DNA of 64,000 nucleotides from Callorhinchus milii (Eukaryota). The position numbers and the translations under genes were made by a program. The stretch is from contig NW_024704743.1 in NCBI RefSeq assembly GCF_018977255.1, positions 28,646,001 through 28,710,000 of the forward strand, given 5' to 3'. Below, piece after piece: positions 1 through 64,000 of the stretch (its first letter is position 1; the number at the start of each line of letters is the position of its first letter). The notes below the pieces were generated by a model. It did not search any database, was not told where the DNA came from, and saw nothing but the letters and a program-made list of their open reading frames with translations.

Positions 1-521
1 CTGATATCTCATGTTGCTTTGGTCTGTCAGATAGCTCCTTTCCAGGTGTGAGAAGTGACTTATTATTGTGCAGAAAAGGTATTTGGATGCCCCAGAACAA
101 TATTATAGTAGCTTGAGTTTTCTTGTAGCTTCATGGTAACAATAATACAATTCGAGGACCTCACTTCTATCTTGAGTGTACCTTCCTTACATTCTCCTTC
201 ACATTTCCTTTAGCTGGTGTCTTGCACTTCTTCAATGAACTTCCATTGTAGTGGTAAGTGACTCCAGTTCCATAATTGAATGATATGTGCTTGCTTAATT
301 ATAAACTCATACCATTTCCAGTACGTTTATCGTTCAGAAAAACACAGTCACTCCACTTTACAGTATCGCCTGTAAAGTTCTTTGGGATGTCCTCCTGATG
401 TGAAAAGGCGCTGTATCAGATGCAAGGATTATTTCTCAACACTAGGAAAGTATTGTTGCTGCTTTCAGGTGGATCACAGATTACACTTGATATACAACAG
501 TAATCATGAGTTATTCAAATG

Positions 522-898
522 ATAATAATGATAATAATAATCCTTGCATTTGGTATAGCACCTTATCACATCTTCGAGCCGTCTCAAAACGCTTCACAGA
601 ATATACTGTGACTTGACTGTATATTTTGTGGGCGAAACGCAATAGACAATTGCGCACAGCAGTGTGCCACAAACAGTCATGGATTGAAGTGACCAATTTA
701 TTATTATTATTTTTTTGAAGGATTTATTACCCCCAGAAAAGTGATCTTCCAATCGACTAACAACCGGGTTCCTACTTATTGCAAGGTAAACAGAGGCGTG
801 TACTTGTCATAAACTTGTCCAACATGTTGCCTTGCCCAGGAATTGAACCCAGGTCTCTCGTTTGCGAGTGCTCTAACCACTGAGCTACAGAACTCCAC
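522..898 (-). mobile_element. tRNA-derived SINE, family A (tRNA-Ala-like head, (ATT)n tail)
   Basis: A box TAGCTCAGTGG and B box GGTTCAATTCC on the - strand; body and tail shared with many copies in the window. Confidence 0.85.
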
Positions 899-2680
899 AT
901 TGATGAAGGCTCCTTGGACCATTTGATCTCTTCCTTCCATCATAAAGTACATAAAGGTGGTCCTTAAATTAGTAGGGCTTCCTGGCATTTACCCTCTTGG
1001 CAACCAGTTCCAACTGATAATTTCCCAGAATGATGTGTGGAACTATCCTGCTGCTCTAGATGGGCAATTGTGGCAGATTTCAACATGTTTTGAGAAAGAG
1101 ATAACTAGCCTTGCATTCTCTGTTTGTCAAATGTATTACAAAAGGAGATAAACGCATTGAGAAGAAAAAGGGGACAGGAGAAAATTTGAGAAAACTTAAT
1201 GGTACAATGAAGGCTGATTACATTGGATGCAGCTTGTTCTCCATCTTGAGTTAACCCACTAAAGTCCTCATCAGTTTTGCTTCACTTTGCAGCAGAGGAT
1301 GTACCCATTATTTCCACTGTTGCTGCCTGTTGTGGCGAAGTATCAGAATAATGGTTCAGTCAGACTCTTGAGGATACTGCTCATAATTCTGTGTTTTTTG
1401 AAACATGAATACAAATCAGAGACACAAGAAAATACAAAGGCACTTTGCAAAGGACACCTTTCAAATGGCCAGTGGAAAACAATCTGACAGTTATTCAGCA
1501 TAGGTTTCCCAGGTCTGAAATGGTTTTATCTTTGAGACCATTATCTTAAAATTGAAGCATGATACAGAATTTACGAATACTATTGAATTGGAAACATTTC
1601 TATATGATCCTAAATTTTAAGACAACATCCTTGAAGCTAAGGCCATGAGAATTTGGGGTTTTTAGATGTGAATTTTAATTTTTAAATAACACCCTTTTCC
1701 CCACACATTCAAATTAATATACTCACTGTTCTGTTCTTGCTGCTAACGTGATGCTATAATGTAAAATGAAAGAGGAAAAGAATAGGAGACAGTGATATTC
1801 AAGGAAGTGGGTATGAGAGAAAGACGAACCAACGTTTGGATTTAATTTCAATGCTGATGATCAAACATGCAAAAAATTATTTCTATTTACTGTAGTGCAA
1901 GAGATCATGACCAAGATCTGTTCAGTTAGATTAAGACTTGGCTGAATGACCTCACAGTATCGATTGATACCAAAGTCAATAGCACTAGCCAACCTGAAAA
2001 AAAAGTCCTCTGCATGTGTGACATTTCTGAAATGAATTGTATCAGGTTTTGTTTTCTCCGTTGCTGTCACTTTCATTCCAGTTATGCTGGCAATCACCTC
2101 ACTTTGAGGGATTAGACCCAACTTCCACCTTTTTAGACAGCTATAAGTCAAACAGTTCAGATTTGTGATGTGATCCGTGTAGGCAGCATTTTAGATCTTT
2201 ATCGGAGAAACTTCTATCTTACTAAAAAAAATCAAGAACTGTTCACAGTGTTTAATAATGTATTTAGCAAGCCAAAGAACAGGATGGGTAATTTTTAAGG
2301 ACAACATAATTAGACTTTCAAACATCATTTTGGAAGTGAAGTGATATATTTCCCTTAGTAGAATGGACAGGAATATTTATACTTCCCACTCCCAATTGTA
2401 TTGGCCATGGCTGAAATGTGTTCTGTAGCTGCACAACCAACAGCACTCGCAGACCACAGATAACCAGTGTTGTTAATGTTTCAATACGCTCTAATTTTCA
2501 GGTTGTGATAATCGTATGTAAAATAATCACATGTAGAGGGATTTACAGATAACCTTAACTAACCACCTTCCAGTAAAATTGGTCAATCGATTCATGGTTG
2601 TTTGTGTGACATTCACCTACAAATACACAGTTACTACACTTAACAAAAATACTCTGAGACATTTGATAGTTCAAACCTTT

Positions 2681-2732
2681 TGTGTGTGTGTGTGTGTGTG
2701 TGAGAGGGAGAGAGAGAAAGAGAGAGAGAGAG
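2681..2732. repeat. (TG)n(AG)n microsatellite
   Basis: Direct reading. Confidence 0.9.
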
Positions 2733-5446
2733 AACATGATATTTCATCATCTAAATGCAGCATGTAATATTTTGGGTCTTATTTTAGAGACCTCAGCAGT
2801 CAGTGCCTTTAATTTCAACAAACCCTATGTGCTTCACTACTGATAAAAACTAATAGTATCCAGTGGGCAATTCCTGAATATTTATCAAAAACATTTCTGT
2901 TAATCTGTGGCAGGTTTAAAACTCAGCAGTAGTTTCAAACCCCATGTGACTGAAGACTGAATCGCAGAAGGTATAATAATAATAATCCTTGCATTTGATA
3001 TTACACCGCATGTTGTCAAGACATCTCAAAGCGCTTCACAGAAAATACTATGAAGTGAATTTAGTGTTTATCTTGTGTGGAAAACGCCCTACATCCAAGG
3101 ATTTACAGCTGTTTTGCACAAAAGTTTCCTTATACCGCAGGTAAAAATGAGCATTTAGCTTTTATGTCATTGTGGATGAAATCTTCGTCCTCCTGTTCAG
3201 CAATATTGATGATGTGCACAAATGGGGACAGAATAGCGGGTGTAATTAATTACAGGCTGTTTGACCCAGGCCATTACAGAAGCTATTTGCACCAGTGGGA
3301 TGCCATGCGCACTAATGGGGTAAATAACAATTCACCTGGAGGATTGGTAATAAGGACACCTGGAAAAACTTTCTGCTCTTTTTGAATATTATCACAGGAT
3401 CTTTTCAAACCCCAAGAACAGAAAGCTGGGCTTTCAGTTCAGCATCTTACCCAAAAGACAGTACCTCCTGACGAATTCAGCACTGCACTAGAGTGTCACA
3501 CTATGAGCTCAAGTAACACATTGCAATTATATAGCACCTTTCATGTCAGGAGGACATCCCAAGACGCTAGTATGTTATCAGTGTGTATGTGCGTAATTTA
3601 TTACCTTTTTTTTCTGATTCACAGATTATGCTCAAAATGCCTGAGACTCATCTCTCCAGACAACGCCTCAAATTGAAGCCCAGGGACAGTATTGTGCAGT
3701 GAAGTATACCAATTACTTTTCAAAGTATTAAAATGAGATTTTTCTTGTAAATATTTCACAATAGGTTGATTACTGGTGTTGCCCTAAGAAAGTCTGTCCA
3801 ACGACTCTACTTTGTGTAACACAACAGCCGTTTATTGTGATTAAGCCATTGAGTTTACTGTAGCCTAGGCAGAGGGTCATAGGGAGAACAGTGAGTCAGA
3901 GGTGGAAGAGTCAAAAACTGATCATGCAACAACTTCAAAGGAACGATAGAGGTGCAACTATGAGCTTGCTTAGTGGGTTTCAAAGCCATAATATCTTTTG
4001 TGGGGAAGGTCTGTGAAGGCCAACTATGCATAACTAAAATGCTGATTTTAAAAGTTAGGCTGACCCAGTCCATTGGACCTTAACCTTAATGGGGACCAAC
4101 AGGGCTGAAGGCATGATGGGGAATTTCTTTGTAATTCGTAACCATGTACAAGTTCTAAATGTATATACATACAAGGGAAGTGAGACTTTTGTTTCATCAA
4201 AATACTACTTCAGTCTCCTCTGGATGATACCAAAGATGATTATGTGTAGAATTTTTGCATAGGGTACGAAAGGAGGAAACCACATTGAACGGGAGCAATA
4301 AAAGGGCAGGAATCTCTTGCGCTTGCCCTGATCAAACTATTGACCCCATTAGTATTGTGTGTAGAGTTACTGTATTCAAATGAACTTTTTTAAAAAAGAG
4401 ATGAATGACAAAAGGCCCCTAATCGTATCAACCCAGAAACTACAATCACTCTCCAGTATATCCTGTGAAATACTTTGAGATATCCCCCTGACATGACAGG
4501 CTCTATACAAAATGTAAGGATTATTAATATTTTAATTTTTATAAAGTCACTGATCAATACATCTCTATAGTTATTTTTAATAAGGCTACTCTGATCAGCA
4601 TAAGGTCAATATAGATATTTGAGGTTTGGTGCCACTTATCTGTAACAAGACTACTTAACTAATATGTAGCTCATTATTCCCTGGTCACTTGAGATTTCAA
4701 CAAGAAGACAAACCTACTTGTCTGATCATCAAATGTTATCAGAATAAATTCCCTTGTGAGAGGATCTCGCATCATAAGCTTATCTGCAAATTCACATTAT
4801 GTATTATTCGGGAGAGGAGCTGAAACCATGAAAAAAAATGCTCCTCACTGAGTTTAAAATTGAGATGTTCTTTTGGCAGCAGTAAATTGTAGTTACTTTC
4901 ATTTGATAAGTATTTTGACAAACTTATCACTGCTAATATTGATCATACCTGCCCAAACAGAAATGATGTGTGTAAACCATACAAGTGACAATCTTGGTCA
5001 ATGCGGAATATGAGATTGGGTCAGTGAAAGGCAGAAACCTCACAGATCGACATCTTGTAATGTTCTTAATTACAGAGAAACTGGAAAGACAACTGAAAAC
5101 AGAGTGTTTGTGTTACTTTTTTTTCTTGTTGGTTTAAACACCCAAATCAAAACTGATTCTACAGTTAACCACAGTAACTGCCTCCTACATAGTGTCTTCT
5201 GTGAATTTACTAGCTTAATGATTGCAACTGAAAAGATCTAATTGATACTAACAGAGGGGTATTAACATTATTAATTCAGGGGCACTCAACTGTTTATATT
5301 GTTAGTAGAAGTTTCAGCATTTAGTATGCTCCACTGAGTGCTTCAATATTAAAGTAACACTGCTTACATTTGATATAGTGCCTTTCATGTCAGAAGCACA
5401 TCTCAAAGTGCTTCACAGGGTTACTGTAAAGTACAGTGACTGTTTT

Positions 5447-6640
5447 TACAACAACAACTTGCACTTATATAGTGCTCTCCACACAGGGTAGTGTCTCAGA
5501 GCGCTTAACAGTGGCGGAGTCTGGCTCTGAGCTGGTGGGGGGAGGTGGCTGTAAGCACGGTTGAAGAGGAAGGTTTTCAGGCAGGACTTGAAAAAGGGGA
5601 GAGAGGGGATTGAAGGAGAGTGTTCCAGAGTTCTGGGGAGTAGTGGCTGAAAGCACGACCTCCGATAGTGGGGCAGAGGGTGTGAGGGATGAGCAGGAGG
5701 CTGGCGCAAGTCGGGCGGAGGCACCCGGTGGTGGATTGGGGAGTGAGGAGGTCAGAGAGGTGCCAGCTAGTGAAGGAATTTGAACACAAATGTGAGGATC
5801 AGAGCCTGTCCAGAGCTGGTGAGATGCGAGTACGTAGTTTGGTCCATGTAAGTATGTGGGAGGCAGAGTTCTGAATGAGCTGGATTTTTTGAATAGTGGA
5901 GCTAGGGAGACTGGCGAGGAGTGCGTTTGACTAATCCAGGCGGGAGGTGACAAACGCATGCACGAAGGTTTCGGCTGCATTTGGGGTAAGGTACAGTCAG
6001 AATCGGGCAATGTAGCGGAAGTGAAAGAAGGCGGTCCTGGTCAGGGATTGGATGTGCGGGAGGAAGGACAGCTGGGAGTTGAACCAAATGCCTAGATTGC
6101 GCGCTGGTTCAGTGAGAGTGAGGGAGAGCCCAGGGAGGTTGAGGAGTTCAGATCCGCAGGAGTGAAGACGTTGATGGAAGCCCAGGAGTATGGCTTCCAT
6201 CTTGTCCATATTCAGCTGCAGGAAGATTGCACTCATCCAGGCCCTGATGTCTGCCAGACAAGCTGATAGAACATCGAGAGACCTGGAGTTGGTACTGGAG
6301 GAGGCAAAGTAGATTTGTGTGTCATCCGCTTACATGTGGAAGTATACTCCGGGTCTGTGGATGACATCGCCCAGAGGGAGCTTATAGATAAGGAAAAGAA
6401 GAGGGCCAAGGATGGAGCCCTGGGGTAGTCCACAGGTGATCAGGTGGGAGCAGGAGGAGAAACCATTTGCCGAGATGAAATAGAGGCAGTTGGTTAAGTA
6501 GGACTTGAACCATGCAAGTGCAGCCCCACTGAAGTAAATGAGGGAGGCGAGGCAGTGGAGGAGGATGGCGTGGTTGACTGTGTCAAACATGGCAGAGAGA
6601 TCCAGGAGGATGAGGAGGCAGAGGGAGCCCTGGTCACAGA
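5447..6640 (-). mobile_element. L2-clade LINE, 5'-truncated and degenerate (RT region through 3' tail)
   Basis: Frameshifted RT motifs FDTVNHAILL, GLPQGSILGPLLFLIY, ARNLGIWFNSQLSF and GGRAFSHYSPELWN; (TTG)n tail at ~5447. Confidence 0.9.
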
Positions 6641-7307
6641 TAGAGCAGGCGAATGCAGGAGAATATTAATGGGAGTGTTGCTCTATTTGCAGGTAGTTTT
6701 TTNACTTTGAGGCTGCAGATTCCCTTTCTGGCATTATAATAGAGAGAGAGGATCTATCTCAATTCACTGATCCGTGGATTTTGATGGATCGTAAAATGAA
6801 AAACAAACCAATAATAATACAATCACAGAGAGCATTGATGTTTTACCTGTAATTGAAACTGTGTCAAACCAGTGTATCATTTGTTATATCTCTGTTTTTC
6901 TGTAATTTTTTTGTTTCAGGTCCTAAAACTGTAGCTTTATTACTATTTTTAAGAAGGGCTTTTCAAGAACTCGCTACTACAGTATAATATTCCTGCATGA
7001 GTATATATGTCTGTAGCTGAGAGTCTTAACAGCTTTAAAATATCAAGTTGTGAATTCAGGGAGTTCTGACTTTTGGGAAACTTTGGGAAATGCTGGTGCT
7101 GCTCCTGTTCATCAGAGGTACAACATCCAAACCCCAATCATAGCTTTTATAACAGTAGCAATAGGCTATTGTTGCTCCATCAGTTTACAAACTGGCTCCA
7201 TATGTAGTGGTCCACAATTGCAAGATACATTATAGATATATTGGGAATCATTATATGGGAAGAAGAATAAATTCTCATGCAACCTAATCATAACATTTTT
7301 ATCATTT

Positions 7308-7452
7308 AACCTAGAAACTTACAGCACAGAAGGAGGCCATTTGACCCATCATGCCTGTGCCGGCTCTTTGAAAGAGTTATCCACTCAGTCCCACTCCCCT
7401 GCTCTTACCCCATAGCCTTGCAATTTTTTTCTTTTCAAGTATTTATCCAATG
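7308..7452 (-). mobile_element. CR1 3'-terminal fragment
   Basis: Reverse complement of the same CR1 3' end (acagcacagaaggaggccatttgacccatc). Confidence 0.75.
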
Positions 7453-8371
7453 TATTAATTGTACAACCTCTTACATAATTAAATCCATCCTTGTACAGCT
7501 GAATAAATTGTGGAGGAAAGAAAGAACCCAGCTCAAAAGTGTTCAACATTTTAAAATTGTTTGAAACTCAGGGTGCTGCCCCATACCACAGTCTATTTTT
7601 AGCAATTGAAAATAGCAGATTGTACCATAAGCTCTTCCGAAGCAATAGATAACTTGCTGCTGTCGTAGACCAGCAAGCAGCATTTCATGAATTTGCTTCA
7701 GAACATACACTGAGCACAATGATTTATTCCCTAAACTCATACAGCTATGGAATTTGATCCTTCAGGACTGAGTTGGTACAAAATGTGTTGTCCAGTATGA
7801 CTGAGTACTTTGCCTGAGGTTGTTATAATAATACTTTCATTTGATGTACCGCCTTATCACATCATTGCCTCTAAGCACTTCTGAAGATGTACTGTAAAGT
7901 GGTGTGACTGTGTATTGTGATCGAGGGGGATTGGGTGTTTGCAGCTGGCTTGAAGTTTATTTAATGGCATATGCTGTCACTGGAGGAATGGGTGAAACAT
8001 TCCATTGCTTTGTGCTTGTATTGTTATTGTTATCATTACAGTAAATAATAAAAGTTCCTACAAGACATTTGGGTTTCCAAATGCTTCCCTGTGAACTTGC
8101 TTGTCTCTGTTACTATAATTTATCTCTCATTTTGTGTGTGGAAAATCTTGGTCTTGATCTGCTTTTACCTGTGCACAAATCACATGATCAATTTACCACA
8201 AGCCTTTAATATCTAGAACAGGAAATAGCAATGGAATATAGTGGAGGGCAGTGATCATGGCATGTCTGAATGCTCCAGTAAATACAGATAACTGCTGTAA
8301 GGTCTGGATTCAAAATAACAGACTCAGGAGGCGGTAAACGCCTCAATAGGTACCTAAAAAGTAACAATTTT

Positions 8372-8478
8372 TAGGCCTATAGGGTAAGAGCAGGGAATGG
8401 AACTATTTGGTAGCTCTTTCAAAGAGCTAACATAGGCACGATGGGTTGAATGGCCTCCTGTGCTGTAAGATTCTATGA
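8372..8478 (+). mobile_element. CR1 3'-terminal fragment abutting the L2 fragment
   Basis: gtagctctttcaaagagc...gaatggcctcctgtgctgtaagattctatga. Confidence 0.7.
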
Positions 8479-8915
8479 ATTCAAGATCCTCATCCTCACC
8501 TATAAGGCCATTCATGGCCTTGCTCCCTCCTACCTCTCCAACCTACTAGCCCCCTACTTACCTGCCCTTACCCTCCGTTCCTCCGGCTCCGGTCTGCTCC
8601 ACATCCCCCACTCCAACCGCCCTACCATCGGTGGCCGGGCCTTCAGCCTCTCAGCCCCGAGGCTCTGGAACTCTATCCCCCAGTGCATTCGCCGCCTCCT
8701 CCCTTTCCTCCTTCAAGGCCGGTCTCAAGACCTTTCTCTTTGACCGTGCCTTCAGCTCCCCTCTCGACTCTCTTCCCCCTCCTCGCTCCCTCCCTTCCCT
8801 CCCCTCACCCTGACCACTTCCCCCCTGCTCGGGTCCTGACCCAACTGTCCAGCGTCTTGGGACATCCTCCCGATGTGAAAGGTGCTCTACAAATGGAATC
8901 TTGTTGTTGTTGTTG
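8477..8915 (+). mobile_element. L2-clade LINE 3' fragment
   Basis: FKILILTYKAIHGLAPSYLSNLL...LRSS...GGRAFSLSAPRLWNSIP; tail ending in ttgttgttgttg. Confidence 0.88.
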
Positions 8916-9779
8916 CATGAACATAAATGAGCACACAGTTTTAATATACAGTGCTAAGGAGTGTGGTGATTACAGTTTGCAGCTACCTTCTTGTAAACCG
9001 GTTAAAAAAGAAACAGAAGTGGTTCTGAGGCATCGAAGGAAGGAAGTTTTCTTTCAGAACATGCAGATATTTTGAATAGTTATTTTTAGAATGTTTGCTT
9101 GCATTTTAAAGGCAGTACTCGGTAGCTTGTTGCTAATGTTGCTACATTTTGCACCTTTTTAAAAAAAATCTACAAATGGTTTCAGCCGTTTCATGATTTT
9201 AGAGTATGTTGTGAATTGATGTTTCCATTTCTAATACACTGGAGCACCAGTTGTGTGTATGGGCATTGGGCTAAAAGATACTGGGGTGGGGGAATTGGCA
9301 AGAGTGTGAGGTTACTTGGGATGCAACTTAATTGCTCTGGCATCCCAAGAAACATGATGCACATGCACGCAACTTTGGGTACATCAACAACAGGATTTTT
9401 TCCCAATAGCACAAAGTAAGTCTGTAAAAATGAGTCGTTATGTTCTTATATAGTGTAGGGTTAGAGTGAGAGAGAGACTGAGGGGTGGGGGAGGTGTAGA
9501 AAAGGTAGGCAGGGAGAATAGAGCTGTTACACTGAGGTACTACAGTGATGGTCTGATTCCTGATGGAACACTTTTGTGTTATCGCTGTAGCTAATTATCC
9601 ACACTGATTGCTTAAGTGTAATAGGAGAAATCCTAATTCATGTGGATAATGGTCTCTGTACTGTAAAAGGGTCATGGATTATAAGAAGAGATGCGTAGAC
9701 GGGATTTTGGTTGAAAATGAATGTTAATTAGTTGCACAGTGTGGACACAGTAACCCTCAAAAGGGTTAACTCACTTTCC

Positions 9780-9838
9780 TCTCTCCATAGATGCTGCCTG
9801 ACCTGCTAAGTGTTTCCAGTGACTTCTGTTTTTATTAG
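9780..9838 (+). repeat. Short dispersed repeat, possibly a Penelope-like terminal fragment; inverse copy at ~15315-15365
   Basis: tccatagatgctgcctgacctgct.agtg.ttc.ag..acttctgtttt occurs here and reverse-complemented at 15315-15365; the family assignment is tentative. Confidence 0.5.
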
Positions 9839-10373
9839 TACAGTGTGGAATATTCTTTTCACCTGACACTGATCTGATACTTATAATTAACTTGTAGGTT
9901 GGTATGTATTTGAATTCATATTAGATGTTACTCTGCTGAAGAATGAGGAAAAGGTGCTAATCTTTGCTTTTGAAATAGTGCTTTTCACTTTGTGAGTCTC
10001 AAAATGCTGAAAAGTAGATTTGTTGGTGACACAGCAGCCAATTCGTGCACAGCAAAGATATGGCAGTAAAGTTAATAAAGTGGACAAAGCCTTATAAAAC
10101 AATGGTTCCGATCACTAAACACAAGCACTAGGTGAAAGGACCATCTCACCATCCAGATGGAGATTGTGACTATAACAGTAACCCACTGTAGACAATACAC
10201 AGGGGAATTACTTTGAGGGGGTGGGCAACTATTTTTCTTTCAGGTGAAACCCCACACCTTATAGTCAGCTATTCTTAATGTTACTAGGGGAACTAAAACC
10301 TCAAGTCTTCCTTCATATTTTATGCTATTTCTTTTTTTAAAAAAAGATTTTCCTATCTGTCTAACACACAAAG

Positions 10374-12665
10374 AATTAAGTATTTCAAAGACAGTTTATC
10401 CGTAAATGCTTTCTCTAATTTGAGGGTTGTCTTGTTCACTGATGAATATATTTATGGATCAGATCATTGACTAAATAATAATAGTAATAATAATCCTTGC
10501 ATTTGATATAGTGCTTTTCATGCCTTCCAGACGTCTCAAAGTGCTTCACAGAATAGACTGTAAAGTGAATTGACTGTATAATATTTGTGGGCGAAATGCG
10601 GCAGCCAATTGCGTACAGCAGTGTCCCACAAACAGTTGTGGATTGAAATGACCAATTTATTTTGAGGGATTATTATCAGGCTTGTGGAGTAAGGAAACTT
10701 GCCCAAGATTTCACCCTGCCAGGAATTGAACCTAGGACTCTCGCTTGCAAAGCGAGTGCTCTAACCACTGAGATACAGGACTCCACAAATAAATATATTT
10801 CTTATTCTGTCTGCTGTTGAATTTCAATTTTTTTAAGTTGTTAGGTAATGGCTGTGCATTCTACATCGAGAGATGATGTAAGTTACATCACTATTTTCTT
10901 TAGAATTTTTTAAATTTGACGGTATTGTACTTTTTTCCTTTCTGTTTCATATCCATGGCAAAGTTTCTTGCTGCCTTGTATTCTTCCTCTCCTGGTATTC
11001 TCATTGGATTGAAATCAAAATTTACTGTACAATTTTCTATTTTAACTCATTCTTTCTCTACAACTCAAAATTTTACAACTCCATGATCCCACCAGTATTC
11101 CCTTCCTTCTTTCTCAAGCCAGTGGTTTGGCGCAAATCCTATGGCAGGATTTGCTCCTTGGCTATTGTATAATAATAATAATCCTTGCATTTGATATAGT
11201 GCTTTGTCACATCATTGAGAAATCTCAATGCACTTCACAGAATGTACTCTAAAGTGAATTGATGGTTTATTTTGTGGACAAAACATATGTATGCTGTTAA
11301 CAACTGGAGCTAAAATAAGACCAGTGCAAATTATGTTCAATTTAGTAATGTCAAGGTTAGAGATCAGCACACACGTGTGTACTGCAGTATTTACTGTAAT
11401 CGTATGAGAGTATTTACTTAGACCACTAAATCTGTTTGGATTCTGTTTATTGACATATTTTGACTCATCTCTGCAGGCTTACTGGCATTTCCAGGTGTGT
11501 GACCGTTGAGGTTGCACATATCACGACAGTCTAGCGTAAGCTGGAAGGATGGACTTGTGTCGCTGAGAGCCACAAAAGACAAGTGTTAACCCAAATCCAG
11601 GTTACACAGACACAAATCCAGAATGTTAAAGCCACTGATTTACATGTGGTAAATACAAACTCATTCAACTGTCATGGCTCTTTACAACGAATATAGTGTA
11701 TCTGTTTGAGGATGGATGAGAGAAGAATGTTTCATGTCCTTGCGGATTTAGTTTTATTTCAGTTTCAATGTGTCCTGGGAGTCCTGATTCTGAAGACCAT
11801 TCATGCAGTATTGTGCATGGGAGTAACCCAATAATGGAGAACTGAGGCCCCAAATGCCACGTAGTCTAAGCCTTCCACTTTTCTCTTATAATTAAAGGTT
11901 GTGCCAAAGTGTGGAACATTCTTAGCAGTTTTCTTAGCAGTTTTTCCATAAGTCTTATAACAGAAAGGTTTCTAAATTATGAACTTAAAAAAATTCCACA
12001 ATTTTGTGGAGTCTAAAAATATTTTAAGACAGTGGTCTCTTTTTGACTAAGACTTGATGGAATATAGGGGCTCTGGTCTCAAAGTGTACAAATCCAGGCT
12101 TGACTTCCATTCAATTTCACTGCAGTTCCTGGTGGTTAGATCTGGTGATTGTGTTCTATTTTCAACCTGAAATCCAGGCTGGAAATTATTATGATTCTGA
12201 TGCCTGGTTTGAAAGTGATTTGGAACAGGATCACTATTGATAGTGCATACTGCCAATCAAAGGTATCAGTTCTGTACTACAATTAAAAATGATACACTAT
12301 TGGACCACTCAAGTGTCTTAAATTGAACTCTGTTATTCCAAAAAATCACATTTGGGACTGTTACAGCTGAGAAAGGAGCTATAATGATAACTGAGTTTTC
12401 AACTGTTGTGCTTATGGAATGTTTTTTAACAAAACACTTATTGGCTTCAAAATGTGTACTTTGAAGAGACAGTTGTTGATATTTGTTGGGATTTTTGTCT
12501 GACGGACAATGTATCTTTTAGTCTTTTGCAGATGTGAAATTGGCTGAAGAAAGAATATGGGAAGTACCATTTCACAGAAATGATCTCAGCAGCACCAGCA
12601 AAGAGGAGTGAACTGAGCTTCCAACTTCAGTGTAAAATGAATCCACCTGAAGACAATATAATTAT
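10374..12665 (+). pseudogene. DUSP22: Non-processed DUSP22-like dual-specificity phosphatase pseudogene; three recognisable exons: 10374-10441, 11477-11648, 12532-~12665
   Basis: Conceptual translations IKYFKDS/FIRKCFL*FEGCLVH, LTGISRCVTVEVAHITTV/SVSWKDGLVSLRAT/VNPNPGY/QTQIQNVKATDLHV and M*NWLKKEYG align with DUSP22 TRHFKESIKFIHECRLRGESCLVHC, LAGVSRSVTLVIAYIMTVTDFGWEDALHTVRAGRSCANPNVGFQRQLQEFEKHEVHQ and YRQWLKEEYG; order, strand and intron positions match; multiple disabling lesions. Confidence 0.85.
10475..10786 (-). mobile_element. SINE family A, ~33 bp downstream of the first DUSP22 pseudo-exon
   Basis: Same head, body and tail as 522-898. Confidence 0.85.
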
Positions 12666-15404
12666 TTGATCTGTAAACCGTGCAGTATAAACATTGCAAA
12701 TTTCATTCATCTGCCAGGATTGATTTTGTCTTGTGTTGATCACATAAACATATCAAAGTAAAAATTGTGACCAGTAAAAAAGGCATTGGTTGATCCATGG
12801 TGGTGTGGCCCATCCTGCACTCCTCCTGTTTCTCTCACAATGGATAGAGCCCGAAAGCAGCCCAGTACTATGGAACTCACCAGTGCTTTATACTGGTATA
12901 TCGTTCAGGTTACTATTGATGTTTCATGCAAAACTTTTAACTGAGTAAGACAAAAAGGTTTTGGAGGAAAATAGGCTAATGAACTTTCAATTACAAAGAA
13001 CAAACAGCCCAGGAACACATAACAGACAGAAGAAAAAGTAAGATACTACTTTAATGCAGAAATTCCTGCATGAGGTTGAAGACTTCTGAATCCAAAAAGC
13101 ATGAAAAGATGTCAACCACAAGATCAGGAGTTCTTCCTTCAATCCCACTCATCATACACTTTGAACAAGCAAACAGCTGGAAATTATTGTAGAAGGTGCA
13201 AGTTTATCCATTTCCCCTGTCTTTCCCTCATGTTCATTCCCAGAATTGGGGGAAAAAATGACTGTGAGACATTGATACAACAGTACACAACGATAAAAGA
13301 GCCTGAAAATCCGATAGGCTTTATTCAGAATGGCAACCAGAGCCTCAATCAATGATGTACCAAAAATATTGTACATGTTATTTTCTATGTGACTTTACAC
13401 CATTTTGTAGAAGAGGTTTTGAACCAAATTGGTGCAATTTCCCAACTATTATCTAAATTTAATGCACTCTGTGGGTTGAGATTATTTACTTATGCAGTAA
13501 ATAATACATGTACAGATACTAAAACAGCAGTACTAAATCAGGAGACAAGTTGAGGAAATAAAAAACAAATTATAAAATGCACTGAACAAACTGTTTTGGC
13601 AAATAATGTGCTGACGTAATTGATGCAAACCATTTACGGAGAGTTTTAATTTGGTCTAGAAGATTGTTGTTGGGGATCTAAAGAGACAGAAGCTTTAAAC
13701 CTTTACCACGACATGTTTTTTTCCTCACTCTGTTCATAGCAACAACTGGAGATGGTGTTTCAGTTTTGCCTGATCATGAATTATGCTAATCCAAAAATAG
13801 TTTTGTAAATAAACACTCTACACTTCAGAAAAAAAATAATGTTTTGCTTCATACTTCATGCTCCCTTTATGGCTTACACCCTATTATTGCAATGGTTTCT
13901 TTAGAATTAGACCAGTCAGGGCTATGGTAACAACTGACACTAGTTCAGTGTCTTCACTCTGGACAACAGTTTAAATTTACTACTAATCGGAATAGAATCG
14001 CCCTTTAGTCATTGAACTGTTCCCTTCGTCACCTCAAAATAGCAGAAATTCTTGTCTCTGCATGTCAGTAACATCTGCTGGTTCAGGTTCAACTTTAAGT
14101 TTTCTGTTTATGCAAATTTCAGCTGTTAAAGGGTTAGTATCACGCAGTTGCAAAATTACGCACTGATAGGCAGTCTCTAAATTTATCTGCACAATTTTAT
14201 TTGACATGCATAAACTGAGGCAAAGATCTTCTGTACATTAATAATAATCCTTTGTTCGACAAGACTTTGAAAATATTTTTTAACTTCTGTACAGTTATAG
14301 ATGCTTTCTATAATTCCTATTTTATGACTGGAACAACTATTGGTCCATAATATTTAATATACCAGTGATTTAGTTTACATCGTTACCATTTGGTTAAAAA
14401 ATTCCTTTGTTTACACTGAAAGTGAGACGGACACAACCAACACTACATAAGGGGTAATACATACTAGATGTTAAGAAGTGGTTTGAAAAGGTTAGGCAAA
14501 TATCTGCTACAATCTACATTATTATTTTTAAAATAATATCCTCAACTTTATGAGAGTCCATTCACTTTATTCCTTTCTATTCTGTCCTCCTTCACACAAG
14601 AGGCCTCACCTGTAGATTTTAACCCCAGTTACCATTAAGAATTTACTTATTGCTACCTCTTTCCCTTATCATATGGTACTAAGGGGCTTCCATCAATAAT
14701 ACATCTCAATATGAACCTACCTCCCAGATGCTAGTTAAGTTTGTGCACTAGCTCTCTGGAAATTCAATACCATAGCTACCTGGGTCACTCGTACAATTTC
14801 TATTCACTTGTTATGTAATCTTGTTTGCTCTGAAGGGTGGCATTTTGCAATGTCATCTCTTATTACCATATTGTATGTATTTCAGGAGCATGAAGCATGT
14901 ACCTGAGAAGCAGTCTAGAGAGCAGACTGTTTGACTCTTTACCTGGAGTCTGGGTTCATAAACATGCTTGTAATGTTCAAGGCTTGGTAGCTACAGAGAG
15001 GCAGGCTTCAATTGGAGAACATGATCGTCAGTGGGATATAATCATAACATTGCTCACAGATGGGTGTATGTTGAGAAGATAACAGATGTTTCGATCTGGA
15101 TTAGACTTCAGCATACTGCACTGCCATCATTCACAAGGTCCTCGCCTCACACTGTGGTTGCCAATCCTAAAACCCAGTATTGCAGCCTTCACTTCCAAAT
15201 CAAATTACTATTTTTAAAAAAAGTTGACTTTTATGAAGTTAATTATTTATGAGGAATTTCCATTCTCAATAACTTTGACATCTTAGTATTCTCAGACAAA
15301 CCTTTCTGAAGTAAACAAAAACAGAAGTTGCTGAAGCACTCACCAGGTCAGGCAGCATCTATGGATACATTCACAAGCAGTATTTTGCTTTCTGGTTAAA
15401 GCCT

Positions 15405-15793
15405 AGTGCAGTAGTAGCACTCTCGCCTCTTGAATCAGAAGGTTGTAGGTTCAAGCCCCACATCGGGACTTGGAATTCCAAAGGGAGATTATTACGGAGG
15501 TCCTTCGGGTGAGATGTTAAGTCGAGTCTCATCTGCCTGTTCATGCGGATGTTAAAGATCCCATGGCACTCTACAAAAAGAGAAGGGAGTTTCTCTTGGT
15601 GTCCTGGCCATCCCCCAAATATAATTGATCATTCACTGCATGGCTGTATTGGTGGGACATTGCTATGTGCAAACTGGATGCTAAGCTTCACCCACAAAAT
15701 ACTCTTGTCAATCTATTTTACAGTATATCCTACAAAGCGCTTTGAGACTTCTCAATGATGTGACAGGGTGTTATATCAAATGCAAGTATTATT
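15405..15793 (+). mobile_element. Deu-domain SINE, family B
   Basis: Head, gatgttaaagatcccatggcact core and tail; further partial copies at ~16783-17092, 20859-21190 (-), 51625-51880, 53330-53495, 57640-57790 and 63525-63755. Confidence 0.78.
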
Positions 15794-16107
15794 AGTACTA
15801 TTTTGCAATGCCAAGTTTCCTGTCTGTCCTCAAACCTAATGCATTGGAAGTTAATGAAAATTAATAACTTTGTTACCACCGTTCTGATGCTAAATGCTGC
15901 TAAATCACACAGAAATGATATTCACATCTTGTTTGTGTCATATGTTGCGATGTGCAAATTGTCTGCCCATTTCCTTACAAAACGCACAGTCATTGCACTT
16001 TTCAACAAATGCTGTGAAACGCTTTGAGATGTCCTCCTGACATGAAAGGCGGGCACTATACCAAATACAAGGATTATTATTATATGTTACATTATATTAA
16101 TAATAAT

Positions 16108-16420
16108 GAGAGGACCTGGGTTAGATTCCCAGGCAGCGCAAAACTTTGGGCGAGTTGCCTTACTCCCCGTGCCTCTGTTCACCTAACAGTTAGTAGGAAC
16201 TTAGTTGTTAGTCGACTGGCGGATCGCTTTTCCAGGGGTAATAATTCCTTAAAAAAAACATTTGTGTTTTGTTTATGGGACACTGCTGTGCGCAATTGGC
16301 TGCCACATTTCACCCGCAAAATATACAGTCAATTCACTTTATGGTATATTCTGTGAAGTGCTTCGAGACTTCTCGAAAATGTGATAAGGTGCTATATCAA
16401 ACACAATGATTATTATTATT
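16108..16420 (+). mobile_element. SINE family A, 5'-truncated
   Basis: B-box region, agtaggaac..gttagtcga..ggcggatcgc body and ATT tail. Confidence 0.8.
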
Positions 16421-17145
16421 ACTGTATAACATTTTCAACAGGAGTTAAAGGCATCTATCTATTGGAAATTAAATTAGTAATCGGATTAGGAATCATGAAT
16501 AATTTGCTGAGTCCTCCTACAGCTCAGAAACTGCAACTAAAATTATCATCTTAAAGGTTTGACCTTAAATTGAATTTACAGAATTGAGCACAACAGAATT
16601 ATTTAATTGATATTCAGTGGAAATGATTTTGAACATGTAAGATTTATTTATTTAAATAAGATTTGGTCCGAAATAATAAATATTACATTTAATATCTGAA
16701 CATAAGGTATTCAAGTTCACTTTCCAACTCAAAATCAAGCTCAGCTGCAAATAATGTGATATAATATTAGAAATTTACATACTCTTGCCCCTGGGTTAGT
16801 AGGTTGTGAGTTTGAATCCCATGTCAGGGGTTTGAGTTTACTGTCTACGCTGACACTTCATTGCAGTACTGAGACAGTGCTGCCTTGTCAAAATTGCCAT
16901 TATTCAGGTTCAGAAATATCCAATGAGATTACGTCTATTTGGTCAAGGGGATGTTAAGTTAAAGATCCCATGACACTATTCTAAAAGTGAAGGGAGTTTC
17001 CCCCTGGTGTCGAGATAAATTTGTCAATTCACTTCACGGCTGTTTGTGGGCCATAACTGTTTGTGAGATGTTGCTGTGTGCAAATTGCACACAGGAGTGT
17101 GTTGGAGCATCAGACTTATTTAAGAAACAACTTGATGATTTAAAG

Positions 17146-17255
17146 CAGGGACGGCCAATTTGCAGCCTATGGGAAGCGTTGCTGCCTATGTGACTATTCT
17201 ACGCATGCCTAATGCAGCCTGCATGAGGGCTGTGGGTTGCAAGTTGCCATCCCTG
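17146..17255. mobile_element. hAT-type MITE, 110 bp
   Basis: Imperfect TIRs CAGGGACGGCCAATTTGCAGCC / GGTTGCAAGTTGCCATCCCTG; 8-bp TSD atttaaag / ctttaaag. Confidence 0.75.
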
Positions 17256-19299
17256 CTTTAAAGGAAGATGGTAGGGCGGATGTTCTGGAAGACTGAGATC
17301 AAATGAGCAAAAGGCTTACTTTATCCAAACTGGAGGTAAAGGAACCAGAGGTGTAAGGGAATAGATCTGGTGATGATCTGAAGATGTGAGCCACACCACA
17401 TCAACTCATCAAAGTTGATGAGATGAGGCTAAAGTGATTCTCATGATTATTCTGTATCCTGTTTCTTTTTTTAAAAAATCTTTCCTTCAGAAGGTGCTGC
17501 TTTGGGCTGGGGTATGGTTTGATTGGTACCAGCCTCTATCCAGTAAGTCGCCTATGTGACATTCTAGTTCACCAGGTGGGGGACATCAAAGCTGAGTGTG
17601 ATCCTATTCATGTGTTGGCTGTTCGATCCAGCATTTAAACACCGATAAACTCATTAAGCTCATTGACACCCTCATTATTTGTATTTGTTAAAGTGCTGTC
17701 CATTGGTCCATTTCATTGATATATTTAGAATAAGTACAATATTTAATCGAAGAACTTAAACATAATGAATTGAGTGCTACATTTTATGTACCAAGGTTTT
17801 CACAACGGATCTATTACTACAACTTTGTGGGATCCTACCCCTCAGCTTCTTATTTATTTTATAATGCTAGACATACATGAGTATTGAAAGCTATGGTTTA
17901 ACAACCATTTGTAGTTTACAGCTTAGTAGCTGAGGTTAAGTGGGTCATCATCCTGGCCTCTACCTCATACGTTTTGAGTACAACATTACATTTTCTGCTC
18001 TGTTGGTCGTCCAAACTCAGTGCCAATCTTGGCACTTATAATAAGTGATTTTTTTTGTGAACTTGAGCTCAAAGAATAAACATATTTTCTTAAAATTAAT
18101 AAAAAATTGCCTGAACAAAGCAACCTCATAATGTTCATAAATGTTCAAATCAATGCAAACTTGGAATTCCAGGAGCAATGCCTGGTCAGTGCTACAATTT
18201 GCAATCTCAGCAGTACAGAGTAGTAATACTGAAGCTAGTGTTTGGTCTTTCGAGCTTCCGAGCTCTTCTGGGGAAACAGGAAAATCAGGCAGACTCCCAC
18301 TGCTGATCACGAACTAACTAGTGACTGATGCTGGAAATAATCATGTCTGATCAGGTGAGCACAGCACGAGGTTCAGATCTGGGAGCCCAATTGTCGGACA
18401 ACGTGCCATCAGTCACAGTTTACAATTACATACAGACCGGCCAAAGAGCACCCGTTGAACTGTCCCGCAGTATGAGTAAGTTCTTTCAGAAGAGGAAGGT
18501 GGAAAATTGGAAAGAGCAAAAAATACTTAAATAGTATAAACAGTTTCGTCAGAAGTATTTGCATTCTGGTCAGACATGCTGGACAGTGAACCATTTACCA
18601 TAAGATGAACATTAGGTACAGGAATGTTGAAAGATGTTCTTTACAAGGAAATTTCTGGCTACCGTTAATACAAACTGTCAGATATTTATGTACAGATATT
18701 GAGACTAATTGAGTGGGCGAGGGAAATTCTAGGTGTTTTCTGTAATGCTGTGATTTGCCGCTCTCATGCATCAATGGATTTCCATCACCAGCATTGTGAA
18801 GCCCTCGATTTTGCAGTAAACGAAAATCATTCACTCTTGTCCTCAATTCTGACCCAGCCTTCAGAATATCCTTCCTGTTAATATTTTAGACAAGAGTAAC
18901 CATGCATACAAGAAACACACATTTTAGTAAAACAACACATATGTGAAATCTAAGACCACACTGTTCCCTTTATTGTATCAGCTGCTGACAACTTGTAGAG
19001 CTGCTCCAGCTGAATTTACAAATCTACATTGGATGAAAATCGATGCAATACTTTTCAAAAAAGAGATTGGATTTAAATCACTTCTATTGTTTCTCCTGTT
19101 ATTTTTTGGTTGGGTGTTGCACAAGTAGGTGTTCCTCAGGTACTTGCTATTATGCTTGTTCCAAAGCATTATTTATGTCTGCAAAAGAATTTCATTTGGT
19201 CCCTGAGAGAAAAAACCTGAACAGACACTGGAAGTAGATGAGATGAATCACAAAGTACAACATACTGTTCATCCTGATTCTTGTAGATCGTAGACATTT

Positions 19300-19977
19300 G
19301 TGAAGTCCTGTAGCATAGTGGTTAGAGCACCCACCTCGCAAATGAATGGACCTGGGTTTGATTCCCGGGCAGGGAAAAACTTTGGGCATGTTTGCTAATG
19401 CCACACCATACCTAGCAGTAAGTAGGAACCTGGTTGTTAGTCGATTGGCGGATCGCTTTTTCGGAGGTAATAACCCCTCCAAAAAAAAACAAAATTTGAG
19501 TGACTTAAATGCACAACTGTTTGTGGGACACTGCTGTGTGCAATTTGCTGCTGCATTTCTTCCACAAAATATGCAGTCAATTCAATTTACGGCATAATAA
19601 TAATAATCCTTGCATTTGATATAGCGCATTTTACGCCTTCTAGACGTCTCAAAGCGCTTCATAGAATATACTGTAAATATTCTGTGGGCGAAACGCGGCA
19701 GCCAATTGCACACAGCAGTGTCCCACAAACAGTCGTGGATGAGTGACCAAATTATTATTTTTTTTTCTTGAGGGATTATTATCAGGCGTATGGAGTAAGG
19801 AAACTTGCCCAAGGTTTCACCCTACCAGGAATCGAACCCAAGTCTCTCACTTGCAAGGCGAGTGCTCTAACCACTGAGCTACAGGACTCCACAATGTTAT
19901 GTTCTGTGAAGTGCTTTGAGACATCTTGAAGACGTGATAAGGTGCTATATCAAATGCAAGGATTATTATTATTATTA
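19300..19977. mobile_element. Nested SINE family A pair: a + copy interrupted by a - copy at 19594-19892
   Basis: + head and body 19300-19593, full - copy, then the + tail resumes at ~19893. Confidence 0.85.
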
Positions 19978-20324
19978 TGTTAACTTAATTCATCAAAATC
20001 ACTGAGCCAGAAATCTAATGTGTGAGTGGGCAGTTTTCTGGCTGCAACAATTGAAAAGGGTATCTCCAGGGTTCAAAGTATGAGATTCAGTACTATTTAA
20101 TTAAAAGCTATATTATTCAATCATGTAAGCTTCCTCTCTGTCCCTGTCTGCCATTCTGCCTACCATAAGCAAAATACACTTACCAAAACCAGAATAAGCT
20201 CCTCCCCTCACCACAACTCCACCTCTACATATTACATTATATAACACAAGTTGACTTTGCACAAGTTGTATGGAATAAGGAAACTTGCCCAACGTTTCCT
20301 TCCTGCCAGGAATCTCACTAACTG

Positions 20325-20745
20325 GCAGTCCAATCCCTCTCCACCCTCTTTCCTCCCTGGTTCACCTTTTCACCTCCACATTTTACTGGTTCCATTCTTA
20401 CATGTCCCAACATCTTCACTATGTCTTCTCTAGTGGCTTCTCTTTCTATGGTCCCATGCAGTGTTCCTCAGGGCTCTATCCTTGATCCTCTCATTTTCCT
20501 CATCTACATGCATACCCATGTTGACATCATTCTCACGTATTGGGACCACACGTATGTAGACAACACCCAACAAACCGCCTGTCAGACATTAAGCCCTGAA
20601 TAGAATAAAATTCCTTCAACTCAATATCAGTCACCTCTCTCCCAGCTTGCTATCTCCTTCCCTGCTCAAGCTCCCACTCAGTCTCCTTAAGATGCTTCAC
20701 AACTTTATCCTTTGTGAAAGGTGTATAAAAGTGCAAGTTGTTATT
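20325..20745 (+). mobile_element. Highly degenerate L2 LINE fragments
   Basis: VPQGSILDPLIFLIYM motif and an L2-like tail aagtgcaagttgtt. Confidence 0.6.
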
Positions 20746-23700
20746 GAATATATTTTCAGCTTTGTAAATCCAGCTTAGTATTGTCACAATTAAATGAATA
20801 GAAACGCAAAATTGACAATTTTGACAAAATGGCTAATTTTCTGAACCACGAACAAACGTAATCCTTGCATTTTATATAGCACCTGATCATGTTGAAAATT
20901 CTCAGTGTTTCACAGTAATTATCGTAGTTTAGTGACTCAAGTAAGCAAATAGAGCAGCCAATTTGCACACAGCAATGTCCCACAAACAGCCTGGGCTGAA
21001 TGATCAATGTACCTTGCGGATTGTTGGCCAAGTCACCAGGATAAGTTTCTTTCTCTTTTTGAATAGTGCCATGGGATCTGTAACATCCACCTGAACAACA
21101 ATGCATAATTTTGATTTAATGTTACCTGAATGTCGTCATCGCCAACAATGCATTGTTCCCTTACACTGTACTGAAGTCTCAGCCAAGATATTTAGTCTAG
21201 CTGTAGTACTGTATATTATATGATAATAATAGTCCATGTATAGTACAATGCAATTTACCTTTTTATAGCACCTTGCTTGTCAGGAGGACATCCCAAAACA
21301 CTTGACAATTCTGGCTGGGCAGAGGGTGGGAACTGAGTTTATTTCAAGTTTTATTTTGTATTAATGATTAATAATATTGACAATAAAAGGCACAAGTATG
21401 TATTAAGTTATATTTTATGTTACAAATAATGATTCATATTTAAATCAAAACTTCTGAAATAAATGTTTTGATGTTGACTGTACTTTCCAAGATTAATTTA
21501 ATATGCGGAGATAACATTTGTGAAATTCTAATAACAATCGGTGCCATTCATACTTACTCATTTAAAAAAAATACAATTCAATAACAATCCACATGAATGT
21601 AGAGGAAATGTTACTGAATTTAAAATATGGAACTTGGTTTACATTGGAATTCAACTGGAAAAGTATATTTCTAAAATGGATATTTACTGTATACCATCTC
21701 TGAATGACTTCATGAAATGCATGCCAATCAATTTCATATTTTAGTGGGAACAATGTGCCAAATGACCTTCTTACTGTAAATGTCTATGGTTCCAGTAAAA
21801 CATGACACATTGATGGATTCAGATAGTTGTTATGTTTATCTTTCTTCTTTCAAGAACATCTCTTTGCTCAATGCACCCTCAGATCTCTAACCGAACAGAT
21901 GACCTTCTGTCTATTCAGTAAATGAAAATAAGTGTTGAAAACAGCCACAGAATTTAATGAGAACTTTTTGGTGGTTTAAAGGAACAACATGCTTTAATTT
22001 GACATTGCTGGGAGCATAGATCATATTACTATTGTTAACAGTTTGTTGAAAATATTAATTTGTTTTATAGAATTAAAAGTGGTCTTTTGAAAAATTGGTG
22101 TATAAGATATCAATGTAGCATATTTCCCCATCGTCTGTCTCAGGAACAAGGGAATCAAGTAAAAGAGCATGATGTCTTTCCTGTTGGTTTCAGTTTAAAT
22201 TAAAGTAGAAAGGATTGAGTAAAAAGAAGCCATTCACCTCATCAAGCTCACTCCCTGCACATCCCATGCAAAACATACCCTATTATGGACCTCACGACTC
22301 CTCCTCCTATTCAACCTTACACATAGACTTCCTAAAGTACAACATCAATCAAGCAAAATCTCCATAGTATTTATCTATTCCCACTATTTCATTTGAGGCT
22401 CATTCCCTCCACAAAGACCCAGAATTCACTGTGACCAACTGTGGTGTATGGTCCATTGCTCTCCCTATATCTTTCAATACCAGGCTCGGGTGGAGGCTTC
22501 ACTTATTCGGTTTTGAATAGGTTCCCCTTCCCTTTGGGTTGGAATGTAGGAAGGACGTGGCTTGAGTTCCCCATCCTCATGGTTACGGGTTAAAAGGTAT
22601 AACAAGCTCTGCTTAGTGAATGGGGAACAAATAAAGCAAGGAGCTTGGCATTTAGTGAGCATTGCTCGGTTCGTGAGCACAAGAGGTGTGTGCTTGTCCA
22701 TTCCCCGCTAACGTGACCTGAAGCAGACAGGGTGGGGGGGATGGGACAGAGGGCATCATTGAGTGAAATGTTCCTTCAGTGGTGACGCTTCTGTGATCCG
22801 GTCAAAGCTCCAAAAGGCTTTGAAAATCACCTGGTTGTTGGCACCAGGAACCTGCAGTGGTTGGATGTGGAGATGTCCTCTGCATGCAAGGATTATAATT
22901 ATTATTATAAAATCATTTAATATTTTTAACCAACTGTCAACTTATAGCCAAAGTAATATGACCTATGCTCCCAGCAATGCCAAATGAAAGCATATTGCTC
23001 CTTTGACTTTTACTTCAATTTCTCAACTCTCAACTTCAAATATTTTGAGAACCCCCTTCTCAGTAGATTGGCATTTCTTTTTTCCATTGTTATTTCCAAC
23101 AAACCTATTGCAGTTTATCTCGAACTCAATTGGGTGGTGTAGCGAATGGCGTTTAACCTAAGATATAGCTTTCACACCTCGTATAAATGTTTAAACTGTT
23201 TTACAGAAATTGGGAAATAAAATCGATTCTGCCCTGAATATTCAAAGAAAGGGTTATATAGACCCAGATCATTTGGGTACCAATACACTGGTCTAGAAAC
23301 GTAAAATAATATTTCACGTTATTCGGATTTTAACAGGAAAACTCAATAGGGAATGATGGAGCAGACTTTAAAACATTACTTAGGATTTCCTTGACGCAGC
23401 TTTGTAAATGGCAATATATCAGTGAATTAACTGCTGAGTTTAGAAACCTATAGGAGTAACCCACATTAACTGCTTTATGAGAATTGTGACTAATTGAACG
23501 TACATTCAAAGAAGAGCGATGAGCAATGTTCTTGAAAAAAAAATCCCTGTAAAAAGCTGCGACTTGTCTAACCTTTTGAAATTGATCTTTTGAGAACGGC
23601 AGGAAACGCGGTCTCATCAAACCTAATGAATGACCTGTGGCTCTGATGTGGGCAATTCCTGAATCGGTCAAGTTTGCTCAGTCTTCGTGTGTGTGCGTGT

Positions 23701-24959
23701 AGCCATTCGGACTGCATTCAATCCCAGTGATAAGCGTTCACTCACTCTTCAGGACACCGCAGTCTGCGGTAAGTGAAAAGAGTTCACCTTTCCTTCTGAG
23801 ACACAGTATCAGTTGCAGCAACGGTGGTGTTTATTTAGAAAGGGTTTCTGTTTTCATGCACGCTTAATACCTGAGAATAATATGTTACGAAAGATGAAAG
23901 ACCACAAGGGAAGTAATATTGTTCCATAACCAAACAGTGTGAAACCTTCGTGTGCTTTAAATTGCAGTTTGTGCTGGGAGAGATTAAACCACGGTGTGTT
24001 AATATCTAACGCTCTGGGTTAGTTTTGCCTCTGGATTCTGTGCATTGGACAGTAATAAACCTTTCAACACAATTCTATAAAGTTGGTGACTATTGTTGGA
24101 AACTGCAACAATAGTTTTTTTCACTACCCCCACCATCCCCCCCCCACCCCTCCCCTCCCCTCCCCTTCCCCTGGGAGAATTTTACAACAGATCCAGCAAG
24201 AGTGGTCAACGTCCACAAACAGCTCTGGTTTGGAGGGATGAGAGGGGAGGAGGGAATTTAAATCAGCAAAACATTGTTTGCGAGGCTGGGAAAAGAGACC
24301 TGTTGAATAAAAAAAAAGGGGGGCCAACAGTTGTATTGTCACAAAACAAAGGCAGGTGTGTTCCTTTTGCACACTCGCTTCTCTTTCCTGTTTTTCTCTG
24401 TACTTTTTTTTTTGATTTGGTGCGATGTGACCTCAGGAATTATTGCAGCAGAAAGGTGGGCGCCACCGTGTCACAACCGGTAGCGAAGTGGAAACTGAAT
24501 GGAAACGTAGGTGTCTTTGCAAAATTCTCGTTGGAGCATTTGTTTTGACTTCTCTGCCTATTTTTAGCATTTGGCATCTTCGGTACCACCGCTGATCCCC
24601 TCTCTGTGGCTTCAGCGCTCGGGGTGGATCGTCCACAATAACCAGAGGCGATCAGCCCAATTCGCTGTTGGTCACACACACACACACACACACAAAAAAG
24701 AGCTCATTTTGCCCCCCACCCCCCCCCCCAAAAAAAAGGGGCTTCCGAAAGCGACACGAATGCACAGTGAACGCAAACCCTTCTCAAATGAGAACTCACT
24801 GTGCAACAGTGATTTACTTGAATTGCAAAGGTGCGACGCTAATAAAGGCGATTAAAGTTTCCGATTGCACTGCAGCTCAATAACTATACTTTGCAGTTCC
24901 TTGTTTGCTAGTAGTCATGACCGTATTTTTGTACCTGCCCCAGCAATGGTATCAGCTTT

Positions 24960-24963
<4 letters not shown>

Positions 24964-24994
<31 letters not shown>
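24964..24994. repeat. (CT)n microsatellite
   Basis: Direct reading. Confidence 0.9.
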
Positions 24995-24997
<3 letters not shown>

Positions 24998-26669
24998 GCC
25001 CAGCGACCAGGGTTGCCCACAACAGACCAAGCAGAAAACCAGGGCATTTTAAGGAACTTACCCCCCCCCTCACCCCTCCCCATCCACCCCCACCCCCAAC
25101 TTCAGCTGCTCCCAATAAGCAACACATCTCAATGTGCCACAAAAATCAGCCCCCGTAGCATTCTGCTTTTTTTCCTGCAAGGAAAAAAAAAGGTTAACGT
25201 GCCCACACTTCTTTTTTTTGTTGTTGTGCTGCAAAGGGGAGGGAGATTTCGGGATCAACGCTTGCAATTAGTTTCCAAAAATCTTAAGTCGATGCAACGA
25301 GTGTATTCTCTTGCTCTTTGTTACTATATATATCTGTGTGAGGGGCGGATTGGTTTTGTCTATTAGTCATATTTATAATCGGGAAATATTGCTGTAAAAA
25401 AAAATTGAGAGTTGGTCATATTTTCTGTTATTGATCTTCTTCACCTTTAAATATTGCACAACTCCTAACCTGCCCTATTTTTTTTTCTCTTTTACGTTTC
25501 AAAGACAACTGGCCAAATGTTTCCATGCATCAGGAGAATGGCCATTATATTTAATGACAGGTTTTTTTTAAAAAAAAACACAAATCTAACCGAAAACAGG
25601 CTTTGCAAAAAAAAATAAACGCAAGCAAATAAAACCAATGCTGGTTAAAGGTTTTTGAAAGGGAAATGCTCGGACTTCCTTCGATCAATTAGTCCAACGT
25701 GTGGGTCAATATCAGAAAAAAAGTTGCTCTATTTGGAATCTGAATTGATCTCTTGATGGTGAAACGAATAAGGATACTGTCACTGACACAAGATAACTCA
25801 AATCAGTTTGCAACTGACCTCTTCATTGGGATTCTTATGCTACTACAATATTATGTACGGTTTGCCCACAAAATATACAGTCAATTCACTTTAGGGTATA
25901 TTATGTGAAGCGCTTTGAGATGCCTCGAAGACATAATAAGACCCTATATCAAATGCAAGGATTATTATCATGTACAAAAGTCACAGCAGCTATGCAAGTG
26001 GAGCGTCGCAAAATTAGACATGAACCATTTTATAATTCCCCACTTTATAATTATGTTTGCAAAGAAAATGATTGATCAGCTTTCCCACAACGAGTTGAAC
26101 CCGGACAAGGTCCATTCCGTTTTGGAATTGAAACTGATCGTCAAGGGAAAGCTTGGTGTTTTATTATGTGTACGTACTGTGCTTTGAACTTCGAAAGCAA
26201 AACACCGAATGAAAAATGTAGTCTTTTTTTTAAAGACAACACATGCAATCCTGCGTTTTAAACGCTTTAAATAATATGCACCCCCACTAATTCCTGCATC
26301 TGGCTGTTGATGAAACTGAAAAGACACGCTTCACATCTGGTTTGATATGAATGCTGGGGTCAGAGGAGCACAGCATAATATCAAAATAAAATCATTGCAG
26401 TTGATCTTGGCGGCTCGGCGGGTCGGTCCAGAAGTCTCAAAGCGCTTCACGGAATGCGCTGCGAAGTGAATTCATTGACTGTGTATTTTTGCGACGAGTC
26501 TCGGTTCTTATCACTGAAGTCCCACAACAGAAACGAGTGCCGGAGCAGATGTGAGAGTGCAGCACAGTTCCCAGGAGGTGGCGTACTGATTGCTGAGCTC
26601 TGCACTGACACCCGCCATCCAGTGGGTCCACGGTAACATAGGAACCTGTGCGATTTATACATAACAAGA

Positions 26670-26685
26670 ATATATATATATATAT

Positions 26686-26718
<33 letters not shown>

Positions 26719-26731
26719 ATTTATATATATA
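26670..26731. repeat. (AT)n microsatellite
   Basis: Direct reading. Confidence 0.9.
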
Positions 26732-27152
26732 CTTTTGCAACATTAAGCCTAGGAAAATGCACCTCCCTACACCAGTAATATATATATATGTATATGTATA
26801 TATATGCAGTATATATAAGCTTCCCTGCATCAGTAAAATACACCTCCTGAGATATATGTATATCTATATTACTGATGCAAGAAGGTTTATATATATTACA
26901 GATATATAGTGTGTGGCACACGTAGTTTTGCTGAAAAATGAAGTCTCCCTCAATCACAGCAGTCTCCAAAGCTGCTGAGAGGGCTTCATAAACGCAGCTC
27001 ATGCAAACTCGGGACAAATAAACCGTAACCGTGAGGAATTGGGGCTGAAGGTCGGCGTCAGAGAGAGGTCATCCGCACTGACCGGTTGCAGTGGAAGAAA
27101 GTGTAGGTCCGAGAGGGGGGTGTCAGCGGCCAACAAACAGCCGGCGCTTGTT

Positions 27153-27153
<1 letters not shown>

Positions 27154-27187
<34 letters not shown>
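27154..27187 (+). repeat. Poly-G tract (34 G)
   Basis: Direct reading. Confidence 0.95.
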
Positions 27188-27189
<2 letters not shown>

Positions 27190-27302
27190 CGTGGCAGGAG
27201 GGGGACACACTGGGACACTTCAATGGGGAGGGGGCGACCTCCTGTACACTCCAGATCCAGACTCTGTCCCACTTTAGCTGTGCATATACGGTTTGCGGCA
27301 CC

Positions 27303-27482
27303 TGTGCCCCCCAGCACTGTGCCCCCCAGCACCGTGCCCCCCAGCACCGTGCCCCCCAGCACCGTGCCCCCCAGCACTGTGCCCCCAGCACCGTGCCCCC
27401 CAGCACCGTGCCCCCCAGCACCGTGCCCCCCAGCACCGTGCCCCCCAGCACCGTGCCCCCCAGCACCGTGCCCCCCAGCACT
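27303..27482 (+). repeat. 15-bp minisatellite (GTGCCCCCCAGCACC), 12 copies
   Basis: Counted directly; near-perfect units, one a C short. Confidence 0.95.
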
Positions 27483-27699
27483 GCCGCCCGAGGGTGTGAA
27501 TGGCATCGCTTTGGGTGTAAAGTGCTCAGAGCAAAGGCAGGTGCGGGGTGGGGGTGGGGGTGCGGGTGGGTGGGTGGGTGGGGGCTGAGCCGCCCCTCGC
27601 TGCCCGGCTCAGTGCTGACCTGACACCGGGAAATATCACCGGGAGGGGGTGGGGGGGGGGGGGGTGGGGGGGGGTCTTCCCTCCGGATTGCCCATCACT

Positions 27700-28034
27700 T
27701 TGGTCGCGCGTAATGGGGAGAGAGGGGGGAGACACCGCTCTCAAGTCTCTGCCCCGTGTTTTATTAAGACGGGGGTCGACGTGACCGGTAATGGTTTAAG
27801 TGAGAGGCGCAACGCCAGGTCCTGTCGGTGCTGTCGGTGCTGTCGGTCGGTCGGTCGGTCGGTCGGTGCTGTGCTGTGGGACCCGCAAAAGAGCGGCGTT
27901 TCCCATTTCGCGTGAGCTTCTGCTAAAAAAAAAAACCCCAAGTGGGGGCTGTGCGATTGACACCACCCCCTCAGCCCTCGACCCCGCCCTCTGCCCCCGG
28001 GCTTCAATATATACGCACCCGGGAGACCTTATCC
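27700..28034 (+). promoter_or_regulatory. IRF4 core promoter / CpG-rich region
   Basis: CpG-dense relative to the CpG-poor flanks; GC box CCCCGCCC 27982-27989; TATATA 28008-28013; IRF-like TTTCCCATTTC 27899-27909. Confidence 0.65.
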
Positions 28035-28117
28035 GCACTCTGTGTGTCGAGTGGATCTGCCACGTCGTAACGAGTCCAAACTAACTTTAAACCCGGGTCA
28101 CACATAAGATACCAAAG
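28035..28117 (+). other. IRF4: Probable non-coding exon 1 of IRF4 (start approximate)
   Basis: Begins ~25 nt downstream of TATATA (28008-28013) and ends at a strong donor AAG|gtaagg (28117|28118); mammalian IRF4 also has a non-coding first exon. Confidence 0.65.
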
Positions 28118-28176
28118 GTAAGGCGACAGGACGCACCATCGCAGATAACTGCTAATATTGCTAAAAGTTTTTTTTT

Positions 28177-28765
28177 GGGGGGGGAGGGGGGGGGGTGATG
28201 GGTGGTGGGGGGTGTGTGTTGTGTGGGGTGGGGGGTGTATGTGTGGGGTGGGGGGTGTATGTGTGGGGTGGGGGTGTCTGTGTGGGGTGGGGTGTGTGTG
28301 TGTGTGGGGTGGGGGGTGATGGGTGGTGGGGGGTGTGTGTGGGGTGGGGGTGTCTGTGTGTGGGGTGGGGGTGATGGGTGGTGGGGGTGTGTGTGGGGTG
28401 GGGGTGTCTGTGTGTGGGGTGGGGGGTGATGGGTGGTGGGGTGTGTGTGGGGTGGGGTGATGGGTGGTGGGGTGTGTGTGGGGTGGGGGTGTGTGTGTGT
28501 GTGGGGGGGTGTCTGTGTGTGGGGTGGGGGTGTCTGTGTGTGGGGTGATGGGTGGTGGGGTGTGTGTGGGGTGGAGGGTGTCTGTGTGTGGGGTGGGGTG
28601 TGTGTGTGTGGGGTGGGGGTGTGTGTGTGTGGGGTGGGGGTGTGTGTGGGGTGTGAGTGGGGGGTGGGGGGTGATGGGTGGTGGGGTGTGTGTGTGTGGG
28701 GTGGGGGTGTGTGTGGGGTGGGGTGTGTGTGTGGGGTGTGGGTGTGTGTGGGGTGTGAGTGGGGT
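28177..28765 (+). repeat. G/T-rich compound repeat (GTGTGTGGGGTGGGG / GTGATGGGTGGTGGGG) in IRF4 intron 1
   Basis: Direct reading; almost only G and T. Confidence 0.9.
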
Positions 28766-29172
28766 ATATTTGGTCCATGTCCGGCTCAACGATTGGGTGA
28801 GTGACACTGTGTTGGAGCAGTTCGGGATGGATCTGTTTGAGAGGGGATTTGGCGAGTGGGGCTGTGGGTGGGTGTGAGCGCAGGGGATCTGCACACTCTT
28901 GACCCCCCCCCACCCCCCCCCCCCCCTCCCCACACACCACACACACAGCATCGGTTTATTTGTTCAAAAACTTTTTTTTTTTTGGGGGGGGGGGGGGGGG
29001 AGAGAAAGACAGAGAGAGAAAGACAGAGAGAGAAACAGAAGTCGCCTCTTACTGCAGTTGGTGGTGCATTGCTCTCCGGAGTCTCCCGCAGAGCGACTCG
29101 TGTGATTTATTCACGTAGTGCAGACCCCTGAGGATCAGTCCAGTCATTGCAGAGTTGGGGATATTTTTTTTT

Positions 29173-29345
29173 GGGGTGTGTGTGTGTGTGTGTGTGTGAT
29201 GTGATGTGTGATGTGATGTGTGTGCGTGTGTGATGTGTGTGCGTGTGTGTGTGTGTGTGATGTGTGTGCGTGTGTGATGTGTGTGCGTGTGTGTGTGTGT
29301 GTGATGTGTGTGCGTGTGTGTGTGTGATGTGCATGTGTGTGTGTG
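29173..29345 (+). repeat. (GT)n / GTGAT compound microsatellite
   Basis: Direct reading. Confidence 0.9.
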
Positions 29346-29505
29346 GGGGGGGGGTGATGTTTGGTGGGTGGGTGGGGGGGGGTGGGGTTGCAATCTAATG
29401 TTTGGCACCTGCTGCGACCCGCTGTGCGCTTACGATGCGTCTTGTGTCTCTGTGTGTGTCTGTGTGTGTATGTGTGTGTGCAGTGCAGTGCAGTGAAAAA
29501 CAGAC

Positions 29506-29706
29506 ATGAACATAGACACGGATTGCAACATGGCCCCAGTGAGTTCCGGAAACGGCAAACTCCGACAGTGGCTGATCGAGCAAATCGACAGCGGCAAATA
29601 CCCGGGTCTGATCTGGGAGAACGAGGAGAAGAGCATTTTTCGCATCCCCTGGAAACACGCCGGGAAACAGGACTACAACCGCGACGAGGACGCAGCGCTG
29701 TTCAAG
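29506..29706 (+). CDS. IRF4: IRF4 exon 2 (first coding exon): N-terminus and first half of the DNA-binding domain
   Basis: MNIDTDCNMAPVSSGNGKLRQWLIEQIDSGKYPGLIWENEEKSIFRIPWKHAGKQDYNRDEDAALFK, then donor AAG|gtaaag. Confidence 0.97.
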
Positions 29707-32700
29707 GTAAAGGCAGAGGACCCGAAGGGGTTGGCGGGGGTGGGATGGGGTGGGTGGGGTGGGATGGGGATGGGGTGGGGTGGGGTGGGATGGGATGGGG
29801 TGGGTGGTGGGATGGGATGGGGTGGGTGGGATGGGTGGGATGGGGTGGGGTGGGATGGGGTGGGGATGGGATGGGGTGGGGTGGGATGGGGTGGGGTGGG
29901 GTGGGATGGGGTGGGGTGGGATGGAGTGGGGTGGGGATGGGATGGGATGGGGTGGGGGTGGGTGGGATGGAGTGGGGTGGGATGGGATGGGATGGAGTGG
30001 GGTGGGATGGGATGGGATGGAGTGGGGTGGGATGGGATGGGTGGGTGGGATGGGATGGGGTGGGTGGGGTGGGATGGGTGGGGTGGGGTGGGATGGGGTG
30101 GGATGGAGTGGGATGGGATGGGATGGAGTGGGGTGGGATGGGATGGGATGGAGTGGGATGGGATGGGGGGCGAGGCTTTTTGCTCACCCTCTGCTTTGCC
30201 CCTCTTTTGTTTCAATCGCTCTCTTTTTACTTCTACTTTTAATGTGCAGTTTCCTCTTCTCGCGTTTTACCAGCGATTTTCTCACCCCCCCCCCCCCCCT
30301 CCCCCCCCCCCCTTCCCCCGAGACATCTCAGACTCCCCACTCTCTGGTGGGGTTCGTGTCTGAATCGCCCGCAAACAACGGTCCCGATTCACTGTGCGGC
30401 GTATCCTGTGAAGCGCTCTGAGACGTCCGGGAGGACGTGAAAAAAAAAAACGCTCTGTCAAATGCGAGGATTATTCTTGTATTATTATAAGTCACTTTGG
30501 GTGTTTTTTGGGGGAAAAAATCAGCTCAGAATCAAACGTGCATTTTTCGTAGTTGCCCATTAGTTTTCCAGAGTTATCCACTGCCTCATCTGTGATTGTT
30601 AAATGTTGTGAAGTCGAAAGATCCGCTTTGATATAACCACTGAATAATGTTCCCGAGTGTGAGTGTGTGAGAGTGCACTAACCTGTCTGTCTGTTCACAT
30701 GTTCTCTGGTCTCCCACATGTTAACATGGGTAACTCGTTGATCGTCGTATGATTGGACATGTTCACAGTATCTTCTCCCTCCTTCCCTCCTTCCCTCTCT
30801 CTAACTTTTCTCCCTGCACCTTCTCTGCCATCCCAGGGTTTGCTCTGTAGCGGCTTTAAGACGCTCGCCTGAAGCCACGAGATTTTAACACAAGTCTGTA
30901 AAAGGACCATCACAGGCACTTGTCAAATCACGGTGCACGAATGCTTTGGGCTCCTTTATGTATGTAATTCTGATCAGTGAACACTGCCACTTGAAGGGCG
31001 ATGGTATATAATGTGTCTGATTCACCTACCGATGGCTCAGTTTAAGTCAGGCACTGAGATATGCTTATTCTGTACCTTTCTCGCTTTCTATTACACTCTG
31101 CCCGGCATCGCCTTTACTTTCAGGAAAGCTGCTAAAATAGAGAATCAAGTGGGTGTGCACGAATATTCTCTGGTGTTCACACGGCCATCGAGGCACATGT
31201 TTTTTGTTCGGGAAACCACATCACCGCTAAGAAAATGACATGAGTTTTAGGTGCATGTGTGCAGGCACTAAGTGGTCAGCATTGCATGATACCCAGAGTG
31301 ATTCTTTGCATGTAACGATTGTAGGTAAAGTACCTCATCACGATTCATGAATTGTTCACTGCGGATAATATGTTTTAAGAAAAAGATTTCTAGGGTGTTG
31401 CTGGTTCGAAATGAAAATGACCTTGGGTTCACTGGTAAATGAAGGCTGCACAATTTCCTAATATAATTGTGTGTCCAGATTTTCATTGGTGGGTATGTTG
31501 CAGTGTAAAATGCATTACTTATGTGGCTGTGTTTATGAGACATGTATAAGTGCATTTCTGGTTGAAATGTTCTTGCAGTTGAATATATATTTGCTCCAAT
31601 AGATAACAACCTGTCTTTCTTGCAAGTAGTTTTATAAACCAGTAACCTACAAACATAGATAGCTTTTGCTTGTGGTTTTGTGTGTAGGATATTGTCAATC
31701 ATGACCAGTAGCTTGCTGATCAAAGATTATTGTTATTATTGCAAAAAAAAGATTTTGAAGAGTAAAAAGGTCACTTATCACAGCACACTTTTGCTTGGAA
31801 GATGTATTAATGGTCAACTTAAGTGACAGGTGATCAAGAATGAGGTCCTCATGTTTTTCAGTGCCCATTTACTGGTTGCATCATTACATCAATGGTGAAT
31901 TAGTTAGGAGGAAATCAGCTTTCATTTAACTGTTTTGCAGTTTATTATGTGTGCAGACAATACCCAGAGGTTTAGCTGTGAAATATAGTTTAGCAATCTA
32001 ACCAGCAAAACCTTAAAAATCAACACATAAGTCACTGTTGTGATGCGTTTTGCACATTATAATAAGTACTTTATTTTGACAAATTATTCATAGTCTCCAT
32101 AGTAACAGTTCTCCTGAATTACTTCAATCCATGCTTTATAGTAGCATTATGCTGAACAGTATCAGCATCGATATCATCAATGTTGTACTCTTATGATAGC
32201 ATGGTAGATGATTATTGTTCAAGATGCATGCGTTTGATATTTGCTGAGTGTGAAGCTGAGTAAATGTTAGTGGGTTTGCTGATCAAATTATTTCTAATTT
32301 GTTTCTTTTCAAGGCCTGGGCACTTTTCAAAGGCAAATTTCGTGAGGGGTTTGACAAGCCAGATCCTCCCACCTGGAAGACCAGGCTGAGATGTGCCTTG
32401 AATAAGAGCAATGATTTTGAAGAATTGGTGGATCGTAGTCAGCTTGACATCTCAGATCCATATAAAGTCTACAGAATTGTACCAGAAGGAGCAAAGAAAG
32501 GTAAATAATTACTCTTATTTTGATCAGAATTTGATTTGTGGATTGCACTGGAGGTAATGTTAAACATTTGTGGATTATGTTTTCCTTGAATGTATTTTGA
32601 CTTCCATGTCTCATATGTCAGCCTGGCTCTGAGTCAGAAGGTCGTGGGTTCAAGCCCCACACCGGGACTTGGAATCACATTGTCTAACCTGACACTCCAA

Positions 32701-35700
32701 TGTACTGCTGGGAGTGTGTTTCATTGTCGGAGGTGCTGCCTTCACATGAGACATTAAGCCGAGGTCCCGACTGCCTGTTCAGGTGGACGTTAAAGATCCC
32801 ATGGCACTACTCAAAAAGAGAAGGGAGTTTCTCCCAGTGTCCTGGGCAACAATCAACCCAAATAAAACTAAAATAAAATTGATCACTGCTCCATGGCTGT
32901 TTGTGGGACATTGCTGTGCGCAAATTGGCTTTCGCTTTCACCTACAAAATAAATATTTTCAATCCACTTTTGCGATATATCCTTGAAGCGTTTTGTGACG
33001 TCTCAATGATGTGATAAGGCACTATTCCAAATGCAAGGAGTGTTATTATTATGATAATTTCTAGCAGTAATTTTGTGCAACTTTCTTGAACTGATTGAAT
33101 ACTCTTATTCAGATTGCCATTTTGTTGTTTGTTTATATCAGCAGGAGCAAAACAAATGAGCTTAGAAGAACCACAGATCCTAATAAACCATCATTCCTAC
33201 ACTGTGCCATCTACATATTCCTCACTGCAGACCCAAGTAAGCCAGACTACTTAAGAATTTCAACCTGAAAGTTATTACTGCATATTTCTTCTTTCTGCTA
33301 AAAAATGTTGGGAGCGGGAAAAAATAAATCATTAAATTGTGTCTTTCAGATGCCCAGCTACATGGTGCCACATGAGCGTACCTGGAGAGATTATGAACCA
33401 CCACATCCTGAACACTATCCGTGTTCAGGAGTTCCATTCGCAGCACGGAACCATCACTGGCAAGGTCCTGCCTGTGAAAATGGTAAGATTTACCACATAA
33501 TGGCCTATGCAGTGGAGACAGGGATTTTAATTACTATTATCCAGAAAGACTGCCTCTTCCTTCAGTCCAGGACAACGGTGGCCAGCCTTTATGGTTGGCC
33601 AACAAAAGGCATTTTCTTGATTGAATATTTCTTGATTTATGCCATAAATACTACTGATTGAACACGGATTTACCTGGACTTGTGCGATTGTTTGGGGGAG
33701 GGTGCGTGGCCACTTCTGGCCCGCAGGCCACAGGTTGGCTGCCACTGGTCTAGGATAAGCTCAAATACAATCAATCCAATATGCTGCAAGGTGCTTTAGC
33801 TTGATTCTGGGGATCATTCTCCATCATATCCAACCACATTTTTAAAAAAAAGTGTTCTTAATTCATTGAGATACTGATACTTAAATGAATGTAGTCACCG
33901 TATTAGTAATTGATTTATGCAGTATGTGTCACTCTCATTTTTACTGTGCATTCCAAGACTAAGCAAATGGGGAACCAGTTGGCAGCTCTGGCAAGCACTG
34001 ACTGCAGTGTTGGTTTCTGCAGTTACTCATTGCATCAGTAATTCAAAAAATGACCATTTCCAGAATTGTTAGACTTATTTGCTTGCATGGGTGTATCTTG
34101 AAGGATTGTTGTAAATGGATCCACACTTCATTCAGTTGTATATCAATATCAGAATAGGCGTGTTAAAGCCTGGACCCAATTATTTGCCATATGTTCAGAA
34201 TTTGTTGCTGTGGATAATTTGGAATGCATATTTATAAAACGATATCCTTCATCTGCGAAGTTAGGTGAAAAAAACCCACTGTCAATATGCTTGCATAGGC
34301 AAATCTCCTTTAAATAATCTCATACAAGACATTTCTACTTTACCAAATTTGAGGTGCATTTTAAACGTATTTGCTACATCTTGTTACCAGGTAAAACTAG
34401 TTACACTATGCAAATGATAATGGTTGAAACAGTGCATTTTATCTGTATGTAATTCTAGTCCCTTCTCATTATTTCCAGCTTACCAGGTAACTGGATCTTT
34501 TTATGCTTGTTCACCTGCGGATCCACAAGCCCCTGGCATTCCTATTGAACCTATGAGATCTGCTGAAGGATTGTCCCTATCAGGTAAGCCTGAACATGTA
34601 TAGACTATAATGAGATTTTTTTCCAACTCTCAATTGTTGGTCAGAGATGTATAGTTTCAAGAATGTGTGGATTTCAGTCCCATTTGAGTCATCCCATTTG
34701 CTATCCTTTGTTAATTAGGAGTGAGGGTTTGATAATATTACAAAAACAAAAATTGCCAGTTTTTAGGATTTTGGAGTATTTTTACCAAAAATAAAGGTAC
34801 TTTTGATAAATAACTTTTTATTAATTAAAAATAATGAAGTAATTCAGTGCTAAAGAATCATTTGGTGTAATTACACACATTTGCTCATAGTCCGAGAAAA
34901 GCATTGGATAATACCATTGCTGCATCTGTGTAGAATGAGCCCAAGGTTTCATAAGTAATATCAAAGCGACCATAGGAAATAAAACTATTCAATTGCACGA
35001 GTAACACAGAAAATTGAAGAATGCTTTTCAGAATCTGGTCAAAACAAAATGATCACTGTGAGTGACAGTAATAAGAATGGGATAAAATGATTATAGATCT
35101 ATGTCAGAATGTAGCCTCAGGAATGTCCCAGGTTGGAAGCAAACTGAAGAGTTGAGCTAACCTGTTGGAAGGCAACTGTGATTGAAGCTGGTAGTGATTG
35201 AAGCTGCATCTGCTTTTGTTGCTAGAAAAAAAATCTAAATTTGTTGCATTTTCTGCAGTGCAGTGTCAACTACAAAATATATTTGTCATTTTGACCACAT
35301 TCAGGCACTGCTCCAAGGTGTCTGACCTTGTAATCTCAAATTAGGGGCTTTTTGCTATGGATCTCTGTTGTACCTGACTGATTCTGCAAGTGGCAGTCAT
35401 TTCTTAACACTTATTGACTAGAAATAGAATTTTGATTGCAGGTGTATGAAAGGTAAAAGGCAATTCTTCAAACCACAACAAAAAGCACTTCCTTTCTTAT
35501 ATAAAGCTTCTGGATGCCCATCATACTTTTTTTTATAAACGTTTGGGTTTCTGTACACACATTGCAATGTGGCTCATGTGCAATAACTGAACGAGCACCA
35601 GAAAAATGCACTTATGAAACTGTCTGGTTGGTTTCCTAGTGTTTTTCACTAGATAAGCAATGTGAAGCCCACAATATGGGGTCTGAAATGTGGGATTCTA

Positions 35701-38700
35701 AGGTAGAAAACCTCCCAACCAGTGGGATCTCTGCTTCTCAAATAGCTAGTGCTAGAGTGGAGAACCCATGGTTCGGTGTGAGGTACTTCCATTTTTCTGG
35801 AAGGATTCCCTATTTGTGAGACTTGGATTCCTTGTTAAGGAATTCTGTTAGAAATCCTGCATTTTAGATCCATTGTGTCTTTCATGACTAGTTACATTTC
35901 ATTGTGCCCATTGTCATTCTTTAAATGTGGATAAACAGTCAGAAAACTGACAATAAAGCCACTCTCCTTATGTCCATTGTTAAATCTAGCCATGCGTCCA
36001 ACCATACAATGGATGGCAGACTCTTCAGTTGGTTGCAGAAAAAGAGACGAAAGTTTTATAAATTGGACAAGTCTGACTTCAGATCCTACCTGGTATTACT
36101 AAGTCTCCCCTCCAGCCATCACCAACCCCCCTTGAATGCCCCTTCCCTTTATCCCCATTCTGGACATGAGACTTGAAGAAAGACTAAAGTAGAGAGAAGA
36201 CAAAGGAAAGGGAAAAAAATCAGAACAAAGATGTGATAACAAGATTGAAAATGAAAAGTAGAGACAAGACACAAGGATCCCGAAAAAGAAGAGTTGAGAA
36301 GATATGAAAAGAAAATGGTGAAAAAGACAGAAAAAAGACAGAGAGAAAAAAAAAGAGAAACAAAAATAAGACAAATGGAAGAAAGAAAAGGTAGAGAACA
36401 AGAAAAAAAAGTTTTTTTAAAAAGACGCAGAAGAAAGGATGACAGAAAAAAGGCAAAATTTGATGTCTGAACTCTTATCTGTATCTATGAACTTCTGAAA
36501 CCTGGGATTGGGAGTCTGAATTTGGAGTCCTAGTACTTGAATCTTAGACCTAATCTTGCTTATATCCAAGACTGGCTATTGTCATTGTTAGAGATCGTCG
36601 AGATGATCTTAATCTTAAAACATGAGGTCTGCCAAATGAAATCTGAGGTGCTCCTCATTTTGCCCTAGATACTACAGTATTCACTTAGAATTGAACAAAG
36701 TTTGTGTCTGAAAACAAACTTGGACCTGGTAAAGGGATATACCCCACACTTCTTGCAACTCCATTCTATGTTATTTGCTGAGCCTTATACCAATGATTTT
36801 CATCTTACTGACGCACTGAATACATCAATTTAATTTGCTTTTACAGACTTTCGGCTACAAATTTGTTTGTATTATCGAGAAACCCTGGTGAGAGAAATGA
36901 CAACAACAAGCCCTGATGGGTGTAGAATAGCCCATGGCCAGAGTCTGGAGGAGAAACAATTTGGAGCTAACTACGATCAGGTGCTTTTTCCTAATCCAGA
37001 CAACAGTGCAGAACGCAAGGGCGTTGCAAAGCTCCTCAGTCACTTGGAGAGGGGAGTTTTGCTGTGGATGCTACCTGATGGGCTCTATGCCAAACGATTG
37101 TGCCAGAGCAGAATCTATTGGGAAGGACCTTTGGCACCTTACAGCGACAGGCCTAATAAGCTGGAACGGGAACAAACCACAAAACTTTTTGACACACAAC
37201 AGTTTCTAGCAGGTAACATATTACATATAGTTTTCAAACCATAAATAGTGAGACAAAAAAAATCTAAATTCTGTGATATTCATAAATTCGACTGATTTAT
37301 TAAATCCTCCTTATCGTAGAAGAAAATAGTATTGTAAAGTAACGTTTTAACGCGCACTAATAACATGTTTAGCCTCGAATCATTAGCATAATTCAGTTTT
37401 TAAAAATTGTGACAATTTGTGCAAATATATATTAATAACTGTGGGGTGAGGGAAAGACCTTTTCCTTAATGGGGTTATATGAGATTATTTCATAAAAATA
37501 TATGAACAAATATAGGAATGTTTTAAAATTATTTATGTTGAAGATAGAATCTATCAACTCAAGATAATCCATGGGGGAAATGGGCAATATTCGGATGACT
37601 ATAGGTCCACAGTGTTTGGGAGAAATAGATATATCTTGGTGATTGTTGAACAATCCAGCATTTACCAAGTGTCTCTTTCTTCCTCGCAAAGACAATTTAG
37701 AACAGTGTGTTGATGGCTGACAATCTGTAACGTTAGGACTTGTTGTTTCCAACAGAGCTTCAAGGCTATGCATATCATGGTCGTCCACTGCCAAGATTCC
37801 AGATTGTGTTCTGCTTTGGGGAAGAGTTTCCAGATCCACAGAGGTCAAGAAAACTAATCACAGCACGCGTAAGTTCCCAATGACATGAAAATGTGGAGGG
37901 AGATCATTAATAGGAAGGAAAAATACATAGATTTGAAATGGGAAAGTAGTGGAGTGCAACTTATAATGAATGGAGTGAGTGAGTGATCAACTTTTACATT
38001 CTTCAAATGAGTTACAAATACCCCAGCCGTTACTTGTTCATTTCTTTCACATGATTGGCCAGAAAGGATTTTACAGTTATGGAGAGTATACAATGGAGAT
38101 TCAGAAGGATGATACCAGAAATGAGGGGATATAGCTATGAGCAGAGGCTGGAGAGGTTAGGACTTTTTCTGTTGGAGCAGAGAATGTTGAGGGATGGTAT
38201 GATAGAGGTGTTTAAGATAATGAACAGGTTTGAGAGGGTAAACGGTGAAAAAATATTTCTGCTGGTAGGTAATTTGAAGACAAGAAGCCTTGAATTTAAG
38301 ATTATAACTAGGTACATGAAGGGTAATGTTGGGAAAAAATGTCCTGGAGGCTTGTCAGAGTATGGAATGTTTGCCAGGGTTGGCCTTTGAAGCAGAGTTG
38401 GTAGAAGGGTATATGTGAGTTTGGAGAAAAAGCAAGGAATTGGGGTTAGGACAGCTAGCTTCATTGATGGTACAAACACTGACACTTCTACAATAGGTCA
38501 AGTGGCCTCCTACTGTTTCATAGATTTTTATGGTTCTGTGGTGCTGTGTCTCTTTCTCTCGGATGTTCGATCTCTGATGATCTCTTAACTTTTCATCTCT
38601 CTTCATCTCTGACTTCCTGTCTAGCCTTCTCTGTCTCTCTAAGTTTCTTTGTCTCTTCCTCTGAGTTTTTCTCTCTCTCTTGACTTTCTCTGAGTATCTT

Positions 38701-41700
38701 TCTCTCTGGCTCTTTCACTCTCTCTTTGAGTATTTCCAACTTTATATTGGGGAGGACAAGTTTACAGGGCTATGGGGACAGAGCGCGGGTAGGGGTGGGA
38801 TTGATTTGGATAGCTCTTTTAAAAGAGCCAGCACAGACACGATTGGCCGAATGGCCTCCTTCTGTGCTGTATAATTCTGTGATATCACTCTAAGTCTTTT
38901 CGACTTTCCGAGTTTCTCGTTATTTCTGACTCTTTCTAAATTTCTTTCAGTAACTTTCTATCTCAGTCGCTTTGACTTTTCACTCTCTAACATTTCTCTC
39001 TCCCTAACTTTACGTTCTCTTTGGCATTCTCTTTTCTGTGAGTCTAACTTGTCCGTAAGCCGACTGCACCTACATCAATTGCTTAGTAAACACACTTAGA
39101 TTTGAAATAACCTCATTTTGTTGGATGACAGTTGCAGTGTGTAGGAAGAAACATGTTCCTGGCAATCTCATGTCCACGTGCTCAACTAGTACATTTTGCC
39201 CTGATTGAACTTCCACATTGGAGCCTGATGCATAAGAACATAAGAAAAGCTAGACGAAAAAAGACCAAGGTCTATCTAGTTCACCTTCCACCTTCCTGGC
39301 GGTTGCATGCACATATGTCCCAAACTACCTGTGTACTGTATCCCATAATGTTATTTCCTAATAGGACAGGCAGATAGTCAGAATGTGGATACATGGTGTC
39401 ATTTAAACTGTGATAATAGAATTGAAATTTGGCCCACACCAGGGAAAATTTGGGGACTGGGCTTTACCTTATCACTTGGTTGCGTTATTAGTTAACAGCT
39501 AGTCATAACTAGGCAATTATCTAACACTGGCCATCAAAGCTTTAAAAACTCTTCTGAAATAATTAATTATGCAATAATTAAATAACCAGTTTTACATCTG
39601 GATTCATAACCTGTGCATATTTGACATTGTGTAACATGTTTGTCTGGTTTAAAACATATGTGAATATTCATTTTTGGAGTTACGTCTGTATCTTGCTAAT
39701 CGGCACTGGCAAAACTAATGGAGGCACAACCGACGTCAAGCCTAACCATTGTGACAGAATTGGGGGAGTCATAGGTTATTGACTGCCCTCACTGACTGCA
39801 TTTTATCAACCATGTTTTAACAAGACACTCATACGGACAACTCCTGTTGCCTTATCTGTAGCAATATATGAAACAATAAAAGAAGGAACAAGAGGAGGCC
39901 ATTTAACTAATCAAGCCTTTAGCTTTGCCCAAGTTAATTTCCATTCAAAATTAGAATTCATCTTTGTCAGGGGCCAGGACCAGGAGCTTCCTGCTGACAG
40001 TAAAGATGTTGATGTACCACTTAAGATAGCAAGGTTGGACTTCTTGAAGTTCCTGATTGCAGGAAAAGGACATAGGTTGAGCACTGATCCAAAAAAACAA
40101 AGCAGCAATTGTTTCATTTTGAGGCATGGGGTCATTTTAAAAATAAATACTTGGTGCTGATTGGAAACTCCAGTATAAGTTTGGAAAATCATGAGCAGAT
40201 GGTGATTTATGTTGTCCCTGGTGTATGTAAAATGGCTGAAGGAGTGTTTACCCCATAGAGCTAAGAAGAAATTTACATGTGGTTCTAGGCATTTCATTTC
40301 TGGCACTCACCACCACTCCAAATATAGGTGATACATTTAACTGTATTGTTAAATGTGTCCTCTAGAACTGTGCTGAAACACCAATCTGTTTTAACTTCCG
40401 TGACGTTGGCAACGGAGAGTCGACTGCAACACATCCAGCATTTGCTATTTAGATTTTTTTGCAAATTTTACAAACGCGTTCCTGTAGAATCTATGGATGT
40501 ATTGTGTTAATGGGCAGGTTTATATCTGTGTGGTGGCAAAATAGGCTGTTCAGAATAAATTAAGGATTTGTATTGTATGTGGAATCTGGGATTTGTAATG
40601 ATTGGGTAGAATAATAGAAATCAGCGTAGTAATAATAAGAGGCGACTTGTGATTTGATCCATCCATTGGTAATAATATGCAAGGGAGCAAAAATTGCAAT
40701 ATGTGATGTATTTATTACTGTTGATAATTATCACCTCAGTAATAAATACAGTCAATCAGACCAGGCGATAATTAAATATGTGAGTACCCCCTCATCCAAC
40801 TCCAGTGCATTGGTTAAGTCCGAAGCCACCATTGGAGTTACCAGCCATGACCTTAAATGACGGTCAGCAGAATACTGACTTAAATTTAATTTATTTTTGG
40901 AGTTACATCTGTATCTTGCTAATCGTCACTGGCAATTCCAATGTAGGCACAGCCAACTTCAAGCCTAACCATTAGGACTTAATTGGGGGAGTTGTAAGTT
41001 ATTGACTGACCTCACTGACTGCATTTTATCAATGATGTGATTTCTTATTACCACTGACGATTAACACACCATCGGTCGCAAATTTTCACCATAAAGCTTT
41101 ACCCGTGTGAATGCGGTAATGGCAAAGGTTATGCCTCAGCTGGAATAATGTGTCCAATTCCAGGCACCACACTTTAGGAAGGATATCAAGGCCTTAGTGA
41201 GAGTGCAGATGAGATTTACCAGGGATGAGGGGCTTTAGTAGTATGGGGAGACTAGAGAAGCTGGGATTATTCTCCTTAAAGCAGCGAAGGTTAAGGTTAT
41301 AGTTATAGAGGTTTTCAAATTTATGAGGGGTTTTGATAGAGTAGATAGGGAGAAACTGTTTCCACTGGTAAGTGGGTTGATAACCAAGGGGCATAGATTT
41401 CAAGATAATTGGCAAAAAAAACAGGGGGAAAATGAGGAGAATTTTTTTTACACAGATAGTTGTTATGGTCTGGAATGCACTGCCTGAAATGTTGGTGGAA
41501 ACAGATTCAATAACAACTTTCAAAAGGGAATTGGATAGGCACTTGAAAAGGAAAAATTTGCAAGGATATGGGGAAAGAGTGGGACTGATTGGGTAGCTCT
41601 TCCATAGAGCAGGCACAGGCACCGTGGGCCAAATGTCCTCCTTCAGTGCTGTAATATTCTATGATTATGAATGCAATGTTTGATCTGTAAGTGCTCTTAA

Positions 41701-42935
41701 AGCATGTAGATTTTAAAATAGTGTTTGTGATTTGATGGGTAAGACCAAAGTATGGATACGAATCAGGGTTATAGTGGTGACTTAATTTGATAATAGCATA
41801 CCAATACCGTAGTATGATCATGTAAAATCATAGCCCATGTGATAGGTATAAGTTGAATGCTCAATAGCTACTGGAATTGTTTGCATTATTTGATTTATGT
41901 ACTTTGATAATACACATTCTTTGTCATTTTACTTGTGGGGTGGTGAGGTGGATGCAATTTTGTTGCTGTGGCATTTGATCAATCTAGCGATAGCACATTA
42001 CTTGGTAGGAAGTAGTGGTAAAAAGGTTTATTCTCTGTGCAGGGGTAGCACAGGCCGAATTCCTGTTTGCTAGTTGTGAAATTACAGGAAAGATCTCTAT
42101 GAGATTCAATTGAAAAATTGAGAAAAGAATATTTCCGCAGTATTGAGAAGGCCGTTTGCTTTTTGACATTCTGTCAAAGTTTATGGGCCTTTTCTGAGCT
42201 GAGAAATCGACTTTCATCTGTCATGCCTATTCCACCTAGGCCTGTTGCTGCTGTCTTTGTCATTGACATGGTGTCAACTGCTACACTGATATTATTTTGA
42301 ATAGTCTTTCATTAACTGTGATCTCCCTTTGGCCTCTTCTCTTCATGCTCAACAGAGTTCCTTGGTTGATTGGTCTTGAAACCCCATAAACAAAAAGGGA
42401 TTTTTGAGACTTGAGTCTTTCAGCCCACAAAGTCTCCTTACAGCTCATATTGTAAAATTAGAGCGTGGTGGACTGTATGTAAGAGTCCCCAAAATGTATC
42501 ACGTTCTTGAGTCTAAGAACATCCCTAAGTATATTCATCTTTAGGGATAATGTTAGTCATCAGTGATGCCCTATTCTGAGACTTAAGATCATTGTATCAA
42601 AATTTACAATTCTGTGGAAGTTTGGAAAGAAACATAAATTCAGTCTTAATTTGCATGCAGATTTTCACAGCTGTTTTTAGAATTGATAATTTTGCGATGT
42701 TTTAACCATGTGATATAGTGAAACAATATGTATACAGTAAATGTTTCAAACATATTCTCAAGCAAAAATAACTGTTATTGTTCCTTATCTTTAGATCGAG
42801 CCAGTGTTTGCCAGACAGCTATATTATTTCGCTCAACAGAACAGTGGACATTTTCTCAGAGGGTATGACTTGCCTGATCATGTGAACAACGCGGAGGATT
42901 ATCACAGATCCATTCGACACCAGATCCAAGATTAA
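29506..42935 (+). CDS. IRF4: Interferon regulatory factor 4, complete spliced CDS join(29506..29706,32314..32500,33145..33236,33350..33482,34479..34583,36847..37212,37756..37868,42795..42935); 1338 nt, 445 aa
   Basis: All 7 introns are GT-AG with consistent phases (0,1,0,1,1,1,0) and there are no internal stops. Tryptophan-repeat IRF DNA-binding domain, IAD domain and IRF4-diagnostic segments HHWQGPACEN and RQLYYFAQQNSGHFLRGYDLP are present. Confidence 0.97.
29736..30170 (+). repeat. Pentamer array GGGAT/GGGGT/GGAGT at the start of IRF4 intron 2
   Basis: Direct reading. Confidence 0.92.
32314..32500 (+). CDS. IRF4: IRF4 exon 3: second half of the DNA-binding domain
   Basis: ttttcaag|GCC acceptor; AWALFKGKFREGFDKPDPPTWKTRLRCALNKSNDFEELVDRSQLDISDPYKVYRIVPEGAKK; AAG|gtaaat donor; 187 nt. 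Confidence 0.97.
32615..33052 (+). mobile_element. Deu-domain SINE, family B (SacSINE1/AmnSINE1-like), in IRF4 intron 3
   Basis: Head ctctgagtcagaaggtcgtgggttcaagcccc; central atgagacattaagccgaggtccc...caggtggacgttaaagatcccatggcacta...gtgtcctgg matches the Deu domain as I recall it; 3' tail shared with family A. Confidence 0.8.
33145..33236 (+). CDS. IRF4: IRF4 exon 4 (linker)
   Basis: cagcag|GA acceptor; GAKQMSLEEPQILINHHSYTVPSTYSSLQTQ; CAA|gtaagc donor; absent from the ORF track. Confidence 0.9.
33350..33482 (+). CDS. IRF4: IRF4 exon 5 (linker)
   Basis: tttcag|ATG; MPSYMVPHERTWRDYEPPHPEHYPCSGVPFAARNHHWQGPACEN; ATG|gtaaga donor. Confidence 0.93.
33573..33747. mobile_element. hAT (Charlie-like) MITE, 175 bp, in IRF4 intron 5
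   Basis: Imperfect TIRs CAACGGTGGCCAGCCT / AGGTTGGCTGCCACTG; 8-bp TSD gtccagga / gtctagga. Confidence 0.7.
34479..34583 (+). CDS. IRF4: IRF4 exon 6
   Basis: ttccag|CT; AYQVTGSFYACSPADPQAPGIPIEPMRSAEGLSLS (compare mammalian CQVTGTFYACAPPESQAPG); CAG|gtaagc donor. Confidence 0.93.
36847..37212 (+). CDS. IRF4: IRF4 exon 7 (IRF association domain)
   Basis: ttacag|AC; DFRLQICLYYRETLVREMTTTSPDGCRI...LLSHLERGVLLWMLPDGLYAKRLCQSRIYWEGPLA...KLFDTQQFLA; CAG|gtaaca donor. Confidence 0.96.
37756..37868 (+). CDS. IRF4: IRF4 exon 8
   Basis: caacag|AG; ELQGYAYHGRPLPRFQIVFCFGEEFPDPQRSRKLITAR; CGC|gtaagt donor; 113 nt. Confidence 0.95.
38063..38535 (+). mobile_element. CR1 LINE 3' fragment in IRF4 intron 8
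   Basis: RFRRMIPEMRGYSYEQRLERLGLFLLEQRMLRDGMIEVFKIM, followed by a CR1-type 3' UTR. Confidence 0.85.
38745..38883 (+). mobile_element. CR1 3'-terminal fragment
   Basis: gatagctctttt...gccagcacagacacgattggccgaatggcctccttctgtgctgt, the same end as the 41140-41668 copy. Confidence 0.75.
39670..41032 (+). repeat. Two 140-bp direct repeats (39670-39809 and 40893-41032)
   Basis: Ungapped alignment atttttggagttac..tctgtatcttgctaatc...ctcactgactgcattttatcaa; offset 1223 bp. Confidence 0.9.
41140..41668 (+). mobile_element. CR1 LINE 3' fragment in IRF4 intron 8
   Basis: RLEKLGLFSLKQRRLR-type coding remnant and 3' end ...gtgctgtaatattctatgatt. Confidence 0.85.
42795..42935 (+). CDS. IRF4: IRF4 exon 9, coding part with stop codon
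   Basis: ctttag|ATC; IEPVFARQLYYFAQQNSGHFLRGYDLPDHVNNAEDYHRSIRHQIQD, then TAA at 42933-42935. Confidence 0.95.
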   Translation: MEPVFARQLYYFAQQNSGHFLRGYDLPDHVNNAEDYHRSIRHQIQD

Positions 42936-43560
42936 GAATTTTCAAAGCAAATCCATTTTACAACTCAATTCAATAAGAAATAGCTACAGATTTGCCACTT
43001 TGGAGTTCCAGTAAAGAGAGGTATCTTTCGTGCCTGTCACCTTGTGAACAACCATGGGATATAGGAAGTGGCTTAACCTGTTTTAAGGACATTTGCTGCT
43101 CTGCTTTGCCATGTGACTTTGTGGATGAATACAATACTTTGACAAACTGACTTTCAATAGATGATTCCAGCGATCATCATGCTGTTTACATTTGTGAGCT
43201 AAATGCTAACCAGTAAATTTGTGTACATCCACTGACACACTCTTTGTGGAGACATGTAATATTTATTTTGGAATATGACAATCTCAGGGCAATTATGGTT
43301 TAATTTTTTACATCCCACAGATGTAGAAGTGATTTATGGGATATAGTATCCTAAGCTTTTATACTTTTTTTTACACAGTATTTCAAAATGTTTAAAATTA
43401 GTTAATTGTTTTCAGGTTTTGCAAAAAAAAATCAAAATAAAGCTTTTTTTAAAAAAATCTAATTTTTTAAAAGAAACAAATTTGATGTGATGGTTATTTG
43501 GAATTTTACCAAGTAGGTATTTGTTCAATGAAAGTGTTCCATATTCTTCTCATTATTAAA
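42936..43560 (+). other. IRF4: IRF4 3' UTR with candidate polyadenylation signals
   Basis: Follows the stop codon; AATAAA 43436-43441 and ATTAAA 43555-43560; miR-30 and miR-125 seed matches; true end unknown. Confidence 0.6.
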
Positions 43561-44012
43561 CAAAAACTATCTTCAGGAGAACGGTGAGTAAGGGCATGAA
43601 AAGACAAACAAAAGATTCCTGAAAATGACAAGATAGACACAATGCAACAAATGTTTATAATATAAACTATTGGTTAGATAGTGATTAAAATTAGCATCAG
43701 ACCAGTATTTTGAGGCTTCCTGTTTTCATGTTAGTCTCAGTCAAATTCAAATGACCCTTTAATGTTTGTCAGCAGTCATGTAATTACTAGGGCACCAGAC
43801 ATATTGAACAGAATAGATTTTCTCCCTGGTACGTACAGCTGATTTGCAAATGATTTTGGTATGTTGTGCAATACTGTCACATTGTGTACTGTGGAAATAG
43901 CCTTCATTGTGTTTATTCAAACATATATCTATCTTCAGTTTGTTTCTGTATAGGCCACAGGCTACAATTTTCGATGTCAGTTGTTTATCAGTTGACAAGG
44001 CTAAACTAGTGC

Positions 44013-45525
44013 AGGAACATAGGAACAGGAGTAGGCCATTCAGCCCGTCGAGCCTGTTCCACCATTTAATTAGATCATGGGCTGATCTATACCTTTACTA
44101 GAATTTCAAATCCAATTTCCCACTTTCTCTCCGTATCTCTTAATACCCCGACCTACCAAAAATCTGTCAATCTCCATCTTGAAGGTGTGGATGGATCCAG
44201 CATCCACAGTCTTTTGGGGGAGAGAATTCCAGATTTCTACCACCTTTTGAGTGAAAAAATGCTTCCCAATTTCAGTCTTAAATGGTCTGGTTCTAATGTT
44301 AAGACTATGCCCCTTGTTTTGCATTCCCCCAACATAGGAAATAGCTTTTCTGCATCTACCTTATCAAATCCTTTTACAATCCTAAAAACCTCTATCAAAT
44401 CACCTCTCAGTCTTCTAAACTCAAGGGAATACAATCCAAGTTTACGCAGCTTTTTCTTGTAACTTAACCCTTTTTGGCCTGATAACATTCTGGTGAACCT
44501 GCGCTGCACCCCCTCCAGGGCCAATATATCTTTCCTGTGGTGTGGTGCTCAAAACTGAACGCAGTACTCCAGGTGGGGTCTAATTAACGCTCTAGCACAG
44601 CTGAAGCATCATTTCTTCCCCTTTGTATTCCAGGCCTCTCGAGATAAAGGCCAACATACCATTTGCCTTTTTGATTGTGTTTGGCACCTGGGAACTAGTT
44701 TTTAGTGATTTGCGGATATAGACACCCAAATCTTTTTGCTCTTCCACAGTTCTTAATTTCTCCCCATTAAGAAAGTATTCTGCCCTATCTTTTTTCGGTC
44801 CATAGTGGATGACCTCACACTTCCCTGTATTGAACTCCATCTGCCACAGCTTTGCCCACTCACTTAATCTGTCTAAGTTTCTCTGTAACTTCCTTCTCCC
44901 ATCTTCACTACTTGCTGAGCTTCCTATCTTAGTGTCATCCGCAAACTTGGATATAAAACTTTCTATTTCTTCATTCAAGTCATTTATGTATATGGGAAAA
45001 AGCTGAGGTCCCAGTACGGACCCCTGGGGACACTTGTCACATCCCCTCAATCAGAGAACGTTCCCTTAATCCCTACCCTCTGTTTTCTGCCTCCCAACCA
45101 ATTGCAGAGCCACGTCACAAGGTTACCTCTGATTCTGTGCACCTCTATTTTTGCTTATAATCTTTTGTGTGGAACCTTATCAAATGCCTTCTGAAAGTCC
45201 ATGTAAACGATCATCCATAGACACTCTCCTATCGACCATTTTAGTGACTTCCTCAAAACATTCAACTAGATTAGTTAGGTACGACCTACCCTTTACAAAC
45301 CCATGCTGACTCCCTTTGATAAGCTCATACCTCTCCAAATGTTCAGTCTCTCTGTCCCTGATGATGGATTCCAGTAATTTCCCTACAACTGACGTTAAAC
45401 TGATAGGTCTGTAATTTCTTGGTTTCTCCCTCCTTCCCTTCTTAAATAAAGGAGTGACATTGGGAATTTTCCAATCTAAGGGCACAATTCCCGAATCTAG
45501 TGAGCTTTGGAAAATCATGACCAAT
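44013..45525 (-). mobile_element. CR1-clade LINE, 5'-truncated (RT and 3' UTR)
   Basis: KKGRREKPRNYRPISLTSVVGKLLESII, SQHGFVKGRSYLTNL, PQGSVLGPQLFPIYINDL, ISKFADDTKIG, LGLYSLEFRRLRGDLIEVF; CR1-type 3' end ggcctactcctgttcctatgttcc. Confidence 0.93.
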
Positions 45526-45758
45526 GCAACTGCAATTTGACCATGAATCAGAAAAGCAAATAATCATTTTGGGCTCAATAATAATTCATTAAAAAAAGAT
45601 TTTTTGCTCTTATTTTTAATGTCTGTCGTAGTTGTGTGGTTGCACAAGAAAGATTTACCTTAAGAGTTGTGAACAAGAGCCAATAGATCCATTTCCCAGA
45701 CAACTTGTTATTTTAGAGCAACTATTGTTTTACCAATGGTAGTATTGTGACAGACTTG

Positions 45759-46068
45759 AGGAGACCTGTAGCTCAGTGGTTAGAGCACTCACCTCACAAG
45801 CGAGAGACCTGGGTTTGATTCCCAGCAGGGCGAAACCTTGGGCAAGTTTTCTTACTCCACTAGCCTGATAATAATCCTTCGGAAAAAAANCAATAATAAA
45901 ATTGGTCACTTCAATCCACAACTGTTTGTGGGACACTGCTGTGCGCAATTGGCTGCTGCGTTTCGCCCACAAATATACAGTCAATTCACTTTACAGACAA
46001 TTCTATGAAGCGCTTTGAGATGTCTAGAAGACGTGAAAAAGCTCTATATCAAACCAAGGATTATTATT
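45759..46068 (+). mobile_element. SINE family A, near full length
   Basis: gtagctcagtggttagagcactcacctcacaagcgagagacctgggtttgattcc head; ATT tail. Confidence 0.88.
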
Positions 46069-49000
46069 AAAGTCAGACTTTGGAAATAGAGCGCAGGGAG
46101 TGAGGAATGTAGTGGTGTCTTACAATCGTAAGAAAAGTATGCTGGGGAAAGGAAGATCACCTTTAAACAATAAATAGAAAAGCTTCTCTTCACTCTTCTA
46201 AACATTTATAAATCTACTCATTGGCTAGCCAAACATATCATTATTGTCTAAGTGCCACTTCAGACTCATTTTCAACAGACTTTTTTTTGACAGAGTTGGT
46301 TTATAGGAACCAGCTTTTAAAACTTGCACAATCATTGCACACAACAGTTAAGTGTCTGAAAGGCTCAGGGTTTATTTTGGACTAGTGACCTGTGGGCTAA
46401 TTAAAGACATCACTGATTCCCTGACAGATGCTCTAAGGAGCTTTTTTCCCTATTTGTGAGCTGAGCTGGAAGGGCACAATCACATTCAGAAGAGATGGGG
46501 AAAATTCTCAAAAGGTGGAAATCTGCAGCAAAAACAGATAATACGGGAAATTCAGTGCAGCTTATTCAGCATCTAAAAGAGAAAGACTGGTTACTGTTCA
46601 GGGAAGCGCCTTCATCATCTTTCTTATTTAGCACAAACATTTTCAATTCTCCTGCAACTAGTCCTTACAGAGGCATATTTTGATCCCAAAAAGAAATACT
46701 TGACACAAGTGCAACTCCAATACCAGTTTTATTCTGCACTTTCAACCTAGCAATTTTCAAGTTGAATCAATACTAAAAGCGTAAAATGGTTTCTGATTAA
46801 CAAGTATTTGACATCATGTTTGGTTAGAACTAAAAATATTGAATTTCCATTGCTGTGCCACAATCATTTTTTTCAAAAAAAATAGCAATTTACTTCCCCA
46901 AAATGGCTCAGTGAATCAATTTAGATAATGGTTGAAGCTACACAGAATAATAAAAATAATAATATAATAATATAATAGTCTTTGCATTTGATATAGCACC
47001 CTGTAACATCATTGAGATGTCTGAAAGTACTTCATAGGATATATATACTGTACAGTGGATTTATTGTGGATTTTGTAGGTGAAATGTCCACAAAAAGATT
47101 TAGGAAAAGGACCCAGATTTGATCTCTGGTCTTTGCGAGTTAGCTGATCTCATATAGGGTGAAAATAAGGGTTTCAATGCCATGGCCCATGGTAAGGGAG
47201 GGGAACATTCAACTAAGGCTTCCCACATTCCTGATTGATATTCACCTAGATATGCTGTGCATGGGCATGAGTGAGGACAAAATGAGATTTGAGCTTTGAC
47301 AGTGAATATCAGCTCCTGAATAGCTTTGTGACACACTGTCAAAGCTCATTCATGAAGAACAGCTTCTCGGAAAACCTACTGAAGGTTGAGTGGTGGGGGG
47401 GAGGACAACTTATTATTATTATTGTGAATAATAATAGAGGGATGTTTAATACTTTCAGGACAGGAATAAAGGTTAGAGAATTGGTAGAGAAAATTGCTGC
47501 TCTTCGTGAGTTAGAAACATGTACAGATTATACTTTGAGTGGCCACAACTCTTAACTCAGCTGCTGTGTAATTCTCATGTGATCTGATGTAAATAGATGT
47601 AGATAAAGTAGAAAACACAATTCATTTCAGTTGCATAGCATTAGGCTTATTTTAAAAGAAGACTTGAAAAAATGACCCATTGAAGGAAAGTAGTTTTCAA
47701 ATGGTAAATGTGCGAATGGTAAATGTTTTCAAATGGTAAAAGTGTCAGCAACAGGAATTAATAAATCGATGGCAGTGGCTTGTTATCCCTAGTGCTGTAT
47801 TTCCTATTCAGAATGGAAATTTGACCAACTCCCCGATCACTCTGAACTCGTACAATTTACGATAAAAACTAACCACAGGGTTGAACAATAATATGTCACA
47901 GAGTATATTTAAGCTGTCAAATGGTTTGTTGGAAAACTGGGTAAAGGTAAAACGTCATGCTTTAGAGCAACTTGATTGGCACAGCAGATGTTTACATCAC
48001 TGTGTGTGGGAACGGGCGGAGGTGGGGAAACACCAAACACATCCTGTGTGCACAATGATCAGAACAGGAAGCTTCCACCATTCACAAAATTAGCGGGGCT
48101 CACCGTAGTAATTTTTCTTACAGCAGCTTTCAAGTTCTACACCTGGCATCAAGCACAGAAGATTGATAGCTTTTAATATTTTGCTTTTTTGACAGGGGTT
48201 GTGCTCAGTTCTTCTCTCCTGGTATGGTCCCTATCATTATAACCTCTCATCAGGCTGAAGGCAGTTTGTGCATTACAGTTCTCTGGTACTGTTGAACCAC
48301 AATACTTCCATTACAGAAATGATTTCTGTATTTTACATGAAAACCACACAAGAAAGAATGTAACTGAATTAAATGAGGTTTGGGCTTCTTATTTCTGGGT
48401 CAATTCCACAAATATAACTTGCCAGTTTATTTAATAATGTAATAATCCTTACATTTGGCATAGACCTATAAAGTCAAGAATGGCTCAAAGTGATTCACTA
48501 CATTTCTGAAAAGGGCAATATTTTGCAGACAAATGCAGGAGGAAATTTGTGCACAGCAATGTCCCACAAAGAGACATGAAGTGAATGATCAATTTTATCT
48601 GAAAGATTTTTTCTGCCCAGGGCAACGGGAGAAACTAATCAGAATTTATAAAAATAATGAATTGCAACTTTATAGTGCGAGCACCCATTTTAAATGGACA
48701 CCTTTATTCACTATATTGACGAGATCCATTTGGAAAATGCATTTGTTTAAAGTTAAAGTAAGCACAGTAAATAGAACTCATTAAAAAAGGAACTCAAAGA
48801 AAGAAATACTTAATGCTTTCAAGAAAGTATTTGATACAATAAAACAAAATAAACTTAAGGCAGATTCCATGTTCAGGTATCATTGACATTCAGTTTTAGG
48901 CTTGAAATTCCACCCAGTCCTAATAATAATAACAATAATAATAATCTTTGCATTTGGTATTGCGCCTTTCACTTCAGGAGGACATCTCAAAGTACTTCAC

Positions 49001-49276
49001 AGCATCTACTGTGAAGTGGAGTGGCTGTGAATTTGTAGGCAAACCCGCAGCCAATTTGCACAGAGCAATACCCCACAAACAGCTTTAATTTTAGCCTGTA
49101 AGACAATATTGTCTTAAAAGTTACTCTTAAAATCTTAATTTAGAAGCCGTTTTTCTGCAATATTTAAAAGGAAAATTCAGTTAATGAAAACACCTCAACT
49201 TCTGGATCTCAGTATCATATTACCATCCAACTGGCACTGCATTGTTTGAAGTACAGTCTTTCGGAACAGATTTAAA

Positions 49277-49545
49277 GCACTCGCCTCGCAAGTGAGAAGA
49301 ACTGGGTTAGATTCCTGACAGGGCGAAACCTGAGACAAGTTTCCTTACTCCATACGCCTCTGTGTACCTAGCAGTAAGTAGGAACCCAGTTATTAGTTGA
49401 TTGGTGGATTGCTTTTCCAGGGGTAATAATCTCTTAAAAAAAACATGTGGTCACTCAATCCACGACTGTTTGTGGGACACTGATGTGCGCAATTGGATGC
49501 CACGTTTCGCCCACAAATATACAGTCAATTGACTTTACAGTATAT
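49277..49545 (+). mobile_element. SINE family A, partial
   Basis: Same head remnant and body as the other family A copies. Confidence 0.8.
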
Positions 49546-52445
49546 TCTCCTGGTGTCCTGGCTAACAATCCCTTACTTCACGTTGATCACTCACTTTATG
49601 GCTATTTGTGGGTCATTGCTAAATGCAAATTGGCTACCACATATGTCTACAAAATACACAATCTTTGCTCTTTACAGTAAATCCATGAAGCACTTTGAGA
49701 TGTCCTCCTGACATGCAAGGCCCTTTATTAAATGTAAGGAATATTATGAAAGGGAGGAAGGTAACAGAAGTCTCCTTTGGCTGAGCTGGCTCCTGGGATA
49801 ATGTACTTGGCAATGAAATTTCAGAATTGAGATATTTCTGTAGCGATCTCAGTAGTCTGATTTGAGAGCCAAGTGGGTCCATAGCACTCCACACATCCTG
49901 GCTCACTGGAAGGGCAAACTGGGACAAGGATTCTTTTCACTCAGCTCCTGTCAACCCTGCAAACTAAAGCTCTTCTTACCTAGACAAGGAGTGGGAAGCT
50001 TGCCTGACCATGCCTCTCCATCCATGTGGTTTTAGCTGGTTAATCCAGCAGTACCCCAACACATACTCTGGGCTCCTCAAGCTGTTGCCAAATTAGATAA
50101 AGCAGGGTGTGCGCCATGTAGTAGAGAGTCCACATTCCATTCCAGACACAGGAACTTTTCCATGTGTAGGTGACACATATACACAGAATTCTCAATCTGG
50201 TTTGCTTACTCTTAAATATGGTGATGAATTTCTGCCCCTGGCTGTCCCTCAAAAAAGAACATCCCATACAAATTTAGGTTGAATAACATTTACAGACTCA
50301 GCAACCAGTCAGCCCCAACAACCTAAACGCCTGACATGAAATAAAACGGCATGTCTCTCCAATTCCATGTTATTAATGGGCAAGTTCTCTATTCTCTATG
50401 TGATGTCCTGCAGCCTTTTCTGTTCTCTGCAATTTACTGAATTGAACACTAAAATAAAAGCTGCAACTCAATAAAAATGATAGTTCAGTGATGTAAACAG
50501 TAACACGGTGATAAAAACACTTGCAGACATAATTTGATAGTGGCACTCTGACATTTAGTTTACCATATTATACAGGTCACTGTACTGCAATTATATTATG
50601 CAGCGCTGTATTTTCAGACAAAATTCAAATGAAATCATAAGTTTTGTGAGCAATTGTACATAGTGTTCATTTATCTTGTTCCGTTTAATGAAAAATTAGG
50701 ATCCAGACGACAGTGCTTGTAAACTGTATGTCTATAGGCAATCAGCACATAGTGATTGGCAAACTCCACCAGTGGTGAAGCATGACAATAGGACATGATG
50801 CTGTATATTAACTTAAATGATTGTTAGCTTTGCATTTTTTGCTCCTTTTAATTTTAGATTCAGTTCAATAATATTTTTTGTACCCTTAAAGGGGAATGAT
50901 TTTCAATGTAAAGATGTAGTTTGTCAACACTTGACTCACAAATGCTTAGAATTTCAAGCAACATGTTCAGAGTCAACCAGTTGGCAACCAGTTTTTCCAC
51001 ATTTCACTTTAAGTAATATTGCCTCAGTGACATTGAGACAAGAACTATTAAAGTCATCTTTATCCCCAAAATAAAAACCTGGAGAATTTCTTTTTAATTT
51101 TTTTTGGGCAGGTGGTATTGTTTGTGTCAAAAAAATTAAGAAAATAAGGGATGGAGGGGTGTTTGTGTGAAAGTTGACTGAGAAAAAATTGACATAAAAA
51201 TCTCTAGGTAAATTCAGTGAAAATCAGGAAGTAATTCAGAACATTGAAAAAACTAAAAACAAACCAAATGCTAACAAAACAGTTTCTTTATTGATGAACA
51301 CATTTATTGATGCAGTATAGTCAATTAATCAATTAAACAGGGACTGGCCGCATAGCCCACGGAATACAGTGTCAATTCACTTTACAATATATTCTGTGAA
51401 GTATTCTAAGACACGATAAGGCTCTATGTCAAATGCCAGGATTATTATTATTATTATTATTGCAGATAAGTAAACAGTGTGGGTATCATACAAAACACAT
51501 TCTGTGTATATGCTGTATGTTCTGTGAAGTGCTTTGAGATGTTGCGAAGACGTGATAAGGCGTTATATAAAATGCAAGATTATTGTTATTATTATTATTA
51601 ACTTTACGAATGTGCAAAACTATGTCAGCACTCTCTTTCCTCTCAATCAGAAAGTTGTGGGTTCTATAAGCCCACATTGGGTCTATGAACCCACAGTCTA
51701 GGTTGACACGCCAGTGTAGTGTTGGTGGATTGCTGCGTTGTTGTAGGTGCTGTCCTATGGATGAGACATTAAGCCAAGTGCTAGCTGCCTGTTGGTTGCC
51801 TGTTAAACCTCTCATGTCACTAATCGAAAAAAGAAGGAAGTTTCTAGGAGTGTTCTGGCCAACAATCCCCCAGATAAAATTGATCTTTCCTGACATGGGA
51901 CTTGACCCACAGATTTCTGAGTCAGAGGTGAGCCTGCTAACCAATGAGGCAGCATGACACCTAACAAGGTACTTGATTTCTCCAGTCTGAGCACTGTAAA
52001 TCTCCACTCACATTTCCTGCCGTTCTTATCTAAAGCTAGACTGCTTCAATTGTCCTCTATTCTTAGCTTAAGATTTTTAAATCTTTTCTGAAAGATAAGA
52101 ACAAATAGGCTGATGTGCCTCCATTCATACCTCGTTTGTGATCTTGTGACCTTACTCAACACATATATTGATATATACTGCATTTGGAGACAACAATATA
52201 GTAAATTGAGCATTGCTATTTTGAGCACAATTAGTGTTTATGCCTTCTATTGGCGATACATGCTAATCATAATCATTGCAAAGGATGGCTGCCACATTTT
52301 GCCCACAAAATATACATTCAATTCACTTTCCACTATATTATATGTGAAGTGCTTTGAGACGTCTAGAAGACGTGATAAAGCACTGTATCAAATGCAAGGA
52401 TTATTTTTATTATTATATGACATCTTATTACATCACTGAGACTTC

Positions 52446-52757
52446 TCAAGATACTTCACAGGATGTATTATAAAGCGAATTGATTGTATTTATGGACAAA
52501 ACATAGCAGCCAGTTGCACGCAGCAGTGTCCCATAAACAGTCATGCAGTGAGTGACCGATTGTATTTGGGGGATTGTTGGCCAGGACACTGGGAGAAACT
52601 CCCTTTTTTTTTCAAATAGTGCCATGGGATCTTTCACATTGGTTTTATGTCTCATCCAAAGGATGGTACCTTTGACAATACAATACACCCCAGCACTGAA
52701 TCAGAGCATCATCTTAGATTATATGATTCCAAGTCCAGATGTAGAGCTTGAATCCTC

Positions 52758-52788
<31 letters not shown>

Positions 52789-52808
52789 AATTGAGACAGG
52801 CTGACACA
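52446..52808 (-). mobile_element. Deu-domain SINE, family B
   Basis: Reverse complement of the 32615-33052 element. Confidence 0.8.
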
Positions 52809-53492
52809 GTGGTACACCAAGTTCAAGAGGGAGTTAGCTATTTGATGAAGAAATCCATTGAGAGGTATGTTCAAACTATCATTTTTATCAGACGTTTGGG
52901 CTAACTAGTGATCTTTCCACTTCCATATATTCCTGTTTTGCTGTGACTTTTCTGTGATAGAAAACAGTTGGGCCACAGGCCACAGGTTACTTGGCAACCA
53001 CATTGGCGAATCTCCACATCTCTATTATTCATCTATAACTCGTTGCTTTCTGAAGATGACACATAATTCCTTAAGCTCAGCAAGGCATTATGTGTCCTGG
53101 GGATTTCACAGGCTCTATTGATGGCACTTTTTCTTTGGCCAGCCAAGTGTCTGATAGATGCAGAAAACTATCACTACACAAAAGAATATGCCAACCAGAG
53201 CTTGGAGAGAATTCCATGCATACATTTAATTATTAATTATATTAGTGCATCGTATTATTAATTCTAGGTTGGAATTGATTTCATGTTACAGCAGTTAACT
53301 CTTCATGATGAAAACTAATCATCAATGTGTGTCATACTGGCTCAGTTGATAGCAATCTTGCTTCTGAGTCAGAAGGTTGTGGGTCATAGACCCACGTCAG
53401 GACTTTGAGGTCACAGTATAGCCTGACACTCAAATGCAGTGTTGGGGGTATGCTATGTGTTGGAGATGCCTTTGGATGAGTCGTTAAACTGA

Positions 53493-53913
53493 GGCTCATA
53501 TTGGGCCTCCGGCTATGTAACCAGTGAGTGATGTTTCAGTGTCTGCACCGCTTCACTCTTAGAGGAGCATTTATGTCTATCTCTTCGGGTGGACTTTAAA
53601 GATCTTCTGAGCTTTTGTTCCAACCTAACAAGAGAGAACTGTGTCCAGATTTCATCTTCACCTATGGATTGTATCCTTAACAAATTTATTCCTGAACTAT
53701 TCATGAAGTGTAATTGAACTTCATACCTGCTCAGAGAAGCACTTCATAGCTTATTCACAGATACAGTACTTCTGATGAAGTTTACTGGCTAAGTAAGTGT
53801 GTGTTCTATTTCAGGTTCAGCTTTCAATGCTGGGCTCATATTGGGCCTCTGGCTGCACAACGAGTGAGTGATGTTTTAGTCTCTGCACTGCATCACTCTT
53901 AGAGGAGCATTTA
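53493..53913 (+). repeat. Two 81-bp direct repeats (53493-53573 and 53833-53913)
   Basis: ggctcatattgggcctc...agtgagtgatgttt...tcactcttagaggagcattta; offset 340 bp. Confidence 0.9.
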
Positions 53914-55856
53914 AACCTGAATGACAAGTGACTTTATTCCTAATTCTGTGTATATGATGACTAATCCACTCCATGCATATGTGGAATGTGGCTGTTCAGC
54001 TACCAATAGCAGCATCAGCAGCCAATGCTGGTGGAGGATGCATCTGGCGTTTGAAGGAGTTCAGCCTTTTCATTATGTGCTGGCATCATCAAACACCCGT
54101 AATGTAAATCCAGCAGAAATTTATCATTGATCGTTTTGTGTGTAACAATAAAGGTGTTAAGCCTTGTAGTATATTCACACTTGGGTGATTTTTGATGCCT
54201 TGTAATTTCTAATCTGTAAAATCTTCATGGAAATGAATCAATGCAATACTTCTCCTCCACAGTTGAATATATAACTGTCAGGTTACTGACACTTCAATTA
54301 CCCTTCATTGAAGCAGTACATTACAAATAAAATTGGTTACTTGCTCTACGGCTGTTTGTGGTTCATTTCTGTGCGCAAATAGGCTGCTGCGTTTGCCCAC
54401 AAAATACACACAGTCAAACCACTTTACATTATATCCCGTGAAAGTGCTTTGAAACGTCTCAACCTATGGTTAGGTACTATATCAAGTGCATAGATTATTT
54501 GTACAACATACCTTCTCTTTCAAATAGTGCCATGGAATCTTAAATGCCCACCAGAACAGGCAGTTGGGGATCTCAGTTTAATGTCTACACACAATCATCT
54601 CGGTAAGTCCTGTGAAGTGCTTTGGGATATCTTCCTGATGTGAAAGGCACTATACCAAATGGAAGGAAGCAGGCCCTCAATGGCTGTTGCCCTTCTGACC
54701 CACGGACTGGAATGCAAGTTCATGGGATACCAGCTGATCTCTGATTTTGTTTGTTGAATTAAGCTAGTTTTCCACTCACGAGCAGGTTTTGGGTCCAAAC
54801 TACTTTGAACAGAATTGGCGGGTGGAGGAAGAGAGCAGGGCAGGGGAAGGTAATACACAAAATCTTGTTATAGATTAACTTCAGTTATCTTACTTATTAA
54901 AGATATACTACTTATCACATCACTCATTCTCAAGAGTGAGGCAATGGGGATTTTCATTGGATTGAATACCGCTCTTATACACACAATGTCAGTGCATTAC
55001 CGGCTCCAGGCTCAGAATCAATCTAATCACTACTTCCAAAATCACCATTTACATCAACCACTCACCCACACAGTGGTGTCTTATATTGAACTCAATTAAG
55101 TAGGTTCCTGGACAATAATGAAGTTGAGGGTTAGAAAGGTGGGAATGAGATCAACCAGAAAGGCTTGCTAATAAACGAGGGATCAAACCTGGGACTTTCC
55201 AAGTTTGTATGATTCAACTCCACTGTACAGTGTCTATTCATCCACTGAGTAATTAAGCTACACAACCAGTTTAAAGTAGAGCAATTGATGTATCTCACTA
55301 TTCTCTCTTTTTAAATGATGTAATAAATGTCTAACTCCCTTGTTGATAGATCCATTTCAAGACCTACCTCTTTGATCACACTTTCAAACATCCTTCCTCT
55401 CCCCACCTTCTCGGTTCCCATCCCCAGATAGGTGCCCAACCAGCAGTGTCAAGTGCTTATAGTTGTCCTTCTGATAAGAAAGGCACTATATAAATGTAAA
55501 CATACTGTATCTTCGTGCTTTTTTTAGAACCTGCTTTAAGAACAAACAAAAGACTGGGACCACATATAGCATCAAAAATCATTGTATTAATTTAAAAAAA
55601 GTGAAAGTATTTACAACATTTAAATCCTGCCCTGCGATCAGTGTGCCTATTTTCATTACCCAATTCCCAACTGATGACTTATCTCTTGTATATTCACAAC
55701 CTGGACAGAGACGTCCTATTAAAGGTTATGTGACTGAATCAAGACACATGTGAATCATGACATCTTTAGGTGTTGCAGAAAAATGCAAAAAAAGACAATA
55801 ATTAAATAAAAAGAAAAGAATTGCTTGATTTACAAATTCACTGCATGGCTGCTCAC

Positions 55857-55947
55857 CCCAGTCTCTGTATCACCTTTAAATGGTTCCTTAATACATTTTT
55901 GATAGATTTCTGCCCGAGCCTTGCAACGGCCCAAACGTTGCTTTAAA
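55857..55947 (-). CDS. Candidate exon of the same gene
   Basis: Two tandem tttaaag acceptors 7 nt apart, GGG|gtgagc donor; (LK)QRLGRCKARAEIYQKCIKEPFKGDTETG. Confidence 0.4.
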
Positions 55948-56250
55948 CTTTAAACAGTTCAAATGTTCCTCTTAGGTATACTTCCCAAGAAATCATACAC
56001 ACTTATTTCAGGTACACAATAGATGTCTGCAATATACATAATTACTACACTTTATAGTACATTTTGTGAAGTACATTTTGAGACATTTCACAATCTAATA
56101 AAGTACTGTATTAAATGCAAGGATGATTTGTTAAGGATTACTATATATTATCATCAGCCTTAGGAGAGCACTCCTTACTACAGTGCATGTAATGTGCAGT
56201 AACAAACCACGGTCACTGAAATGACAGTAGTTTATAAGGGTTGCACTCAC

Positions 56251-56308
56251 TTTTGCAAAAATAATTTTAAAAAATGACATCTCCACTGTCTTTTGAACTG
56301 TAAGGTTT
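56251..56308 (-). CDS. Candidate exon of the same gene
   Basis: tttcatttag| acceptor and AAA|gtgagt donor; 58 nt, phase 2-0; NLTVQKTVEMSFFKIIFAK. Confidence 0.4.
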
Positions 56309-59300
56309 CTAAATGAAACGAGTTTATGTGGTTTCAACTGAATTCTGGTTGGTGCAAGCATACATCACAAAATTAGTGCACACAAATTAACAATCTTTGA
56401 GAGAGGAGAAGGCTGCTTGGTGGAAATGGAAAAAGTTACACTGACACAGTGCTCTTTTGAAGCTGATGGGAATAGGTGTTATGGTTCATTTTGAGGTATC
56501 GAGGAGAAAACTTTTCCCTGCATCGCCTAGCTCATGATCGGTGTGACCTAGGCATGCTCTATAACTGTAATTTTGTTGTTGTTGTTGATACTAATCCTGT
56601 GTTGAAAAGGTGCGATCATGTTCAAATCTCCAGCACTGGCAGCTATCACTGACATATTTTAACTCATATGCAATGCATAGGTATGCGTGTATTCACATGT
56701 TCACGTTTTCTCAATCTATGATAGTTCTTCCTCCTACATCCCTCCCAATATTATCTAACATTGCTAAATTACCAAAGCGAAATCTCAAAATCTAAGATGA
56801 AGAATATGAGCCGCTGCACAATTCAACTGTGAATGTCACAGTTCTGTTACTTTTGAAATATAAAATTCCTGGAAAAGTAGAAAGTCACTTAGTGGAATCA
56901 ATGACACAGCTCATGGATTTGATCACTGTTTTTCTTGTGAAAAGGCTCCAGCACGCAACTGATTTCAGAAATTTCACCTGACTGCGGCAAGAAGAGATAA
57001 GATGATTGAGATAAAGATTGAGCCCACGCAGCTCTCTTTAAGCAAATCAAAGTTCTGTAGAATTCGCTCCTCTTAGGCATGCACAGTGCATTGCGAATGT
57101 TCCGCTTTAGCTTGTCCTGCCTTGAAATCGCAAAATCTCACTTTTTCGGCTGAAATGTTGGCTGAAGGACAGAGAGCCAAGGGCGGGGGCTAATCATTTG
57201 AATTTCGGGACTGCAGCAGTTTGGAGGATCTGAGTCAACCTGTACTCCACCAATGATTCACAACTTGCCAGAAAGCTCATTCAAAATATTTGAGTTAGTA
57301 GCTTGGCCTCATAGATAATCAATACGTAGAACAGAGAAGCAGAACATTGAGCAAAAACTCCAAGTGGACAAATGGGCATTGGCATGCTATGAATTTTATT
57401 AACAGTTGCTATCTAAAATAACCCAGCAAGGAAATTCCATTGAGCATTAACATGATTCCCACTGGTTGTCGTTTGAGAGTAAGCTTTAAATGTTACAGAC
57501 TTATACTAAAGTTCTAGATAAAGTTACATTTGTTTCATGTACAGATTTTTCCTCTTTTATTTCACTTTCTTTTAAGTAATGTGTTTTGTTTTGCTGAGTT
57601 AATGTGCTCATTGACATGAAGGGTGTTTTTGCTGGAGATAGTCTGGGCTCACAATCCAATGCAGTGATGGACTGGAGGTGCCCTCTTTCAGACGAGACAT
57701 TAAACCAAGATCTCATCTACCTGTTCAAGTGAATGTTAAGTGGCACTATTCAAAAAGAGAAGGAAGCTCCTCTTGGTGTCTTGGCTTGCACTGAACTTTA
57801 GAATAAAACACATTTATAGTATGATGACAGAGATAAATAAGGTAGATGCAATCAAGAATATTTTATTTAGACTGCAAGAACAGAACAAGAAATTTCAGCC
57901 TCAAATTAAAACAGCCTGACGTGGAACAAAAGATTGGTAGATGTTTTACTCATATGGAGTAGTTATATTTGGAATAAACTCTGAACAAAGGCATCTGATA
58001 GTGAATTGGTTTATAGTAACTGAGAAGCATCTAGCTGAGAACAGTATTGAATTATATAGGGATAGGTACAGAATGAAATAAACAAATGTTTGGGTTTGGT
58101 TGAAAAAGACAGTGGAATAAAGAAGGACAGGTTTTAATTGTGAATATATCAGAATAGTATGAAACTTCTACTTCATTGACTTTGGGATTCATGCAGTTTA
58201 TGAAGTGTAGTTTCTCCGCTTGGAGATAAGAGTGAGCATGTGAAGTTCTCAAATTAGTTGATTTTTGTGGACTGTGGAGGAAGTGAGCTTGATGGACTGA
58301 ATGGCTTTCCTTCATTCCATTCCAGTTTGTAAAAGTCTTTCTTCTTTGTAAATATTGCTTGCTGGTAACTGGAGTTAATTGCTATTATTAAGCCATTAAG
58401 CACTGAAACTCATTTAGGATCCTTGAACTCTCCTTCCCATCTCATTTTTTTGTTCAATTTAAATTCCCCAAACTCACTGAATTTCCCTGATCATTACTGT
58501 TGTATTCATCCTTTCCCCCTATTTATCTTTCCTCCTTTTGTCCAATACACACTTGGATGTGTGCTCCTTACAAAATCAGAAATCCCAAGGAATATTTCTA
58601 GCGTTTAAAATTGTAACTGTGAAATAAAGATAATAATAAAATTCCAGAGCTCCTTTCAAGTCAAGAGACCATCTCAAAGTGTTTCACAGGATTTACTGCT
58701 GTGTGCAATGCTGCCATGTTTCAACCACAAGATACACAATCACTACACTTTACAATGTATTCATGTGAAGTGCTTTGAGATGTCTTGAAGATGTGATAAG
58801 ACGCTATATCAATTGCAAGGATTATCATTATTATTTTATTATTATTGCAATTTGTAGTGACTGTATTTTGCAAGCAAATGCCTGCAAAATAGGAAAGAAA
58901 TCTTGTAATATGCACTTGCATTGCCACAATCCAGATCCAATATGGTAACATAGCAGCATAGTAATAGTTTCAGATCCACCATTGATTCACCTTGTACATC
59001 CAAGTTCCCAAAAGATTTCCTCGATAAAACTGCTTCATCATCTAATAACTCTGAATCCTTTTAATATCCAGGAACTTGTCTACTTCCTTTTTGAAACCTT
59101 TTATAGTTCCTTGTTGCACAGTCCGTGATGATAATTTACCACACATGAATATCAGCCTTTTACTAAAATGAATTTCTCTGCACTTCCTATTCCCTTTAAT
59201 TTAGCTTGTTTTGAAGCTGTGAGGTCTTATTTTTGAATTTTGTGCACAGGAGAAACATGTACTGGGTCTACATCTAAATTCCTAAACCCTCCTCAGATAA

Positions 59301-59584
59301 GCTTTGGTATAAGGAGGTTGCAAGACCCTGAGCAGGAACAGGAGTGGAGGAATAAGATACAAAAAAAGAGGAAGGAGGCAAAATCAAGACTCCTCATATG
59401 TGTGACAGAGAAATAGGGAGGGGAAAAGAGCCAGGGCTCACAACCACCTAATCTGGGGTGATTGTGAAGATCTTTCCAACAAGTAGATCTGGTAATAAAA
59501 GTAATCAGTGTTGATATGTCACCTTATCATGTTGTTGAAATGTCTCAAAGCAATACACTGGAAAAGGATGTAATGAAAAACAAT

Positions 59585-60189
59585 TATGATTTAATACATT
59601 TTTACAATAAAGTTTAAAATGTATTCAAATTGCTTTTAATTTTTCTTCTGACATCACTTTCCTTTATGTTGCTTTTCTTTATCTCTTTAGCTCTTTAATT
59701 CAATTTCATTAAACATTTGCTACACCCTTTTTATATTTTCTCTTTTCTTAGTATCTCCTGGAGAATGTAACAAAGGACTTTGTAAAAAGTGAAACAAGAT
59801 GTCTGTAAAGTGTAGTGACTGTATTTGTAGGTGAACGCACCAGCCAATTTGCATGCAGCAATGTCCCACTGACAGACAGTAGGTAAATGACCAATTTTTT
59901 ATCTTCGGTCTTGTTGGCCATGGCACTGGGAGAAACTTGTTTCTCCGTCTCCCTTCTCTTTCATCTCTCCATCTGGCTTACTTGCAATGTTGTTACATTC
60001 TCTAAGAGAGAAGAAGCAAAGAGGAAAATATGAAAATGTGTGTAGTAAACATATAAGGAAATTAAATAAAGAGCAAAACAAAAGACATGCAACATTAAGG
60101 GAAAGTAATATATCACAAGAAAAAATTAAAGAAATATGAACACATTTAGCTCACTTTTAAACTTTATTGCAAAACTATATCAAATCATC
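59585..60189. repeat. Degenerate inverted repeat with ~190-200-bp arms (59585-59773 and 59990-60189) enclosing a SINE fragment
   Basis: Collinear reverse-complement blocks, e.g. caataaagtttaaaa / ttttaaactttattg and gagaatgtaacaa / ttgttacattctc. Confidence 0.8.
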
Positions 60190-62667
60190 ATTCCCTTCCT
60201 TTACACCCTCTTTCAGGGTGTTGTGTTAGTAATATCAGGAACGTAATTGGGGTACTTGCTGTTTTACCGTTTAGCAGGTTGGATGATCTGTGCGTGTGAA
60301 ATGATTAGTTTTGCTTTTCACATCGAACTTTGAGCGTATGGTATAGGCAGAAACTTAGGTAAAGTGCTAGGAGTGTGCTTCATAGTTGGATGTTACGTCC
60401 TTCAAATCAGACATTCAAACAGATGTTTAAACAGCCATGAAATGAAAGTAAATGGAATAAATCTAGACCTAGGTGGAATTTCTCCCCGCTAGTGCAATGT
60501 ATTATGCATCCACTTTCAATTACTTGCTTTTAATGAGTAGTCCTCCCACAAAACACACAGCCACTACACTTTAAAGTATATCCCGTGAATCGCTTTGAGA
60601 CATGAAAGACTTGAAAAGCGCTATACCAAATATAAGAATTATTATTATTATTATAAGCACATGACTTCTGTGGGATAGACCCAATATCATACAATATATT
60701 AAAGAAATGCTTTTTAGTGAACTAAACAACAATATATATTTGCCATAGGAGTTTTTGCTGAAAAAGTCAAAGCAATAGCAATGAAAGTGGTGGCATCTCT
60801 AGTATGTTGTGGTCACTCTAGAATTCAGTCATTATCAGTTGTATTTTTGGTCTTTTTCCATGTTTCAGCAATCTGTTGAAATCCTTTAATCTAACTTTCT
60901 TCACTAGTTTCACTATTATATGAGGATTTTTGGCATGAGATATCCTACTTAATGAGTAATAATAATAATAATCCTTGCATTGGATACAGCGCCTTATCGT
61001 GTCTTTGAGATGTCTCAAAGCAGTAACCAATTGCGTACAGCAGTGTCTCACAAATAGTCGTGGATTGAGTAAGCCTTTGGTGGAGCAATTCCAGCAACCA
61101 AACAGCTGAAAAGTAAAATTGATTGTACATTGTTTTTGGCACTGGTTCAGCAGTATATAAAGCTTCAGTGAGTATCACTAAGTGCTGATAGCACAGACGA
61201 GCAAGCACTTTGAGATGTCCTCCTGATGTGAAAGGTGTCAAATACATGTAAATTGTATTGTATTGTAAAAGTTGCAATGAGTCTCTGCCTGGCATGCAAG
61301 GTGCCCTCTGACTAGGTATGTGTAGGGAGCAGTTCTCCAGAGCACCCATACAAGGGACAGGTGGGTTTGCAAAGCTGGAACCCAAATTTATTGTGGAAAT
61401 TTTATTGGAGAACACACATGTGGTCTCCCCTCTAGCAATCACATTCTGAGCCCACTTCTCCTTAATCTGTGTCCTGGGTTACCAAATTCTGCACCCATAT
61501 AAATCACTGACAAAAGAGGCAGTTTAAAAAACATTAGAGACACTTAGATGGGGGTAATTAAAAGCTTTATTGCAGAGTTAGGGCATGTGAAATGCTCACC
61601 TATAAAGCAACACAATTACCATTTTTAAATATAGCAGGTAACTATACTATTAACAAAAACAGAAGTAATCCACTCTCGAAAACTATACTATTAAGTCAGT
61701 TTGCTTAGTCATAAGCACGTTAAATGTTGATACGGCGCATTTGACATATATATATGTGAATAAACAATGAAAGGTAAAGCTATGTAGCTACACAATAATA
61801 TAAGGTCAGCTCAAAAGCACAACATTGGTCACAAATAATAAATAATAATAATAATTTAATTGGTCACATTTCATTATCAAAAAAAATCATGACAACTTCA
61901 GAAGATATTGTGAGGTAAGAACACATCCGAAGATATGGCTAGATAGGAAGATGATATGAATCAAAAGGTTACTATTATTAGTGTAGATGTATGAGAGATT
62001 TCATAGGTATGAAAATCGAGTGCTTTGGGTAAGGCATAGCCTCAGGGGTGGAGGCAATAGTTTGTGTAGTATGCTGTAGTGGAGATGTGTCCCGTAAAGC
62101 TCTTTGTTAGTCCACCATGAAATCATTGGGTTACAAATCCAGTAAAATGAGAATTGCACATCCTTCCCCCATACATGAGACTGCTACCTGCTGAGTGTGG
62201 AGTGGTACAGGCAGAGGCTGGGAAATGATCAACTATCTTGCTTTCAGCTTCAGAAGATGTCAAGCTGAGGAGACCACAAAGGAAGATAAAAAGGGAAAGA
62301 AAAGTAATGAAGAAGAAGTGCCTTCCATGGTTGAGTAAATCAGAACCAAAATATAATTGATAGACTATAACATTTCTCTAGTTAATACATTTTATATCTT
62401 ATAAACCATAACATATAGAGTTTATTGGACTCATGATCTGCACAATTTGAATATTTAATTTAGGCCATTTGAAGGATATAATTTGAATTCAGTGGCATAT
62501 TATTGAATCCTCTCCAGTTAACTGGCAGAGCTTTGGAGGCTGACTCACAATGCGACTTTTGCAATTTCAGCATCATTAATGTCAATTGAGGCACAGTGTT
62601 CCTTTACACTGACGATTAGGATTTCTCATCAGCAAACATGCTCATTAATGGAAAAATCTTTACTTAC

Positions 62668-62803
62668 TTTATTCTCACTTCATTCTGGGGTATCCAACTC
62701 TTTGTATTACTGGAGATCTGATAGTTTCCAGAAAAACAATACAAACACAAAAGCATCTTACTGTGGTTAGACACCAAAGATAATGCTGGAAAACTTTGGT
62801 GAC
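62668..62803 (-). CDS. Candidate exon(s) of the same gene: 62803-62762 and 62717-62668, or one 136-nt exon
   Basis: attcag|GTC acceptor, VTKVFQHYLWCLTT, ACA|gtaaga; then tatcag|ATC, ISSNTKSWIPQNEVRI, AA|gtaagt. Confidence 0.45.
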
Positions 62804-63798
62804 CTGAATGCAATGCAGAATTTCCCTTTAGAAAGAATTGTTATTTACAGTAAATAGTTGAGTGTTTGATTACTCAATTTCTGTAGCAAGGTCGAAGCCC
62901 CCCACCCTCGGTATTGATTCACAGCAGCTTCACAAAGCTCTGAAACACCTTCAAAGGAAAAACACAGCAAAATTACCAAATGTCAGTGTGATGCCTGCAC
63001 CTATTATTTTGGCACCTATTTATCAAATAGCACCTTCTTAGCGCTTGGATATTATTATTTTATATATTTTTTTCATGAGATTGAAGAATTCTGTAAACCT
63101 CCCACTGACTTTCATTCTGCCTGTTCTCTGCCATTGAAAGCCTGAAATATGATCACACACTTACCCAAAGCAAGAGTGAAGGCTTTGTGGGACCGGGTCA
63201 CCAGTCAGGACCATGACTTAAAATAAGTCGAAGTCTGATCTCCCTTTTTATCGAATTTGAATGAAACTGATTGGGCAGCTCTCAAGAGTAATCATTAAAC
63301 TGAGTGAAAACTTGAGGTTTCCAAAACTTATTCAAGATGCACCCTTTAGGTTCGTAAACACTATTTAGTCTCTTATACTATATATATATATTTACACACA
63401 GACACAGACACACACAGACAGAGAAAGGCAAAACTGGACAGTTTGATATATAGTAGAGATATAATTGAAAGTGATTCTATTCAAGTGGTACATCTAGACT
63501 TTTTATAGTCCAGGATGATACTTCAGCAAAATACTGGGGGAGCACTATAGCGTTGGAGATGCCGTCCTTCAAATTACACATTAAACCGTGGTCCCGTTTA
63601 TCTCTTCAGATGGATGCTAAAGATTCCATGATACCATTTAAAACAGAAGAGAGTTTCATCCTATTGACCTGACCAACAAACTCTCCAGATAAATCAATTA
63701 TTCTCTTTGTTGCTGTTTGGATGAACCTTTCTGTGTGAAAATGGCTGCCAGATTTGTTCACAAAACCAGTAATTAAATAGACAGTAATTAATTCTAAC

Positions 63799-63972
63799 AG
63801 GTTTTGAGATATTTTGATGTAATAAAGTGTTGTAAAAACACATATTCTTATCAGTGACAGCTAAGATTGTCTCAGTACCAAAAGCCGAGAAATGTTTAAA
63901 ACATTTTTCATCCCTTAGTCCCATTTTATCTAATTCTTCCAGAATACCTTCTCTTTCCATCATAGCATCAAG
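63799..63972 (-). CDS. Candidate internal coding exon of an unidentified gene
   Basis: acacag|CTT acceptor, CCT|gttaga donor (weak); 174 nt open, phase 0-0, protein-like: LDAMMEREGILEELDKMGLRDEKCFKHFSAFGTETILAVTDKNMCFYNTLLHQNISKP. Confidence 0.55.
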
Positions 63973-64000
63973 CTGTGTTTTTTTTAAAATGAGTCTAATG

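Follow-up and report, generated by a model that had tools for sequence, protein, structure and literature searches.

Is the sequence upstream of irf4a in the elephant shark, Callorhinchus milii, what is left of DUSP22, and has this species lost the gene? DUSP22 (JKAP) acts through Lck to restrain the activation of T cells, and mice in which it is knocked out are reported to develop autoimmunity (PMC10789758, PMC5295375). C. milii serves as the reference species for early gnathostome immunity (PMC3964593); a loss would make a jawed vertebrate with adaptive immunity a natural DUSP22 knockout. A preliminary description of the sequence had proposed a DUSP22-family pseudogene at this site; here, we analyzed the whole stretch of DNA around it (64,000 nucleotides, hereafter the window).

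Three decayed exons upstream of irf4a

A degenerate short-motif scan of metagenome contigs returned 32 loci and supplied the references used throughout, namely L020, which holds intact vertebrate DUSP22 genomic exons of the bird type, L007, of the teleost DUSP22-B type (its assignment as DUSP22-A-like was dropped), and L029, a spliced invertebrate-type homologue. Reference exon sizes were taken from L007 and L020; L020 led to named DUSP22 proteins, and a turtle protein led to 150 family representatives. Three decayed DUSP22-like exons were found on the plus strand in collinear order, at 10374-10441, 11477-11648 and from 12532, about 17 kb upstream of irf4a; the two introns between the exons, 1035 and 883 nt long, have splice signals. 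We number them 5 to 7, following what we take to be the structure of the human DUSP22 gene.

The exon 5 remnant (10374-10441) follows an AG acceptor and measures 68 nt, compared to 75 nt in the matching intact teleost exon (L007), owing to a 7-nt deletion at 10394/10395; it contains TAA at 10416-10418, and AT replaces GT at the dead splice donor (10442-10443), all of which agrees with the preliminary description. The exon 6 remnant (11477-11648), which spans the P-loop to the N-loop, comprises 172 nt between cag and gtaaat with both splice dinucleotides intact, exactly as long as its intact bird counterpart (L020), to which it is identical in 107 of 178 columns (z 8.4 against about 2000 random stretches). 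Its frameshifts (-2, +1, +1), given in the preliminary description, were recovered unprompted by a frameshift-aware aligner. The TAG that had been reported at 11532-11534 is present; it sits on the junction of the 2-nt deletion and is thus a by-product of that deletion, with no separate nonsense change. The exon 7 remnant (12532-12564) begins in phase 0, as in L020, behind AG at 12530-12531, and carries TGA at 12535-12537 in place of Arg147 of the reference, as described before. Its homology, by contrast, ends at about 12564 and does not extend to 12665 as originally drawn: no significant homology lies 3' of that point, and the stretch to 12665 is noise, with a score of 11.5 that was reached by 299 of 300 shuffles. 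A hand-spotted similarity in this tail was rejected.

Frameshift-aware local scores were 52.3, 98.4 and 35.8 for exons 5, 6 and 7, none of which was equaled in 300 shuffles or by random genomic stretches of the same size (0/298, 0/300 and 0/298, respectively). When the whole window was scanned on either strand, each remnant exon was the top match, in order and on the IRF4 strand, bearing out the proposed order and orientation of three intron-separated remnants. In a wide scan, exon 7 taken alone scored 39.4, just under the highest value from 12 shuffled 28-kb sequences (39.8). In a blind PDB search (177,635 sequences), all nine matches to the first half of exon 6 were DUSP22 (8, E 0.02-0.056) or DUSP15 (1, E 0.072), and the sole match to the second half was DUSP15 (1/1, E 0.064). 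Two 20-aa pieces, one each from exons 5 and 6, had no PDB match, none of seven single-frame readings of the remnants matched Pfam DSPc, and an ESM Atlas search gave family names only. The alignment to DUSP22-family proteins that had been suggested as a check is provided by the frameshift-aware scores; plain tblastn alone gave E values of 0.09-3.5 per piece and no DUSP match at E <=0.01, so annotation would miss the remnant.

The syntenic anchor is irf4a, which is intact. Its eight coding exons were mapped to 29506-42932 on the plus strand, with mismatches only at exon edges. Three open reading frames at 29.5-37.2 kb match Pfam IRF and IRF-3, and one exon of 122 residues matches C. milii irf4a (P0121) at all 122 positions, the next matches being coelacanth and bamboo shark at 80%. 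The remnant lies directly upstream on the same strand, in keeping with the proposed position of DUSP22 immediately 5' of IRF4 and with the order DUSP22-IRF4-EXOC2, which is kept from mammals to teleosts (PMC1634998, PMC9597995). DUSP15 is linked to IRF10, not IRF4 (PMC1634998). Locus tags of DUSP22 and IRF4 are consecutive in pangolin and tailed frog, and turtle read-through models (P0044-P0046) fuse DUSP22 residues 1-145 to full IRF4 on one strand; these three models may represent DUSP22-IRF4 read-through transcripts in three species. In a weak test, an EXOC2 C-terminal motif had no match in 42933-64000, the 21 kb downstream of IRF4. The long N-terminus of a catshark IRF4 (P0447) proved not to be DUSP22.

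Disabling lesions and the age of the decay

The catalytic residue of DUSP22 is Cys88 (PMC7589817). In the remnant, this split codon reads TG+G (Trp) because the first base of exon 6 is G, where L007 and L020 have TG+T or TG+C; the enzyme would therefore be dead even if splicing and frame were intact. This lesion is missing from the preliminary description. With the altered Cys88 codon, the stops and the frameshifts, there is no open frame containing the P-loop residues Cys88 and Arg94.

These lesions are real and not assembly errors. A contig from the DNA-type run X1 covers 9900-10468, including exon 5 and its dead donor, with 0 differences, and a second X1 contig covers 11233-13754 with 0 gaps and two substitutions (13573 and 13656), both outside the exons, so that the two contigs together span all three exons without a gap. 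X1 differs from the window at these two sites; it is possibly, though not certainly, independent of the sample that was assembled. A contig from another study (X5) covers exon 6 with 0 differences.

Decay is extensive. Against the consensus of 147 stored entries, 42 of 88 residues are identical, and 18 of 37 invariant residues (held by >=95% of the 147 entries, and by L007 where it reaches) are changed. At non-degenerate sites, 15 of 66 differ, corresponding to a Jukes-Cantor distance of 0.27 (0.15-0.47), an upper-leaning value because the reference is without cartilaginous fish and part of the divergence may predate the loss. The neutral rate of the C. milii lineage is reported to be the lowest of the vertebrates compared (PMC3964593). 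Taken together with the change of half of the invariant residues, this suggests that the loss is probably old. Callorhinchus and Chimaera split about 187 million years ago (PMC12952989); an attempt to date the loss from a second organism (organism B, X17) was rejected, as only pieces of >=80% identity were compared. The remnant is not a retro (processed) pseudogene: it retains introns with splice signals.

Family identity of the remnant

The representatives carry database names that sort them into three vertebrate groups: DUSP22(-B), DUSP22-A (teleosts, birds, salamander) and DUSP15. A free tree nested the remnant within DUSP22(-B), with a branch length of 1.24 substitutions per site. On a fixed backbone with 88 branches, 99.8% of the likelihood weight lay inside DUSP22(-B), >=5.15 lnL above any outside branch, and placements with DUSP15 or DUSP22-A received 0.02-0.07% each (6.3 lnL worse each). 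Constrained trees differed by only 2.2-3.6 lnL, and the AU test rejected no alternative (DUSP22-A, DUSP15, invertebrates; p 0.12-0.43). The tree contained no cartilaginous-fish sequence, and one non-vertebrate long-branch row (P0351) was removed before the tests.

Diagnostic residues were mixed. Glu83 and Val96 of the remnant are shared by 94% of DUSP22 rows and by 0% of DUSP22-A and DUSP15 rows, Trp149 is DUSP22-type, and the exon 5 and exon 7 diagnostics are DUSP22-type; Lys64 and Ile92 are DUSP15-type and Val125 is DUSP22-A-type. The exon statistics, the PDB matches and the tree placement thus uphold the earlier assignment to a DUSP22-family pseudogene. Within the family, DUSP22(-B) is the likely origin, favored by placement but carried by synteny, which decides the identity since the AU test rejects no alternative group.

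The closest known system is vertebrate DUSP22 (JKAP, JSP-1; 'DUSP22-B' in teleosts and coelacanth; PDB 1WRM, 4WOH, 6LVQ; P0042, P0301), with which the remnant shares exon sizes (172 nt exactly; 75 nt less 7), phases, order, strand and the place upstream of IRF4. It differs in having no open frame, no Cys88 codon, no live exon 5 donor and no recognizable C-terminal tail. DUSP15 (PDB 1YZ4; P0300, P0302, P0338) and DUSP22-A (P0291, P0306, P0355) have the same domain and only a few exon 6 residues in common with the remnant, whose neighbor is irf4a, whereas DUSP15 is linked to IRF10/FOXS1. DUSP22-A (P0291, P0299, P0306, P0320, P0355, P0406) stands apart from DUSP22 and DUSP15 as a third paralogue group in vertebrates; our literature search found no paper containing both 'dusp22a' and 'dusp22b'.

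Intact DUSP22 orthologues are present in tetrapods, lungfish, coelacanth, sturgeon and teleosts. A shark, ray or chimaera DUSP22 was not seen among the best 120 of 449 matches, the best 120 of 679 matches or the 26 entries inspected by name among the 150 representatives. All named rows in the best 120 of 679 were tetrapod; coelacanth DUSP22 was also missed there, so the missing shark DUSP22 is no evidence of absence. DUSP22 models of lungfish and others (P0294, P0329, P0370) skip the 75-nt exon 5 in frame and thereby lose the catalytic Cys.

Missing exons and other copies

Exons 1-4, encoding the N-terminus and the Asp57 loop, did not rise above noise in 1-10373. An exon-2-like patch at about 975-1013, behind AG, was no better than a minus-strand match there and was dropped. 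CpG observed/expected is <=0.53 in every 1-kb bin before 23 kb; given this low CpG and the missing exons, the 5' part of the gene is probably outside the window or gone.

A second or intact copy of exons 5-7 is absent within the 64-kb window. X1 depth over exons 6 and 7 was 8.7-10.9, compared to 7.78 for the single spanning contig, a weak hint against a further copy at >=80% identity, depth being no copy number. A loss of DUSP22 in the elephant shark is unreported in the literature searched, which lay outside subscription journals, bioRxiv supplements and the supplements of other papers, and the supplementary file of PMC3964593 makes no mention of it.

Probable transcription of the locus

Contigs from two studies (X5 and X6) fit the window from 12520 and 12522, respectively, and carry 206 and 159 upstream letters that depart from the genome sequence; the X1 DNA contig passes this point uninterrupted. 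We took X5 and X6 to be RNA, a guess; their contigs give no strand or level. An AG at 12520-12521 on the plus strand, 10 nt upstream of the ancestral acceptor and behind a pyrimidine tract, is a candidate cryptic acceptor that RNA would use here. According to a depth count, exon 6 is not the source of the unplaced upstream letters. A different X5 contig has one end precisely at the exon 6 acceptor (11477) and passes the exon 6 donor to reach 11920. Given the joining of upstream letters to 12522 in contigs from these probable RNA runs, transcription and splicing of the locus probably continue and would yield a non-coding RNA. The frames that start at 12522 all end early, after 29, 4 and 7 codons.

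A putative terminal exon of such a transcript would occupy 12522-13830 on the plus strand, with AATAAA at 13808-13813 and a genomic A8 run from 13829. An X5 contig ends at 13830, just past AATAAA and at the A run, an end that polyadenylation and internal priming on the genomic run may equally have produced. Overlapping it, a plus-strand non-coding stretch (13046-13900) also aligns in organism B (X17), with a contig at about 13046-13259 and 13427-13900. Among the differences listed, at least 20 substitutions and at least one insertion fall within 13080-13228, and the similarity could reflect constraint or ordinary slow divergence. Exon 6 is without cover in X6 and X17, which is uninformative, as an intact orthologue would probably lie below the 80% cut-off. 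Within intron 6, a separate 182-nt X6 contig lies at 12182-12363 and has no obvious splice ends.

Discussion

Together, these data are best explained by a transcribed unitary pseudogene: the broken exons 5-7 likely belong to the species' own DUSP22, lie at its ancestral site, cannot encode a phosphatase and are probably the only copy. We assign this reading a probability of roughly 70%. Under it, the coding sequence would have been freed from selection long ago and then gained substitutions, indels and the dead donor, while a promoter 5' of the window would remain active. Lacking the exon 5 donor, the transcript would be spliced from an upstream exon, mainly to the cryptic acceptor at 12522 and sometimes to the exon 6 acceptor, and the product would be a non-coding RNA ending near 13830. 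The loss would be tolerated through cover by DUSP22-A or DUSP15, both hypothetical in C. milii. Primate GULO and UOX are unitary pseudogenes of this kind. Like them, the remnant contains introns, is multiply disabled and sits at the ancestral locus; unlike them, its locus appears to be still spliced, and the absence of an intact copy is known only within the 64-kb window.

The main competing explanation, which the preliminary description had set beside lineage loss and which we consider unlikely, holds that an intact DUSP22 persists elsewhere and that only a partial duplicate copy of exons 5-7, tandem or dispersed, has decayed here. It would account for the failure to detect exons 1-4 in 1-10373, and the upstream letters of the RNA-like contigs could then derive from an intact neighbor. 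Yet the remnant occupies the place beside IRF4 that belongs to the functional gene in other vertebrates, the window contains no other copy, the X1 depth is close to that of the spanning contig (a weak hint), and exons 1, 2 and 4 are short enough to escape detection at this level of decay. It is improbable, furthermore, that the remnant stems from one of the paralogues DUSP15 and DUSP22-A, or underwent partial conversion by either, instead of being the DUSP22(-B) orthologue. The exclusive DUSP15 match of the second half of exon 6 in PDB, the three residues of DUSP15 or DUSP22-A type and the non-significant AU tests speak for such an origin; the likelihood weight of 0.02-0.07% per placement, the linkage of DUSP15 to IRF10 (PMC1634998) and the DUSP22-type diagnostics of exons 5 and 7 speak against it, and single-base decay can mimic a paralogue residue.

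A remaining function at the protein level is a slimmer prospect still. Intact upstream exons 1-4 could be spliced to the cryptic acceptor to give a truncated, non-catalytic peptide under selection, a scenario that draws on the joined contigs of two studies and on the exon-5-skipped DUSP22 models found elsewhere (lungfish P0294). However, all frames from 12522 close early, the window contains none of exons 1-4 in intact form as far as could be detected, and Cys88, Arg94 and Asn128 lie in skipped or broken exons (PMC7589817). Finally, chance resemblance or assembly error might be suspected from the plain tblastn results, which held no DUSP match at E <=0.01; both are refuted by the frameshift-aware and DNA-level statistics, the collinear order, the matching splice sites and the presence of the same lesions in X1.

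On the reading as a transcribed unitary pseudogene, a gene retained by mammals, birds, amphibians and bony fish has probably been lost from the elephant shark. The remnant shows that a missing DUSP22 here would be a secondary loss and not a primitive state. The impact is limited, as unitary pseudogenes are common, two close paralogues could compensate and the search spans a 64-kb window.

In human cells, an IRF4 super-enhancer lies inside DUSP22 (PMC7448273, PMC10772542), and the elephant shark has the same gene pair side by side. By analogy, this arrangement suggests why the interval could outlive the protein. A tentative extension, possible in our view though doubtful, is that chimaeras lost DUSP22 early and kept the locus as a spliced non-coding RNA, with a constrained 13046-13900 acting as an enhancer or cis-regulator of IRF4. 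If so, the DUSP22-IRF4 linkage would have been kept for regulation and not for the phosphatase, and this natural knockout would set the JKAP protein apart from the control elements of IRF4 that are carried by human DUSP22.

Repeats in the window

A very abundant tRNA-headed SINE with copies across the window occupies 10490-10790 in intron 5 and draws most of the sequencing contigs placed on the window. An Rfam search of 9000-15000 returned only its tRNA-like head (10711-10782, minus strand, 52.3 bits). Fragments at 5446-6665 (minus strand), 8450-8900 (plus strand) and 44070-45563 (minus strand) resemble open reading frames that we take to be of LINE reverse transcriptase. Long G/T-rich simple arrays, built of 15-mer, GT and GGGGT units, surround the first IRF4 coding exon at 27150-30320.
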